DNA of 64,000 nucleotides from Acidobacteriota bacterium (GTDB lineage Bacteria > Acidobacteriota > Terriglobia > Terriglobales > Acidobacteriaceae), in the NCBI GenBank assembly GCA_003225535.1, contig QIAL01000213.1, forward strand, positions 1,111 to 65,110, given 5' to 3'. Of the stretch, positions 1 through 64,000 are shown piece after piece (position 1 is the stretch's first letter; each line of letters starts with the position of its first letter). Below the pieces are notes generated by a model that saw only the letters and a program-made list of their open reading frames with translations, was not told the origin of the DNA and did no database searches. Made by a program: the position numbers and the translations under genes.

Positions 1-84
1 GATTCGGTATCCACCAAACTCATCACTTCTCTCTCGTCGTGGGCCGTTGTTTTGGCCTCGAATGAGCATTCGTTTGCCAGCACT

Positions 85-1764
85 TCATGAACAACTAACA
101 GCGTTGTCAGATTGCCCACGCAATGCCCGGTAGCGTCGAATCAGGGTGCTAGTCGAGCTGTCATATTCGAGTCGTGGCTCCTCTGCTGTCTCGATCTGCG
201 GCATGATGCTCAGGGCCAAATCCTTACCCAATTCAACCCCCCATTGATCGAATGGGTTGATGTTCCAAATCACACCCTGGGTGTGAACAATATGTTCGTA
301 CAGGGCAATAAGTTGCCCCAGAGTTTCGGGTGTTAATTGGCGGGCAAGAATTGTGTTGGATGGCCGATTACCATCGAATACTCGATGCGGTACAAGCCAG
401 TCCGGCGTGCCTTCTGCTTTAACCTGCTCGGCGGTCTTACCGAAAGCCAGGGCCGCACTTTGGGCAATAGCGTTGGCCATGAGCATGTCATGATGTTTGC
501 CGATCGGGTGGAGAGAATGTGCGAATGCAATGAAGTCGCAAGGTATGAATCGTGTTCCCTGATGCAATAGTTGGAAGAACGAGTGCTGACCGTTGGTCCC
601 CGCATCACCCCAGCAGACGGGGCTCGTTGGTTGGGTCACCTCCGTTCCGATGAGTGTGACATGCTTCCCATTGCTCTCCATAATTAGTTGCTGCAAATAG
701 GTAGGGAAATGCTCGAGATAATGCTCATAAGGTAGGATTGCAAAGCTCTCGGAGCCGAAGAGGTCATTTTGCCAGATACTCAGAAGACCCATGATCACCG
801 GTAAGTTCCGTTCGAATGGCGTTGTCAGGTAGTGCATGTCCATCTGGTGAAAGCCATCGAGCATCGCGCCAAAATTCTTTGGACCCACTGCAAGCATGGT
901 GGACAATCCCACGGCCGAACAGAGTGAATATCGTCCGCCCACCCAATCCCAAAACTCAAAAGCGTTCGCTGTTTCAATGCCGAACTGCGTGACCCGAGCA
1001 ATATTCGCGGTGACGGCTACAAAGTGTTTGCTGACGGAATCCTCATCTCCTGCCAATCCTGCGACGAGCCATTCGCGAGCCGTCCGGGCATTGGTCATTG
1101 TTTCAAGCGTGTTGAAGGTCTTCGAAGAAACTATGAAAAGCGTTTCGGCAGGGTCAAGATCACGCACCGCCGCCACAAAGTCGGTGCTATCGATGTTCGC
1201 AACGAAGCGAAATGTCAGGGACGGATCCGCATAAGCCCTTAAGGCTTCCGTCGCGAATCTGGGGCCAAGATATGAGCCGCCAATGCCTATGTTTACAATG
1301 TTGCGGATTCGCTTTCCCGTTTGTCCCTTCCACTCTCCGCTTCGCACACGATCGCAGAAATGGCCCATACGGTCGAGCACAGCGTGAACTTGTGGAACAA
1401 CATTCTTGCCATCGACATAGATCGATGTGCCTTTGGGAGCACGAAGTGCAACATGCAATGCCGGCCGCTTTTCTGTGATGTTTACTTTCTCACCTCGGAA
1501 CATGGCATCCATCCGAACCTGCAGTCCGGATTCTTCTGCCAGTGCAATGAGGAGCTTCAGCGTTTGGGATGTGATCCTGTTCTTGGAATAGTCCAAATAC
1601 AGGCCAGCACCTTCAGCGGTCATCCGCTCGCCGCGCACTGGATCGCTCGCGAAGAGTTCACGAAGATGGAGGTCTTTAACTTTCTTATAGTGATTTTGGA
1701 GTGCCTTCCAAGCCGTCTGTTGCGGTGGGGCCGGTCTGTTGACCCTCCATGTGTGGACTGCCAT
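85..1764 (-). CDS. pgi: glucose-6-phosphate isomerase
   Basis: Full-length 559-aa ORF with PGI signature blocks visible ([39 protein letters not shown]). Confidence 0.95.
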
Positions 1765-1853
1765 AGCTTTTCCTTTCGATTGCTGGAGCGAAGCCCTGTT
1801 TTCAATCTGCCGGCCTAAATGCGGCGTCCTTACTCAGCCGTGTTGCCTTGAAT

Positions 1854-2021
1854 TCAAGAACCACCAAAATTCGACGAAGCTCTTTGTTCCGGCATCCTGA
1901 AGACGGGCAACCAGTCCGTCAGATCGATAACATTGCGCCTCTGTAGGCGATCTGACATTGGGACTTCGAATGCCGTCTTTGTGGCGGAGATTTCAAGAGA
2001 GACCATGTTTGCTGTACTCAT
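1854..2021 (-). CDS. hypothetical small protein (55 aa), not in ORF track
   Basis: Hand-translated ATG..TGA ORF (MSTANMVSLEISATKTAFEVPMSDRLQRRNVIDLTDWLPVFRMPEQRASSNFGGS). It sits between the BASS gene and pgi on the same strand. ACGGAG lies about 10 nt upstream of the ATG. No recognisable family. Confidence 0.2.
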   Translation of the reverse strand: MSTANMVSLEISATKTAFEVPMSDRLQRRNVIDLTDWLPVFRMPEQRASSNFGGS

Positions 2022-2073
2022 AGAGCGAAGCTCCGTTTTGAACTACCGGCTCCCAGAGGTGAGATCACCCTCG

Positions 2074-2955
2074 TCATGCAGCCTTCTGTTCCACCAAATG
2101 GATCTTCGGAGTGTAGCGGCCCCATGCTAAGGCGACTAACGCAATCACGACGGTCTGAAAGAGCGCATATGCGGTTGCGGAGGTGATTGCGGCCGTACCA
2201 GGAAAGCTCGCCGTTGCAATAACCAGGCTCACACCGACGTTGCGAACCGATGTCGTCAGGATCATGCTTTTCGCGGTGTCCGCTTGTTCCCGTTTAGTGA
2301 CTAACAGGCCTGCGACTAGAGTTGCGAGTACTAAACAGAGCATGCCGAAGTAGCCTCTGACATGAATGTCCGCCAGGGTCTGAAATTGAACAGTAATGAT
2401 GACGGTCAGCAAAACAAGATTGAGCGAAAGGCTCAAAGCACTCGCCGGCTTCTTTAACCTATCGGCAAGTGCTTCATGACTGTGGCGGATCCAGATGCCG
2501 AGGCACAATGGCAACAACTGTGCCCCGAACAAAGTGCCTATCATTTTGACAACGTTGATGTCTATGGTTGCGTTTCCGGCAATGACTGGAAGCAAGAGAC
2601 CGAGCAACAAGGGTGCAACCACCGCAGATGATGTGGCCAAAACGACCATCAAGCCGACCGAAACAGTGACGTTGCCTTTGGCCATTGCCGTGAACGGAGG
2701 GGCGTAGGGTGCGCCAGGGCACACCGCGGCAACGAGAATTCCGGCCGCGACCATTGGACTAGGGTGAAAGAGCAGCAGCAAGCCAAAGGCTGCCCCGGGT
2801 ACAAGGATGTAGTTCGCCACGAAGGCCCGAGACAGGAGTCCCCACTGGTGGCCGACACTGAGGACATCTGAAGCCTTCACGCCAAGCCCTAGAGTGACCA
2901 TCAATTCGATCAGCGTGACGGCCGCGAGTAGGTTTACGAGTCGGTCGACGGCCAT
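2074..2955 (-). CDS. bile acid:sodium symporter (BASS/SBF) family transporter
   Basis: 293-aa polytopic ORF with an SBF-like block (VAAVCPGAPYAPPFTAMAKGN) and many hydrophobic helices. Confidence 0.8.
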   Translation of the reverse strand: MAVDRLVNLLAAVTLIELMVTLGLGVKASDVLSVGHQWGLLSRAFVANYILVPGAAFGLLLLFHPSPMVAAGILVAAVCPGAPYAPPFTAMAKGNVTVSVGLMVVLATSSAVVAPLLLGLLLPVIAGNATIDINVVKMIGTLFGAQLLPLCLGIWIRHSHEALADRLKKPASALSLSLNLVLLTVIITVQFQTLADIHVRGYFGMLCLVLATLVAGLLVTKREQADTAKSMILTTSVRNVGVSLVIATASFPGTAAITSATAYALFQTVVIALVALAWGRYTPKIHLVEQKAA

Positions 2956-3116
2956 CGTAACTCTCCTACCTTGCAGGGTTTGTTAGGGTTACTGCACTTC
3001 TGCTGACGAGCACAATCCCGTCATGCAGACGTTGTGACCTCAAGCGTGAGACATCAATGACAGGTTAGGAGTAGTTCAATGGAAGGGGCACTGACAGAAG
3101 TGACAGTCGGGAGTGT

Positions 3117-3148
3117 CAGAAAAGCGTGTTGGTGCATAGGCAACACGC
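3117..3148 (-). terminator. rho-independent terminator of the efflux operon
   Basis: On the minus strand: GCGTGTTG-(9 nt loop)-CAACACGC followed by TTTTCT, about 20 nt after the stop at 3170. Confidence 0.6.
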
Positions 3149-3169
3149 AACTTGCAATAGAAGTGGGAG

Positions 3170-3817
3170 TCAGAAACTGAAACCAAGCGAGAGCACGACT
3201 GTAGGGTCCGTCCAACCTGCGTTGAAGATGTATGTAGTGAAATCGAACCTCTTTCGGGAGAAGCCAAGCAGTATGCCGCGCTGTACATCGAGGTTAGTAT
3301 GGTAGGCCTTAGTCCGTTGCGCCACCAGACCAACACGCCACCATTCCATGGGCGAATAGCTCAACTCCATCCAGCTGTAGAAAAAACTTCCCGAATGATC
3401 TCGCAGATCAAAGACAAATTCGCCTTCAGTGGAGAGTTCGACCTGCTTCCAAGTGAGCGATGCCAGGTATCCGGGAGCGATTCCCGCCGTGTTGCCGAGT
3501 ACTCCACCGATCATAGGGGTGATCGACAGCGCAACTGTATCTCCGGCGGTGAAGTTATAGCCCGCCCAGACTGAACCCGTCTCCTTATCCTCGTAGTTGT
3601 AGCGTGCTCCGAAGTGCACATGTTTACGATCCGCGCTAAATGTTGGTGACGTATAGGAGCGGTCGTCGGGGACAATATAGCCGGCGACATTGAAGGAGTA
3701 TGACCATTGATCCGGAACGGCATCGTTTGGAAGGGCCGAGGTCTTCTCAGGCGTGGTTTGGGCGCCAACTGAAGATACCAGCAGGAGGACTATTGCGAGA
3801 ATCGTAGGAGATCGCGT
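3170..3817 (-). CDS. small outer-membrane beta-barrel protein (non-canonical ACG start proposed)
   Basis: The frame is open from the TAA at 3821-3823 down to 3170. A signal-peptide-like segment (RSPTILAIVLLLVSSVGAQTTPEK) lies upstream of the first canonical start (GTG at 3619). It can only be reached from the ACG at 3815-3817, which has GGAGG 7 nt upstream. The sequence shows an alternating beta-strand pattern and ends ...VVLSLGFSF (aromatic terminus). Confidence 0.6.
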   Translation of the reverse strand, partial: TRSPTILAIVLLLVSSVGAQTTPEKTSALPNDAVPDQWSYSFNVAGYIVPDDRSYTSPTFSADRKHVHFGARYNYEDKETGSVWAGYNFTAGDTVALSITPMIGGVLGNTAGIAPGYLASLTWKQVELSTEGEFVFDLRDHSGSFFYSWMELSYSPMEWWRVGLVAQRTKAYHTNLDVQRGILLGFSRKRFDFTTYIFNAGWTDPTVVLSLGFSF

Positions 3818-3820
3818 GGA

Positions 3821-4483
3821 TTATCCTCCCAGGAGAATCGTGGTCCCTACCATTGCGCCACCAAGTAGCACCATGACAACAGCCATTCTCCAAGGGTGGT
3901 GCCCTGCATATTTCCCGAATGCATAGCCTGCCAGGAATAACATGGTCACCGCGATTGCGTTGGAGGTACGCAGTGCCCTGCCCGCACTAGCGATGAAGGC
4001 GAATGGCATTATCACGGGCAAAGTAGCCAGGACGACAATAAGGAAGACTCCGAGTGCGCCGAGCCATTCCCCCTTGCTGAGGCGAGGCTGCTGAGGAATG
4101 TCGCCAACGTGGTTCAGCCGCTCTCGCAAGACTTCGAGGTCCGAACTGGACAATACAGAGACCAATACAGGCGGCAATGCCTGCGCGATAATCTGATGCG
4201 CCTCGGCCGGGCTCGATACCTGGCGTAGTGCGCCCAAAGTTAAGAGTCCGCGTCCACGCTTACTAAAGCAAGCCATCAAATAGAACACCGCATCGATAAT
4301 GCCCCAGGCTAAGTTGCATCCGAGTGCGCCGAGCAGCATCGTGCGCACTTGCTCGCGGCCGGCATCCGCCACGCTGAAGGAACAGGTGAACGTTAAGACC
4401 ATGATCAGCGCGAAGAGGACCTCTGAGATTCTCTCCATCGGATCGAGAAGGCGTTCGCTCGGGTTCGTGAGGCTCTCGATCAT
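3821..4483 (-). CDS. VIT1/CCC1-family (DUF125-like) iron/manganese transporter
   Basis: The ORF track gives 3821..4558. I prefer the ATG at 4483 (MIESLTNPSER...) because AAGGAGG sits upstream and overlaps the OMF stop. The protein has an N-terminal cytosolic helix region plus C-terminal TM helices typical of the VIT family. Confidence 0.7.
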   Translation of the reverse strand: MIESLTNPSERLLDPMERISEVLFALIMVLTFTCSFSVADAGREQVRTMLLGALGCNLAWGIIDAVFYLMACFSKRGRGLLTLGALRQVSSPAEAHQIIAQALPPVLVSVLSSSDLEVLRERLNHVGDIPQQPRLSKGEWLGALGVFLIVVLATLPVIMPFAFIASAGRALRTSNAIAVTMLFLAGYAFGKYAGHHPWRMAVVMVLLGGAMVGTTILLGG

Positions 4484-4499
4484 CTTGCCAAGCGCCTCC

Positions 4500-5891
4500 T
4501 TATTGCTGCCAACCGCCTCCGAGCGCATTGTAGAGTTGCACCAAGGCAAGGCGCTCATTCAGTTGGGCTTGGGCAAGTCCAAGCTGGGCGTCTAAGTAAC
4601 GGCTATCGCTGTCGAGCACTTCAAGATAGCTCGTAACACCACCTCGGTAGCGGCTATCCGCCAGATGGGTGGCATCTCCTGCAGAATTGGTGAGCAACGC
4701 CTCTTGTTCCCTAAACTCGCGATTCTTGCGATAAGCCACCAGCGAATCGGAGACCTCACGAAACGCTTGCTGAATCGATTGCTGATAGATCAGGACGGCT
4801 TCTTGCTGTTGCGCTTCAGTTAGCCGCACACCCGAACGAATTTTTCCAGCGGTGAAGAGTGGCTGTACCAACTGGCCTCCAAAGCTCCACAGGCCAGCCG
4901 GGCCCGTAAAGAGACTCGTGAGGGCTGCGCTCTGAAAACCTGCTAATCCTGTGAGCGTGATCTGTGGAAAGTATGCCGCTTTCGCTACGCCGATGCGCGC
5001 ATTTGCCGCTATTAGCGTTTGTTCCGCCGATTGAATATCGGGACGCCTGCTGAGCAGGGAAGATGGCACTCCCGCGGGAACTTCTGGCGGCACGACATTG
5101 TCAACCAGGGACAGTCCTCGCTTGACCACTCCAGGGTTTCGGCCCAACAGTAAACTGATCAGATTCTCCTGTTGTTCAATCCGTCGCTCCAGATCGGGAA
5201 TCGACGCCGAAGCCGTATAAACGAGTTGCTCGGACTGACGGACGTCCATCATGGACGTTGTACCGCCTTTTTCTCTTATTTCAACGAGGCGTAAGGATTC
5301 CTTTCGAGAGTCCAACGCGCGCCTGGAGATCTCCATCTCGGAATCAAGTTCCAAGAGTTGGAAGTAAGCGGTCGCGACGCTGCTGACGAGGCTTGACACC
5401 ACGGCCTTCTGCCCCCACTCAGTGGCCAGCAATTCGGCGCGGGCTGCTTCTGTAGCACGGCGGAATTTACCCCAGAAATCGAGTTCCCATGCCAATCCCA
5501 GGTTCACCTGCAAGGGACTGGTCTCGAATGCTGGTGTTACCCGTGTCCTCGGAAAGCGTTCGTTCGTGGCAGAAGCACCAGCGGAGATTGTGGGGAACTG
5601 ATCCGCACGCGTGATGCCCAGCGCAGCGTGGGCTTGGAGTACTCGCACTGCAGCGATACGGACGTCGTAATTCTGTGCGAGTGCCTCACGAATGAGTGCT
5701 TGCAACTGCGGATCTTGAAATACTGTCCACCACTTCTCGTCGCCGAGCGATTGATTTGCGGCACCCGCGTCTGCAGCGTATCCGCGGAACGTATCGGGGA
5801 CCGGTGCTGTAGGACGTTTGTACTTGGGCCCGAGAGTGCATCCATTAAGTAAGAGCAGCAGAACGATGGCAATGTGGCCGAGCCTGCTCAT
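4500..5891 (-). CDS. RND efflux outer-membrane factor lipoprotein (NodT family)
   Basis: 463-aa ORF with a lipobox (LLLNGC) followed by TLGPKYKRP, typical of NodT/OprM-type OMFs. Confidence 0.9.
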   Translation of the reverse strand: MSRLGHIAIVLLLLLNGCTLGPKYKRPTAPVPDTFRGYAADAGAANQSLGDEKWWTVFQDPQLQALIREALAQNYDVRIAAVRVLQAHAALGITRADQFPTISAGASATNERFPRTRVTPAFETSPLQVNLGLAWELDFWGKFRRATEAARAELLATEWGQKAVVSSLVSSVATAYFQLLELDSEMEISRRALDSRKESLRLVEIREKGGTTSMMDVRQSEQLVYTASASIPDLERRIEQQENLISLLLGRNPGVVKRGLSLVDNVVPPEVPAGVPSSLLSRRPDIQSAEQTLIAANARIGVAKAAYFPQITLTGLAGFQSAALTSLFTGPAGLWSFGGQLVQPLFTAGKIRSGVRLTEAQQQEAVLIYQQSIQQAFREVSDSLVAYRKNREFREQEALLTNSAGDATHLADSRYRGGVTSYLEVLDSDSRYLDAQLGLAQAQLNERLALVQLYNALGGGWQQ

Positions 5892-5895
5892 ATGG

Positions 5896-8800
5896 TTAGT
5901 CCCCTTCCGTTGGCACGATCACAGGCAGATGCGCCGGTCCCGCGCCCTTTGTTCGATGAGCAATTCGCTCCACAAGCTCGAAGCAGACAGGAATCAGGAA
6001 GATTCCCAGGATCGACGCGGCCAACATGCCTCCGATCACGCATGTTCCCAGCACGCGTCGGGATATAGCACCAGCGCCTGAGGCGGTCCACAATGGCACA
6101 CATCCTAAGATGAAGGCGAAGGCCGTCATCAAAATGGGTCGCAAGCGCAATTTGGCTCCTGTAAGCGCGGCATCTTTGGCGGACATGCCTTTATCGAATT
6201 CCATCTTCGCGAACTCCACGATCAAGATGGCATTTTTGGCTGCCAGGCCAATGAGCATGACGAGCCCGATCTGCGCGTAGACGTTGTTGTCCAGGTTTCG
6301 CATCCACAAAAAACTGAATGCACCGAAGACAGCGATCGGAGTGCCCAGCAAGACGCTAAAAGGCAGAGACCAGCTCTCGTATTGAGCGGCTAGGATGAGG
6401 AAGACGAACAGGAGCGACATGCCGAAGATCACGGCCGGCGCGACTCCTTCCGCCGCCTTCTTCTCCTGGTACGACATGCCCATGTAGTCATAGCCCATCT
6501 CGGGCGGCATGGTGGCGGCGAAGACCTCTTCCAGCGCTTTCATAGCTTGGCCAGAGCTGTAGCCCGGAGCCGCGCCTCCGTTGATCTGCGCACAGCGGTA
6601 GAGGTTGTATCGTAGAGTGAATTCGGGTCCAGTGCTAGGCTTGATCCTGGTCAGCGCACTCATGGGGACCGGCTGCCCTGCGTCATTTGTAACGTAGAAC
6701 TGACCCACATTCTCGGCCTTGGTTCGAAAATCACCTTCCGCCTGGACGTAGACTTGCCACTGACGGCCGAAACTGTTGAAGTAATTCACCAGCAAGCCGC
6801 CCATGAACGTCTGCATCGTCTTGTAGACATCGGAGAGCTGTACACCTTGTGAAATTGCTTTTGCACGGTCCACATCGACGTAAACCTGGGGCACCACGGG
6901 AAGCGCGGTCGAGTAGATAGAGGCCAACTCAGGGCGCTTGCGAGCTGCCGCCAGGAACTTCCCCAGGTTTTCACTAAGAAATTGCGGGTCCTTGCCCGCC
7001 CGGTCTTCCAACATGAACGTGAAGCCGCCGGAAGCGCCGACGCCCGGAATTGCGGGCGGCGGAAAAGAGAAGCCAAGGCCTTCAGTGAATTGCGAAAGCT
7101 CCCGATTCAAGTGGGTTTTGATAGCCTCATACTGTTCCTCGGGTGCTTTGCGCTCCGCCCACTCTTTCAGAGTGATCCAGTAAAAGGAACTGTAGGTGTT
7201 CTGGGCTCCGCTCAACATGCTGAAGCCCAGCACTGCTGTTACCGAGTCAACGCCTGGCGTCTTTAAGATCATTTCCTCGATCTTGCGTGAAACGTCATCA
7301 TTTCGTTGGAGGGAAGCAGCATTGGGCAGTTGCAGGCCAGCGAATACATATCCCTGGTCTTCGTCGGGCAGGAAGCTATTGGGCAAGCGCGATCCGAACC
7401 ATCCTGCCAGTACTGCAACACCCAACAATAGGACCATGCTCATCCCGGCCCTCCGAATCAGCATTCCGCAAGTGCTGACGTATCGATCTGTCGCCCTTCC
7501 AAACGCCCTATTGAACCAGCGGAAGAATGCTCCTAACGGGCCGCGGCTTTCTTTCCGTGGACGAAGCAGCAAAGCTGAAAGCGCGGGGCTCAGTGAAAGC
7601 GCGTTGAATGCAGAGAAGATCACCGATATTGCGATCGTGATTGCAAACTGCTGATACAGACGGCCCGTAATGCCTGGAATAAAAGCCGTGGGGATAAATA
7701 CTGCCGCCAAAATCAGCGCGATTGCGATTACTGGACCCGACACCTCTTCCATAGCCTTGAAGGCTGCATCTTTAGGAGTCATGCCATGCTCAATGTGATG
7801 TTCCACAGCTTCCACCACAACGATGGCATCATCAACAACCAGGCCGATCGCAAGCACTAGTCCGAAGAGAGAGAGAGTATTGATCGAAAAACCGAGAAGG
7901 GGAAATACGACGAAGGTACCGACTAGCGATACAGGAACTGCGAGAAGAGGTATAAGCGTTGCTCGCCAGCCTTGGAGAAAAATGTAGACAACGAGTATTA
8001 CAAGAATGATGGCTTCGAACAGCGTGTGCTTAATCTCGTTCAAGCCTTCCGTGACAGCCAAGGTGGTGTCCAGCGCAACGGAATACTCCAGATCTTGAGG
8101 GAAGCGCTGCTTGGCCTCCAGCATCAACTTGCGGACACCCGCAGCGGACTGCACAGCATTCGATCCGGGAAGTTGATAAATGGCGACGACCGCGGCGGGT
8201 TTTCCGCTGTAACGTCCAACCAAGTTGTACGTTTGCGCCCCGAGGTCCAGACGAGCCACATCTTTCAACCTCAGCATCGAACCATCAGGGTTGGCACGAA
8301 TGACAATCTGACCGAACTCCTCGGCGGATGGCAGACGACCCTGAGCCCGAACGGCATAGGTGAACTCCTGCCCTTTCGGAACCGGTTCGCCGCCGATTTG
8401 TCCGGCTGGGTTTACTGTGTTTTGGGCCTGGATCACTTTTACGATTTCGGGGACCGTAACTCCCAACTTTGCCAGTTTGTCTGGGCGAACCCAGCAGCGC
8501 ATTGCGTACTGACCGGCGCCGAAGACCGTCACGCTCGCGATGCCCGGCACGCGGGTCAACTGGTCATTCAGGTTGATATATGCGTAATTGGCCAAAAATA
8601 TGTTGTCGTACGTTCCTTTTGGCGAGTAGAGATCAACGATCATCAAGGGCGCAGATGTGGATTTCTGTACCGTGACGCCGTAGTTGACAACGTCCGCAGG
8701 CAGTTGCGAGTTGGCCTGATTGGTGCGCATCTGAGCGAGAATCTGGTCCGTGCTTGGATCGGTCTTGATATCGAAATTAACGGTCAGGGTGATCTGGCCG

Positions 8801-9054
8801 TTGTTGGCGTTGTTCGAGTACATGTAGTTCATGTTGTCAACGCCGCTCATCTGCTGTTCGATAGGCGTTGCGACGGACTGCTCGACAGTGACCGCATCGG
8901 CGCCGGGATAAGTGGCTTTGACCTGAACTTCAGGAGGTGCAATGTTAGGAAACTGCGCAGTGGGCAGCCGTCGCATTGCAACGATGCCGATGAGGACCAT
9001 GAGAATCGCTATCACCATGGCGACGATCGGACGGCGGATGAAGAAACTTGCCAT
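5896..9054 (-). CDS. RND multidrug efflux permease (HAE1, AcrB/MexB-like)
   Basis: 1052-aa ORF with an AcrB-like N-terminus (FFIRRPIVAMVIAILMVLIGI), 12-TM architecture and two large periplasmic loops. Confidence 0.95.
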   Translation of the reverse strand: MASFFIRRPIVAMVIAILMVLIGIVAMRRLPTAQFPNIAPPEVQVKATYPGADAVTVEQSVATPIEQQMSGVDNMNYMYSNNANNGQITLTVNFDIKTDPSTDQILAQMRTNQANSQLPADVVNYGVTVQKSTSAPLMIVDLYSPKGTYDNIFLANYAYINLNDQLTRVPGIASVTVFGAGQYAMRCWVRPDKLAKLGVTVPEIVKVIQAQNTVNPAGQIGGEPVPKGQEFTYAVRAQGRLPSAEEFGQIVIRANPDGSMLRLKDVARLDLGAQTYNLVGRYSGKPAAVVAIYQLPGSNAVQSAAGVRKLMLEAKQRFPQDLEYSVALDTTLAVTEGLNEIKHTLFEAIILVILVVYIFLQGWRATLIPLLAVPVSLVGTFVVFPLLGFSINTLSLFGLVLAIGLVVDDAIVVVEAVEHHIEHGMTPKDAAFKAMEEVSGPVIAIALILAAVFIPTAFIPGITGRLYQQFAITIAISVIFSAFNALSLSPALSALLLRPRKESRGPLGAFFRWFNRAFGRATDRYVSTCGMLIRRAGMSMVLLLGVAVLAGWFGSRLPNSFLPDEDQGYVFAGLQLPNAASLQRNDDVSRKIEEMILKTPGVDSVTAVLGFSMLSGAQNTYSSFYWITLKEWAERKAPEEQYEAIKTHLNRELSQFTEGLGFSFPPPAIPGVGASGGFTFMLEDRAGKDPQFLSENLGKFLAAARKRPELASIYSTALPVVPQVYVDVDRAKAISQGVQLSDVYKTMQTFMGGLLVNYFNSFGRQWQVYVQAEGDFRTKAENVGQFYVTNDAGQPVPMSALTRIKPSTGPEFTLRYNLYRCAQINGGAAPGYSSGQAMKALEEVFAATMPPEMGYDYMGMSYQEKKAAEGVAPAVIFGMSLLFVFLILAAQYESWSLPFSVLLGTPIAVFGAFSFLWMRNLDNNVYAQIGLVMLIGLAAKNAILIVEFAKMEFDKGMSAKDAALTGAKLRLRPILMTAFAFILGCVPLWTASGAGAISRRVLGTCVIGGMLAASILGIFLIPVCFELVERIAHRTKGAGPAHLPVIVPTEGD

Positions 9055-9057
9055 GGC

Positions 9058-10278
9058 TCATTCTCCTTGTGTTGCCGGCTTGAACGGCTTGGGCTGGACA
9101 GTCGAGCCTTCCTTTGCTTTCTGTAAGCCCTCGGCAATAACCTGTTCCCCCGCCTGGACGCCATCGGTAATAACCCACATCTGACCGACACGTTCCCCAG
9201 TCTTCACGGGCCGGACGCTTGCCTTATTATCTGGACCAACCACGACTACGCTGTAGCTCCCCTGGGTTTCAACCACGGATCGCTGCGGCACCAGCAGGGC
9301 ACCCTTGGCCACGCCAGTAACGGCGCGCACGCGCCCGAACATGCCCGGGCGCAGGATCGCACCAGGATTGTCGAAGGCGCCTGCCATGCGAATCGTTCCA
9401 GTTTTCACGTCCACTTGCCGATCAGCAAGTAAAACCCAGCCTTTGTTTGGATACAAGCTTCCGTCCGAGAGGGTCAGTTCGAGTGTTCGTTTCCCGCCTG
9501 CCCGTTTCGTTCCTTCTGTCACTGCGCTGATTCGGTTCGCGAGTTTCAGATATTCCTGTTCACTGATCGCAAAGTAAGCTTTGATAGGTTGAACCTGCGA
9601 CACAGTGGTCAGAATCGTAGTCGGCCCTACCAAGTCACCAATCTGGCCTTTTGCCATGCCCGCTACGCCGTCAATCAGGGAACGCACAGTGGTGAAACTC
9701 AAATTCAACCGAGCCTGCTCGACTTGCGCTTCTGCCGCCGCTACAAGGGCCACGGCTGCTTCGTTCGCCTGGATGTCGTTATCAAGTTGGGCTTGCGGGA
9801 TCGCGCGCTCCTTGGCAAGAGGAGTATCACGTGCGACATCCAGCTTGGTTTTGCCGAGTTGCGCCTCTGCTTGTGCGAGCTGACCTTGTGTCTGTGCGAG
9901 TGCGGCCTCAAACGGACGCGGGTCGATCTCAAACAGCACCTCACCTTTGTGGACCGTGGTGCCTTCTATGTAGCTTTGCTTTGTCAAGTACCCAGTGACT
10001 TGCGGCTGAATCTGTGCATTCACGTATCCATCGAGACTCGAGATACACTCGGTATAAAGGGGGACGTCTTGTTGCGTCACCGCTGCAACTTCGACCTCCG
10101 GAGGTAGTGCTTCGGCACGCACCTTTTCCTTGCTGCAACCGACTGACGGCACCAGAAGGAGGGTCATAACCAGGGCCGCAGGGGCGAACCATTGAATGAG
10201 CACATCTTTGTGGCTGACGCAAACCATGGGTGTGCGTTGAAGCCCATACTGTCGAAACGATTGGCGTTTGGTTCGCAT
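9058..10278 (-). CDS. RND efflux periplasmic adaptor (MFP, AcrA-like) lipoprotein
   Basis: The ORF track gives 9058..10314. I prefer the ATG at 10278 (MRTKRQ...) because AGGAG lies 8 nt upstream. Lipobox SVGC. The coiled-coil hairpin and barrel-sandwich pattern of the HlyD/AcrA family are visible. Confidence 0.9.
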   Translation of the reverse strand: MRTKRQSFRQYGLQRTPMVCVSHKDVLIQWFAPAALVMTLLLVPSVGCSKEKVRAEALPPEVEVAAVTQQDVPLYTECISSLDGYVNAQIQPQVTGYLTKQSYIEGTTVHKGEVLFEIDPRPFEAALAQTQGQLAQAEAQLGKTKLDVARDTPLAKERAIPQAQLDNDIQANEAAVALVAAAEAQVEQARLNLSFTTVRSLIDGVAGMAKGQIGDLVGPTTILTTVSQVQPIKAYFAISEQEYLKLANRISAVTEGTKRAGGKRTLELTLSDGSLYPNKGWVLLADRQVDVKTGTIRMAGAFDNPGAILRPGMFGRVRAVTGVAKGALLVPQRSVVETQGSYSVVVVGPDNKASVRPVKTGERVGQMWVITDGVQAGEQVIAEGLQKAKEGSTVQPKPFKPATQGE

Positions 10279-10792
10279 GAGACACTCCTGAGGACGGCAC
10301 GAATACAACCTCAACCGGGTCCTCTCGACCTAACGTCCAGAGCAAGAATCGTGCTACCGAGAAGCACGCGCTCTCGCGCACGGTCGAAGTACAAACTCGT
10401 TGATCGAGCAAAGAGTAGAAGGCAGCACTGCGGGCAGAAACTGGCAGAAGTTACAGTTGGACTGATACATCGTCGGCGATCTGGTAGGTGAGTGACAAGA
10501 GATGTGCTACGGGCAAACGTATCTGGGCTCATTCGGAGCCTTTGTCCGTCGCTCAACGCGGCGGCCCTCCAGCGCGCACAGCATCGCGGATCAAGTACCA
10601 GAACTTGCATCAGGCATTCGGCGTTCAACGTTGCTTGAGGAATAGCCGATGCGATCGCAGGATGATAAGTATCCCCTCGAAGAATCGTAGCCACAGACTT
10701 GTTGTTCAAGGGGCAACGGCTAGCGATAAATGGCAGAGCCCCTTCACGCGCTGCTAGCAGACACAAGCGAGCCAAGGCACTAGATTTGTTTC

Positions 10793-11263
10793 ATGGCGTG
10801 CGTGAATGCAGTTGAGTGGGATGCTCGTGAAGCCGAACCGAAGGACCGCCGCAGTGCGCGCGGCCGCACTATTCCCCGTATCCTCCTGGCGGATGATCAG
10901 AAAGAGTTCCGCCAAACGGTTGCCTCAATGCTCGAGGACGAATTTGAGATTGTGGGCTTGGCGGAAAACGGAAAGCAGGTTCTCGACCTTGTGATCGACC
11001 GACCTCCCGATGTGCTGATCCTTGACATCTTCATGCCAGTGTTGAATGGAATTGAGACCGCAGCATGTCTGAAGGCATCTGGGTGCCCTGCCAAGGTGCT
11101 CTTTGTTTCCGTCCACGAAGACCCCGATTTTGTCGATTCGGCCATGTCCGTTGGTGCGCTCGGTTATGTGTCGAAGGCGCATCTGGCCACCGACCTGATT
11201 CCTGGCATCCACACGGTGATGGAAAACCACATCTATATCTCCCCGAGTCTCCTTTCGGCTTAG
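10793..11263 (+). CDS. REC-only response regulator (NarL-type receiver without HTH)
   Basis: Receiver-domain motifs are present (ILLADDQ, DVLILDIFMPVLNG, KVLFVSVH, GALGYVSK). The protein stops at ...HIYISPSLLSA, exactly where the two full-length NarL paralogs in this window continue into the linker and HTH. Confidence 0.8.
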   Translation: MACVNAVEWDAREAEPKDRRSARGRTIPRILLADDQKEFRQTVASMLEDEFEIVGLAENGKQVLDLVIDRPPDVLILDIFMPVLNGIETAACLKASGCPAKVLFVSVHEDPDFVDSAMSVGALGYVSKAHLATDLIPGIHTVMENHIYISPSLLSA

Positions 11264-11455
11264 CCTTGTTTTTTCTTGGCCGACGCTGCCCCAGCGTCTC
11301 CAAACAGGTGTTTCTTCCGACGAAGGATGACGGCAGCTTGTAGACACCCATACCCAAAAAATGAGGTCTGGATAACTGGCATTCCCTACAGTTATATTGT
11401 GGTGCTGATTCCACTAGGTTTAATTTCAGAGTAGTACAAGCACAATCGCTGCAGG

Positions 11456-12142
11456 ATGCTCCACGCGGGGCTGGCACGGCTGTGCGATGTAACGCGCATG
11501 GAAAATCGTCACAGATCTCGCCTGCTGATTGCAGATGACCACACGCTATTGGCAGAGGCCTGCAAGAGTCTACTGGAGCCGGAGTTCCAGGTAGTCGGAG
11601 TTGTCAACAACGGACGAGAACTGCTGCGCCGGGCGGAAGAGTTGAAGCCAGACGTCGTAATTCTGGACATCGCCATGCCCCAGTTGAACGGGCTTGACGC
11701 GGGTGACCAACTCAGGCGCTCGCTGCCGTCATGCAAGTTAGTGTTTGTGACAATGAACACGGAACCCGATGTGGCTGCCGAAGCATTTCGTCGCGGAGCG
11801 TCAGCGTACGTCGTGAAGAGTTCGACCGCTGGAGAACTGGTGACCGCCGTCCGGCGTGCACTTCGGTCGGAGTCGTATTTGTCTCCGTCGATCACCAAGG
11901 AGACTGTCGACTTTCTTCTACGGCAGGGGACATCATTCGCAGAAGAGAAAAGGCTCACACCGCGACAGAGTGAGATCCTGCAGCTTCTTGCAGAAGGCAT
12001 GTCGATGAAGGAAATTGCGAATGTCTTAAACCTCAAGCCCGGAACCGTGGCGTTCCACAAATACAATCTAATGCAGTCTATTGGGGTTAAAAGCAATGCC
12101 GGATTGCTCCGGTATGCTATTAAGCATCACTTGATCGGCTGA
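11456..12142 (+). CDS. NarL/FixJ (LuxR-type HTH) response regulator
   Basis: REC domain plus C-terminal LuxR HTH (LTPRQSEILQLLAEGMSMKEIANVLNLKPGTVAFHKYNLMQSIG). An alternative start at 11498 (MENRHRS...) is possible. Confidence 0.9.
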   Translation: MLHAGLARLCDVTRMENRHRSRLLIADDHTLLAEACKSLLEPEFQVVGVVNNGRELLRRAEELKPDVVILDIAMPQLNGLDAGDQLRRSLPSCKLVFVTMNTEPDVAAEAFRRGASAYVVKSSTAGELVTAVRRALRSESYLSPSITKETVDFLLRQGTSFAEEKRLTPRQSEILQLLAEGMSMKEIANVLNLKPGTVAFHKYNLMQSIGVKSNAGLLRYAIKHHLIG

Positions 12143-12289
12143 AATAGCTTGGCCCTAATGCCTGTTCTTCTTCCGCCGAACGCGTCTGCTGCCAGATTAA
12201 GAGTTTTTCGTTTTTGAACGCGCTTCGGACTAGCAGATTTGACAGTCCGCTCCTGGCCATCCCGCGTCGTAAACTTCACATCGTAACGC

Positions 12290-14110
12290 GTGCAGTGTCA
12301 CATGACATTCGTCTCGAGAATTCTAGTGCTGTCACAGCAAGTCCTGTCCCAGGAGTCGTTGGCGGCGCAACTGCGAAGGGGTTTGCGGCGCATAGGAAGA
12401 GCCAGAGCAGCTTGTGCCCTCCTGAGTATCTTCATTGTCACATGCGCGGCAGGTTCCGACGACGGAAAGGAAAAGAGTTCGGTAGAAGGCGCAAGTGCTG
12501 CGATCGAGAATACCGGGACACCGGTGGAAGTCGATGGAAGACCAATCCTATTAGTATATGCACCGATTGGAGGGTTCACTCCGCAAGAACGGGCCGAGGC
12601 TATTGGGCAACGAATCATCTCTCTAGGTAAGAACAGGATCATTCAGGTCGAATCGATTCATGCAGAAGATCGAGGGACCTGGACCGAGATTCTCGCTGGC
12701 AAAGATCGTATTATGGGCATCACCCAGGCCGACGCGATGGGAGCGGAGCGGGCACGAGCAGATCTCGCAGCTGAGTACGCAGAAATTATTCGGCAAGTAG
12801 TGGTCCAGTACCGGGTGGATCACACACTAAGGCACTTGATCTGGGGAACGATGTACGCGATCTTGGCAACCGCCGCGTGTCTGGCTCTGATCGTTGGACT
12901 CTTTTGGTTTCGCAAGAGGTTCCGGAAGCGACTCGAGGCGAGGCTCATTCAGGGAGGGCCAGCCCAGATCAAAGGAGTGCGAATCGGACACTATCTTGGA
13001 CCCCCATTGCTAATGATTATTCACGCGGCGTTCTGGATTGTGCTCTTGGCCATGCTCCAGGCCTACGGTACGGTAGTCCTTCGCTTCTTCCCGTCGACGA
13101 AATACACGTCTTCCCAAGTCACCAACTGGCTCTTCTCGGAGTTGGCGGCTCTGGGGAAGAACGTGATTGCTTACACGCCGAATCTGATCCTCCTCGCCTT
13201 TGTCTGCCTGATCACGTCGTATCTCATGAAAGTGAACCAGTATTTCTTTGGGGAACTGCGGGACGGAAAGATCAGCATCCGCGGGTTTTATCCCGATTGG
13301 GCGGAACCCACGGCAAACCTGGTCAGAACTTTAATCCTGGTGGCGTCTGTGATTATTGCGTTCCCCTACTTGCCCGGATCGCAGAGTCCCGCATTCAAGA
13401 GCATTTCGGTATTCATTGGCGTTCTCTTGTCACTCGGTTCGACCTCGGCCGTCGCCCACGGAGTTGCAGGGACAATTCTTACGTACATGCGTGCTTTTCA
13501 GGTCGGCGATTTCGTTCGTATAGGGAGTGATGTCGGAGAAGTGATTGAGAAGACCTTACTCGTGACGCGCATATGCACGCAAAAAAACGAAGTCGTCACA
13601 ATACCCAACGGCACCGTGCTCGGTGGCGTCGTTGTGAACTATAGTGCGGAGGCGCGAAAACTTGGGGTGATTTTCCATACGGTCGCGACAATTGGTTACA
13701 GTGCTCCGTGGCGACAAGTTCACGACTTGCTGATTTCTGCCGCTCTTGCGACTCGGGATGTCTTACATGACCCTCCGCCGTTCGTTCTGCAAACTGCACT
13801 GAACGATTTTTATGTCTCCTATGAACTCAATGCCTATACAGCAAAACCGCGAAACATGCTGAATATCTATTCTGATTTGCACCAAAACATACAGGACAAA
13901 TTCAACGAAGCTGGGGTAGAAATAAATTCACCGCATTACGCCTCTCTGCGGGATGGGAATGAGACCACGATTCCGCAGAGCTATCTTTCTAGAGAGTACA
14001 GACGCCCGGCTTTTGAGGTTCGCCAGGTCGACCGCTCATCAACCCCTGTTTCAAGTGATGCGGAAGGGAAGAAGGTCGACAGCGCGGTTCAAGATTATGA
14101 AGCTGTCTGA
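12290..14110 (+). CDS. mechanosensitive ion channel (MscS family) protein
   Basis: 606-aa ORF with several TM helices followed by the MscS pore and beta-domain block (FQVGDFVRIGSDVGEVIEKTLLVTRICTQKNEVVTIPNGTVLGGVVVNYS). Confidence 0.85.
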   Translation: MQCHMTFVSRILVLSQQVLSQESLAAQLRRGLRRIGRARAACALLSIFIVTCAAGSDDGKEKSSVEGASAAIENTGTPVEVDGRPILLVYAPIGGFTPQERAEAIGQRIISLGKNRIIQVESIHAEDRGTWTEILAGKDRIMGITQADAMGAERARADLAAEYAEIIRQVVVQYRVDHTLRHLIWGTMYAILATAACLALIVGLFWFRKRFRKRLEARLIQGGPAQIKGVRIGHYLGPPLLMIIHAAFWIVLLAMLQAYGTVVLRFFPSTKYTSSQVTNWLFSELAALGKNVIAYTPNLILLAFVCLITSYLMKVNQYFFGELRDGKISIRGFYPDWAEPTANLVRTLILVASVIIAFPYLPGSQSPAFKSISVFIGVLLSLGSTSAVAHGVAGTILTYMRAFQVGDFVRIGSDVGEVIEKTLLVTRICTQKNEVVTIPNGTVLGGVVVNYSAEARKLGVIFHTVATIGYSAPWRQVHDLLISAALATRDVLHDPPPFVLQTALNDFYVSYELNAYTAKPRNMLNIYSDLHQNIQDKFNEAGVEINSPHYASLRDGNETTIPQSYLSREYRRPAFEVRQVDRSSTPVSSDAEGKKVDSAVQDYEAV

Positions 14111-14500
14111 TATTGGGGTCTGTCTAACTCACCTGCCTTCAAACTGTGACCATTGACAGTGGGCATGGTCATTCTTCGAATGTAACATCACATCGACACG
14201 CGGCAGCAAGTCATTGGAGTGCGGCATGGGCGGCGACACCAGAACGACTGGATTGCGACGCATTCTGCACCTGGTTTGGGAAATCATCTTCCCTTACGAA
14301 ATTCGTTGGGGAACGGAGGAGGAAGCACCTACACCTCACGTGACAGCACACGACTTCTCGAATCAGAAAATAGGTGCATCCACTAAGTCTCCGCCGACCT
14401 AGCCCTAAAAAACAGCGCAGCAACTGGACACTATTCTGACGAGTCTGTTCCGCACTCCTCAGATTCTCGGCGCTAGGAGCCAACGCTTGGAGGGCGGGCA

Positions 14501-14668
14501 ATGAGAATCGCCAAAGCTATTTGCGCGATGGCCGTATTTGTCGGTGTAGCACTTACCAGCACCGGAATCGTTGAATTCTTCAGTGCAAGGCAGACGGCGA
14601 TGCCGATGGTTGCGTTAATAACGGTGTCGCGGTTCGGCGTGTGCTTGCTGGAATCGCTTGGTTGTTAA
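14501..14668 (+). CDS. hypothetical small membrane protein (55 aa), not in ORF track
   Basis: Hand-translated: MRIAKAICAMAVFVGVALTSTGIVEFFSARQTAMPMVALITVSRFGVCLLESLGC. GGAGG lies 7 nt upstream of the ATG. Two hydrophobic segments. The 3' end overlaps the tail of the convergent crp-like ORF. Confidence 0.35.
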   Translation: MRIAKAICAMAVFVGVALTSTGIVEFFSARQTAMPMVALITVSRFGVCLLESLGC

Positions 14669-15541
14669 TAGATATCCCCGAGCACTTGGCAAAGATCGTC
14701 GCATTTCCACGCGATCCGGATATGCGCCGGAACACGCAGAGTTCATCCCGAGAGGAACCCGCCCTCCAGAGTCGTTTCTGAATAGTCGTTCCGGACGGCA
14801 CAGCACAAGCTTTCCGCGGCTCTTTTGGATTGAGCCATTGCGTTGCCACTCGCTAAGCAGCCGGCTGACGGTAAAGGGAGTTATGTTTGCTGTATTGGCC
14901 AATTGCTCGTTGGTGATTTCGAGCCCGATTCCGTGCGGAACGCTCTGACCGATTCCGCGAGACAAGCCAATGAGCACATGAGCAAGTCGTTCGCGTGCGC
15001 TGTGACAAACAAGGCTTAGGTGAGTCGCAAGGTACCAGACAAGGTAGTCACATGCAATGGACAATCCGTTTTCCAGTAAGCGGGGGTATCGCCTGGCGAA
15101 TCCCCGAATTGTGTCGCGTTCCCACACAAGCACTTCGCTATTTGTAGTGACCTCAGTGCTTACAATGAACGGAGCAGGATCGGACAGTAGACAGGCACCG
15201 CCGAATATGTGGCCGCGTACGAGGCAGAATAGATTTACTTTTCGTCCCTCGGGCGTGATGAAGAAGTGTCGAGCATAGCCTTTCCGCAAAAGGAACAATC
15301 TATCCGCAGAGTCGCCTTGCTCTACGACGACCGAGTTCCTCCGATACGTGTGGCGCTGAGCAGACTGCAGGACAGCATACCTCCCGGCACTTGATAGTCC
15401 GTCCAAGAACCGCGCGTTATGCAGAACGGGATCTGAGCGATCCGTAGGGGGGATTCCCGGATGGTTAGACGAAAAGTCATGTGGCGGCCGGAGCGATGCT
15501 CCCGACTCCGATTCTGCGTCCGAATCTACTGCACGGTCCAC
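14615..15541 (-). CDS. Crp/Fnr-family transcriptional regulator
   Basis: cNMP-binding-like beta-roll (VVVEQGDSADRLFLLRKGYARHFFITPEGRKVNLF) plus C-terminal HTH (ITNEQLANTANITPFTVSRLLSEWQRNGSI). There is no N-terminal Fnr-type Cys cluster. The tail after the HTH is unusually long, about 60 aa. Confidence 0.85.
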   Translation of the reverse strand: MDRAVDSDAESESGASLRPPHDFSSNHPGIPPTDRSDPVLHNARFLDGLSSAGRYAVLQSAQRHTYRRNSVVVEQGDSADRLFLLRKGYARHFFITPEGRKVNLFCLVRGHIFGGACLLSDPAPFIVSTEVTTNSEVLVWERDTIRGFARRYPRLLENGLSIACDYLVWYLATHLSLVCHSARERLAHVLIGLSRGIGQSVPHGIGLEITNEQLANTANITPFTVSRLLSEWQRNGSIQKSRGKLVLCRPERLFRNDSGGRVPLGMNSACSGAYPDRVEMRRSLPSARGYLLTTKRFQQAHAEPRHRY

Positions 15542-15568
15542 TTGCTCTCCTCCAAACTCACAACACGA

Positions 15569-16414
15569 TCAGTAAGCATTAAGTCCTTGCGAACGAAACT
15601 GTTCACGCGCCATCGCGATGATCTCAGGAGGTGGTGGCTGAACTCCCTGCAACTTGTAGTTCAGCTTTAGCTCCTTCCACTTGAATTCGCCCAGTTGATG
15701 GAACGGGAGAATATCGACTCGTTCAACGTTGCCGAGTTCAGCGGCGAATTTTGCCAGGGGGGCGATGTCCAGAGGGTTGTCGGTGAGATCGGGTACGAGC
15801 ACGTAGCGCAGCCAAACCGGCTTGTGACGGGAAGCCAAACGGCGTGCGAAGTCGAGCACAGGACGAACTTCCATTCGAGTAAGGCGCTCGTGCACTTCAG
15901 GGTTCCAGCACTTGATGTCAAGCAGCACGAGACTGATGGTGTCCAACTCCGCATCGCTCAGGCGGTTGCCCAGGCTGCCGTTTGTGTCTAAAGCCGTATG
16001 AATACCCATTGTGCGAGCGGCCGCGAACAACTTCACGGCGAAACGGTCCTGCATAAGGGGCTCGCCACCGCTCAAGGTGAAGCCCCCGGACATTACCTTC
16101 AACCCATGTCGATATTTGCGTAACTCTTCCGTCGCTCTTTCGAGCGTCACTGGGATCCCGTGGTCCAGATTCCAGGTGTCGGGGTTGTGGCAGTAAAGAC
16201 AGCGAAACTGGCAACCGGTTGTCCAAGCGACGACTCGAACGCCGGGGCCGTCGACGGCCGAACCAGTTGTGAATGAATGCAGGAACCCCATCTCTCCAGT
16301 AGCGAGTGCCTCACGCACATCGGACTCGGGAACCGTTTGTCCCCAATTGCCGCGGAGTTCAAACGGGCTTTCGGCGTGAAGCGGCGGATACTGCAATGGC
16401 TTCGTGGCATTCAT
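15569..16414 (-). CDS. pflA: pyruvate formate-lyase activating enzyme (radical SAM)
   Basis: 281-aa ORF with the CQFRCLYCHNPDTW radical-SAM CX3CX2C motif characteristic of PFL-AE. It lies 5 nt downstream of pflB. Confidence 0.9.
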   Translation of the reverse strand: MNATKPLQYPPLHAESPFELRGNWGQTVPESDVREALATGEMGFLHSFTTGSAVDGPGVRVVAWTTGCQFRCLYCHNPDTWNLDHGIPVTLERATEELRKYRHGLKVMSGGFTLSGGEPLMQDRFAVKLFAAARTMGIHTALDTNGSLGNRLSDAELDTISLVLLDIKCWNPEVHERLTRMEVRPVLDFARRLASRHKPVWLRYVLVPDLTDNPLDIAPLAKFAAELGNVERVDILPFHQLGEFKWKELKLNYKLQGVQPPPPEIIAMAREQFRSQGLNAY

Positions 16415-16419
16415 GATGT

Positions 16420-18625
16420 TCAGTTTCCGTGGAAGGTGCGATTAATGACGTCCATTTGCTGTTCACGGGTAAGGCGCACGAAGTTCACCGCATATCCCGA
16501 GACGCGGATTGTAAGTTGCGGGTATTTCTCCGGGTGATCCATCGCGTCCAGCAGCGTCTCGCGATTAAGCACATTCACATTGATGTGATACCCAGTCACG
16601 CCAAAGAAGGCGTCGAGCATGCCTCGTAAATTAGTGATGCGATCCTCCAGAACTCTTCCAAGGCTTTCGGGTATCAACGTGGAGGTGAGCGAGATCCCAT
16701 CGGCGGCATCGCGATAGGGGATCTTGGCGACTGATGCGGCGGAGGCGTGAATGCCGTGCTTGTCCCGCCCGTGCATCGGATTCGCGCCTGGTGCGAAGGG
16801 TTCCCCCTTCCTACGCCCGTCAGGAGTGTTGCCCGTGTTCTTGCCGTAAACCACGTTTGATGTGATCGTCAGAACTGATTGGGTGTGCAGAGCATGTCGA
16901 TATGTTGGGTATTTTCGTAGCTTGTTCATGAAGGTAGTGACGACCCAAGAAGCAAGCTGATCAACTTTATTGTCGTTATTGCCGAATTGAGGGAATTCAC
17001 CGGTCGTCTGATAGTCGGTGATGAGGCCATTGTCGTTGCGCACCACTCTGACCTTTGCGTAGCGGATGGCCGACAGGCTGTCGGCGATGACCGACATCCC
17101 AGCCATTCCGAAAGCCATGGTGCGCATCGGCGCGTAGTCGTGAAGCGCCATTTCGAGGCGTTCGTATGCATATTTGTCATGCATATAATGGATGATATTC
17201 ATGGCATTGACGTAGACACCGGCCAGCCAGTCCATCATCTTCTCGAACTTGCCGATCACGTCATCGAAGTCGAGGAACTCGCCACGAACAGCACCGATCG
17301 CGGGCCCGACCTGTTCACCTGTAAGTTCGTCTCGCCCACCGTTAATCGCATAGAGGAGGCATTTGGCCAGGTTGGCTCGGGCGCCGAAGAACTGCATCTG
17401 TTTTCCCACCAGCATCGGAGAAACACAGCAGGCAATGGCGCCATCGTCGCCCCATTCGCGGCGCATGATCTCGTCGCTCTCAAATTGAATCGAACTGGTC
17501 TCGATTGCTACCTTCGCAGCAAAGCTGCGAAATCCATCAGGCAGCCTCGGCGAATACCAGATTGTCAGATTGGGCTCAGGTGCGGGACCGAGGTTGTACA
17601 GAGTATGAAGGAATCGGTAACTCGTTTTCGTCACTAGTGCTCTTCCATCGTCGCCCATTCCTCCGATCGACTCTGTGACCCAGGTCGGGTCCCCGGCGAA
17701 TAAGTCGTCATATTCCGGTGTGCGTAGAAATCGGACGATTCGTAATTTAATGACGAAGTCGTCAACGATTTCCTGTGCCTGTTCCTCAGTCAAGATCCCT
17801 GCGGCTAGATCGCGCTCGAAGTAGACGTCGAGGAAAGTAGAAGTTCTGCCGAGCGACATGGCGGCTCCGTTTTGCTCCTTTACCGCCGCCAGATAGCCGA
17901 AGTAAAGCCATTGCACAGCCTCGCGGGCATTACGAGCCGGCCCCGAGATGTCAAAGCCGTAGCTCGTTGCCATCTGTTGCAATTCAGTCGAGGCTCTGCC
18001 TTTCCTGCTGCTTCCGATCAATCAGGCGCTTGACTCCGTAGAGAGCGACCCTGCGGTAGTCGCCGATAATGCGGCCCCGGCCGTATGCATCGGGGAGTCC
18101 GGTGAGGATGTGAGAGCTGCGGCACCGTCGTACGTCTGCCGTATAGGCATCGAATACGGCCTCGTTGTGAGTCTTGCGGTACTTCGTAAACGTGTCGACT
18201 ACGTGCGGATCAGGCTCGTAACCATAGGTCTTGAGAGCATTCACGATCATGCGAAAGCCGCCATTGGGCATGATGGCGCGCTTGAGGGGAGCTTCGGTTT
18301 GAAGCCCGAGAATAATCTCATTCTCTTTGTCGATGTATCCAGGCCCGTGCGCCGTGATGGAGCTAGGGATCTGTGAGATATCGAGCACTCCCTTTTTCCG
18401 TTCTTTCAGGAAGAGTTCGTTCAGCTTACCCCATAGCCCTTTGGTCCGCTCGGTGGCAGCCGCAAGAAAAGACTCATCCCCGTCGTAGGGCTTGTAGTTC
18501 TGTTGAATGAAGTCCCGAACGTTGATCTCAGTTTGCCAGAGACCCGTTTCGAATCCGGTCCAAGGAGAGGTCGCCTGTTCAGAAATTGTCGAGTCGATGA
18601 AGGCAGTCGCCATTATAGTTCTCAA
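16420..18625 (-). pseudogene. pflB: pyruvate formate-lyase (formate C-acetyltransferase), interrupted by a frameshift
   Basis: Two ORFs overlap in different frames. ORF 17984..18625 (213 aa) is the PFL N-terminus and ends ...[21 protein letters not shown] 16420..18021 (533 aa) is the remainder from ...[16 protein letters not shown]. It includes the ACCVSP active-site Cys pair and the RVSGYAV glycyl-radical motif. Confidence 0.85.
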
Positions 18626-18634
18626 TTCTGACCG

Positions 18635-19831
18635 TCATGCGACGGCCTGCAGCAACCCAAGAAGCGCACCAGTGTGCCGTGCGATCATGAGTTCCTCGTT
18701 GGTTGGAATCACCCAAGTGGAGACTTTGCTTTGTAGGGTCGAGATACGGGAACGATTGTTAGAGTTTGCTTGGGTATCCAGTTCGATTCCCAGCCACGAT
18801 GAAGCATCACAGATTCGCTTGCGGATCTCGGGAGAGTTCTCTCCAATGCCGGCCGTGAACACCAGGCCATCGACTCCAGCCAATACTGCGGCGAGAGAGC
18901 CAATTTCCTTTGCTGCCCGGTAGACGAAGTACTGTATCGCCAGCTTGGCATCCGGTTCGCCGGCCGGAAGTAAGTCTCTCATGTCATTGCTGATGCCGGA
19001 GATCGCGAGCAGACCGGATTTCTTGTACAAGATGGTTTCGATTTCCTTCGCCGACAACCCCAGCCCTTGATACAAATACAGAACTACGCCGGGATCCAGC
19101 GCGCCTGGTCGGGTGCCCATGCAGAGTCCATCGAGCGCAGTGAAGCCGAGAGTGCTGTCTATGCTTACCCCGTTTTTCAGGGCACACAAGCTGGCGCCAC
19201 TGCCTAGGTGTGCCACGATGACGCGTTTCCCCGCGATTTCCGGGGCTAGGCCAGGCAGAACCGAAGCTATGTATTCGTAGGACAGGCCGTGGAAGCCGTA
19301 TCGCTGTACGCCTGCCGTTCGAAGATCTTTTGGTAGCGGTATCAGCTTGGCAACAGACGGATAGGTCTGATGAAAGCTGGTGTCGAAGCAAGCAACTTGT
19401 GGGACATCAGGCATCCGCTCGCGGATTCTTTCGATGGCCGCAAGGTTGTAGGGCTGATGGAGTGGGGCAAGAGGAATGAGTTGGTAAAGGTCTACTAGCA
19501 CCTCTCTCGTAATCAGTACTGGCCGATCAAATTTCGCTCCCCCATGCACCACACGGTGACCGACACCTAAGACGCGGGCGTCGCCGTATCTGGAACGAAG
19601 CCAAGATCCTAGTGCGTCGACTGCGGCTCGCCCGTCGCAAACCGTGTCATCTAAGCTCGAGTGCGAAAGAATTCCGCCGAGACTGTCACGTGCCGAGAGT
19701 CGCGGTGAAGTCCCGATGCCATCAATTTGCCCCCGAGATTCCAGTTGCCACGCTCCCTGGTATGGACGCATGAATACGCAGAATTTCAAGCTTGATGATC
19801 CTGAGTTGAGAACAAGCGCGTAGTCATCCAT
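18635..19831 (-). CDS. ackA: acetate kinase
   Basis: 398-aa ORF with the N-terminal LVLNSGSSSLKF motif and acetate/propionate kinase blocks (HRVVHGG, GFHGLSY). Confidence 0.93.
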   Translation of the reverse strand: MDDYALVLNSGSSSLKFCVFMRPYQGAWQLESRGQIDGIGTSPRLSARDSLGGILSHSSLDDTVCDGRAAVDALGSWLRSRYGDARVLGVGHRVVHGGAKFDRPVLITREVLVDLYQLIPLAPLHQPYNLAAIERIRERMPDVPQVACFDTSFHQTYPSVAKLIPLPKDLRTAGVQRYGFHGLSYEYIASVLPGLAPEIAGKRVIVAHLGSGASLCALKNGVSIDSTLGFTALDGLCMGTRPGALDPGVVLYLYQGLGLSAKEIETILYKKSGLLAISGISNDMRDLLPAGEPDAKLAIQYFVYRAAKEIGSLAAVLAGVDGLVFTAGIGENSPEIRKRICDASSWLGIELDTQANSNNRSRISTLQSKVSTWVIPTNEELMIARHTGALLGLLQAVA

Positions 19832-20786
19832 GGATGCTCACTCCTTTCTTTCTGCGAGCGTGTGCTGCGAGCATGGCCACTGCGCAACTGGCAATTCGGG
19901 AACGAACGCTGTCGGCTCGGCTCGTGAGAATGATTGGTACTTTGGCGCCCAGGACTAGGCCAGCGCTGTCAGCATTGGCCAGGAAGGTGAGTTGCTTGGC
20001 AAGAATGTTTCCTGCTTCAAGATCCGGGGCCAGCAGTATGTCCGGATTTCCGGCGACCTCGGAGACAATGCCTTTGGTCTTCGCAGCTTGCTTGCTGATG
20101 GCATTGTCAAATGCCAACGGCCCCTCCAGGTGAGCCCCCTTAACCTGTCCGCGTTCGGCCATCTTGCAAAGGGCTGCAGCATCGATTGTGGCGGGCATCT
20201 TCGACGTCACTGTTTCCACAGCTGCGAGGATGGCGACATTTGGCCACTCGAGACCCAGTGATTCCGCTAGATCAATCGCGTTCTGGCAGATATCGACTTT
20301 GTCTTCTAACGTGGGAGCAATATTGATCGCGCCATCAGTTACGATAAGCACTTTGTGATAGGTAGGAACATCCATCACGAATGCGTGGCTGATCCGGCGC
20401 GCCGTGCGCAGGCCTCCATCTCGAGACACTACGGCACCCATCAACTCGTCGGTATGCAAGCTTCCTTTCATCAGGAGTTCCGCTTTTGCCTCGCGTAGCA
20501 GTTCAACTGCTTTGGCGGCTGAGGCGTGACTATGCGGAGCGTCCACAATTTGAATGTTGCGAAGATCAATCTCTGCCGATTCCGCGATGGCGAGGATCTT
20601 TGGGCGTGGACCGACAAGGATCGGGACGATAAGGCCTTTTTTCCCCGCCTCCACTGCTCCAGATAATGAAGTCTCGTCGCAAGGATGCGCTACTGCCGTG
20701 GGAATGGGCTCAAGGCTTGAGCACCTCATCAGCAGTTGCTCATATTTGCCAGTTCCGGTTTCAGTTTCTTGCATCAGGCTGATCAC
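19824..20786 (-). CDS. pta: phosphate acetyltransferase / PTA_PTB-family phosphotransacylase (short form)
   Basis: 320-aa ORF with PTA_PTB-family blocks (LLMKGSLHTDELM, VTDGAINIAPTLEDK, GPLAFDNA, DLEAGNILAK). It overlaps ackA by 8 nt. Confidence 0.85.
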   Translation of the reverse strand: MISLMQETETGTGKYEQLLMRCSSLEPIPTAVAHPCDETSLSGAVEAGKKGLIVPILVGPRPKILAIAESAEIDLRNIQIVDAPHSHASAAKAVELLREAKAELLMKGSLHTDELMGAVVSRDGGLRTARRISHAFVMDVPTYHKVLIVTDGAINIAPTLEDKVDICQNAIDLAESLGLEWPNVAILAAVETVTSKMPATIDAAALCKMAERGQVKGAHLEGPLAFDNAISKQAAKTKGIVSEVAGNPDILLAPDLEAGNILAKQLTFLANADSAGLVLGAKVPIILTSRADSVRSRIASCAVAMLAAHARRKKGVSIHG

Positions 20787-20788
20787 TG

Positions 20789-22111
20789 TTATGCCTCCCG
20801 GTTAAGTGCTGATAGCGGAAAACGAGCTGCCGTGCCCGTCTCCTTGAGTAAGAAAGTTAGTGCGATAGCGATTGCGACGCCGAATAGAAGAGGTGCGAAT
20901 GCCATCTGGTAGTGCTCCAGTTGCATGGCACCGGATCCGCCCGACAAGTACTGCAGCAGCCATGCGAAAACCGGACCCAGCAGTGCACTGAATGTGAAGT
21001 TCAGGAAGTTGATGACGCCTGTGGCGATCCCGCCGAACTGTGGAGGATTAGCTTCTTTAATGACGGTATACGGGAGCATAGCTGCACCCGAGGCTATTCC
21101 GGCGACAAGGCCGAGGACGTAAGGAGGGAACGCATCCGTGCGGCCGAAGAGAATCAAGGCCAAGCAAGCCAACAACAGAGTCGCAGCACCAATGATGACC
21201 GGCTTGCGCCGTCCAAGCCGATCGGAGATGAAACCTAGTAGTGGACAACCGATAATCCACCCCAGCGGAACCATGGCAGTACGGAGAACCGCTGAAGCGT
21301 AGTCGAAACCATGTGCGTCCTGCAGGTAACGCACGCCCCAAACCATGTCGAAGATCGTTGTGGGAATGAAGATCAGCCCCGCAATCAATCCACACAAAAT
21401 GGATTGAGGGTTCTTGAACACAACGTAGAATCCTTTTGTGACGGACCGTTCCGGATCGGGTTTCTCTGGCTTTTGTTCTTTTGGTAATAGGAGGAAGAGC
21501 AGGCCGGAGATCAGCAATATTAAAATACCCAGTCCTGCCCAACACATGTTCCAAGGCAGGCCCTTGGCGATCAGCGGACCGACAACAAACTGTCCGGCCG
21601 CTCCGCCGGCCATGCCAAACATCTGTGTCGCTCCGATCAGTGTGGCAGCCTGCGAGGGAGGAAAGTATTTTGAGGCGATGTAGATCGCTCCAACGAGCGC
21701 GAAAACTCCCCCTGCGCCCTGCAGCAATCTTCCCACGCTGCCTGCGGTGCTGTTGCCGGTGGCGAACAGCAAGGCGCCCACGCCGGTTACTGCCGCGGCG
21801 ATGGGCACGACCTTGCGGGGCCCTAGCCGGTCCATGCCTGCCCCCGCGATGAGGCTGAAAGGCGAATAGCCGTAATAAAAAAGACCGGCAATCGAGGCCA
21901 CGCTGACCATGTTGATCCCGAATGCGGTCGACAGCTGCGGCATCATCACGGATGGTGCGGAGCGCAGTACGTATTGGAGAAAGTAGTAAACGACGGCCAC
22001 GAGCCAGGCGATCGCAGCAATCTTTACGCTCGGTCGGGTCTCGCGCCCAGCCTCTTCACGCGCGACCACCACGGGCACACGATTACTAACGGCTTTCGGC
22101 TGTGATGCCAT
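20789..22111 (-). CDS. MFS transporter (substrate unknown)
   Basis: 440-aa ORF of about 12 TM helices with an MFS loop motif (GMDRLGPRKV / SDRLGRRKP). Confidence 0.85.
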   Translation of the reverse strand: MASQPKAVSNRVPVVVAREEAGRETRPSVKIAAIAWLVAVVYYFLQYVLRSAPSVMMPQLSTAFGINMVSVASIAGLFYYGYSPFSLIAGAGMDRLGPRKVVPIAAAVTGVGALLFATGNSTAGSVGRLLQGAGGVFALVGAIYIASKYFPPSQAATLIGATQMFGMAGGAAGQFVVGPLIAKGLPWNMCWAGLGILILLISGLLFLLLPKEQKPEKPDPERSVTKGFYVVFKNPQSILCGLIAGLIFIPTTIFDMVWGVRYLQDAHGFDYASAVLRTAMVPLGWIIGCPLLGFISDRLGRRKPVIIGAATLLLACLALILFGRTDAFPPYVLGLVAGIASGAAMLPYTVIKEANPPQFGGIATGVINFLNFTFSALLGPVFAWLLQYLSGGSGAMQLEHYQMAFAPLLFGVAIAIALTFLLKETGTAARFPLSALNREA

Positions 22112-22120
22112 GTTTCGTTC

Positions 22121-23746
22121 CTAGCAGAGCACCAGTGACACCGCTAAGCCGCCTTCGGAAGTTTCCTTGTACTTCGCGTTCATTTCCTTGGCTGTAAGAG
22201 CCATTGCGGAAATGGCAGTATCAAGATCAACTCGGCGCTCTTCCGGTATTTCTTCGCTGGCTATGCAATAGGCAGTCCACGCTTTGACTGCTCCATAGGC
22301 GCAGCGCTCGATACATGGGACCTGCACGTAACCAGCGACAGGGTCGCAAGTCATGCCGAGGTGATGTTCCAGTGCGGACTCGGCAGCGTTGGAGACAACC
22401 TTCGGACTGGCGCCCAGAGTCTGGGCCGCCATCGCTGCACCCATCGAAGATCCGACGCCGACCTCAGCTTGGCAGCCGCCCTCCGCCCCGGACAGGGTAG
22501 CGTTGTGTTTGCACAGGTACCCGATCGCAGCCGCCGCGAGAAAGCCTTCACGAATCTTTTGCTGCGGTGTGTTGAGGTCGTTTAGCGACTTGACGATCGC
22601 TGGGATGATTCCTGCCGAACCCGCTGTGGGTGCGGTTACGATGATGTGGCCTCGGGCATTTTCCTCGCCCATCGCAAAGCCGTAAGAGGCGATCCGCGTG
22701 ACGGCTCGGCCCGCCTCCCCTTTAGAGGATGTTTTCAAGTTGCGCTGCATGGCTGCCGCCTTGCTGTGCAACTTAATAGGTCCCGGTAAAACACTATCCA
22801 CCGTCAATCCTGTGTTCACGCCACGCAGCATGACTTCGGAGACCTGATCCAGAAATTCCCAAATATCTTTCTCGCTCTTGCCGGAAATCGCCATCTCATT
22901 CGCGAGGAGCAGTTTTGGCAGAGGGATCTTGTCGTCGATGAGATACTTCTTCAGTTCCCTGGCATGCTCGTAGGGGTACTTCGGCTGTCCTTTGTCTGGA
23001 GGCTTGTATCCCTTCCACTCGATAAACCCGCCGCCAACCGAGTAGTACTCCAACTCATAGAGTGTTTCGTCTCCGGCCAGGAGCTTCGCCGTCATCGTGT
23101 TCGGATGGTGGAACTCTCCCTTGGTGGCGTCAAAGATGATGTCTTTCAGTGTCAGATTGAGGGTTGACGGACCGATGGTAACTTTATGTGCTTCATCCGG
23201 ATTTGCCGCCAGTGAGTCGAGAAATTCTGGTGGGCACGTCGCGGGAGCCTTGCCCAACAGGCCCGCCAGAGATGCTCTGTCGGTCCCATGACCTTTTCCG
23301 GTTGCGCTGAGACTTCCGTACAGGTGCACTTTGAGTGCCGTGGCTCGCTTGAGCTGGTCATCCGGGAGCTTCGAAACTTTCTGGAAGAAATCGTAGGTGA
23401 TTCTCATCGGCCCCATCGTGTGGGAACTCGACGGCCCCGGTCCCATCTTGTAGAACTCCTCGAGAGTGGTCATCACAGGGCCCTTCGACGATTGGACCAC
23501 ATTGAGCTCCGGAGAAAGGGCGGGCGGTAGAGGGGCAGCGGCTGCCTCTGCGGGCTCCTGTTTGGAGCAACCTGCAAGCACTGCCGCTGCAGAAGCGGCA
23601 AGGGCAGTGTATCCGAATTGGCGACGGCTAAGAACCGCGGGTGCTTCGAGTTTCGGAGCGGCTGGGCTGCAGGTTCCGCATCCGCCCGTACTGCAACTAC
23701 CACACGCTCCTTCGGACTTACCGATTATGTTCAATAACTTATCCAT
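22121..23746 (-). CDS. sdaA: L-serine ammonia-lyase (Fe-S dependent, single chain) with 91-aa N-terminal extension
   Basis: The core from M92 (MTTLEEFYKMGPGPSSSHTMGPMRI...) matches canonical SdaA. The ORF starts at the ATG at 23746, preceded by AAAGGAGAAGGGCG. The extension carries CX2CX4CX2C, SRRQF and LAGC. Confidence 0.9.
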   Translation of the reverse strand: MDKLLNIIGKSEGACGSCSTGGCGTCSPAAPKLEAPAVLSRRQFGYTALAASAAAVLAGCSKQEPAEAAAAPLPPALSPELNVVQSSKGPVMTTLEEFYKMGPGPSSSHTMGPMRITYDFFQKVSKLPDDQLKRATALKVHLYGSLSATGKGHGTDRASLAGLLGKAPATCPPEFLDSLAANPDEAHKVTIGPSTLNLTLKDIIFDATKGEFHHPNTMTAKLLAGDETLYELEYYSVGGGFIEWKGYKPPDKGQPKYPYEHARELKKYLIDDKIPLPKLLLANEMAISGKSEKDIWEFLDQVSEVMLRGVNTGLTVDSVLPGPIKLHSKAAAMQRNLKTSSKGEAGRAVTRIASYGFAMGEENARGHIIVTAPTAGSAGIIPAIVKSLNDLNTPQQKIREGFLAAAAIGYLCKHNATLSGAEGGCQAEVGVGSSMGAAMAAQTLGASPKVVSNAAESALEHHLGMTCDPVAGYVQVPCIERCAYGAVKAWTAYCIASEEIPEERRVDLDTAISAMALTAKEMNAKYKETSEGGLAVSLVLC

Positions 23747-23987
23747 CGCCCTTCTCCTTTTCCAGGACTGCTATGTCTTTCAGTCCGGATTGGTTGTCTG
23801 CCCTCCCGCCTTCAGAAATAAAGGCAGGCTCATGCCCGTGACCTTCACGTGGGGGAGTGTCGAATACCGCGTGGCTGGTGAGAACTGTCATTTGTGTCAG
23901 GAGTAGAGTGTTTAGGGCAGGTTAAGAGCTGAATGCGAGTGCTTACCAGCAGCAGGAATCGCGCCTTACCGGCAAATGCCGGGCATT

Positions 23988-25391
23988 TCAGAATGTGAAT
24001 CCCTTCTTCCAGTCGTATTTGAACGAGAACTGAAGGCGAGAATCATTCACGTTGAATCCGTCACTAAAATTGACGCGCCTGCCGTAGATGAATTCTCCAC
24101 CTACCATCACGCTCGGGACCGGGTGGTAGAGAAGATTTGTGAGTGCGTAATGACCCTGGTGATAATCGCTCGCAGTCTCGGCGTTAGAGTTCGAGATGTT
24201 CACGAGCGAATATCCAATCGAACTGCTGAAGTGGCTATTCCAGTTGTGGTCGAGGAATGTAACGACGCCCAAGACCGGCAGGGGGACACCTACGATCGGC
24301 TTGTTCGGATTGGACAGATTGTTCTTCACGCCAACATCGATCGGGGCATCGTTCATGTAGTTCTCAACGCCATCACCGTAGACCACTGCAAAACGTCCGA
24401 CATCCTTCTTGGTAAAGTTGATATTTGAAGTCACATTGATGCCCCATCCGAGAGCATCGCCGCCGAGATCGACCGGTGGGTTAGGAGCGGTATTAACCCA
24501 TGAAATCTTTCGAAATATTCCGGCGACTTGCACGTGTCCCCAAGGGCGCATCACACGGACTTGCCAGGAAAAATCAGGCATGTCGAACTTGGGTTTGACT
24601 CCCTGCAACTCTACGCGGTCGGCATAGATGCCACCGTCGGCGCTGGCACCCGGCCGCTCCGCGGCGAAGATGAGGCGCAAGCGGTCATTCTGGATCGGAG
24701 CCCATCGGGCCTGCACATTTCGGAAGAAGACCATTCCGTTTGGTCCCCAATACTCGACAGAGTTGGGGAACACATCAATGTCCATGAACGGGCTCCAAGT
24801 TTGGCCGGCGCCAAAATGCCCTAACTCACCGTAGGCATGACGCAAGCGGAACGTTGTCTGTCCCTGGTCGACTCCGGTTCCGAACAGTTCGAATTCGAAG
24901 ATGGTGTTGAGATTACCCAGGCTTGTTGGAGTCGAGGTCTTCACTCCAAACCGCGTCTGACGGACGCTGAAGTAAGCCTTCCCGTCCGGCGCAAATTGGC
25001 CCTTGAACGATGCCAGTTTGGTCGGCCGCATCACATCGAACCAATTCGGATCGCTCTGCCCGAATTCATAGCCGGAATCCATCATGACGTGACCGTAGAG
25101 ATCGATACTGCTCTTTTTCTCCTCCCTCGGTGCCGCGGGTGTCTCCTGCGCCTCTTCAGTCGCCCTAACGATGACGGTGGTCTTGGGAGCGGCGGGTGCG
25201 GGGGCCTGTTGGACGTTGTTTATCTGTGCCTTGAGTTCTTGCATCTCCTGCTCTAATTGCTGGAGCTTGGCTTTCATCTGCTGCAGGTCCTGGTCCTGGG
25301 ACTGACCTTGTGCCCAAGTGACAAGAAAGAAGATCGCGACCAAGATTGCGCACACAGTTCTAATGCTATGAATATAGGAATTCGATTTCAT
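23988..25391 (-). CDS. outer-membrane porin with N-terminal coiled coil (DcaP/BBP2-like)
   Basis: The ORF track gives 23988..25499. I prefer the ATG at 25391 (MKSNSYIHSIRTVCAILVAIFFLVTWAQG = signal peptide). This is followed by a coiled coil (QDLQQMKAKLQQLEQEMQELKAQINNVQ) and a long beta-strand-pattern region ending ...KYDWKKGFTF. Confidence 0.75.
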   Translation of the reverse strand: MKSNSYIHSIRTVCAILVAIFFLVTWAQGQSQDQDLQQMKAKLQQLEQEMQELKAQINNVQQAPAPAAPKTTVIVRATEEAQETPAAPREEKKSSIDLYGHVMMDSGYEFGQSDPNWFDVMRPTKLASFKGQFAPDGKAYFSVRQTRFGVKTSTPTSLGNLNTIFEFELFGTGVDQGQTTFRLRHAYGELGHFGAGQTWSPFMDIDVFPNSVEYWGPNGMVFFRNVQARWAPIQNDRLRLIFAAERPGASADGGIYADRVELQGVKPKFDMPDFSWQVRVMRPWGHVQVAGIFRKISWVNTAPNPPVDLGGDALGWGINVTSNINFTKKDVGRFAVVYGDGVENYMNDAPIDVGVKNNLSNPNKPIVGVPLPVLGVVTFLDHNWNSHFSSSIGYSLVNISNSNAETASDYHQGHYALTNLLYHPVPSVMVGGEFIYGRRVNFSDGFNVNDSRLQFSFKYDWKKGFTF

Positions 25392-25853
25392 GCGAGCCTC
25401 TGCAAGAAAAATTCTCAGACCGACGCTGGATCGGAAACTGGCATTTGTGCCAGTGAGAGCGTCCAGCCTGGTCCAATGAATTCGGATTGAATGCGACAAT
25501 CCGACACCGGAGGCTTCTTCCGGGCAGGCTTTCCATTGCTAGTCAAACGGCAACTTAGTGACTGTGCGATTTGTTCGCATCAGGCCCAGATCGGTACACG
25601 ACAACGAATGGGGCGACATTCTCAATTGCCACCTTTCCTAAAGCAGCGATCTTGATTGCCTATTGCTGCTTTTGGGCCGCCCAATGTTCGCCAATCGAAA
25701 GGATGGCGTGGTGATGATTGAGGTCGTAGTGTTGTGGCCACTGGTAGAACCGAAGCCACCGCACAAATCCGACTGTTGCCAGCTGTAATCTCTGCCAGTA
25801 CTGGAGACGGCGTATGCCTTCTACGATCGTGGATGTTGACTGAGTCGCTCGGG

Positions 25854-28247
25854 ATGCGAACCGACTTTCGGCTTACCTCAATTTCGATAATTATCCTGGC
25901 CGTGTATTGTCCCGCGTCCGCGCTGCCGCCGCAGGATTCTCTACCCGATGCTCCCTCATACACTCGCGGAATGCAGGATGCAAAGTCAGCGCCGAGCAGG
26001 GCTATTCAGAATGAAAAGAAGGCGCCCGACGCTCCTTGGCCGCGTGAACTTGATCGCGGCGATGAAAAGATCTTCATGTACCAACCGCAGCTCGAGAGCT
26101 GGAAAGATGATGAGATTCGCGCTTATGCGGCGCTCTCTGTCGTAAAGGGCAAAGATAAAGACAAAGCAACAAAGTACGGTGTGGTCTGGTTTACCGCAAA
26201 GACTGAGGTCGACAAGGTGAACCGTCAAGTCACTCTAGATGATTTCCAGATCACCAGGCTGCAGTTTCCTACCATGAAGGAGCGAGAGAATGAGTTTAGA
26301 TCGCTACTTCAGGCCAAGCTTCCCGGAAAGACCAGAGTCGTTGCACTTGATCGATTACAAGCTGCGTTGATTGCCAACCAATCGGTGGACTCTCCTATCA
26401 GGGCTCTTCCAGTTAACAATGATCCTCCTGAGCTCATCTTCTCGACAAAACCTGCAGTACTTGTCCTGATCGATGGCCCGCCCAAGTTCCGCGACGTGGG
26501 AGGAACCCGCCTACAGTTGGTTCTGAACACTAAGTCAACCATTCTCCTGGACAACGAGGGCAGCAAATACTTCCTGAATGTACTCGACGGATGGATGGAG
26601 GCGGCAAGTTTAGAAGCTACTTGGTCGTTCGCATCCAAGATACCGGCAGACATGAAGGAAATCACGAAGGGCATTCAGGAGCGACAGAAGGCTCGAGCGC
26701 CGGAAGGAACCACGCCGCCTTCGCTGAAGCAGGCGAACAAAGAAGGAAAGCTTCCTGCGATTTACGTCAGGATGGCACCGGCAGAACTATTGACCACCGA
26801 AGGTGCGCCTCAATTTGAGCCGTTGCCACAAGCAAATTTTGAATATGTTAAGAACACGAGCGCTAACGTCTTTCGCGATCCCGCGAATTCAGAGTTTTAC
26901 GTCCTTGTATCGGGACGCTGGTTCAAGTCGGAATCCTTAGCGAACGGATCATGGGTGTTTGTAGACGGTAAAAGCTTGCCGGCCGGCTTCTCCAACATAC
27001 CTGAAAGCAGTCCCAAAGCGGGCGTTCTGGCATCCATACCAGGCACAGCGCCGGCCAAAGAAGCCCTGATCGCGAACTCCATACCCCAAACCGCCACAAT
27101 CACCCGCGTGGAAGCTCAACTGGATGTCAAATACGACGGAGATCCTCAGTTCAAGAGCATTACCGGTACAGAGTTGCAATATGCTGTGAATACCGCGACT
27201 CCAGTCATCAGGGTTGATGAGAAGAATTACTACTCACTCGAAAACGCGGTGTGGTTTCGAGCAACAGCCCCGCTTGGACCGTGGGAGGTCGCAACATCCG
27301 TTCCCGAATCAATTTACTCCATACCAACCGATGCACCATTGCATTTCGTCACGTATGTAAAGGTGTACCGTTCTACGCCGGAGGTGGTTTACGTGGGCTA
27401 CACTCCGGGCTACTACGGGAGCGTCGTTTCTTCCACAACCATGACGGTTGTCTATGGGACAGGCTTCTACTATCCGCCCTACATCGGATCCTACTGGTAT
27501 GGAGCACCCTATACGTACGGAGTGGGTGTTGCTTCCACTTGGAGTTCGGGAACGGGCTGGAGTCTCACGATCGGCGTGGGTTACAGCTACGGTTATGGAT
27601 ATCCTTATTATTACTACCCCTGGTGGGGACCCTGGGGTTACTACGGGTCTTGTTGTTGGGGGCCGGCCTGGGGGTATGGCTGGGGTGGATATGCCAGTAC
27701 CAATGTGTACGGACGCTGGGGAAACACGGCCTACGCCAACACACAAGCCGCATGGGCTAATCCCTACACCGGAAACTACGGAGCCGCAAGCAGAACGGCA
27801 TTTCAAAACACGCAGCGCGGCACAGTGGGAGTCGCTGGTCGAGGAAGTAATACGAATATCTATACTGGGAATACGGTCGCTGGGCGTGGTGCTGCCGCCT
27901 ATGATCCGAAAACGGGGATTGTGGCCGGTGCCGGCGCAGGATACGCCGGAAATATTTACAGCGGAGAAGGCGCGGCTGGACGTGGAGGGTTCGCCTACAA
28001 CACTAACACTGGCTCTGGAGTCGCAGTAGGTGGCAACAACGTCTATGCTGGAAAAGATGGGAGCGTGTACCGGTATAACCGCCAGAGCGGCAACTGGTCC
28101 CAGAATACGGGTAGTGGATGGGAGTCAACAAACAGGCCTCAGGCTGATCTGAACCGTCAGCAACAAGCGCGCACTTCAGGCCAGATGCGCACCCAGAACT
28201 TCAGTGGTTCGATGGGCCGCGGCATGGGCGGGGGACGCAGAAGGTAA
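25854..28247 (+). CDS. large secreted protein with Gly/Tyr/Trp-rich low-complexity C-terminus
   Basis: The ORF track gives 25734..28247. A signal-peptide-like start is at 25854 (MRTDFRLTSISIIILAVYCPASA). The globular N-terminal roughly 520 aa belong to no family I recognise. The C-terminal roughly 280 aa are rich in Y/G/W/N (YGYGYPYYYYPWWGPWGYYGSCCWGPAWGYGWGGY...). Confidence 0.8.
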   Translation: MRTDFRLTSISIIILAVYCPASALPPQDSLPDAPSYTRGMQDAKSAPSRAIQNEKKAPDAPWPRELDRGDEKIFMYQPQLESWKDDEIRAYAALSVVKGKDKDKATKYGVVWFTAKTEVDKVNRQVTLDDFQITRLQFPTMKERENEFRSLLQAKLPGKTRVVALDRLQAALIANQSVDSPIRALPVNNDPPELIFSTKPAVLVLIDGPPKFRDVGGTRLQLVLNTKSTILLDNEGSKYFLNVLDGWMEAASLEATWSFASKIPADMKEITKGIQERQKARAPEGTTPPSLKQANKEGKLPAIYVRMAPAELLTTEGAPQFEPLPQANFEYVKNTSANVFRDPANSEFYVLVSGRWFKSESLANGSWVFVDGKSLPAGFSNIPESSPKAGVLASIPGTAPAKEALIANSIPQTATITRVEAQLDVKYDGDPQFKSITGTELQYAVNTATPVIRVDEKNYYSLENAVWFRATAPLGPWEVATSVPESIYSIPTDAPLHFVTYVKVYRSTPEVVYVGYTPGYYGSVVSSTTMTVVYGTGFYYPPYIGSYWYGAPYTYGVGVASTWSSGTGWSLTIGVGYSYGYGYPYYYYPWWGPWGYYGSCCWGPAWGYGWGGYASTNVYGRWGNTAYANTQAAWANPYTGNYGAASRTAFQNTQRGTVGVAGRGSNTNIYTGNTVAGRGAAAYDPKTGIVAGAGAGYAGNIYSGEGAAGRGGFAYNTNTGSGVAVGGNNVYAGKDGSVYRYNRQSGNWSQNTGSGWESTNRPQADLNRQQQARTSGQMRTQNFSGSMGRGMGGGRRR

Positions 28248-28510
28248 TCGCAGCCTAGTTACACGCAGACAGATCCGTACCTTCCTGCTCGCAGTCAGAA
28301 TACCGAAAGAAATCTCCTGCTCTCGTTCGTCTCTTCGCGAACAATCTAGCTATAGTTTTCTTTACGCGTTGACGCAGACGGCATATTGGTTTCTGCATCG
28401 GTCGTCCAACGCGTGATGTCTTCTTCATTTTGTTCACCCCCCTGCCAAGCGGGCAGATTCTAGACAACATAGGGCGACATTGACCACGAGCGAACTGATA
28501 GAAGTTACAG

Positions 28511-28894
28511 TTGTTAGCTCGAGTCGGTCCGTGGACACTGAGATTGGAGGGCATATTGGCTGGCCGCGTAAGAGAAAAAACACGTCAGATCCCCTCAGAT
28601 CCGGTCAAACAGCCGTTTTGTGGGACTGGCGTGTCGACGTATCGTCCTGGGGATCTTCTATTGGTCCGACTCTCCTCAGACACAGCAAAGCAGCCCCCTT
28701 CGGTATGGATACGAGTAGAGCGTTGTGATGAACAACATCGAATTGTGTTTGGAACTGTCGACGGCGATTCTCCTGGGCTCGGCAAGGCGCTAAACTGTGG
28801 CGCGAAGCTAGCTGCTGGCTATCACCAGGTGCATGAGAACGCATCCGTGGTTAGCCTTGGAAGAGTTTCCTACCCACATACTCGTCGCAAGTGA
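28511..28894 (+). CDS. hypothetical protein, possible DUF2314-like domain
   Basis: The block PGDLLLVRLSSDTAKQPPSVWIRVERCDEQHRIVFGTVDGDSPGLGKALNCGAKLAAGYHQV resembles the GD.v.v.f....E.mWv.V.....G.l.N.P pattern. The true start is uncertain: an internal TTG after GGAGGG or a GTG are both possible. A palindromic hairpin lies right after the stop. Confidence 0.4.
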   Translation: MLARVGPWTLRLEGILAGRVREKTRQIPSDPVKQPFCGTGVSTYRPGDLLLVRLSSDTAKQPPSVWIRVERCDEQHRIVFGTVDGDSPGLGKALNCGAKLAAGYHQVHENASVVSLGRVSYPHTRRK

Positions 28895-28916
28895 ACAAAG
28901 TTCGAACTGTTTGTTC
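28893..28916 (+). terminator. palindromic hairpin overlapping the stop codon (possible terminator)
   Basis: GAACAAAGTTCGAACTGTTTGTTC is a near-perfect palindrome with a 2-nt bulge and a T-rich 3' arm followed by TTAC. Confidence 0.3.
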
Positions 28917-29115
28917 TTACGTGCGTGGCTCCGGATGCGAGACCCAGAACGGTGAATTTCTCTAATCAACTGGGGGTTCTCCACTAGCAAAACTGCTAGT
29001 TGGCAAGTGTCAAAACGGGAAGTATGCTGGCCGTTCTCATTCAGGCTGCTAGCAATCCGCACAGCTGGGCAGCCATTTCGATCCGAGAAAGACGCCTTAG
29101 AACTGGAGTTTTAAC

Positions 29116-29775
29116 ATGATCTCAAACCCTCGAAGGAACCTTCCCCGAATCCTCATTGCTGATGATCACACTCTCGTCGCCGAAGCATGCCGGAAGCTCC
29201 TCGAATCTGATTATGAAATCGTGGCAACGGTGGGCGACGGGCGCGCACTGGTACGGGCGGTAGCAGAGTTGCGGCCGCAGCTTATCATTGTCGACGTTTC
29301 GATGCCTCTGCTTAATGGTCTTGATGCAGGTCAGCAGGCGAAGGAATTGCTGCCCTCAGTGAAACTGATATTCCTGACCATGAACCACGACGCGGATTTG
29401 GCAGCTGAGGCTTTTCGTCGCGGCGCTTCGGGATACCTGTTAAAGACTTGCGCAGCTTCGGAATTGACGGTTGCCGTTCGGGAAGTACTGAAGGGGAAGT
29501 CCTACCTCTCGCCCGTAATCGCGAAAGAAACCGTGGACTTTCTCCTGCGGCAGGACAAGAAGCTCGTCGACGAGGCAGATCGTCTCACGGAGAGGCAACG
29601 CGAAGTGCTGCAACTGTTGGCAGAAGGGAAATGTATGAAAGAGGTTGCCTCTGTGCTCAACGTTACGACGCGCACAGTAGCATTTCACAAGTACCGGATT
29701 ATGGAAGTACTGAACATCAGAACGAATGCCGAACTGGTTCAATACGCCATACGGACTCATCTGATTGCGGCGTGA
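29116..29775 (+). CDS. NarL/FixJ (LuxR-type HTH) response regulator
   Basis: REC plus LuxR HTH (LTERQREVLQLLAEGKCMKEVASVLNVTTRTVAFHKYRIMEVLN). It is a clear paralog of 11456..12142, with collinear similarity over the whole length. Confidence 0.92.
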   Translation: MISNPRRNLPRILIADDHTLVAEACRKLLESDYEIVATVGDGRALVRAVAELRPQLIIVDVSMPLLNGLDAGQQAKELLPSVKLIFLTMNHDADLAAEAFRRGASGYLLKTCAASELTVAVREVLKGKSYLSPVIAKETVDFLLRQDKKLVDEADRLTERQREVLQLLAEGKCMKEVASVLNVTTRTVAFHKYRIMEVLNIRTNAELVQYAIRTHLIAA

Positions 29776-29942
29776 CGAAATCAATACTTCCCCCCACCAT
29801 TCAGTCCGGCTTTAATGTCGACTCGAAAATTCTGACTTTTTGTTCCTCAGCTCCAGGAGTCGATCGCCGTCCTGACCCGGCGCGTATTTCATGAGAGCAC
29901 TGAATAAAGGAATATCGCGAATTCAACGTACCCGCCAGAAAG

Positions 29943-29995
29943 AACCTTAGTGAAAAAAAAGAAATGGGTTCGAGATGGCAGAAACGACATTGCCT
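29943..29995 (-). terminator. rho-independent terminator of the sortase operon
   Basis: On the minus strand: GGGTTCG...(inner GGCA/TGCC pairing)...CGAACCC followed by ATTTCTTTTTTTTC, about 20 nt after the stop at 30015. Confidence 0.7.
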
Positions 29996-30014
29996 CCCCG
30001 AACCCCGGCAGCAA

Positions 30015-30785
30015 CTAAAAGGTGCTGCGAATTACCTTAAGCCCAAGCGAAGACAGAAGGGAAAGACCACCAAGCAGCCCGATCAGCGGCAAGATGCTTC
30101 CAGTCTTCGGTAATTCTGCTGGAGCAGCAGCCGGGGCCGGAGGTGGTGTATTTTCAGCAACGAGGATAGGTACATCGACGGGTGGCGGCGGAGGTGGCGG
30201 CGGGGGCATTGTGCCTGCTAGTTTCGTGTGGCGATCGTACACGTCCACAGGCTCCTCGACAACTTTCGTGGCCGAGATCTTCATGCCCTTCTTCAGTCCC
30301 CACGCGTCCTTCATCTGACCATCAATGTTGAACTTCTGGTTGTTGGGGATCTTGAACTGCTCGTTGGTGCCATCCTCCAGAGTCAGGATCACGTGGCTTG
30401 GCGGCTGCACCTGCCACACCTTTCCCGTGACGGTTTTTACCGTGGTCACTACGGTTGGGGTCTTTGTCACTGTGATAGTGCGCTGGAGCTTCATCCCTGG
30501 CTTCAGATCGTGGATTCCAAGCTGTTGGCCATCGACCGTGACCCGGACGCTCTCTGGGACGTTGGCGACATGGCGGATCGTCCCATCTTCCATCTTCACG
30601 ACTAGGTCGTTGCCCGTAACGTAAACGACTTCGCCACGCTCGACAGTGACCTCTTGAGTATGGGCACCCTTCGTTGTATTGGTTTGTGTCTGCACTTGCG
30701 CGCTCAGGCCCACCGTGAAGGTCAGAAACATCGCCCCCACTGCAAGCACAAGCCACACTCGTGCGCTTTCAATTTTTGAGTTCAT
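30015..30785 (-). CDS. LPXTG-anchored surface protein (sortase substrate)
   Basis: The ATG at 30785 has AAGGAG 8 nt upstream. Signal peptide (MNSKIESARVWLVLAVGAMFLTFTVGLSAQ). Two internal repeat domains. A run of 9 Pro. C-terminal LPKTG (30099-30113) plus a hydrophobic stretch plus a KVIRSTF tail. Confidence 0.85.
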   Translation of the reverse strand: MNSKIESARVWLVLAVGAMFLTFTVGLSAQVQTQTNTTKGAHTQEVTVERGEVVYVTGNDLVVKMEDGTIRHVANVPESVRVTVDGQQLGIHDLKPGMKLQRTITVTKTPTVVTTVKTVTGKVWQVQPPSHVILTLEDGTNEQFKIPNNQKFNIDGQMKDAWGLKKGMKISATKVVEEPVDVYDRHTKLAGTMPPPPPPPPPVDVPILVAENTPPPAPAAAPAELPKTGSILPLIGLLGGLSLLSSLGLKVIRSTF

Positions 30786-31540
30786 TGTGTTTTCTCCTTG
30801 GTTGACTTTTGCGACTGTGGATTCGCGTCTTCTATTACTGGTGCGAAACGAGCTGATTTTGTGCTCTGCGTTTGGTCGGCCGCTGCGGGATGACCCGAAG
30901 CGACTCGTGAAGCCAGGACAATGTAGCGCTTCGGCGCACTCCCGATGAAATAGAACGGATAGCAAGTGACCAACGTCAGGGTGGGACCTGAAGTTGCCTT
31001 CAACACCGAAGGGTCGTCCTTATCGACTATGACGATCTGGCTGACTCGATAGATGTCAATGCGGTCGAGGGTCTCCAATTCAATCATGTCTCCGGGGCCG
31101 ACATCTTTCAGGACGCGGAAGAAGCCATCTCTGTGGCCTGCAATACCGACGTTCCCCGGTTCACCGGGACGGCTTGTGCCCGGAATATACCCGACCCCGC
31201 GGTTCAGGCTCAGATCGTCTACTCCGTCGAGTACCGGTACCTCCAAGTGGACTTTAGCAACGTGCAAAATGCCGAGCGGCGAGTCGAATTTCTCGGTAAG
31301 ACTCTGCTCGTATTCCGCTACCCGCTTAGGGGACCAGAGACTGAAATCAAAGGTGAATTGTCGCCCAGCCAGTGATAGAGCCGGTTTATCGACTGTTCGT
31401 TCGCGCTTGAGTTCACGGAACTGCGTCAGGGCTCTACGAGACATGGTTGCTCGGTGGATGTACGCTGCCACAAAAATAGAAGTCAGCAACAAGCCGACGA
31501 TTAACAGCACAGCTTCAATTCTGCGGAGGTGTTTCGTCAT
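30782..31540 (-). CDS. sortase-family transpeptidase
   Basis: The ORF track gives 30782..31633. I prefer the ATG at 31540 (MTKHLRRIEAVLLIVGLLLTSIFVAAYI = N-terminal anchor). Catalytic His (GIAGHRDGFF), TLVTC Cys motif and downstream Arg (KRYIV) are present. The stop overlaps the substrate start (ATGA). Confidence 0.85.
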   Translation of the reverse strand: MTKHLRRIEAVLLIVGLLLTSIFVAAYIHRATMSRRALTQFRELKRERTVDKPALSLAGRQFTFDFSLWSPKRVAEYEQSLTEKFDSPLGILHVAKVHLEVPVLDGVDDLSLNRGVGYIPGTSRPGEPGNVGIAGHRDGFFRVLKDVGPGDMIELETLDRIDIYRVSQIVIVDKDDPSVLKATSGPTLTLVTCYPFYFIGSAPKRYIVLASRVASGHPAAADQTQSTKSARFAPVIEDANPQSQKSTKEKTQ

Positions 31541-31790
31541 ACTGCCCTTGCATTTCCTGCGTGTGAGCCTACTGCGATCCATCCGACAAACTGATTGGAC
31601 GGATCCCTTTACGTTCGCCCAAAGTGTAGGCAAGAGACGTACTGGTCGTAACTGTTACTTGTAACAGTGCCAGTACCCAGTCTCTGCGTTGTCTTTCCCG
31701 GTAAAAACTGAGGAGAATTGGGGCTCTCTCCTAACGGCGGGATCTCGAGAATGGCGCCTGTCGAAAAGGGTTGTCTGTTAGGTTTGCGAG

Positions 31791-32135
31791 TTGCATGTCG
31801 GGAGCTGGCGGTATACGAATCTAAAATCGAAAACCCGATACGCGAGTGAAACCATCATGGCAGATCTTGATCGTGGAGTTGAGAACAACGCTGTTCACAT
31901 TCAGGACTGTCGCATCTGGGCAGAAATCTATTATCTGGACTCACCGACCGACTACCGCGAGTACCTGGCACAGGGCAGCATGCAGCCCAAGGAAGGCTGC
32001 AATGAGTTGGTGATGCTGGAGGACTCCAAACACCTGCTAACGATGTATGGAACAAGCCTGCGGTTGTTAGTTGCCGGAATCGTCGTTATTCTGGCATCTG
32101 GCTATCTTCTGTATTCACTTCGGGACGCATTCTAG
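31791..32135 (+). CDS. hypothetical tail-anchored membrane protein
   Basis: 114-aa ORF with an alternative start at 31857 (MADLDRG...). It has a single C-terminal TM helix (LRLLVAGIVVILASGYLLYSL). No recognisable family. Confidence 0.4.
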   Translation: MHVGSWRYTNLKSKTRYASETIMADLDRGVENNAVHIQDCRIWAEIYYLDSPTDYREYLAQGSMQPKEGCNELVMLEDSKHLLTMYGTSLRLLVAGIVVILASGYLLYSLRDAF

Positions 32136-32237
32136 AAGGAACTGTCCCGGAGTGCCGACTCTACCGCCCCAAAGACGAGCTGACACTTCTTCCAGTTCTC
32201 ACCAGGTGCCGCCGTCGCCGAAAATCACATCGGCACA

Positions 32238-32798
32238 ATGATCAGTCTACGTGTGGAGGGATCTATGAGGCGATATGCAATCTCAGTTTGTTTATGTGCA
32301 GGGATTACTGGCGGGTATGTGGCTACTGCCCAGAATACGCCCCCGGCTGCGACTCAATCACCAGCGCCTTCAGCGGGCTCCCCAGCTGCGAAGGTCGGAC
32401 TCTTTGTTTACCCGCAGAAAAACCAAACGCCCGAACAGCAAACTACAGATGAGGGTGCTTGTTACGCGTCCGCGCAGCAGCAGACTGGGATTGATCCGGC
32501 TGCTCCTCCGCCTGCCCCTAAGGAGGCCGACAAAAAGAAGGGAGGGGCGGTGAAGGGCGCAGCGGGTGGAGCTGCTGGCGGAGCAGCCATTGGAGCGATC
32601 GCTGGTGATGCGGGAGAAGGGGCCGCGATCGGAGCTACGGCGGGTGCGGTCCGGGGCCGTCGCCAACAAAAGAAAGCTAACAAGCAGGCGGAACAGCAAG
32701 CCCAGCAACAGGGACAGGCCCAACAACAGCAGACATTGGATACTTTTCGGCGCGCATTTTCAGCCTGCATAGACTCCAAGGGCTATTCGGTTAAGTAA
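32238..32798 (+). CDS. secreted glycine-zipper protein (paralog A)
   Basis: Signal peptide, Pro/Ala-rich linker, Gly-zipper (GAAGGAAGGAAIGAIAGDAGEGAAIGATAGAV), Gln-rich coil and a conserved C-terminus (FRRAFSACIDSKGYSVK). It is collinear with 42577..43227. Confidence 0.75.
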   Translation: MISLRVEGSMRRYAISVCLCAGITGGYVATAQNTPPAATQSPAPSAGSPAAKVGLFVYPQKNQTPEQQTTDEGACYASAQQQTGIDPAAPPPAPKEADKKKGGAVKGAAGGAAGGAAIGAIAGDAGEGAAIGATAGAVRGRRQQKKANKQAEQQAQQQGQAQQQQTLDTFRRAFSACIDSKGYSVK

Positions 32799-33030
32799 CG
32801 AAGACACCACACGTCGTCCAACGGTTAGAATGAAGGAGTAGCTCGGCGACCGCCCCAGCATCCACCCAATCGTCAGCGGCGCTAAGTGAGAGTCAGCTGG
32901 CGATTCGCCTCGAAACAACTTTTGGATGAGATCGCCACGAGGTGCGACGCAGATATTTCTTCGCGGATATCCACTTGGCAGCCTTAACAGAGCACTGGAC
33001 TGCCAGATCTTCCAACGAATCTGTGCAACG

Positions 33031-33312
33031 TCAGCCGTTTACTCCCGGTGAAGGTGACCATTTTTTGGTTTCCGACGGTTGGGATACCCTCTGGGAAAGA
33101 ACTGCTGCACCGACAACGGGAGAACCGCGCTCAAGAACCTGCAACTCCCGTGTGGGAATTGTGAACTCCGTGAAGCCGCAATGAAAACAGACGGCGAGCT
33201 TCGGAAAAACAAAGACCAGGGATTTATCCAGACCTTCGTGTCCGGAGAAATGGATAGCAACTTCGCCGTTGAAAACGCTCTGCTTGTCGGAATGGCACCT
33301 TTTACAGTACAT
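33031..33312 (-). CDS. hypothetical small zinc-ribbon-like protein
   Basis: 93-aa ORF with CKRC near the N-terminus and CFHC about 45 aa later (two CX2C pairs). GGGGG lies 6 nt upstream of the ATG. Confidence 0.4.
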   Translation of the reverse strand: MYCKRCHSDKQSVFNGEVAIHFSGHEGLDKSLVFVFPKLAVCFHCGFTEFTIPTRELQVLERGSPVVGAAVLSQRVSQPSETKKWSPSPGVNG

Positions 33313-33517
33313 GGCGACCCCCGATGGAATTACGGGACTGCCGGCTCTCCACCGAACGCATGGGCTGGAACCTCCCAGCGTCGCGATTGTTTTGTCGGTT
33401 AACTTTACGGGAGATTGCCCTGCTGCGACTATTCAAAATTGAACACCCTAGGGGTTTTGTCGGTGACGAGCCTCCTTCAGACGAGAACGACGAATGTGGT
33501 CCCTGGGCTGGCCTGGG

Positions 33518-34225
33518 CTAATCGTGCAGGACAACGCTGAGAAGCGAGCTATTTACCTCCAAACCACCGTTGTAGTCGATGAATCCAAGCTTTCTGAATT
33601 TGTTCATGAAGAAATTCACTCGTGAGCGGGTTGTGCCGACCATTTCCGCTAGGGTGCCTTGGCTCACTCTTGGAATCACGGTTTCAGACTTGTCCCTTTT
33701 CCCGACGCGGGAGAGCATTAAGAGTGCCCGTGCCAACCGCTTTTCGCTCGAATTGAACAGTTGATCAACCAAGTCCGCTTGTGTGCGATTGTGACGTTCG
33801 ACCACGTACCCAACAAACATGTCGGAGAATGCGTTTTCCTCGTGGAGCGTGCGCAGCATCTTGGCTTTTTCTATCTTCAAGATCGAGCAGTCCGTAACGG
33901 CAGTAGCGGTTGCGAGTCGGAGCGGTTGATCTGAGGCGATGCATCCCTCGCCCAAAAAATTGTCCTTGCCGAGCAACGCGATCGTGGCCTCCTTGCCTTG
34001 CTTGGAGAGCACACTCAGCTTCACTCTTCCCTCCTGAATAAAGAACACTGCGTCGGCACTATCTCCTTGCGAAAAGATAGCCTGTTTCGAGCGATAGTGC
34101 AGAAGAATCCTCCCAACTGCAACAGTAGACAAGAAGACTTTCGGATCAAAGCCTTGGAGTTGTTTCCGGGTGCGGTTCTTTCGCACGAGCAACCTGCGAG
34201 GCGAGATCATAAGCACCTCCGGCAA
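33518..34225 (-). CDS. Crp/Fnr-family transcriptional regulator
   Basis: cNMP-binding-like domain (IFSQGDSADAVFFIQEGRVKLSVLSKQGKEATIALLG) plus HTH (VSQGTLAEMVGTTRSRVNFFMNKFRKLGFI). No Fnr Cys cluster. Confidence 0.9.
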   Translation of the reverse strand: MPEVLMISPRRLLVRKNRTRKQLQGFDPKVFLSTVAVGRILLHYRSKQAIFSQGDSADAVFFIQEGRVKLSVLSKQGKEATIALLGKDNFLGEGCIASDQPLRLATATAVTDCSILKIEKAKMLRTLHEENAFSDMFVGYVVERHNRTQADLVDQLFNSSEKRLARALLMLSRVGKRDKSETVIPRVSQGTLAEMVGTTRSRVNFFMNKFRKLGFIDYNGGLEVNSSLLSVVLHD

Positions 34226-34332
34226 GACCCGGCAGACCTATTTTCTTATTAACATGATACGGCTTCGTCGGTGTGCCTAGTCAAGTTCCGCGCTTCCTCG
34301 ATCGGCCCGTCAAGGGTCCATTGAAAATCAAA

Positions 34333-34992
34333 TCAGAATCGCAGAATCGGGCCCGCGAAGACTTCCCCCTGGGAAGCTGCAGTGCCCCCGACATGAACAA
34401 TGCAGCCTCCGCCGCAGATGAAGGCCACTTGGGGGTCCGCAAAGACCGGCAGCCACTCCGCTTGGATCTTGAAACCGAAATGGCGACTGGCATAGAGCCT
34501 GATTCCGCCGCCGATTCCAAACGAGAAACGCGAGAAGTTGAAGTTTGTACCGGAAACATGGGTAGCTCCGACGCTGGCCAGCACGAACGGCTTAGCCCAT
34601 GAGGGCCACTCTTCCACGAAAGGCTCGTGGCTAAAGTCTCCATGAAATTGATCAAGGATTATACGTTGACGGTCCGGTTGGGGCGTGATGTCCTCCGCGT
34701 GGACATAAGAATCTTGCCTTGCCCAGCGTACTTCGATTAAATCCTCCTCACGGGGCCGCACTCCGAACGAGACTCCATAGCTCGGGCTCGCATCCAGTAC
34801 GACCCGAGGGTTGGTGCCGGTGACATGGGGCTCAACCGGAAAGCTCATGCTGGTGCGGTACCCCATATATGCAGTGACGTCAAAACGTAGCGGTTTTGGC
34901 TCCGCTTGCTGTTGGGCGCGGAGAACAGGCAATAGCGCGATGAGGTACACCATCGCCGCACAAACAAACGCAGTGATTAGTCTCTTAGTCAA
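34333..34992 (-). CDS. outer-membrane beta-barrel protein
   Basis: Signal peptide (MTKRLITAFVCAAMVYLIALLPVLRAQQ), alternating beta-strand pattern, and a C-terminus ending ...FAGPILRF. Confidence 0.75.
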   Translation of the reverse strand: MTKRLITAFVCAAMVYLIALLPVLRAQQQAEPKPLRFDVTAYMGYRTSMSFPVEPHVTGTNPRVVLDASPSYGVSFGVRPREEDLIEVRWARQDSYVHAEDITPQPDRQRIILDQFHGDFSHEPFVEEWPSWAKPFVLASVGATHVSGTNFNFSRFSFGIGGGIRLYASRHFGFKIQAEWLPVFADPQVAFICGGGCIVHVGGTAASQGEVFAGPILRF

Positions 34993-35319
34993 CTTTCTGC
35001 GTCTCCGAGCTGATGATTACACAATAGCACTGTCAACCGCTGGCACTATGAATACCGCTTGCTTATCCACTTGGAGTTGGACGACACCTACGGTCGCGAG
35101 AGGCTGACTCTGTTTGCCAGAACGCTCGACACATCTCGAAATGTAAGAGAGTGACGAATTACCTCTGCCTCCAGCCTCAATTCTATTGTTTGACGTGACG
35201 ACTGCAATTCTTGACAGATCTAGCAGAGGCACGAGCAGCTTAGGCTAAGACTCTGGATTTTACGATATGGAATCAAGGCTATTCGAGAGGAACTTGCAAT
35301 TAGTGGAGAAAAGATTTGG

Positions 35320-36233
35320 ATGAGGAAACAAGTCATTCAGGCGGTACTCTGCGGGTTGCTGTGCGCGTCGGCATTCGCCCAAAGAGTTGAAATCTCAAGA
35401 GAGGTTCCGTTCCTTCATCTGCAGTCGAGCTATAACGTCGGATGGAGCTCGGTGTTGACCGGAAACTTTGAGGAAGCGGCCGAGAACGCCCGCGCAAACG
35501 GCTTACTCGAGGTACAGGCGAACAATTGCGCAAACACGAGATCACTGCTGCTGGAAGTTGTGGCGCGGGATCGAGACGGGCGGCACTTTCATGAAGTGCC
35601 GGTTTGGCAGTTGTCGGACGGCAATGCCTTCTTCTTCGTCTCGGGCATGACGATCGATGCCGACGGAGCCCCGAATACGCCGGTGAGCCAGCTCATTGGA
35701 ACGGCGTCGTTACTGGTCGGGACGGCAATCCGTTGATTCAGCGAGAGGGTGATCCTTTCCCCGGTTACTTCATCTCATGCACCTCTCTCACAGACGAAAC
35801 TAAGAAGTTCACGGATCCAACTGGATATGTGGACGCATCGAAGATTGCTTACATAGCCTTGCCACAAGATGTCGCGAACCGCGGAGGGGCGCGGTTGGGT
35901 GATTTCGCCGTCGTCATGAACCTCCACAACGGTAAATCGTCCTTCGCCATCTATGCGGATATTGGAACCTTGGGTGAAGGCTCTATCGCTTTGGCCGACG
36001 CTTTGGGAATCCACTCCGACGCCCGCCGCGGGGGGCAGTCTGAGGGAATTTTGTATTTATTGTTTCCCGGGTCCGGCAATGGGCAGCCTCGGACGGTTGT
36101 TGACATCCAGAGCGAGAGCGAAAAGCTGCTGCCGGACCATCGAAACAAAATAAAGGAGTTGTCTTCTTGCCTCGAAAGTGACGATCCAGTGTCGGCGGCC
36201 ATGCTTAAAAAGCGTTCCGACGCTTTGCATTAG
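35320..36233 (+). pseudogene. GH75-like (chitosanase-family) secreted protein, frameshifted
   Basis: ORF 35320..35736 carries a signal peptide and ...GMTIDADGAP. ORF 35604..36233, in another frame, carries ...EYAGEPAHWNGVVTGRDGNPLIQREGDPFPGYFISCTSL...YVDASKIAYIALP...GDFAVVMNLHNGKSSFAIYADIGTLGEGSIALADALGI. Adding one C to the CCCC run at 35669-35672 joins them. Confidence 0.7.
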
Positions 36234-36289
36234 ATGGTGTCACGAACGGCTTGAATCGATAGAAAGTCAGGCTAAGGTGGTTGTCGGGC

Positions 36290-36562
36290 CTAGTACTGCG
36301 CAGTGGATTTAGGTTCCGAAAGTGGTTCCCGTGGAAAGAGTAACCCTAACAGACCTACGACGATTAAGCAGATTCCCATAACCGGCCCCCAGGGCCAAGG
36401 GTTTTTCGAGCCCAGCTCAAGCTGCTCGTTCGGGATCCAGCCTGTGAAGACGACCACGAGAAGAGGCAAAGCCGAGATTCTGGCGATCGTCGCGCCCGGT
36501 CTTTGGAACCCTGATCGGTTGAACCATGATTCTCGAAATCGAGTCGCTGAACCTCGTCCCAT
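36290..36562 (-). CDS. hypothetical small membrane protein
   Basis: 90-aa ORF with two hydrophobic helices (ISALPLLVVVFTGWI, VMGICLIVVGLLGLLF). The ribosome-binding site is weak. Confidence 0.3.
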   Translation of the reverse strand: MGRGSATRFRESWFNRSGFQRPGATIARISALPLLVVVFTGWIPNEQLELGSKNPWPWGPVMGICLIVVGLLGLLFPREPLSEPKSTAQY

Positions 36563-36738
36563 GACCTGATTGTGAACGGGGCTCGAGCGGAAGAAAAGTT
36601 ACGTCAGTTCAGGCGGATCCTTGACCTCAGGGTGATGGCGGGACGGGTATTTCAGGGAGATTCAATGCTAATTCGTCATCGATTCAATCGACCGCGGTTC
36701 TCAGCAGAAACGGTGTTTTTAAGGGTTTATTGGGCAAG

Positions 36739-37188
36739 TCAAGCGCTCCGTTGCTTCTCTGCTTTTGAGGCAACTGGAGCCGGTTTCAGCTCGGTCAGAT
36801 GTGACGTCACAAACTTGCCTCCCCACAGAGCCGCTTCAATGGCTGGCAAGAGCTCCCTCGTTACGTCCCACTTGAGAACATACCCGTCTGCCCCGTTAGT
36901 TAAAACCGTCTGCACCGCATGGGAATCCTGGTACGCACTGATGAAAATTATCTTCGTCATCGGAGCAGCTTCGCGTATTCGGATCGCAGCTTCTACCCCA
37001 TTAAGCGTTGGCAGGCTTATATCCAGCAGGACCAAGTCCGGTTTTAGTTCCTGCGCTTTCTCGACAGCTTCCAAACCATCCGACACCTCGCTGATAATCC
37101 GCAGTCCGGGAGACTTCAGAAGCAGCGAAGAGACACAATGACGCCACGGCTCGTAATCATCTGCCAGGAGCACTCGAACTTCCCGCAA
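36739..37188 (-). CDS. REC-only response regulator
   Basis: Receiver motifs (VLLADD, DLVLLDISLPTLNG, KIIFISAY, GADGYVLK). The short C-terminal tail (GGKFVTSHL...) has no output domain. Confidence 0.85.
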   Translation of the reverse strand: MREVRVLLADDYEPWRHCVSSLLLKSPGLRIISEVSDGLEAVEKAQELKPDLVLLDISLPTLNGVEAAIRIREAAPMTKIIFISAYQDSHAVQTVLTNGADGYVLKWDVTRELLPAIEAALWGGKFVTSHLTELKPAPVASKAEKQRSA

Positions 37189-37540
37189 CCAGCCTCCTTC
37201 GTGTCAAGCGTCCCTGGCGAGCGATGGTGCAATAAAAACGTTTGACCCCGGAATACCGACTACATCAAGTGATGACGTTCGCTTCTTGTAGCATCTCGCT
37301 ACAGGTGGGTGGAGCACAACTAGAAGAAATACGAGAGGATATTACCGGTCAATGAAGTCGGCAATTTATGGCGTGCGGCGGCGGACTGTCATCCGTTTGC
37401 TCACTACAAGTCGGCAAACCAAAGTCTTTGGGTATGAAAACACTCCCGTCATGACGCACTGGCACTAGTGACAGATACACCGCGTTACTCGATGGCGGTA
37501 ACCTTGCTCCATTCTGGAGCGACTCTTCAGGGAGGAAATC

Positions 37541-37915
37541 ATGAACTTTGTCAGCGGAGCCCGGAATGAGCGTGAAGCAGAGGTAGTACCTCTTAGTAGT
37601 GCGGTGTTCTGCCTCGATTGCGAGGTCATTAGTCAGAGCCGGACTGACGAATGCCCCGCCTGTCACAGTCGTTCCCTTCTAAGCTTGGGTCGGATTCTCG
37701 GCGGCAGTTTGCATGATCGCAAGCCACAGGAATCGGAATGTGGATCATTCGATATTACACTCACGGTCAGTGTTCAGCGCATGCACGCAAACGAGGTCAA
37801 CACCACGCTAGAGGGATTGACCACTGTGATTGGCCCTAGGCTCGCCCAAGGCAGAGCGTCATTTCACATCAACGTGCAACCGGCCGTCGGTAGTATTTCT
37901 CGAAAAGCAGCATGA
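37541..37915 (+). CDS. hypothetical protein with N-terminal zinc-ribbon motif
   Basis: Strong SD (AGGGAGGAAATC-ATG). The motif CLDCEVISQSRTDECPACH gives CX2C...CX2C. Confidence 0.5.
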   Translation: MNFVSGARNEREAEVVPLSSAVFCLDCEVISQSRTDECPACHSRSLLSLGRILGGSLHDRKPQESECGSFDITLTVSVQRMHANEVNTTLEGLTTVIGPRLAQGRASFHINVQPAVGSISRKAA

Positions 37916-37972
37916 AAGTGCCCCGTGAACTCCGGTGGCAATCGCAGCGGGCTTCGTCAGGGCCGAGCGCGA

Positions 37973-38731
37973 TCAATTTTTGGCGACCTTTGAGTGTTTG
38001 CAATATCTACCGCAAGCAGTCGACGATACAGATTGACTCTCAACCTCTCTGCTCAAGACTTCTGAATCAATGAGGGATGCAATCTTGTCCCAGATTTGGG
38101 GGTCGTTTTCGATCTGGTGATGTGCCTTGTTAAAAACCCGGGAAAGCCATCGATAGTTGTCGCAATTGACCTGATGGCTTTCGTACTTCATCTGAAAGTT
38201 CCCTAAGATGTTAGTTCGTGTCGCATCGGCTGGAACAATAAGTGGCTGCCCGGGCGTGAACCCTTTTCTTTGATAGAAATTCACTGCTCTCGCCACATTC
38301 GCAGGAACCATGTGATCGTTCTGTCCGAACTTCTTCACGCTGTCGACTTGGATGGTCAGTGCGACTGGGATGCCGCGCGTTTGCAGTTCTCTTGCGAAGG
38401 AGAGCACCTGTGAAGCGCCCCAGCTGTGTCCAAAAAGGATGACCTTTGTTCGTTCCTTCTCGTCGGCCGACAAGAAACTATCCTTATTCGCGTCCAAGAA
38501 CAGAGTAAGATCTTCTATCGCCTTTGTCCCTTCGTGATTTCCAAATATTCCGACATGGACGCCGGCGCCGTACCGGCTTTGGACATACTTCGCGAACAGG
38601 ACTTCCGGATGCTTCATGTCATTCGGTTTAACAAAGCCACCAACGAATCCAAATATGATGGCTTCTCGAATGCGTTGATTCGTGTCTTCAACTCGCGGTC
38701 TCGAGCAGACCAGGCTCAGCGCGTCTCTCAA
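37973..38731 (-). CDS. alpha/beta hydrolase (lipase/esterase-like, GHSWG nucleophile elbow)
   Basis: 252-aa ORF with a GXSXG motif (ILFGHSWGASQ). A matching signal peptide lies upstream in a different frame (see findings). Confidence 0.75.
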   Translation of the reverse strand: MRDALSLVCSRPRVEDTNQRIREAIIFGFVGGFVKPNDMKHPEVLFAKYVQSRYGAGVHVGIFGNHEGTKAIEDLTLFLDANKDSFLSADEKERTKVILFGHSWGASQVLSFARELQTRGIPVALTIQVDSVKKFGQNDHMVPANVARAVNFYQRKGFTPGQPLIVPADATRTNILGNFQMKYESHQVNCDNYRWLSRVFNKAHHQIENDPQIWDKIASLIDSEVLSREVESQSVSSTACGRYCKHSKVAKN

Positions 38732-38890
38732 CGCCGGGATCGATACGGTCGATCGACGATACGTCTTTCGCGTGCGCTATTTCAAGTTGACTAGGGCAGA
38801 TTAGTGCCAGGACGAGCAGAAGGACGACAGAATCCATCTTACCCATACGCCAATCAAGTTCTGAGCGGACCGCACCTTCGTCCATACGCC

Positions 38891-40024
38891 TCAGCGCCGA
38901 TCAGACGCGCGATTTCGAAGATGCGGCGTAAGTCGTCGAACGACAAACTCTTGAAGTACACCCTCGAAGGCGACTTCACCCAGCCTGATCAGTGAATTTT
39001 GCACCACCAATCCGGCGCCATTGCGATCGCTGTTCGGATAATAGAGATACGAGATGCCGGCTGAAGCAAAGGCGCCGGCCACGTTCGAATAATTGGGCTG
39101 CCAGCGCATATTGTCACCTTTGCAAATCACAGGACTGGCGAGCGCGTACAACACCCGCGATCGGGTACTGCCCGTTCCTTTGTAGAAGTAACGCGGATCT
39201 TGCTTCAGCAGAGATGGTAGTACTGCGCTTCCAATAAACGTGCCAGTAAGCACGTCAGTGTAGGAGGCACCCAGTCGCTTGAAGTAGCCCTGCGCTCCTT
39301 GCCCATATCCGTCATGCGTGTTCGTGGCCTGCTCAACTCCAGCCACCGCGGCGACTCCGATGAACGTGAATGGGTCTCTCGTTGTCTTCCAGGCAAGCCT
39401 GAACTTCTGCTTCGTGTTCAGTGGCAGGGCGTCCCGGTCGTAGCTCACGTAGAAATTTGGAATGAAACCGAATACGCGTTGCTTCTCTTGTTCTCTAATC
39501 TGCAGGTCCGCAACCTGGACTGACGTGAGCGGGCTCACTTTCACATGCACTTCGGTCACAGTCTTGGCCACTGCCAGGATGATCGCGGGGACCAGAAAAG
39601 TCTGCCCGGGTCGCAGAGCTGCAAAGAATTCTCCGGTTGCGAATCCTGGCGACGTGACGGTAAGACGAAATGCCCCGGGAGAGACATTGGTGAAGAGGAA
39701 TTGCCCGTTGCTGCCGGAGGCTACCTCTTGCCTCACAGTTTGGGTTTCGTCGGTGAGCCGTACCTCAGCCCCTACGCTCACTGCTCCCGACTGATCAAGA
39801 ATAGTCCCGCTAATGTATCCCGGCGGTTGATAATCGGCGACCATTTTTCCCGAACTGCTCAAATAGGTTTGTTGGGGGGGAGCGGCGGCCGGTGGGTCAT
39901 AAACCGAATCTTCCGCTGCAATTGCCATGGCATCGTTGGTTTTCGACGTCTGTGCGCCAGAAAATGCGCCGACGACAAGGACCAGAAACACCCAAGCTGA
40001 TGCTTCAAAAATGAAACGTTTCAT
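38891..40024 (-). CDS. CarboxypepD_reg-like domain protein (secreted)
   Basis: Signal peptide. Ig-like CarboxypepD_reg block (ISGTILDQSGAVSVGAEVRLTDETQTVRQEVASGSNGQFLFTNVSPGAFRLTVTSPGF). The conserved C-terminal region is of unknown function. Confidence 0.8.
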   Translation of the reverse strand: MKRFIFEASAWVFLVLVVGAFSGAQTSKTNDAMAIAAEDSVYDPPAAAPPQQTYLSSSGKMVADYQPPGYISGTILDQSGAVSVGAEVRLTDETQTVRQEVASGSNGQFLFTNVSPGAFRLTVTSPGFATGEFFAALRPGQTFLVPAIILAVAKTVTEVHVKVSPLTSVQVADLQIREQEKQRVFGFIPNFYVSYDRDALPLNTKQKFRLAWKTTRDPFTFIGVAAVAGVEQATNTHDGYGQGAQGYFKRLGASYTDVLTGTFIGSAVLPSLLKQDPRYFYKGTGSTRSRVLYALASPVICKGDNMRWQPNYSNVAGAFASAGISYLYYPNSDRNGAGLVVQNSLIRLGEVAFEGVLQEFVVRRLTPHLRNRASDRR

Positions 40025-40199
40025 GCCTGAGGACGCTCAACGTGCTTTCATCTCGCACTGTGATTTGACGTTTTACTTGGCCCGGCGAGAACTGGCAGAA
40101 CTTCCAGAGTTTTAGCCCAAAGATTCATGAGCCCTGGATGGATGACAAAGAAGTCTGGGCACTCGCCCCACTCACTGCGGTCAACTGGTTTGGCGAGTG

Positions 40200-41588
40200 C
40201 TACTGTGAAGCCGATGAAGGCAGAGCCGCGCTCCCCGAGGCGAGAGCGCCCGTGCTCGCCGATTCCTTCGGCTGCGACTCGAGCAGTTGTTTGAGTAGCG
40301 CGAGATCGCTCTCAACATCCGCGCGAGCCGTCTTCTTGGCCGCGGCGGATTTCAATTCCTCGCGAAGCCGTGCTTCCATGAGAGCCGCCGCAAATTGGGA
40401 ACCCACCAGAGAACTCAAAATATTGGAACGCGTAATGCCCACCGACATGATTTCAGCACCGACGCGTGCCTGCAGGGTGGGTCCTCCGAAGTGATCGAGT
40501 GCCGGTACGGCGTCAGCGCGAAACGATGTCCAATGGCGTCCGTCTGCGTACGCGCCCGCCGCTGCGGTCTGGACCAATTCCTCAAGTCGGTTCTGCAGAA
40601 CGCGACGGTCCGCGCTCGTCAGGGCTACACCCAACTGATCCTTTGAATCCAGAATCGGCGCATTCTTCCCGGGGTTGTAGTGCCAATGCCCCACGTACAC
40701 GGCCACCGCAGTCCCGGCGGCAAAGGGGTGGAACAGGAATAGTGGCAACATATATTTCTTCGACGTCAGCATGACTTCCAGGACACCACGCACACGCTTC
40801 GACCGAGGTATCGTCCCTGGAACTTGTGGGATGGCAAATGTCGACGCATGCAGCTCAGGATGGCCCCGGCTGTATTTGGAAAGAGTTCTTGCCAACTGTT
40901 TCGGCGTAGTAACCCCCAAGTCGCCGATGATGCTGCGATGCACAGAGTGCGGATAGTAAAAACTGATAACCTGACGTACAAAGTCCGCGCAGTTCGCAGT
41001 AACCAGTTTCCAGCGCTGGTGATTGGCCGCGTCATTGAGAGTGCGGATCAGTTTGTCATCCTGCTCTGGACGGGTCTCGATCTCGAATGCGTAGATCGTG
41101 CGGAGATAGGAGGCTCCGATCAACTGATACCATGCCCCATCCGGCGTGCGATCATCCGGTAGATCCGGAACTACCGCCTCCAAGTGATTGCGCCGGTACT
41201 GGTCTCGCAGAAACGCAACTAGTTTTTTGTCGGCAAATAGAGGAATGTCCTCAGGTTTTTCGACTGCGTAGAGGTATGGGATGAGCGGTATTGCAATCCA
41301 GTCGTATCCTCCGATGCCGCGATAGCGGCTGAGGACAATTCCCGTCTCGCCCGGGAGACAGTGGCGCAACACAAGCGGAGATGCAGCGCAAACACCACTC
41401 AAGTAAAGCGCCGCGTGACCCGTTCCGGCGAAAGCGCCATCGTAGCTGTAAGGTTCTCCGAGGAACAAGGTCGCCCCGGCCTGCACACGAGCAATCGTGC
41501 ACAAAGAGAAGAAGAGAGTCGTCGCCGCAATCCTCAGTCTCAATGGACGCCTCGAATCCGGGTATGCGGTCTCAAAATGTACCCACAC
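40200..41588 (-). CDS. hypothetical membrane protein with papain-like (His ... NC.DF) motif
   Basis: 462-aa ORF. The N-terminal domain has GTGHAALYL and later VTANCADFVRQV, which is reminiscent of the NlpC/P60-LRAT-PPPDE catalytic His/Cys arrangement. There is a mid-protein TM helix (MLPLFLFHPFAAGTAVAVYVG) and a helical C-terminal domain. Confidence 0.6.
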   Translation of the reverse strand: MWVHFETAYPDSRRPLRLRIAATTLFFSLCTIARVQAGATLFLGEPYSYDGAFAGTGHAALYLSGVCAASPLVLRHCLPGETGIVLSRYRGIGGYDWIAIPLIPYLYAVEKPEDIPLFADKKLVAFLRDQYRRNHLEAVVPDLPDDRTPDGAWYQLIGASYLRTIYAFEIETRPEQDDKLIRTLNDAANHQRWKLVTANCADFVRQVISFYYPHSVHRSIIGDLGVTTPKQLARTLSKYSRGHPELHASTFAIPQVPGTIPRSKRVRGVLEVMLTSKKYMLPLFLFHPFAAGTAVAVYVGHWHYNPGKNAPILDSKDQLGVALTSADRRVLQNRLEELVQTAAAGAYADGRHWTSFRADAVPALDHFGGPTLQARVGAEIMSVGITRSNILSSLVGSQFAAALMEARLREELKSAAAKKTARADVESDLALLKQLLESQPKESASTGALASGSAALPSSASQ

Positions 41589-41769
41589 CCCAGTGTCACT
41601 GTTGAGAATAGGTCGCCCGCGCTAGGCGCATACTGTCATGAAGCACAGTCGCAGGAAACTAATATGTCGAGGTGCAATATGACGCGATTCGACGGTTGCA
41701 CACATTTTGCGGGACTGTTTAACGATGAAAATTAGGAGTCCCGGTATTTCTTGTGCGATCGTCCAGGAG

Positions 41770-42354
41770 TTATGGTTTGTTCAGGTCGTCGTCTTTGTAG
41801 TACTTAGTACCCTGCAGGGTCAATTGAAGAGCGAGGCCCTTCTTGGTGATTTGATAAACCCACACACCCGGTGCGACCGAAGCCGCTCCGGAGTATGCTC
41901 CGCCAGACTTGCCACTCTTGGCTGCAGCGTCTGCCTGCGCGGAACCATCCCAACCGGAATCGAGAAAGCTCGACAAAGCCTTCTCAGTTTCGAACGCAAA
42001 AACTACCCGGTAGTCCTTCACGCCGACTCCGAGACCAGCGCCGGCGGAAATCATCTTCATAAACGTGTCTTGTTTGGTTTTCGAATTAACGGCTATGCCC
42101 GCGCCGCGGGCCGTGCTTAACAGCAACAGGTTCGTGCCGATATTGCTAAAAACAGCATACCCAGCCGATTTCTTGATGAGCTCTCGCGATGTCGGTTGGA
42201 GTTTATAGAGATCGTCCAACGTTTGAGCCGCCATTTTCCGACTCTTCTCACGTTTCTGAACCGGTGTGTCCTTCGCGCTGGCCAATCCTCCAGCCAGCAA
42301 AATCACTGCAAGGGTTGATACGAATATTCTGAATTTCATCAGTGCTCTCCCCAT
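41770..42354 (-). CDS. SYLF (Ysc84/DUF500)-like lipid-binding domain protein, secreted
   Basis: Signal peptide (MKFRIFVSTLAVILLAGGLASA). Pattern GYAVFSNIG...ARGAGIAV...AGAGLGVGVKDYRVVFAF...GSAQADAAAK...VWVYQITKKGLAL. Confidence 0.55.
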   Translation of the reverse strand: MGRALMKFRIFVSTLAVILLAGGLASAKDTPVQKREKSRKMAAQTLDDLYKLQPTSRELIKKSAGYAVFSNIGTNLLLLSTARGAGIAVNSKTKQDTFMKMISAGAGLGVGVKDYRVVFAFETEKALSSFLDSGWDGSAQADAAAKSGKSGGAYSGAASVAPGVWVYQITKKGLALQLTLQGTKYYKDDDLNKP

Positions 42355-42576
42355 GACCGGCGCTCAAGGCTGTGATTAGCGCGCATCATGTTTGGCCGTT
42401 TTTCGCCGCTACCAAGTGGAACAAGTCGCAGGGAGTTTCAAATCTGTCAGGATTGTCAGCTGCCTTCACAAAATACGTGCAGCGGGGGAATAGACCTGGC
42501 TTACGTGCGGAACGAATACGTGTCAGTGAGGACAGATGTCCCGGATCGGCCCATGTTAACTGACAAGCTAGAATTC

Positions 42577-43227
42577 TTACTTGACCGAGTAGCCTCGGGA
42601 ATCAAGACAAGCTGAGAATGCTCGCTTAAAGCTTCCAATCTGCTGATCGTACGCTGCTCTCTGTTGTGAGTATTGCTGTTGAACCTGTGCTCCCGCCTGG
42701 TTTGCCGCCTGTTCCTTGGAGGCAGCGTTGGCCTGACGCTGCTGCCTTCCGCCGCGTACCGTCCCAATGGTTGCTCCCATGGCAGCACCCTTGCCCGCGT
42801 CACCACCAATGGCCCCGAGCATGGCTCCGCCGGCTGCTCCCCGCGCTGCACCGCGCACACGGCCACCTTTTGCCTCAGGAGCCGATGCGGCGCCCTGCGC
42901 CTGCGCTGCCTGGATGTCAGCAGAAGTAGGCGGTGCAGGTGCGCCCATGTCAGGATTCACGCCAGACTGTTGCTGCGCCAAGTCGTAGCATTCCGACTCA
43001 TCAATGAGCTGCTGGTCATGAGTCTGGTTTCTTCCGGGAAACACATACAGTCCCACCTTCTGAGCTGCGGAAAAGGAAGGCACTGGCTTGGCAGGAGCTC
43101 GTTCAGCAGCGGAAACTGTGTCGGACGAAGTGTCGGACTTCTTACTGCAACCAACGAGGAATACGATCAACATGCAAGCCGTCGTTGCGATTACGAATGG
43201 AGGATTCGTCAATCTCGTACATATCAT
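42577..43227 (-). CDS. glycine-zipper lipoprotein (paralog B)
   Basis: Lipobox (FLVGCSK). Same architecture as 32238..32798, and the same C-terminus (FKRAFSACLDSRGYSVK). Confidence 0.8.
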   Translation of the reverse strand: MICTRLTNPPFVIATTACMLIVFLVGCSKKSDTSSDTVSAAERAPAKPVPSFSAAQKVGLYVFPGRNQTHDQQLIDESECYDLAQQQSGVNPDMGAPAPPTSADIQAAQAQGAASAPEAKGGRVRGAARGAAGGAMLGAIGGDAGKGAAMGATIGTVRGGRQQRQANAASKEQAANQAGAQVQQQYSQQRAAYDQQIGSFKRAFSACLDSRGYSVK

Positions 43228-43402
43228 AGCCGTCTCCAGTGCTGCAGAAATCTCAGCACGGAAACGCTAAGACTTGGAGATGTAGGCTACAACTAGCAGA
43301 ATTGTCAGCCTCGCACCAGATGGGACCTGTCTCGCAGCCCTCTTTTACAATTGACACTGTTTCTTCTGCTTTGCGGGTCGATCTTCTACGGAGAGGCTCT
43401 TC

Positions 43403-46400
43403 TTATCCGGCCAGCGCTCGATGCTCCTCAGATTTAAGGGGAACGCGAGCATAGATAGTGGTTCCGGCTCCAGGTCGTGATTTTACGGAGAGTTCGCCGC
43501 GCACCAACTGCAACCTCTCGCGCATGCTGATCAACCCCAATCCATGGCGAGTGAAAGCCTCTTGTTCTTCAAAACCTTTTCCGCTATCTGATACCGTCAG
43601 CTCAAGCGACTCCGGAGTACCATAGAGTTCGACCGAGTAGTCCCGCACGCCGCTGTACTTCGTTGCGTTCTGCAGCGCCTCCTGTAAAACCCGGAACAAG
43701 CAGAGAGAGACTTCTTTGGGTAGCGTGTGCGGTATATCGGCATGTTTAAAGTGAATCTTGACATTGCTTTGTTCCGACAGCTCCCTGCAGAAGCTGGTGG
43801 CCGCCTTCGCGAGGCCCAAGTATTCGAGTTTCGAGGAATGTAGTCGGTGGGACAGGCTTTGCACATCCCGCGCGATCTGCACGATACGTTCCTGGGCATG
43901 ATGGACTTGCGCACCGACTTCTTCACTGGCGTGCTGTGTCAGTCGATCCAGTTCCACCGCCAGTAGCGCCAGACGTTGGTTGATATCGTCATGAAGCTCC
44001 CTGCCGATCCAAGTGCGTTCCTCTTCGTGCGCTTCAATCAGCCTACGCCCTATGGTCGACATAGCCTCTTCCGCGAGCTTCCGTTCCGTGATGTCAAGGC
44101 TGGAGCCGATGTAGCCGGCAAAGGAACCGTCTGCGTTGAACCTGGGCACGCCGATGTCCAGCAGCCAGCGGTACTCACCATCGTGTCGACGCAGCCGATA
44201 CTCCACTTCGCACACCTGTCGTTTGTCGAACGCGTCCACGTACTTTCTCAGACACTCATCGGAGTCTTCCGGGTGAACCCCTTTCACCCAGCCATGGCCG
44301 AGTTCCTCCTGCAAGGGCCGCCCAGTGAAATCAAGCCACGGTTTGTTAAAGTAATTACACAGTTTGTCCGCCCCGGACATCCAAATCATCACTGGCGCAT
44401 TGTTGGCAACCAGCCGGAATCGTTCTTCGCTCTCGCGCAGGGTTGTCTCTGCCCTTAGCCGTTCCGTAATGTCCCGAATGATGACCGTAAACAATTTCTT
44501 CCCACTGTTTTCCGTCTCGGATATCGACGCCTCTATGGGAAACGGCTCACCATTGGATCGTAAGGCATACAAACTCCCAAAATGACCGTAATCTGTGCTC
44601 CCGTTCAATCCGAATTGAAAGGGGTGCGTCTTGTGTATGGGTCGGAATGGCGCCGGAATGAAACGGTCGAGAGGCGTTCCTATCGCTTCAACCGCCGAGC
44701 ATTGGAACATCTTTTCTGCAGCCGTGTTGAACAGCAGTATCTGCTGCTCCTCGTCCACGCTTACGATAGCGTCCATGGCCGAGTTTACGATCGCGTTCTC
44801 TTCCGTGATGTCCTGGGAAACTCCACGGAGTTTTGTGATCACTCCCGCCTTATTGCGTGTGGTGTCAAAAGTCGTGTGTATCCACCGTTTGCTTCCATCT
44901 GGGCGTATAAGTTCCAAGTCCATGGCAGGGAAAGAGTTCGCAGCCATGGCTCGCTGCAAACAGCCCCAAGTCTCAGGTGTATACACATTGGGTAGATCTT
45001 CGAAGGCCGGTGCTGGCTTAGAGGGGTCTAGCCCATGGATGCGATAAAGCTCCTCCGACCAATGGATCGCTCCGCTGTCAATATCCCACTCCCAACTGCC
45101 GACATGAGCCAGACGTTGGGCCTCTGCCAGATCGTGTTCCTTAGCACGCAGCGCCTCTTCATTCGTCTTGCGTTCTGTGATGTCCTGAGTCGTGCCATGC
45201 AGGGAGACTACCTCCCCGGTAGAGTCGCGTACAGCATAACCACGGGTACTAACCCAGCGCCGACCCCCGTCGGGGCGCACTACTTCCAGGTCAATCTCCG
45301 GAAACGTCCCGGTCTGGATTGCGTCTTCCATAGTCTTGCGCAATTGATCCCAACTCTCGGCAGTGAAAAGGCGTGGTAACTCCTCATAGGAAGGGGGAGG
45401 GAGCTTTGGATCGAAGCCATGAATTCGCGATAGTTCTTCCGACCAATGTAGCTGGAGGCTCTTAGGATCCCACTGCCAGCTTCCCAACTGAGCCGAATGT
45501 TGGGCTTCAGCTAACTCAGCTTCCTTGCGACTCAGGGCATCTTCAGCTCGCTTGCGATCGGTGATGTCGATGATGGCCGAGAGCATGAGCGGTTCGCCTT
45601 CGATTTCGAGCAACTCCGCAGAGGCTAAACCAACTCCTTGCGATCCGTTCTTGCGACGGTAATGGACTTCGAAGTTTCTAACGCTCTTTTGATCCTCAAC
45701 AAGTCTCTTGACCCGCTCCCTTTCGCCAGGGTCTATCCAGATGTTGATGTCGAATGGAGTTCGTCCGATTACCTCTTCTCGCTTCCACCCCGTCACCTGT
45801 TCGAAAGTTTCGTTGACGTCGAGATAACGATGATCGCGCATTCTGGTCACCGTCATCGTCACTGGACCGGCGCGAAACGCTTTGGAGAACTTCTCTTCCG
45901 ACTTGACCAGCGCCTCGTGCGCCTTTTTGCCCTCGGTTATGTCCACCGCAATGCCCAGCATGCGAACAGGCTCGCCTTTCTTGTTGTAGTAGAACTCGCC
46001 GGAAGCCCCTACCCAACGGACCATTCCACTCTCGTGAATCGTGCGGAACTCGGTGGAGTACGGTTTGCGATTATCTCGCGCATCTGCCACTGCCTGGGAA
46101 ACTCGTTCCCGATCATCCGGGTGGACATAGCGATAAAAAGTCCCCATTTGTACGGTGGAGCTTTCGGCGGGAATTCCGAACATGGTCTGCAGATCGCCGA
46201 ACCAGATGTCTCGTCCTGTCTTGACATCCAAGTCCCATGCGACAGACTTTCCCGAGACCAGGGCCATCCGCAGGCGTTCGTGGGACAAGCCGGACTCAGC
46301 AAGCCGGTCGCGGTTGCTGAAATGTTCGATTATCAGCAGAGTCAGCGCCACGGCCAAAGCGCCCAGGAGCCAGGCAAGGAGATGTTGCTTACGTGCTCCG

Positions 46401-46549
46401 CCTGAGAACAGTTCCCATAGCGCACCGGTTGACAGGGCGGCGAGCATCAGCGTCGTTGCGAGTACAGCTATTCTCCAACCAAAGCTCGAAGCTCGGGATG
46501 TGACAAACGAGAGGAGTCGATTCGCCATGGCCATTCCTCCTCTGACCAT
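43403..46549 (-). CDS. multi-PAS sensor histidine kinase (HisKA_3 / NarX-type)
   Basis: 1048-aa ORF with two N-terminal TM helices and about six PAS/PAC repeats (recurring W.WD....W....YRIHG blocks). It has a HisKA_3 H-box ([15 protein letters not shown]) and an HATPase_c domain ([11 protein letters not shown]...[12 protein letters not shown]). Confidence 0.92.
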
Positions 46550-46878
46550 CTGCTGCTTCTATGAGTGAAGTAACACTCCCATCCTGAGCATCCGTCACTT
46601 CACAAGCGATTTTCCCAGCTGGGACAAGAGGAACAGCCAAGGGAAGATGTGTCGTGGATTGCAGTCTGTCCGCGCTCGGGTAATCCTTTCTGGAGCGTCG
46701 AGGATTTCTTAACATCAGAGAGACAGGCTTGAATCTGTTAAAGAAGACAGTGCCTTTTCTGTTCGAGGCCTTTACTTCTGTGTCTTATAGCACAAATGTG
46801 CAAAGTCTTGAAGAGGAGAAAGATGTTCAAGCCAGACTTTTGTGGGAATCACAGTTCAGGAAGGAGGAAAGACCCAAC

Positions 46879-47319
46879 TTAAGTCCGGCTCGCATGCCTA
46901 TGACTATTCAGTCCATCACTCACAAACTTCTTTCCACTTAGAATGGCCTCCACCGCTAATAGGAGTTCCTTTCCCGCCTGCGCCTTGATTACGTATCCCC
47001 ACGCGCCCAAATCAAAGGCTTCTCCAACAATCTCCGCGTCAGTTTCCTGAGTAAGAAAGAGGATTCTCGCGTCAGGTACAAGTCTGCGAATGCGGTGGGC
47101 AACTGCGATTCCATTCAGCCCGGGCAAGCCGATATCGAGCAGAATCAGGTCCGGTTGGAGGGCCTCCGCTCGCTCAACTGCGTCGATACCGTTTTGCGCC
47201 TCGCCCACAATTCGCAAATTCGGTTGTCGATGAAGAGTGGAAGTCACAAAATTCAGGAATGATTTGTTGTCTTCCACTACGAGGATCCGAAATTCTGCAA
47301 CGACTGAACCTGTTTTCAC
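46879..47319 (-). CDS. REC-only response regulator
   Basis: GTG start. Receiver motifs (ILVVEDN, DLILLDIGLPGLNG, RILFLTQE, GAWGYVIK). The short tail (GKKFVSDGL...) resembles that of 36739..37188. Confidence 0.85.
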   Translation of the reverse strand: MKTGSVVAEFRILVVEDNKSFLNFVTSTLHRQPNLRIVGEAQNGIDAVERAEALQPDLILLDIGLPGLNGIAVAHRIRRLVPDARILFLTQETDAEIVGEAFDLGAWGYVIKAQAGKELLLAVEAILSGKKFVSDGLNSHRHASRT

Positions 47320-47609
47320 AAGGATCCTGTCCGAGGAGGACTATTAACCGCCACCGCGCCAACCCGCATGCTCATGACCTTACACCTGGTGTTTTTGGAT
47401 TGGCAATGGCACCAACGGTCCATGAGATGTTCTGCTGGCGGTCGCACACACATAAAATTACATAGCTGCTTGATCCCAGGAATGCAAGCGCCAAGATGCG
47501 CCAAACCTCTATGAGGGTCGATTGACGGCAGCGCCACCGGGCGGGAGAGTTGTGCGGCCCGCCCAATTCTAGCGCGTCGGGCGAGCGCCACCCCTGGCTT
47601 TCACACCTT

Positions 47610-47644
47610 GGGCCTGGCCCATTCTCTCTGGGAGGGCCCTTTTT
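47610..47644 (+). terminator. orphan GC-rich hairpin plus T5 tract in an intergenic gap
   Basis: GGGCC(47610-14)/GGCCC(47635-39) with inner CCCA/TGGG pairing, followed by TTTTT. There is no annotated plus-strand gene upstream. A second perfect 7-bp GC hairpin lies at 47539-47564. Confidence 0.3.
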
Positions 47645-47774
47645 GACGAACCGGAGGACTACTAGGTCCGTGGAAGAAGATGTCAAACATCCACACGGCA
47701 ACAACAACTTCCAGAAATTTTTCCAGAGGACGTGTCCATTTCAAGTTGGTCGCCTCCTAGTTCGGTATGGTCGT

Positions 47775-48596
47775 TCAGTATTTTTGTGAAATCCAACGAT
47801 AAGGCCAATCCGGTTCTTTGTAGCCCTTCGGACCCTGTCGCTTGGGCAACGTGATTTTCTCGTGAGAGATCTTCTTCCAGGGCACAGCACTGAGCAAATG
47901 GGCAATGCAGTTCAATCGGGCTCGTTCTTTATCATCAGTCTGGACCACGTACCACGGAGATTGCGGCGTATCGGTGGCTTCGAACATTGCGTCGCGTGCG
48001 CGGGAATAGTCGTACCAGCGACGATGGGATTCCAGATCCATGGGACTCAGCTTCCAATGTCGCATGGGATCTTCAATGCGTTTCTGAAACCGCTTGTGCT
48101 GTTCCTTCTCACTCACCTCAAACCAATACTTGATTAAAAGAATGCCGTTGTTCCTGAGGAGTGATTCGAAGGCGGGGCACATGCGAAGGAATTGTTCATA
48201 TTGTTTGTCAGTGCAGAATTCCATCACGTGCTCGACCAAAGCACGGTTATACCAGCTACGGTCGAAGAAAGTTGCTTCGCCGGCAGCAGGCATTTCCTTC
48301 AGATAGCGTTGTATATACAGCTGCGACTTCTCACGTTCGGTGGGAGCCGGCAACGCGACATGGCGGAAGATGCGCGGACTGACGCGCTCCATAATGCGAT
48401 GAATCACTCCTCCTTTGCCCGCCGCGTCTCGCCCCTCGAACACGACGGCGATCTTGGCTCCGGTTGCTCTCACCCATTCCTGCATCTCGACCAATTTGGT
48501 CTGCAGTTTGCGCAACTCCTGCTCGTACTGCTTTTTCGTGAGCTCAGGCTTCTCCTTGGCACCGTCGTTCTTAGTTTGCTGCTGTTGTTTCGGCAT
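47775..48596 (-). CDS. ppk2: polyphosphate kinase 2 (single-domain PPK2)
   Basis: 273-aa ORF with the PPK2 Walker A block (VVFEGRDAAGKGG) and DRSWYNR lid motif. Confidence 0.92.
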   Translation of the reverse strand: MPKQQQQTKNDGAKEKPELTKKQYEQELRKLQTKLVEMQEWVRATGAKIAVVFEGRDAAGKGGVIHRIMERVSPRIFRHVALPAPTEREKSQLYIQRYLKEMPAAGEATFFDRSWYNRALVEHVMEFCTDKQYEQFLRMCPAFESLLRNNGILLIKYWFEVSEKEQHKRFQKRIEDPMRHWKLSPMDLESHRRWYDYSRARDAMFEATDTPQSPWYVVQTDDKERARLNCIAHLLSAVPWKKISHEKITLPKRQGPKGYKEPDWPYRWISQKY

Positions 48597-48942
48597 TCGC
48601 TTCTCCCATGATGACCGTCGAAGGCCTCAGATGAACTGAGCCTGACGGAAATTCTGTGACGCGGTTGGTCCGGGCGGAACTGGGAATTCTGTCAGGTCAA
48701 CAGCGGCGGTCCGACTCGATCCAGTTCAACCGTGCTGGATCGACGACGTCACTTGAAGTGATAAACGCAAGCCCCGAAGTATTTCCGACTGTAAGCAATG
48801 ACAGTTCCTCGGTTCGCACCAAGCCCCTAGCATCGCAAAAGATTCCGTACGAGAGGGCGCGGAGTTAATGTACGCGCGCTCCTTGGAGCGCCTGACAACG
48901 CACCCGTAGAAGCGAATCGCAAATTAGGGACGGAGGTCCAAG

Positions 48943-49506
48943 ATGAAAAGAGCTTTGTCGTGTCTATTGTTAGGACTCGTTATTCCAGCGGTCTCGGCTC
49001 TCAGCCAGGATGTCCGCTACAACTTTGATAAGAACACCGATTTCTCCAGGTTCAAGACGTACAAGTGGGTGGAACTGAAGGATGCCAAAAGTCCCGGTGA
49101 TCTCCTTAACAAACAGATAAAGGATGTTTTCGATACTCAACTCGCCGCGAAGGGTCTGACTAAGGTTGAGGACGACTCCGCGAACCTCTACATCGGGTAT
49201 CAGGTCGCTGTGGCGCAAGAAAAGGAATTTACCTCCTACAACACAGATTGGGGATATGGGGGTGGCTGGTACCGGTCGGGATGGTACGGAGGTGGGGGCA
49301 GTTCAATGACGACAGGCCAGACGTCGACAATCTACGTTGGCCAGCTAGCGCTGGATATGTACGATTCAGCGAACAAAGACCTGGTATGGCGCGGGTTGGG
49401 AAGCAAAACGATTGACCAGAAAGCTAAGCCCGAGAAACAGCAGAAGAATCTGACCAAGACCGTGACCAAGATGTTGAAAAACTATCCGCCGCCAATAAAG
49501 AAATAA
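48943..49506 (+). CDS. DUF4136-like secreted protein
   Basis: Signal peptide. Typical pattern (DVRYNFDKNTDFSRFKTYKW, LYIGYQVAV, GQLALDMYDSANKDLVWRG). Confidence 0.7.
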   Translation: MKRALSCLLLGLVIPAVSALSQDVRYNFDKNTDFSRFKTYKWVELKDAKSPGDLLNKQIKDVFDTQLAAKGLTKVEDDSANLYIGYQVAVAQEKEFTSYNTDWGYGGGWYRSGWYGGGGSSMTTGQTSTIYVGQLALDMYDSANKDLVWRGLGSKTIDQKAKPEKQQKNLTKTVTKMLKNYPPPIKK

Positions 49507-49548
49507 GTTGTCGAACAAACGACAGTAAGTGTCCCAGGAACGAAAGCC

Positions 49549-50028
49549 ATGCGCGCCTTAAAGCTAATTCAATTGATGAAAACCAACTCGGCCAGCATGT
49601 CTGACGAACTGGTCCGGAAGATCAGGGCTTCGGGGAAATGCGAACAGTTATTACTCAAAGTTCCCGAGAGTGAACAACGGCAATATGCAAGTCAGATTTA
49701 CCAAGCCCTGACGGAGTGGCTGGCAGACGAAACGGATTCCGCCCTCGAGCACCACTATGTTGCTCTGGGTGTCCGCCGAGCCGGTCAGGGTGTGCCGCTC
49801 AGCCAAATGTTCCGGGCAGTAACTATTGCTCGCGAGCACCTCTGGGATTACGCCCAACAGGAGTGTTTTCATGAAGAACCGGTCGAATTCTTGGGCGGCG
49901 TGACGCTCCTTCGGTCACTAAATAGCTTTTTCGACCAGATTCTTTATTTTGCCCTCACCGGTTATGAAAAAGTCGGCGAAGACGAATCCGCAGCTTTTTC
50001 TTTTCTTTCGAACAGGCGGTCCGCGTGA
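49549..50028 (+). CDS. hypothetical soluble helical protein (possibly RsbRD_N / sensor-globin-like)
   Basis: 159-aa ORF with no TM segment. The stop overlaps the longest possible atpB start (GTGA). The family assignment is tentative. Confidence 0.55.
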   Translation: MRALKLIQLMKTNSASMSDELVRKIRASGKCEQLLLKVPESEQRQYASQIYQALTEWLADETDSALEHHYVALGVRRAGQGVPLSQMFRAVTIAREHLWDYAQQECFHEEPVEFLGGVTLLRSLNSFFDQILYFALTGYEKVGEDESAAFSFLSNRRSA

Positions 50029-51062
50029 GTGTAACGACAAATCCACGAAACGGAATGGGAGCGTACTCGGCCACACGTCTTCACGCTCCTGGCCAACTAA
50101 CAAAAGCAACACTTTTCCTGCTATTGGGGACGTTATTCGCAATCGTCAATTGCCGTTGGAGCGAGGCGTCTGACCGAACGATCCAGGCGGCATCGGTGAG
50201 TTCAGATGAGGCCGTGCAGAGCGGAAACTCATCTGAGCCGAACTCGAAGCCTGCGGAACACGGTTTGTCAGCCAAGGCGGTTGAAATCGCCCGCCCCTTC
50301 GGCTTCCCGATCACCAACTCCATGCTGGTCAGCTGGGTCGTCGCAATCGGGCTGATCGTGTTAGCCCAGGCGGCGACGAGAGACATGAAACAAGTACCTG
50401 CCGGACTGCAAAACTTCGTGGAATGGCTGATTGAAGGTTTGTACAAGTTCATGGAGGGGATCATAGGTCCGCACCTGGCCCAGCGGACGTTCTGGTTTTT
50501 CGCGACCATCTTCATTTTTGTCCTCTCGGCCAACTGGGTGGGACTTATTCCGGGAGTCGGATCCATCGGTTGGGGAAACAGCACTGATCACGGCTTCGTC
50601 ATCGGCCAACCTCTATTCCGCGGCGCTAACGCGGACGTGAACATGACTTTAGCGATGGCCTTGGTCTTCTTCGCAATGTGGATCATATGGTCTTTTCGGG
50701 AAGTTGGCCCGCTCGGTTTTCTCAAGGAACTATTTGCACCCAAGGGAGACACCACAGGCGCATTAAAGGTGCTAATGGTGGTTGTATTTTTCGCGGCTGG
50801 CTGTCTGGAAGTCGTCTCGATTTTGTTTCGCCCCATCTCGCTGAGCTTTCGTCTTTACGGCAACATTTTCGCGGGTGAGAACCTGCTAGAGGCGATGAGC
50901 AAGTTAGTGCCCGGTTTTGGCTGGTTAGTACCGATCCCTTTCTATTTCCTGGAATTGTTGATGGGCTTAGTGCAGGCGCTGGTGTTTACGTTGTTGACGG
51001 CTGTGTTCACCATGCTCATGTGCCAGCACGAAGAAGAGGGATCGGCCGCTGCACATGTCTGA
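50025..51062 (+). CDS. atpB: F0F1 ATP synthase subunit a (with N-terminal extension)
   Basis: Conserved subunit-a core, including the essential Arg block (PISLSFRLYGNIFAGE). The start is uncertain (GTG 50025 or ATG 50055). About 80 extra N-terminal residues include a hydrophobic segment. Confidence 0.9.
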   Translation: MSVTTNPRNGMGAYSATRLHAPGQLTKATLFLLLGTLFAIVNCRWSEASDRTIQAASVSSDEAVQSGNSSEPNSKPAEHGLSAKAVEIARPFGFPITNSMLVSWVVAIGLIVLAQAATRDMKQVPAGLQNFVEWLIEGLYKFMEGIIGPHLAQRTFWFFATIFIFVLSANWVGLIPGVGSIGWGNSTDHGFVIGQPLFRGANADVNMTLAMALVFFAMWIIWSFREVGPLGFLKELFAPKGDTTGALKVLMVVVFFAAGCLEVVSILFRPISLSFRLYGNIFAGENLLEAMSKLVPGFGWLVPIPFYFLELLMGLVQALVFTLLTAVFTMLMCQHEEEGSAAAHV

Positions 51063-51131
51063 GCACGTGAACAATTCGAGCCCGTTCAACGATTTCTCGG
51101 CGGGCCGACGAAAAAAAGGAAAGGAAAACGT

Positions 51132-51320
51132 ATGAGCGGAAATCTGCATGTGGGTCTGGCAGCATTAGGTGCAGCCATCGGCGTGGGCTTAATCGGCATG
51201 GCGGCGTCTGACGCTGTCGGACGTAATCCCGTTGCTTCCACCAAGATTCTGGTCCAGTCAATCCTGGCCATTGCTTTCGCAGAGGCCATTGTGTTTTACG
51301 CGTTGTTCTTGGCCAAGTAG
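51132..51320 (+). CDS. atpE: F0F1 ATP synthase subunit c
   Basis: 62-aa hairpin protein with a GRNP loop and the conserved carboxylate in AFAEAIVFY. Confidence 0.92.
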   Translation: MSGNLHVGLAALGAAIGVGLIGMAASDAVGRNPVASTKILVQSILAIAFAEAIVFYALFLAK

Positions 51321-51380
51321 AGACGTCTTTTTACTCTAGGTGCTGCAGAGTCGGGGGCAGAATCCACGATCTAGTCGAGA

Positions 51381-51941
51381 GTGACACTTATGAATGCTCT
51401 GATTTTATTGAAAGAAGCTGATCCGGGAGGGCAGATCCAGCAGATTGCTAATACCTTCGGCGTGGACTGGCCTCATCTTGCTGCTCAAATCATAAGCTTC
51501 AGCATTGTCTGTTTTCTTCTCCATCGATTTGCCTACAAACCCGTACTGGGTATGTTGGATCAGCGACGGCAGCAGATCGCTCAAGGGGTCGCTGATCAAA
51601 AACAAATCAGGGTCGAACTAGAGCAGACCGGGTCTGAACGCCTGCGAATCATGCAGCAAGCTGATGCCAAAGCAACGCAAATAATTGAGGAAGCACACGC
51701 CGCGGCTGCTCGGCTCTTGGAGAAAGAAACCCAGAAGGCGATTGCCGTGGCTGAGCAAGTCATCGAGAAGGCGAAGGAGGCTGCGTTACTGGAGCACGAG
51801 CGTATGCTCGCGGAGCTAAGACGAGAAGTTGGAATCTTGGTTATCCAGGCGACCGCCTCAATCACCCGCAAGATGCTCACACCAGAAGATCAGCGACTCA
51901 TGGCCGAGGAGACGGTGACACAACTAGGCCGAGCCGCGTAG
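51381..51941 (+). CDS. atpF: F0F1 ATP synthase subunit b
   Basis: One N-terminal TM helix followed by a long charged coiled coil. Its position is between atpE and atpH. Confidence 0.85.
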   Translation: MTLMNALILLKEADPGGQIQQIANTFGVDWPHLAAQIISFSIVCFLLHRFAYKPVLGMLDQRRQQIAQGVADQKQIRVELEQTGSERLRIMQQADAKATQIIEEAHAAAARLLEKETQKAIAVAEQVIEKAKEAALLEHERMLAELRREVGILVIQATASITRKMLTPEDQRLMAEETVTQLGRAA

Positions 51942-51962
51942 CTGTGAACTGAGGACATAATC

Positions 51963-52388
51963 ATGCCGGCAACGACTTTGCAGATACGGCGCGGGGCGAA
52001 GCTTTTATTCCGCTGGTGTTTTGCAGATGGAAGATTGGATGAGGACCGGGCTCGGGAAGCTGTGAGACACGTGCTGCAATCCAAGCGCCGTGGATATCTG
52101 GCTGTGCTTGGCGAATTCAAACGCCTGGTGAAGCTCGATACTGCCAAGCACACCGCCTCAGTCCAGAGTGCAGTGCCGTTACAGGCTGACCTCCAAAGCC
52201 GTCTGCGGACTAACCTCGAGGCTGTTTACGGCGAGCGGATGACTGCAGAATTCGCAGAAGACCCGGATTTGATTGGTGGAATCCGTGTTCGAGTCGCTAA
52301 CGATGTGTATGACGGCAGTGTGAAGGCGAGACTCGCGGCCCTCGCCAGGAGCTTCGGCATTGTGAACGAGGTAGCTGCGGTTCGGTAG
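51963..52388 (+). CDS. atpH: F0F1 ATP synthase subunit delta (short, 141 aa)
   Basis: C-terminal delta/OSCP block ([25 protein letters not shown]). The operon position fits. The N-terminal domain is visibly shorter than usual. Confidence 0.8.
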
Positions 52389-52438
52389 ATCGAATCGCAA
52401 CTTCAAAATCGCATTTTCCAAAATGGAGCGGAAGCTAT

Positions 52439-53971
52439 ATGGCTGGTCTATTAGAGGAACTTGAATCCCAGATTGCAGGCATTAAAGCCGCAACGACCAA
52501 GCAGAACGTGGGTGTCATTCGGGAGGTGGGCGACGGCGTGGCTCGCGTAGAAGGTTTGAGCGATGCCATGCTCAACGAGATGCTTGACTTAGGTCATGGC
52601 ATCACCGGACTTGCGCTCAACCTCGAGGAGACCGAAGTTGGAGTAATTGTCCTTGGCGATTACACCCTGCTTCAGGAGGGGGATGAAGTTCGCACCACAG
52701 GAAAGTTGCTCCAAGTACCCGTGGGTTTGGGTTTGTTGGGCCGGGTTGTAAATACACTCGGAGAACCAGTCGATGGAAAAGGACCAGTTAAGAGTGATGT
52801 TTTTTATCCGGTCGAACGGATGGCGCCCGGCATCATTCGACGCAAGTCAGTGAATCAGCCTGTTCAAACCGGCATCATGGCCATCGATGCGATGATCCCT
52901 ATTGGACGGGGACAAAGAGAACTGATCATCGGCGACCGATCGACCGGGAAGACAACCATCTGTATTGATACCATCATCAGTCAGGCTCGCCTCAACAGTG
53001 CGGCCCAGTCGACGAGTGATAAGGACTACCGTCCGCTGTATTGCATTTACGTCGCAATCGGCCAAAAACAGTCGAATATCGCGCGCATCATCTCTGTCCT
53101 CGAGCAAGCTGGAGCAATGCAGTACTCCATCGTCGTTGCTTCGCCAGCCTCTGATTCCGCCACAAATCAATATCTTGCGCCATTTGCCGGAGCAGCGATG
53201 GGTGAGTGGTTCATGGATCACGGAATGGATGCCCTCATCATTTATGACGATCTGTCCAAGCACGCGGTGGCCTACAGGCAAGTTTCTCTGGTGCTGAAAA
53301 GACCATCGGGGCGTGAAGCCTATCCGGGAGACGTGTTCTATCTGCACAGCCGCCTGCTTGAGCGAGCTGCGCGAGTCGGAGAGAAGTACGGTAACGGATC
53401 GCTGACAGCCCTGCCAATCATCGAAACGCAAGCCGGCGATGTTTCCGCCTACATACCAACCAACGTCATCTCGATTACAGACGGCCAGATTTATCTGGAG
53501 ACAGATTTGTTTTACCAGGGAATGCGGCCCGCCATTTCTGTCGGTTTATCGGTTTCGCGAGTAGGTTCTGCGGCGCAACTTAAGGCCATGAAACAAGTCG
53601 CGGGGCAACTCAAAGGTGATCTCGCGCAGTTTCGTGAACTCGCCGCATTTGCGCAGTTTGGATCGGAACTGGACGCGAAAACTCAGGCGCAGATCGATCG
53701 CGGGAAACGGATCATGGAGGTCTTCAAGCAGCCTCAGTACAGCCCAATTCCCGTAGAAGTCCAAATTGCCGTGATCTGGGCTGTACAAAATGGATATGTG
53801 GACGACGTGCCGGTAGACCGAGTCAAGGAGTTCCAGGCGAAGTTCACAGAGTTTCTAAGTACCCGCAAGCCGGAGTTGCTGCAGAAGATCGCGGCGGAAA
53901 AGACCATCAGCGCCGCCCTGTCGGGTGAGTTGAAGGCAGCGACAGACCAGTTCAAAGAGACCTGGAAATAG
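52439..53971 (+). CDS. atpA: F0F1 ATP synthase subunit alpha
   Basis: 510 aa with Walker A (GDRSTGKT) and typical alpha-subunit blocks. Confidence 0.97.
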
Positions 53972-54037
53972 GGCTGATGCTGCTCAACCCCCGACTGTTC
54001 TGGAAGGATGTCGGTTTGAAATGAGTGAGGATTCAGA

Positions 54038-56346
<2,309 letters not shown>

Positions 56347-56390
56347 GGGCGAATCCGAAGGGACAAATGCGCTCGGAAGGTGCAGACAAA

Positions 56391-56798
56391 ATGTCCAATA
56401 CCATCAGATTGGAAATAGCGACACCCGAAGCCATGGTGTACTCCGACGACGTGGAAATGGTCACGATTCCCGGGGTGGGCGGCCAAATGGGAGTTCTGCC
56501 TCAACACACTCGATTGATGACCTACCTGGTTCCAGGAGAAATGATTGTCCGCAAAGACGGTCAAGACAGTTTCATGGCCGTAGGCGAAGGCCTGGTTGAA
56601 GTCACGAATACACGCATCTCGATCGCGACCAATATGGCGATAGCTGCCGAAAAGATCGATGAAGCCGCAGTCGAAGAAGCGCGGCAGCGCGCGGCTGCCC
56701 GTCTGCGCGAAAAGCTGTCATCGGAAGAAGTTGCGTCCGTGAATGCGTCACTGACACGTGCCGTGGCACAGTTGCATGTCAAGCGCCGCCGGCGCTGA
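56391..56798 (+). CDS. atpC: F0F1 ATP synthase subunit epsilon
   Basis: The ORF track gives 56367..56798. I prefer the ATG at 56391 (MSNTIRLEIATPEAMVY...), the typical epsilon N-terminus. Confidence 0.9.
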   Translation: MSNTIRLEIATPEAMVYSDDVEMVTIPGVGGQMGVLPQHTRLMTYLVPGEMIVRKDGQDSFMAVGEGLVEVTNTRISIATNMAIAAEKIDEAAVEEARQRAAARLREKLSSEEVASVNASLTRAVAQLHVKRRRR

Positions 56799-57349
56799 AT
56801 GCATCTGGAGGGCGTCAAATGTGCGACGTTCCACACGCCACACGTGAGATTGTGGAAATGGAGGATTCTTAGCATGAACTCCACTGCGGCTGTATTGTCA
56901 TCGCCCGTCCATTCTGAAGGACGGTTCCAGCCTTCCTGACTGCCAACGCTCCAGCGAGACCCGCGGTTCAGGATCCTCCTCTCGGAGGAGAACAGCCGCG
57001 GAAGGGGCACGCCTATTGGAACGGATGTTGCGTCAAACAGCCACTGCCTTCCCAGTTCGTCGGGCCAGACGACCATTGTCAGTCTTATGGATTCAATCCA
57101 ACGATCCGAGCCCGAGATAAACATCCTTATTCGTCGTTGCCCGAGATTGCCCACCCAATTACTTAGAAGTTCTGATCTGTAAACCTTGCCAGTAGTCGGG
57201 TCTTTCGAGGCCGCTGATGATGTTTGCACAGACCCTTCACAGCATAGAACGGGGAAGAGTTGCAATGTTCGATGATCGTAGGCGTTGCGTCTGTGGGGTC
57301 TCAAAAAAGTCTTGTTGGGAGTCAGAGTTAGCTTACTCATACCTCAACA

Positions 57350-58015
57350 ATGGAGGAACAGATGAAGATAGTAAGAGCAATCGAGGTGGTAGGGGTTGTG
57401 GCGCTTCTCGGGGTAGCAGCATGGGCGCAGGAATTCCCGAGAGCGGAGCTGGCACTCGACTACTCATTTGCGCGCTACGCTCCGAGTGCCTCTTATACCA
57501 AAGGCCACAGCTTGAACGGAGGCGGCGGCGCCATCAAAATCAACATTAACGAGTACCTCGGATTCGTGATGGATCTGCAGGGCTACGGGAGCAACAAAAC
57601 CAGTTTCAACATTCCGCCGAATACCTTTTTCCCTGGCGGAGGTTCTGGCGTCGTACAAGGTAACTTGTTTACATACATGTTCGGTCCGCAGCTCAAGGTC
57701 CCAGCTCATCGAATCCACCCCTTCGGGCAGCTTCTGTTCGGAGCGGCACACTCGAATGTCTACGGCAACGCATTCAAGCAGATTTGTCAGCCAATCAGCG
57801 GGAGTTGCGCGTTCAACAAGGCACCGGCTGGCGATGCGTTTGCCATGTCGTTCGGTGGAGGAGTCGATATTCCAATCAACAAGAACTTTTCATTCAGGCC
57901 GGCCGAGGTCGACTATTTGTACACGCGCTTTACCAACCAGTTCACAAATGCAGGGCAAAACAATGTTCGTTTCTCGGCAGGTGTCGTGATTAGCTTCGCG
58001 CATACCACTTACTAG
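57350..58015 (+). CDS. outer-membrane beta-barrel protein (OmpA-barrel/opacity-like)
   Basis: Signal peptide (...VALLGVAAWAQE), alternating strands, and an aromatic-rich terminus (...RFSAGVVISFAHTTY). Confidence 0.75.
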   Translation: MEEQMKIVRAIEVVGVVALLGVAAWAQEFPRAELALDYSFARYAPSASYTKGHSLNGGGGAIKININEYLGFVMDLQGYGSNKTSFNIPPNTFFPGGGSGVVQGNLFTYMFGPQLKVPAHRIHPFGQLLFGAAHSNVYGNAFKQICQPISGSCAFNKAPAGDAFAMSFGGGVDIPINKNFSFRPAEVDYLYTRFTNQFTNAGQNNVRFSAGVVISFAHTTY

Positions 58016-58292
58016 CCAGTTCGATATGAATTGTTTTCCGGAATTGCGCTTTAAAGGAATTCCCGGGAAAAGGAGATCGACCGGATGACGGCGAGCGAGT
58101 AGGGCGGTCCGACGCGAGGTGTCACACGTTTGGCTGCCCTGCTCCAGCCTCTCCGGCAAGAAGCTAACAGAAGCTTGGCGAAACGAGGAGAGCTCGCGCT
58201 CTGGAAGCGGCAAGTGTGCCCAATGCAAAATAGTGCAAATAGGGAGAAGGCGTGGTACTATCTGTCAAGCTTGACAGGGGTGAAGCGCCGCA

Positions 58293-59297
58293 ATGGGCCC
58301 GACTTGCAGCAAGCGGATCGCTGGAGTCACTTTCACCTTAACCTTTCTCGTTTGTTCGTCCTACCCGCTTTTGTCACAATCCAGTGATGGTTCCGAGGCG
58401 AGTTCACCACACGTATTCGAGACAACTTTTAATAAGCCATCCACCGGCGGGGGCACCCGTCCGACCACTGTTCGAGTGTCTGCTGATCTCGTCCTTGTTC
58501 CCATTACGGTTACTGACGAACTGAACCATCCTCAGACGAAGCTCGGTCGTGGGAATTTCAGCGTTTTCGAAGGAGAGCAAGCGCAGGAGATCCGTTACTT
58601 TTCATCGGAAGATTCTCCGATTTCGGTGGGCCTTCTCCTGGACGTCAGCAGAAGCATGCAGGATAAGATCGACACTGAACGCTCCGCTGTCGACCAGTTC
58701 TTCAAGAATGCGAATCCGCAAGATGATTATTTCGTCATCACTTTCAACAACGAACCTCATGTTCTCTCGGACTTTACACAGTCGACGACGGGGATCGAGA
58801 ACGAACTGGGTTTGGTTCAGCCGAGCGGCTCGACGGCATTGTTGGATGCGGTCTACCTTGGCATCTCTAAACTGCGCAAAGCTCAGTACTCCCGACGTGC
58901 CCTGGTCATCATTAGCGACGGCGGAGACAACGCCAGCCGCTATAAGCTGAAGGAGATTAAGAATCTCATCTCTGAGTCTGACGTGATGGTCTACGCAATT
59001 GGTATTTTTGCCTCCGGCCCATTCAAGAGTTTTGAAGAGGTAATGGGAAAGCGATGGCTGAGTACAATGACGGATATAACCGGCGGCCGAACGGCCACGG
59101 TCGAGAGCTTAGCAAAGCTCCCGGAAGAGTGTGCTCTTCTTAGCCGTGAACTTCGGAGTCAATACGTGCTTGGATACCGACCGCATGCAACGGCAGACGG
59201 AAAATGGCACAAGATCAAGATCACGGTTACGAATTCGTCCGATGCTGGCCAGTTCCGGTCGCACTACAGGAAGGGCTACTACGCATTGGAGCCCTAA
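58293..59297 (+). CDS. VWA domain protein (VWFA-related acidobacterial-type)
   Basis: Signal peptide. Blocks VSADLVLVPITVTD, GNFSVFEGEQAQEIRYF, a MIDAS-like LLLDVSRSM, GSTALLDAVY and ALVIISDGGDNAS. Confidence 0.85.
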   Translation: MGPTCSKRIAGVTFTLTFLVCSSYPLLSQSSDGSEASSPHVFETTFNKPSTGGGTRPTTVRVSADLVLVPITVTDELNHPQTKLGRGNFSVFEGEQAQEIRYFSSEDSPISVGLLLDVSRSMQDKIDTERSAVDQFFKNANPQDDYFVITFNNEPHVLSDFTQSTTGIENELGLVQPSGSTALLDAVYLGISKLRKAQYSRRALVIISDGGDNASRYKLKEIKNLISESDVMVYAIGIFASGPFKSFEEVMGKRWLSTMTDITGGRTATVESLAKLPEECALLSRELRSQYVLGYRPHATADGKWHKIKITVTNSSDAGQFRSHYRKGYYALEP

Positions 59298-59670
59298 TAT
59301 TGCGAGGGAAAACAGAAGGCCTGGCACACAACAGACGCCGAGGCGCTGTCCGTTCTTAACCTGAGCGTGAAGCACATCGAACATCAGTTCGCAGACTTTT
59401 TTTGCCTTGGCAATGGAAAGATAACAGTGAATCCGCTTCCCATCGCGACGAGTACCAACTATGCCGGCAGCCTCCAGCACCGCATGATGCTGTGAGAGAT
59501 TCGCTTCGGAGATTCCCAACTCGCGCAGAAGTTCAGAGACCGCGACAAATGCGATTGTCGATCAGATCGATAATCTTTAGTCGGACTGGATTCACCGAAG
59601 CCTTGCAGGTTCCTGCCCGCCGTTCGTAGAGTTTATTTTCCAGGTTGCGACTCCTATTGCGTTTGATCAT
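59109..59670 (-). pseudogene. ArsR/SmtB-family transcriptional regulator, frameshifted
   Basis: A hand-translated 45-aa ORF (59533..59670: MIKRNRSRNLENKLYERRAGTCKASVNPVRLKIIDLIDNRICRGL*) carries the first ArsR helix region. The wHTH continues in the +1 frame (AFVAVSELLRELGISEANLSQHHAVLEAAGIVGTRRDGKRIHCYL; track ORF 59109..59519). That frame then runs abnormally far into the 3' end of the VWA gene. Confidence 0.65.
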
Positions 59671-59813
59671 CGGCAGCTGTTGCACCCCACTCAATCGCTC
59701 GAGAGCAACGCATGCGCCCGAATGTTGACTGACAGTGTTGACAGTGTTCGTAGCAGGCTTGGAACTTTACGCTGGACAGGACAGACGAAAACGCAGGGAC
59801 TCACTCCAAACAA

Positions 59814-60521
59814 GTGAGCTGCATTTGTGAGGCATATATGCTTAGACTCTCACTCTTTCTTTTGCTGTGCATCGGTATCGTTCCAGCTCCCTGCCAAACC
59901 AGTGCGTCCAAATACCAGCCGGGAACGATCCTTCAGGTTGAACGGCATCATGTGGGAGCGTCTAATACTGACACCGAGCCAACCCAATATGACGTAAGTG
60001 TTCGGATCGACGAGACGGTTTACGTTGTGTTGTACACACCTTCATACGGGTCAAATACCGTCGAATTTTCTGAAGGCCTCGAGTTCCTGTTCTCGGTCGG
60101 CAAAGAAACACTGACTTTGGCCACTCCAGGAAAGAGTGATGGAAATACGAATTTGCCAATCCTCCGTACAACGAAACTTCCGGCCCAGCCCGCGATTGAT
60201 TGGTCAAAAGCGCCCAGTCAGTATTACAGCATGAAGATGAAGAATCTCTCAACGGAACTGAACCTCAGCGATGAACAGCAGGCGAAGATTAAACCTATCG
60301 CAGAACAAGAAAGCGCTGAAGCCGGAGGCGTGATCTTCACCCAGGTGGTTCCCCGCAAGGAGAGATTAAGCCAGTGGGAAAAGATTGTTCGTCTGTCCGA
60401 TCAGAAAATGAAACCTGTTCTTTCACAAGCCCAGTGGCAGAAACTGCAGGAGCTTCGCAAAGACCAGAAACGTGAGCTAAAGGATCTGATCGCGAAGAAA
60501 GACAGCGAGGGGCGTAAGTGA
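59814..60521 (+). CDS. periplasmic protein with Spy/CpxP-like LTXXQ-type C-terminal helices
   Basis: The likely start is 59838 (MLRLSLFLLLCIGIVPAPCQ). A beta-rich N-terminal domain is followed by LNLSDEQQAKIKPI and LSQAQWQKLQELRKDQ repeats. Confidence 0.65.
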   Translation: MSCICEAYMLRLSLFLLLCIGIVPAPCQTSASKYQPGTILQVERHHVGASNTDTEPTQYDVSVRIDETVYVVLYTPSYGSNTVEFSEGLEFLFSVGKETLTLATPGKSDGNTNLPILRTTKLPAQPAIDWSKAPSQYYSMKMKNLSTELNLSDEQQAKIKPIAEQESAEAGGVIFTQVVPRKERLSQWEKIVRLSDQKMKPVLSQAQWQKLQELRKDQKRELKDLIAKKDSEGRK

Positions 60522-60739
60522 TGGGTATGCGCACTACACGCTGGCTTGAATAAAGAAGCTTTCTTCTTCGCTTGGCGGTCCTATCATGGTTTGCTCGCCA
60601 TTCAATTGGGAGTAGGGAAAGAAATGATTGTCCTCTGAATATACCTACTCTCGGTGAGTGCGGCAGAGACTGTAGGCCCGGGGTCCCAGCTGCAGGCGAA
60701 GCCCCTAGGTTCCCGGTTCCTACACGATAAGGCGTCGCG

Positions 60740-62398
60740 TCAGGCAACCTGCTCAGCCTCACGGCGTTCGCCGGCGCTGGCGAACAGGCGGCCTAATTTG
60801 TCTGACCCGTCCGTGGCGAGATACGTCGTCTGGGATGGGAATGCAATTCCGGCACCAGCCATGTGAACGACATCGATGATGCCGAAAAGCAACTCTTCCT
60901 GGATCTCGAGGAAATTACTCCAGTCATCGGCCGACGCGTAAGCAAAGATATCGACGTCGAGCGAGAAAGCGCCGAAACGAATAAAACGCACACGAACTGA
61001 GGACGGATCGACATTGGGGTGCCGACGTAAAGATTCTCGGAAGTTGGATAATATTGTGCGTAGTTGCACAGGAGTCGTTTCATAGCGCAGGCCTATGACA
61101 GGATGGAACCAGAACTTGTCTCTGACGGATATGGTTTCCAGCTTCATGTTCGCGATCTGACCATTGGGCAAACTGACCAGAGTTCGCTCCAGCGTCCGGA
61201 TTCGCGTCGAGCGCAAGCCAACATCTTCCACGGTGCCTTGGACATCACCCAGACTTAAGAAATCGCCCACCCGCAAGGCTTGGTCCGCAATGAGGGACAC
61301 GCCACCGATGACGTTCTCGAGTGTCTTCTGTGCCGCGAGCGCAACCGCAATGCCGCCGACACCGAGTCCAGCCAGCGCGGCGGTTACGTTTATGCCGAAG
61401 TGGTACAGGACGAATAGTAAACCAGCGAACAGGAGGCTTCCATCAAGAAGCCGGCGGAAGAGGCGCAATACAGAAGCGGATCCGCTCAGACTGGGACGAT
61501 ATTCTAGCGCGTATCGCTCGGCCAAGCCGGTCAGCAACCAGAGCGACCAAATGCTGGCGACAATGGCGATCAACAAGGCGATAGTACTCCACAACTGGCG
61601 GGCCAAGAGCGGCAGCGTGATGCTCTTGAGCAACAGCCGGATGACCAGAGCAACGAGGAGGAGGCGAACCGGGGCCGGGAAGATTTGCGCATTCTTCGCC
61701 CCGGCGTGATGCCCCAATCGGCGTCGGACCATGCCGACCCCCGAGGCAAGCGTCCGACTCAACAGTCCTGTTAGCAAATACAACAGTGGCATGCCGACGA
61801 ATAGGGCAAGCCACTGGAAGATAGGAACCCCCACCAGACGAGTATGTACGATGAAGTCAGGCAAAAACCGCTCGAAGGCAGGTGTATTCAATTCCCTGAA
61901 AACGGCGGGGATCGACGCGAGAGTCTTCCTCGAGAAGAGCCAGACTTTGCCTCCCTTACCGCGATCTACACGTTCAACGATGATGTCGAGAGCGCCACTT
62001 TCGGTTTCGATGGTCCCAACCACGTCCTCATCGGGGCGGAGCGGATCCGGAACAGAACCTTCGGGGGTTTCGCTGATTTGGTTGAGGCGCGCAGGAAGCT
62101 TGCGATCCAACACCACGCCGAGCTGATGCGCTAAAGCGGAGGCTTCTCCTCCACGTAGCGGAGTGTTGAGGTAGAGAGCTGCAATCTCTGCATTGCCCTT
62201 CCGTGCAGCGCTCAGAAATCCGAGTACCGTTCCTTTTGGAGTATTGCGTCCGAGCGTGTCTTTGGGCACCTCGGGCTGGGTAGCGCTGGGCGCAGCCTTA
62301 AGATCGCCAGCCTGAGCCCAGATCTCCGCAGAGAACAAAAACAAACAAACGATAGCAATCTTGGTCTTGTGGTACGCATTGTAATTTGACGCTCTCAT
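60740..62398 (-). CDS. mechanosensitive ion channel (MscS family) protein
   Basis: 552 aa with a signal or periplasmic domain, TM helices and an MscS block (LRVGDFLSLGDVQGTVEDVGLRSTRIRTLERTLVSLPNGQIANMKLETIS). Confidence 0.88.
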   Translation of the reverse strand: MRASNYNAYHKTKIAIVCLFLFSAEIWAQAGDLKAAPSATQPEVPKDTLGRNTPKGTVLGFLSAARKGNAEIAALYLNTPLRGGEASALAHQLGVVLDRKLPARLNQISETPEGSVPDPLRPDEDVVGTIETESGALDIIVERVDRGKGGKVWLFSRKTLASIPAVFRELNTPAFERFLPDFIVHTRLVGVPIFQWLALFVGMPLLYLLTGLLSRTLASGVGMVRRRLGHHAGAKNAQIFPAPVRLLLVALVIRLLLKSITLPLLARQLWSTIALLIAIVASIWSLWLLTGLAERYALEYRPSLSGSASVLRLFRRLLDGSLLFAGLLFVLYHFGINVTAALAGLGVGGIAVALAAQKTLENVIGGVSLIADQALRVGDFLSLGDVQGTVEDVGLRSTRIRTLERTLVSLPNGQIANMKLETISVRDKFWFHPVIGLRYETTPVQLRTILSNFRESLRRHPNVDPSSVRVRFIRFGAFSLDVDIFAYASADDWSNFLEIQEELLFGIIDVVHMAGAGIAFPSQTTYLATDGSDKLGRLFASAGERREAEQVA

Positions 62399-62838
62399 GG
62401 AATTTCGAGCACCTGTTGCGAACGGTCGAAGATCGCTGGAAGAGCGACTAGTGGATTGGGAGGGTGCCTAAACCCTTCCCAAAGTAGAAACGGTAAAAGG
62501 CAATGAGGGTTCGTAGTACTGCCAGAACTGACAGAACCTGTGCTGCGATCCAGGGGGCGAGACAAGAGGAGTACCCCGAGCTTTCCTCTGGGAACGCCCT
62601 GTGTCTATCATATGAAGTGAATACCCACTCACGAACCAAATCCTAACGGCCATCAAACCAGAGAACCTGCGGAAGTCCCACCTGAAGTTTTTGACAGCTG
62701 ACACTGCGAGCTAATGCCACTACCTTGACGAGTGATAGCTCTCCGAGGAGTAGCCTACAAGGCTTGGCATCCTTGCGCCCAGCCACAATTTCTCGCGATC
62801 GAGTGCTGGTTAAAGGTAACGAGCGGAAGGAGCAGCGC

Positions 62839-64000
62839 ATGAGTCCCAAACGACTGAACGCGGAACTCCAGGTGTTTGTAGCGATCGTCTGCGCGCTTGC
62901 GCTAATGCCCGGAGATACCCTTGCATATGCTTCATTCTCTCAACAGGCGCCTGCGCCTTCGCAGACCAACCAGGGTTCCAAAGTTTCTGCTGACCAGTTG
63001 GATTCTTTGGTTGCACCCATCGCCCTCTATCCAGATCCATTGTTGGCCCAAACACTAGCGGCGGCCACTTATCCTCTAGAAATCATTCAGCTCCAGCAGT
63101 GGCTCGAGAAGAACAAGAATCTTAAGGACAAGGCCCTCGCTGATGCGGTGGCGAAACAACCATGGGATCCAAGCGTGCAGGCGTTAGCTGCACTGCCCGA
63201 TGTGGTTAAGCGGTTGGCAAATGACATCCAGTGGACCGCCGACCTGGGTAATGCATTTCTGGCTCAGCAGGGTGATGTGATGGATGCCGTGCAACGCATG
63301 CGCAAGAAGGCGCAAGACAAGGGTAATCTGAAATCAAACGAACAGCAAAAGGTGGAAACACAGGTCATCGAAAGCAAAAGCGTCATTGTGGTCGAACAGG
63401 CTAATCCGCAAGTCGTATACGTACCTTCCTATGATCCGGTAGTTGTATATGGTGCGCCGATTTATCCCTATCCGCCGATTTACTATCCGGCGCCCGGGTA
63501 CTACGCGGCCGGAATCGCGATTTCTTTCGGTGTTGGCGTCATGATGGGCGCCTTCTGGAGTGGCGGTTGGGGTTGGGGCTGCGGATGGGGCGGCCACAAC
63601 AACGTCTATGTCAATCACAACAACAACTTTAACCGCAACACGAACATCGGCAATGGCAATCGCAACAACATTGGGAATGGAAATGGAAACAACATTGGCA
63701 GTGGAAACCGGCCTTCGAATCAGCCATCTCGTGGGAACGGCAACCGCGCGTCGACGCAACCGGTTCGTGGCAGCGGGGGACGTGATCAATGGCAGCACAA
63801 CCCGGAGCACCGCGGTGGAGCCCCGTATCGTGACCGGGCAACCGCAGATAGGTTTGGGGGTACGACCCGCGGTGATTCTCTTAGCAACCGACAAGCCAGT
63901 GCTCGACAGCAGGTTGGGCGACAGGGCGGTAATCTCTCGAGCACTCGTGGCGGCGGAGCCGGAGTAAGCAATCGGGCCAGCGACGGAGGTCTTGGCAACA
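62839..64000 (+). CDS. DUF3300-family secreted protein (3'-partial; runs off window end; absent from ORF track)
   Basis: Hand-translated from the ATG at 62839 (GGAAGGAG upstream). The frame stays open to 64000. Signal peptide, then the DUF3300 hallmark (LDSLVAPIALYPDPLLAQTLAAATYPLEIIQLQQW...PWDPSVQALAALPDVV), then a Tyr/Pro/Gly/Trp- and Asn/Gly/Arg-rich tail. Confidence 0.85.
   Translation, partial: MSPKRLNAELQVFVAIVCALALMPGDTLAYASFSQQAPAPSQTNQGSKVSADQLDSLVAPIALYPDPLLAQTLAAATYPLEIIQLQQWLEKNKNLKDKALADAVAKQPWDPSVQALAALPDVVKRLANDIQWTADLGNAFLAQQGDVMDAVQRMRKKAQDKGNLKSNEQQKVETQVIESKSVIVVEQANPQVVYVPSYDPVVVYGAPIYPYPPIYYPAPGYYAAGIAISFGVGVMMGAFWSGGWGWGCGWGGHNNVYVNHNNNFNRNTNIGNGNRNNIGNGNGNNIGSGNRPSNQPSRGNGNRASTQPVRGSGGRDQWQHNPEHRGGAPYRDRATADRFGGTTRGDSLSNRQASARQQVGRQGGNLSSTRGGGAGVSNRASDGGLGN

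Follow-up and report, generated by a model that had tools for sequence, protein, structure and literature searches.

One clade of single-chain 4Fe-4S L-serine dehydratases (SdaA) was found to carry a conserved 91-aa leader ahead of an intact catalytic core, with a four-cysteine (Cys4) knot, a twin-arginine motif (RR) and, in most members, a lipobox. The representative studied here is encoded in a 64,000-nt stretch of DNA from a soil acidobacterium (hereafter the window). Taken as a whole, the data are best read as a serine dehydratase exported by Tat to the periplasm, where it would usually be lipid-anchored, with its pyruvate imported and fermented, although this reading is preferred by a modest margin only.

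A conserved leader on the SdaA core

The product of the gene (Table 1) is identical to GenBank entry PYX73599.1 ('MAG: L-serine ammonia-lyase [Acidobacteria bacterium]'). Its membership of the single-chain Fe-S L-serine dehydratases was shown by a TIGR00720 score of 406.6 bits against a cut-off of 345.1, by both Pfam domains (SDH_beta at residues 97-245, 5.4e-41; SDH_alpha at 274-535, 2e-66) and by its His and Cys ligands. Legionella SdaA (PDB 4RQO) aligned with residues 93-541 at E = 1.3e-83 and, residue by residue, H153, C425, C467, C478 and C541 fell on H61, C343, C385, C396 and C458 of LpLSD, for which PMC12647591 describes the roles of the catalytic His, the cluster Cys and the C-terminal Cys. 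All five positions are invariant, or nearly so, in the clade (alignment A2). The catalytic residues are intact; L-serine deaminating activity itself is inferred, and the substrate could differ from L-serine since the clade is 38-49% identical to its nearest leaderless relatives. Over the core, identity to SdaA of proteobacteria and to the canonical SdaA of acidobacteria is approximately 38-41% (best tblastn segment), and Acidobacteriaceae also carry a separate canonical leaderless paralogue of merely 38-39% identity.

Table 1. Positions in the window of the leader-bearing SdaA gene, its parts and its neighbours
Feature	Position	Strand	Remarks
SdaA-type gene, complete	22121..23746	(-)	541-aa precursor; 91-aa leader/tether and single-chain 4Fe-4S L-serine dehydratase
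Shine-Dalgarno AAGGAG	23754..23759	(-)	7 nt 5' of M1 ATG; read from sequence
Residues 1-14, start of n-region	23705..23746	(-)	consensus M-x-K-L-L-x-V-I-G-x-x-x-S-x
Residues 15-26, four-Cys knot C-G-S-C-S-T-G-G-C-G-T-C	23669..23704	(-)	four Cys invariant
Residues 40-45, twin-arginine S-R-R-Q-F-G	23612..23629	(-)	RR in 163/163
Residues 46-60, uncharged Ala/Ser-rich h-region and lipobox	23567..23611	(-)	ends in L-A-G-C
Lipobox L-A-G-C, residues 57-60	23567-23578	(-)	L-[TAV]-G-C-[ST] in 110/110 close relatives
Residues 61-76, Ala/Pro/Glu-rich tether, length variable	23519..23566	(-)	relaxed constraint
Residues 77-92, pre-core L-S-P-E-L-N-V-V-Q-S-S-K-G-P-V-M	23471..23518	(-)	at least 90% conserved (alignment A2)
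Catalytic core, residues 93-541	22124..23470	(-)	alignment to 4RQO
Catalytic His153	within core	(-)	alignment to 4RQO
Cluster ligand Cys425	22472-22474	(-)	alignment to 4RQO
Cluster ligand Cys467	22346-22348	(-)	alignment to 4RQO
Cluster ligand Cys478	22313-22315	(-)	alignment to 4RQO
C-terminal Cys541	22124-22126	(-)	alignment to 4RQO
DcaP-type outer-membrane porin, N-terminal coiled coil	23988..25499	(-)	upstream gene; Pfam DcaP 3e-24
MFS transporter	20789..22111	(-)	10 nt past SdaA stop; Pfam MFS_1; proposed pyruvate importer
Pta	19824-20786	(-)	Pfam
Acetate kinase (AckA)	18635-19831	(-)	Pfam
Pyruvate formate-lyase (PFL)	16420-18625	(-)	Pfam; frameshift-split
PFL activase	15569-16414	(-)	Pfam
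Crp/Fnr-family regulator	14615-15541	(-)	Pfam
Remaining cluster as a whole, Pta through regulator	14615..20786	(-)	

The leader is borne by at least 170 full-length relatives, and all 163 of their distinct N-termini contain the Cys4 motif together with RR, which lies 12-14 residues past the knot. The invariant columns of alignment A1 are M1, C15, C18, C23, C26, R41, R42, G59 and C60, and L5 is at least 90% conserved. The dN/dS ratio was about 0.1-0.4 for the leader compared with 0.02-0.04 for the core; it was 0.07-0.3 in the pre-core segment and 0.2-1.6 in the tether, where the indels are in frame. GGAG precedes M1 at an equal distance in all five DNA sequences (the window and loci L001-L004). 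It is very likely that the 91-aa leader is real, translated and under selection.

A sequence-only reading had proposed an N-terminal extension of 91 aa ahead of the SdaA core at 23474-23746, which is exactly codons 1-91, and had placed in it Cys at 15, 18, 23 and 26, S-R-R-x-F at 40-44 (S-R-R-Q-F here), LAGC at 57-60 and an Ala/Pro linker, with a strong Shine-Dalgarno sequence before the M1 ATG. All of these held. Homologues starting at the M92 equivalent without upstream conservation, which it had named as a refutation, were looked for and this was clearly not the case, residues 1-91 being conserved on the SdaA homologues counted above. Its statement that the knot lies 40 residues ahead of the Tat motif failed: the last Cys is 14 and the first Cys 25 residues before RR, and the discrepancy arises from RR itself being at residue 41.

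A profile of residues 1-61 gave 49 matches amongst 1.84e9 representative proteins. All 30 of those retrieved are SdaA N-termini; the remaining 19, all shorter than 105 aa, were not inspected. On these 30 of 49 matches the leader is confined to one SdaA clade, and no other protein family bearing it was found. When only the extension was used as query, a word-indexed homologue search brought up five fragments, which reflects a sensitivity limit since the full-length query retrieved more than 120 carriers. A regular-expression scan (Cys4, then RR) of 1.28 Mb of fetched DNA detected no convincing leader outside SdaA genes; its two other matches (L025, L003 minus strand) were rejected as stop-broken frames or low-complexity sequence, and matches to residues 6-60 from Aureimonas, Rhizobium and a gammaproteobacterium as spurious upstream read-through. 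The clade is apparently widespread in Terriglobia and was also observed in MAGs labelled Binatia.

Export signal and Cys4 knot

The leader meets the Tat-consensus criterion, the h-/c-region criterion and the SPase II lipobox criterion ([LVI][ASTVI][GAS]C closing the h-region). Amongst the 110 close-clade members the residue at -1 to RR is always S, T or N and that at +3 always F, L, W, M or I; +4, where the consensus has Leu, is Gly in 108 members and +5 is K or R in 47, so that the motif takes the form RRxFG compared with the canonical RRxFLK. The h-region comprises 12-14 uncharged residues with a mean Kyte-Doolittle hydropathy of 1.73. In the wider family the lipobox Cys was found in about 145 of 163 N-termini and is absent from 18 intact members, which keep Cys4 and RR and carry instead a basic c-region and an AxA-type site (PRRGRA/VEA, GRANA/QQ, SRPAKA/AQ, GRSNA/S; slashes mark inferred cleavage points), with R or K in the c-region of nearly all of them. 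This is inferred to be the classic Tat/SPase I layout, and a cleavable Tat signal would be expected to allow such an exchange of lipobox for AxA.

The N-terminal-proximity criterion fails, since 108 of the 110 members have the first Arg of RR at residues 39-42, the Cys4 knot supplying the extra length; rule-based Tat predictors take RR within approximately the first 35 residues. No match to Pfam TAT_signal (PF10518) or TIGR01409 was obtained with three clade leaders even at E <= 10; Tat-signal HMMs are very short and weak, and HMMER filters discard most matches with E > 0.1. Pfam LPAM_1 scored 13.3 bits on the leader, below its cut-off of 20, and the signal regions of the TrbK and YgdI/YgdR models gave sub-threshold matches (E = 0.006-0.07). 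The Tat/lipobox proposal of the earlier reading is supported by RR, the h-region, the lipobox and the AxA variants. Export by Tat is considered likely, but in the absence of experimental evidence both export and lipidation are inferred.

The knot keeps its 2-4-2 spacing in 157 of the 163 N-termini; of the six exceptions, four arise from parsing upset by an extra Cys and two carry a one-residue indel. Across the clade its consensus is C-G-x-C-[HSN]-[TS]-[TS]-G-C-G-T-C-[GA]-P, which makes two CxxC pairs, each with Gly directly behind its first Cys, and the residues between the cysteines vary freely. Binding of a metal or Fe-S cluster is inferred, without binding data, and is held to be more likely than not; a role as a checkpoint, also inferred, falls on the doubtful side.

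Pfam and NCBIfam models assigned no family to residues 1-91 or their sub-segments, and no Fer2 or Fer4 HMM matched the leader (Fer2_BFD at E = 4.3). A leader profile searched against PDB sequences gave chance-level matches, the sole Fe-S one being the loop GCDTSNCGTC of 8uem_C (E = 2.3), and a cytochrome c555 match rests on 'CGSCH' alone. The AlphaFold models were of low confidence and uninformative on the knot: from an alignment of 77 sequences with little diversity, AlphaFold2 gave the full protein a mean pLDDT of 53.6, the leader staying under 50; residues 1-62 reached 59.8, and all that was modelled in them was a helix spanning 41-60 and, between C18 and C23, a hairpin of two residues. A c-type haem CxxCH site was rejected because the His is not conserved (it follows the second Cys in 37 of 110 members). 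Also rejected were a RiPP/SCIFF-like precursor, the motif being always fused to SdaA and the sole radical-SAM neighbour a standard PFL activase, and a plant-type/XDH-type [2Fe-2S] domain, the fourth Cys being two residues upstream, not downstream, of Cx4Cx2C.

Compact Fe-S motifs include Cx4Cx2C in plant-/XDH-type [2Fe-2S] proteins and Cx2Cx4C in the [4Fe-4S] proteins ThiC and Bacillus Fnr. The knot holds both spacings, and C18-x4-C23-G-T-C26 resembles the 'C-x-x-G-x-C-G-x-C' loop. Those proteins, however, have the loop built into a folded domain and a fourth ligand far from it, and no Fe-S HMM matches the knot; the likeness, drawn by analogy, may be a lead but is not evidence of membership. 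That the knot matches nothing nameable, as had been stated at the outset, is still so, and its function remains unexplained.

Gene neighbourhood and proposed mechanism

Synteny shows that SdaA is set in a conserved anaerobic amino-acid fermentation island. The order SdaA-MFS-Pta-(Ack)-PFL-activase was found in the window, L002, L004, L007 and L008, all four of these loci keeping the SdaA-MFS adjacency, and PFL genes adjoin SdaA in L003, L005 and L006. The frameshift in the window PFL, which speaks against the preferred reading, was revealed by tblastn with the intact L004 PFL. A DcaP gene lies upstream of SdaA in L001, L002 and L008 as well, and in L001 the genes around SdaA encode two DcaP-like porins, a glutaminase and an asparaginase that each have a Sec signal, and an amidohydrolase that bears a signal. 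The NCBIfam models nearest to the MFS transporter are for organic anions (D-galactonate/ACS, lactate SfMCT, oxalate/formate), all below cut-off, and it resembles organic-anion carriers more than amino-acid transporters; no PDB relative of it was found. The FNR/CRP box TTGAT-N4-ATCAA was as frequent as expected by chance and was absent from the stretch separating the porin gene from SdaA, and the adjacent Crp-family regulator lacks an FNR-type N-terminal Cys cluster.

In the proposed mechanism, the enzyme would fold and gain its catalytic cluster in the cytoplasm, and the unusually long signal peptide (RR at 41-42) would target the precursor to the Tat translocase. Cleavage and lipidation would take place at Cys60 of LAGC in the source organism, where the Ala/Pro tether would hold the catalytic domain to a membrane; relatives with an AxA-type site in place of the lipobox would have a soluble periplasmic enzyme. 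Serine may enter via the neighbouring DcaP-type porin and be deaminated in the periplasm to pyruvate and ammonium. The co-transcribed MFS transporter would import the pyruvate, and PFL, Pta and AckA would turn it into formate, acetate and ATP under anoxia. The porin/MFS/pyruvate-import part of this model, already suggested by the sequence-only reading, is supported by synteny, the MFS likeness and the L001 context; pyruvate uptake is inferred.

The knot, being in the n-region, would belong to the part of the Tat signal left on the cytoplasmic face, and may be an in-cis export checkpoint or docking element for SdaA, for example tying export to Fe-S supply or anoxia. A bolder inference, which is possible, is that an Fe-S cluster or thiol redox switch in the knot gates Tat export from the cytoplasmic face. 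The O2-labile enzyme would then be released to the periplasm solely when Fe-S supply and anoxia permit, and the leader would stand as the first signal peptide to bind a cofactor and as a case of Tat proofreading without a chaperone. A periplasmic O2-labile cluster would be a liability unless the enzyme is made solely under anoxia, and no upstream FNR-type box was found.

Alternative readings and known systems

One alternative remains possible, namely that the knot is purely a structural zinc knuckle, or a dock for a trans-acting chaperone or targeting factor, without sensing; export and periplasmic catalysis would be unchanged. Likenesses for docking are the small C-terminal zinc motif of SecA, which binds SecB, and the long n-regions of TorA, DmsA and HyaA, which bind dedicated chaperones. 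Paired CxxC motifs in which Gly follows the first and third of four invariant Cys are typical of zinc knuckles, and the leader is limited to one enzyme clade, as dedicated Tat chaperones are to one substrate. Against this, no small chaperone-like gene is conserved beside SdaA at any of the nine loci examined, and the four residues between the CxxC pairs are far fewer than in known zinc ribbons.

An uncleaved N-in signal anchor, with the Cys4 mini-domain cytoplasmic and the enzyme facing the periplasm as in Tat-inserted Rieske proteins, is a very unlikely reading of the leader. RR is followed by a hydrophobic helix in the low-confidence AlphaFold model, and a conserved cytoplasmic domain would be more sensible if retained than if cut away. 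However, even with 3-4 further residues the uncharged stretch would make a short membrane span. All 110 close relatives have a perfect lipobox and AxA with a basic c-region stands at the same place in the 18 others, a pattern that speaks for two different signal peptidases doing the cleaving.

The existence of two isoforms, an exported full-length form and a cytoplasmic enzyme initiated at M92, is given equally little credence. In its favour, an SD-like AAGGG lies 7 nt 5' of M92 inside the conserved S-K-G codons, TCG AAG GGY CCN NNN ATG keeps AAGGG in five of five DNA sequences, the M92 equivalent is Met in 145 of 163 members, and the NCBI and JGI pipelines sometimes call a 450-aa form. On the other hand, L, I, V, T or F replaces that Met in the other 18, and Acidobacteriaceae already own a separate canonical SdaA. 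The nearest leaderless relatives (Desulfovibrionaceae), which start further upstream, show KGPITTSLF at this position without Met ('KGPITT' and 'KAPVTT' both occur in that family), so the conservation around M92 is at the protein level. Because pipelines differ on the start (541 vs 450 aa), localisation predictions for the clade are unreliable. Finally, the reading of the extension as an annotation artefact (true start at M92, an ordinary cytoplasmic SdaA and 273 nt of non-coding DNA), for which stand the alignment of the canonical N-terminus from residue 93 and some 450-aa database entries, is practically ruled out, having been refuted as far as sequence evidence reaches by Cys and Arg codons that stay invariant while their neighbours vary, indels that keep the frame, a dN/dS under 1, the conserved SD before M1 and the breadth of leader-bearing relatives.

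Fe-S serine dehydratases are textbook cytoplasmic enzymes. The characterised type 2 enzymes (E. coli SdaA, SdaB and TdcG; Legionella pneumophila LSD, 4RQO) share with the leader clade the beta + alpha architecture, the catalytic His, three cluster Cys and the 'tail-in-mouth' C-terminal Cys, but they start at the core and are cytoplasmic, whereas the leader clade adds the Cys4/RR/lipobox leader and the conserved 16-residue pre-core segment. The E. coli tdcABCDEFG operon serves anaerobic threonine/serine degradation and, like the window, combines a dehydratase, a transporter, a PFL-type keto-acid formate-lyase and a phosphotransacylase/kinase ATP step in one cluster. TdcC, however, imports the amino acid and deamination is cytoplasmic, while the window has an export signal, an organic-anion-type MFS and a porin.

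SignalP 6.0 distinguishes five types of signal peptide, Tat/SPase II among them (PMC9287161), and Tat-dependent lipoproteins are known from Streptomyces and haloarchaea (PMC2945643). The leader resembles them in its twin-arginine n-region, its lipobox Cys and an h-region that is short and weakly hydrophobic, but differs in its n-region of about 40 residues with an invariant Cys4 knot. To our knowledge no Tat/SPII signal with a metal-binding-type motif has been described; the literature searched was also without one, and held nothing on a Tat-targeted or periplasmic serine dehydratase or on Cys motifs in Tat n-regions. Long Tat n-regions with substrate-specific proofreading chaperones are found in the pairs TorA/TorD, DmsA/DmsD, NapA/NapD and HyaA/HyaE. 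These also have a conserved substrate-specific extension before RR on a cofactor enzyme, perhaps with the same aim of delaying export until the cofactor is loaded, but their n-regions are without a Cys motif and rely on a separate chaperone, usually from the same operon, and none was seen at SdaA.

Periplasmic deamidation followed by product uptake is carried out by AnsB asparaginase and gamma-glutamyltranspeptidase of Helicobacter and Campylobacter; the topic has been reviewed (PMC4178425). As proposed for SdaA, and compare the glutaminase and asparaginase of L001, an amino acid is processed outside the cytoplasm and an organic acid imported. Those enzymes are cofactor-free and Sec-exported, in contrast to SdaA, which carries an O2-labile Fe-S cluster and would therefore need Tat.

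How Tat checks cofactor loading on simple Fe-S substrates is an open question, and the four-Cys n-region module, if confirmed, would be a short portable element for testing cis-acting proofreading. The L001 neighbours hint at a wider strategy of deaminating outside and importing the acid, which is perhaps relevant to acid tolerance. A periplasmic, often lipid-anchored SdaA clade, if confirmed, would alter models of how soil and peat Acidobacteriota ferment amino acids and release ammonium.

The leader and the enzyme behind it

The sequence-only reading had described an L-serine dehydratase (SdaA) carrying an N-terminal extension with a four-cysteine (Cys4) knot, a Tat motif and a lipobox, and this overall observation is confirmed. 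Its reading of the extension, namely the coordinates, the cysteines, S-R-R-x-F, LAGC and the Ala/Pro segment, held; its placing of the knot 40 residues ahead of the Tat motif failed, the true distance to the Arg-Arg pair (RR) in the window protein being 14 residues from the last cysteine and 25 from the first.

From about residue 93 onwards the sequence is that of a standard single-chain Fe-S L-serine dehydratase, as shown by profile and structure-sequence matches, with the serine-deaminating activity itself being inferred. The Pfam domains SDH_beta and SDH_alpha span residues 97-245 and 274-535, the TIGR00720 score is 406.6 bits against a cut-off of 345.1, and the Legionella enzyme (LpLSD, PDB 4RQO) aligns end to end with residues 93-541 (E = 1.3e-83). 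In that alignment H153 takes the place of the catalytic His61 of LpLSD, C425, C467 and C478 those of its three cluster ligands, and C541 that of its 'tail-in-mouth' Cys458; what these LpLSD residues do has been described (PMC12647591). An identical protein in GenBank, PYX73599.1, carries no annotation beyond 'MAG: L-serine ammonia-lyase [Acidobacteria bacterium]'.

Features of the SdaA gene and its neighbours in the window (residues are numbered from M1 of SdaA)
Feature	Position	Strand	Remarks
DcaP-type porin	23988-25499	minus	first in gene order, before the SdaA gene
AAGGAG (Shine-Dalgarno)	23754-23759	minus	7 nt before the M1 ATG
SdaA ORF	22121..23746	minus	encodes 541 aa
Leader extension	23474-23746	minus	exactly codons 1-91
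Four Cys of the knot	residues 15, 18, 23, 26	minus	
S-R-R-Q-F	residues 40-44	minus	uncharged Ala/Ser-rich stretch follows
LAGC lipobox	residues 57-60	minus	Ala/Pro-rich segment follows
MFS transporter	20789-22111	minus	begins 10 nt past the SdaA stop
Phosphotransacetylase, then acetate kinase		minus	next after the MFS transporter
Pyruvate formate-lyase (PFL)	16420-18625	minus	frameshift-split: overlapping ORFs 17984-18625 and 16420-18021
PFL activase, then Crp/Fnr-family regulator		minus	last in the listed order

Conservation and distribution of the leader

There is little doubt that the 91-aa leader is a real translated extension. A search with the full-length protein gave at least 120 clusters, 82-96% identical, all of 539-550 aa and with 100% query coverage, and a second search seeded with a relative from locus L006 (75% identical) gave about 55 further, more divergent members. 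The leader counts rest on 163 distinct N-termini among 170 full-length members. The Cys4 motif and RR were found in all 163, and the 2-4-2 cysteine spacing in 157, the remaining six being four parsing artefacts from extra cysteines and two one-residue indels. The gap from the last cysteine to RR is 12-14 residues throughout the first set (113/113 N-termini). The sole invariant columns in a 40-sequence alignment are M1, C15, C18, C23, C26, R41, R42, G59 and C60, and the residues between the knot cysteines vary widely. At the DNA level, compared across five sequences (the window and loci L001-L004), pairwise dN/dS was 0.1-0.4 for codons 2-61, with dS saturated, 0.07-0.3 for codons 77-92 and 0.02-0.04 for the core, and reached about 1 in the variable tether (codons 62-76). 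GGAG lies 6-8 nt 5' of M1 in 5/5 genes. Homologues starting at M92, the proposed canonical core start, with nothing conserved upstream would have refuted the extension; this was checked and is not the case, because of the Cys4/RR conservation, the dN/dS values and the GGAG before M1.

Within the searches made the Cys4/RR leader is private to one enzyme clade, since a profile search and a regex scan gave it nowhere else. A HMMER profile of residues 1-61, run against all 1.84 billion 50%-identity representative proteins, gave only 49 matches at E <= 1e-3; all 30 of those retrieved run on into SdaA (...VVQxSKGPIMTTLEEFYKMGPGPSSSH), and the other 19, each below 105 aa, fell outside the comparison. 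Many of the matches are frameshifted or internally deleted ORFs, probably because in the 50%-identity clustering the normal members are represented by a leaderless sequence. The regex scan, which covered the window and all 84 fetched loci (1.28 Mb), gave no convincing leader outside SdaA genes. Two other matches, one in L025 and one on the minus strand of L003, were rejected as leaders, being in low-complexity sequence or in frames interrupted by stop codons. Among GTDB species representatives at least four loci have the leader (L005-L008, of 80 retained), and there may be more.

In several metagenomic ORFs (proteins P0005, P0137, P0160 and P0173) the Cys4/RR leader runs straight into the final 30-100 residues of SdaA (...ETSEGGLAVSLVLC) in the same frame, the central part of the enzyme being absent. 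These are likely to be assembly artefacts combined with selection by 50%-identity clustering, although their recurrence is unexplained. The MAG labels of family members (P0218, P0236, P0274, L006) include Acidobacteriota/Terriglobales, Candidatus Binatia, Bacteroidota, Margulisiibacteriota and Dongiaceae, for which horizontal transfer of the gene with its leader and mis-binning are the two candidate explanations.

Signal type and competing readings

The leader is likely to be a cleavable Tat signal, export being inferred. The close (Terriglobia) clade, represented by 110 different N-termini, keeps RR without exception; S, T or N precedes it, F, L, W, M or I stands at +3, and Gly at +4 in 108/110. 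RR is followed by 12-14 uncharged residues of modest hydropathy (mean 1.73), and the lipobox L-[TAV]-G-C-[ST] is perfect in 110/110. An Ala/Pro/Glu/Thr tether of variable length follows the lipobox Cys, as in many lipoproteins. Tat/SPase II signals form a recognised class (SignalP 6.0, PMC9287161), with haloarchaeal examples (PMC2945643).

The lipobox Cys is absent from 18 intact divergent members that keep the Cys4 knot and RR, one subclade of which includes P0236, labelled Candidatus Binatia. Their hydrophobic stretches run into a basic c-region with a site of the Ala-x-Ala type (...ALPRRGRA/VEA, ...LLPGRANA/QQK, ...GSRPAKA/AQQ, ...LLSGRSNA/SPP, where the slash marks the cleavage point inferred after the AxA-type site). 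Two different signal-peptidase sites would then alternate at one position after an unchanged RR motif, with cleavage inferred from sequence alone. A basic c-region is a classic 'Sec-avoidance' feature of Tat signals, and the two types of site together with this region match what is predicted for a cleavable Tat signal. Within the limits of sequence evidence, the earlier Tat and lipobox interpretation is supported. A weak point is the position of RR, which at residue 41 lies an unusual distance from the N-terminus; curated Tat-signal HMMs gave no match to the leader, and lipoprotein-signal models match it only below threshold.

One rival is an internal start at M92 giving a cytoplasmic isoform. 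AAGGG is kept 7 nt before the M92 ATG in 5/5 DNA sequences, and because of this the isoform cannot be excluded outright; it is nonetheless unlikely. M92 is replaced by L, I, V, T or F in 18/163 members. The nearest leaderless relatives, from Desulfovibrionaceae (about 48% identity), conserve this peptide as KGPITTSLF or KAPVTTSLF, have no Met in it and begin at a more upstream position, so the conservation around M92 is at the protein level. Furthermore, Acidobacteriaceae have a separate canonical SdaA, 38-39% identical and with the canonical start position (L019, L070, L074, L081); the gene with the leader is another paralogue, not the housekeeping SdaA. A leader with a cytoplasmic role, or one serving as a permanent membrane anchor, is hard to reconcile with the exchange of lipobox and AxA-type site and with the basic c-region. 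The cleavable Tat signal remains the preferred reading.

The NCBI call for the L006 homologue (L006:7968-9578, P0235, labelled Candidatus Margulisiibacteriota) is 450 aa long and starts at the M92 equivalent, leaving out an intact in-frame Cys4/RR leader, and 450-aa calls also occur at JGI (450-aa cluster members). As start-codon choice for leader-bearing SdaA differs between pipelines, localisation predictions built on them will differ.

Putative role and genomic context

Taken as one reading, the SdaA precursor would fold and gain its catalytic [4Fe-4S] cluster in the cytoplasm, be exported folded by the Tat system, and be lipidated at Cys60 in the window organism or released in soluble form in some relatives; in the periplasm it would convert serine to pyruvate and ammonium, with the MFS transporter taking up the pyruvate for fermentation. 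This sequence of events, inferred from sequence alone, is favoured by a modest margin. The Cys4 knot would act on the cytoplasmic side, because the Tat n-region stays there, and would be discarded with the signal peptide. On balance it probably binds metal or Fe-S, given its invariance, two CxxC pairs and Gly-rich turns, an inference without binding data. Its spacing holds both Cx2Cx4C, found in ThiC and Bacillus Fnr [4Fe-4S] sites, and Cx4Cx2C, found in plant-type and XDH-type [2Fe-2S] loops. The sole Fe-S match of the leader profile against the PDB was a Cx4Cx2C-type loop at chance level; the resemblance is no more than a lead, and the knot could just as well bind zinc. AlphaFold models were of low confidence in both runs. 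More tentatively, the knot could be a cis-acting checkpoint or docking element coupling export to Fe-S availability or anoxia, an inference favoured because the knot is private to an enzyme with an oxygen-labile cluster and has no accompanying chaperone gene in the nine loci examined.

SdaA, the Tat signal, the lipobox and a tdc-like pathway are known parts, whereas their combination, above all a conserved Cys4 module within a Tat signal peptide, appears undescribed. In the literature searched, no serine dehydratase is described as Tat-targeted or periplasmic, and no Tat n-region as holding a Cys motif, an absence that is no proof of novelty.

In the window, the PFL gene has a frame change and about 15 missing residues near residue 209-225 (tblastn with the intact PFL of L004), and may represent a frameshift, a pseudogene or an assembly error; the L002 PFL gene is in three pieces. 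The organic-anion carriers nearest to the MFS transporter are ACS/D-galactonate, lactate SfMCT and oxalate/formate types, all below curated cut-offs, and no solved structural relative was found. No FNR box was found upstream of the SdaA gene, and the FNR Cys cluster is absent from the neighbouring Crp/Fnr-family regulator. Divergent from the porin gene, an 837-aa ORF (25734-28247, plus strand) has a signal-like N-terminus, an extremely Gly/Tyr/Trp-rich C-terminal third (e.g. GYGYPYYYYPWWGPWGYYGSCCWGPAWGYGWGGY) and no significant Pfam family. Unrelated to the SdaA finding are a sortase-domain protein (30782-31633, minus strand) in this Gram-negative-type genome and two small glycine-zipper (OmpA-like) proteins (32238-32798, plus; 42577-43227, minus).

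The order SdaA-MFS-Pta-(Ack)-PFL-activase is shared by the window, L002, L004, L007 and L008, and PFL genes adjoin the SdaA gene in L003, L005 and L006. The E. coli tdc operon takes serine to pyruvate, then to acetyl-CoA and formate, acetyl phosphate, and finally acetate and ATP under anoxia, and by analogy the SdaA cluster would follow the same pathway logic. In a complete 7.2-Mb acidobacterial genome (L001:4230-14404) SdaA occurs with two DcaP-like coiled-coil porins, a Sec-signal glutaminase, a Sec-signal type II asparaginase, a signal-bearing Amidohydro_2 protein and acetate kinase, a gene content that resembles a periplasmic amino-acid deamination island. Around the leader-bearing SdaA of L003 (2552-8306 and 11727-17095) are DcuA/B, aspartase, RidA, two beta-carbonic anhydrases, a bestrophin-like channel and an Asp-Al_Ex transporter, possibly a wider module of anaerobic amino-acid and C4-acid metabolism with pH handling. 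The gene context agrees with the model of the sequence-only reading, in which periplasmic serine deamination is followed by pyruvate import with the porin and MFS transporter. Synteny and gene content together suggest that these loci may form an island for periplasmic amino-acid deamination and deamidation, followed by acid uptake and fermentation.
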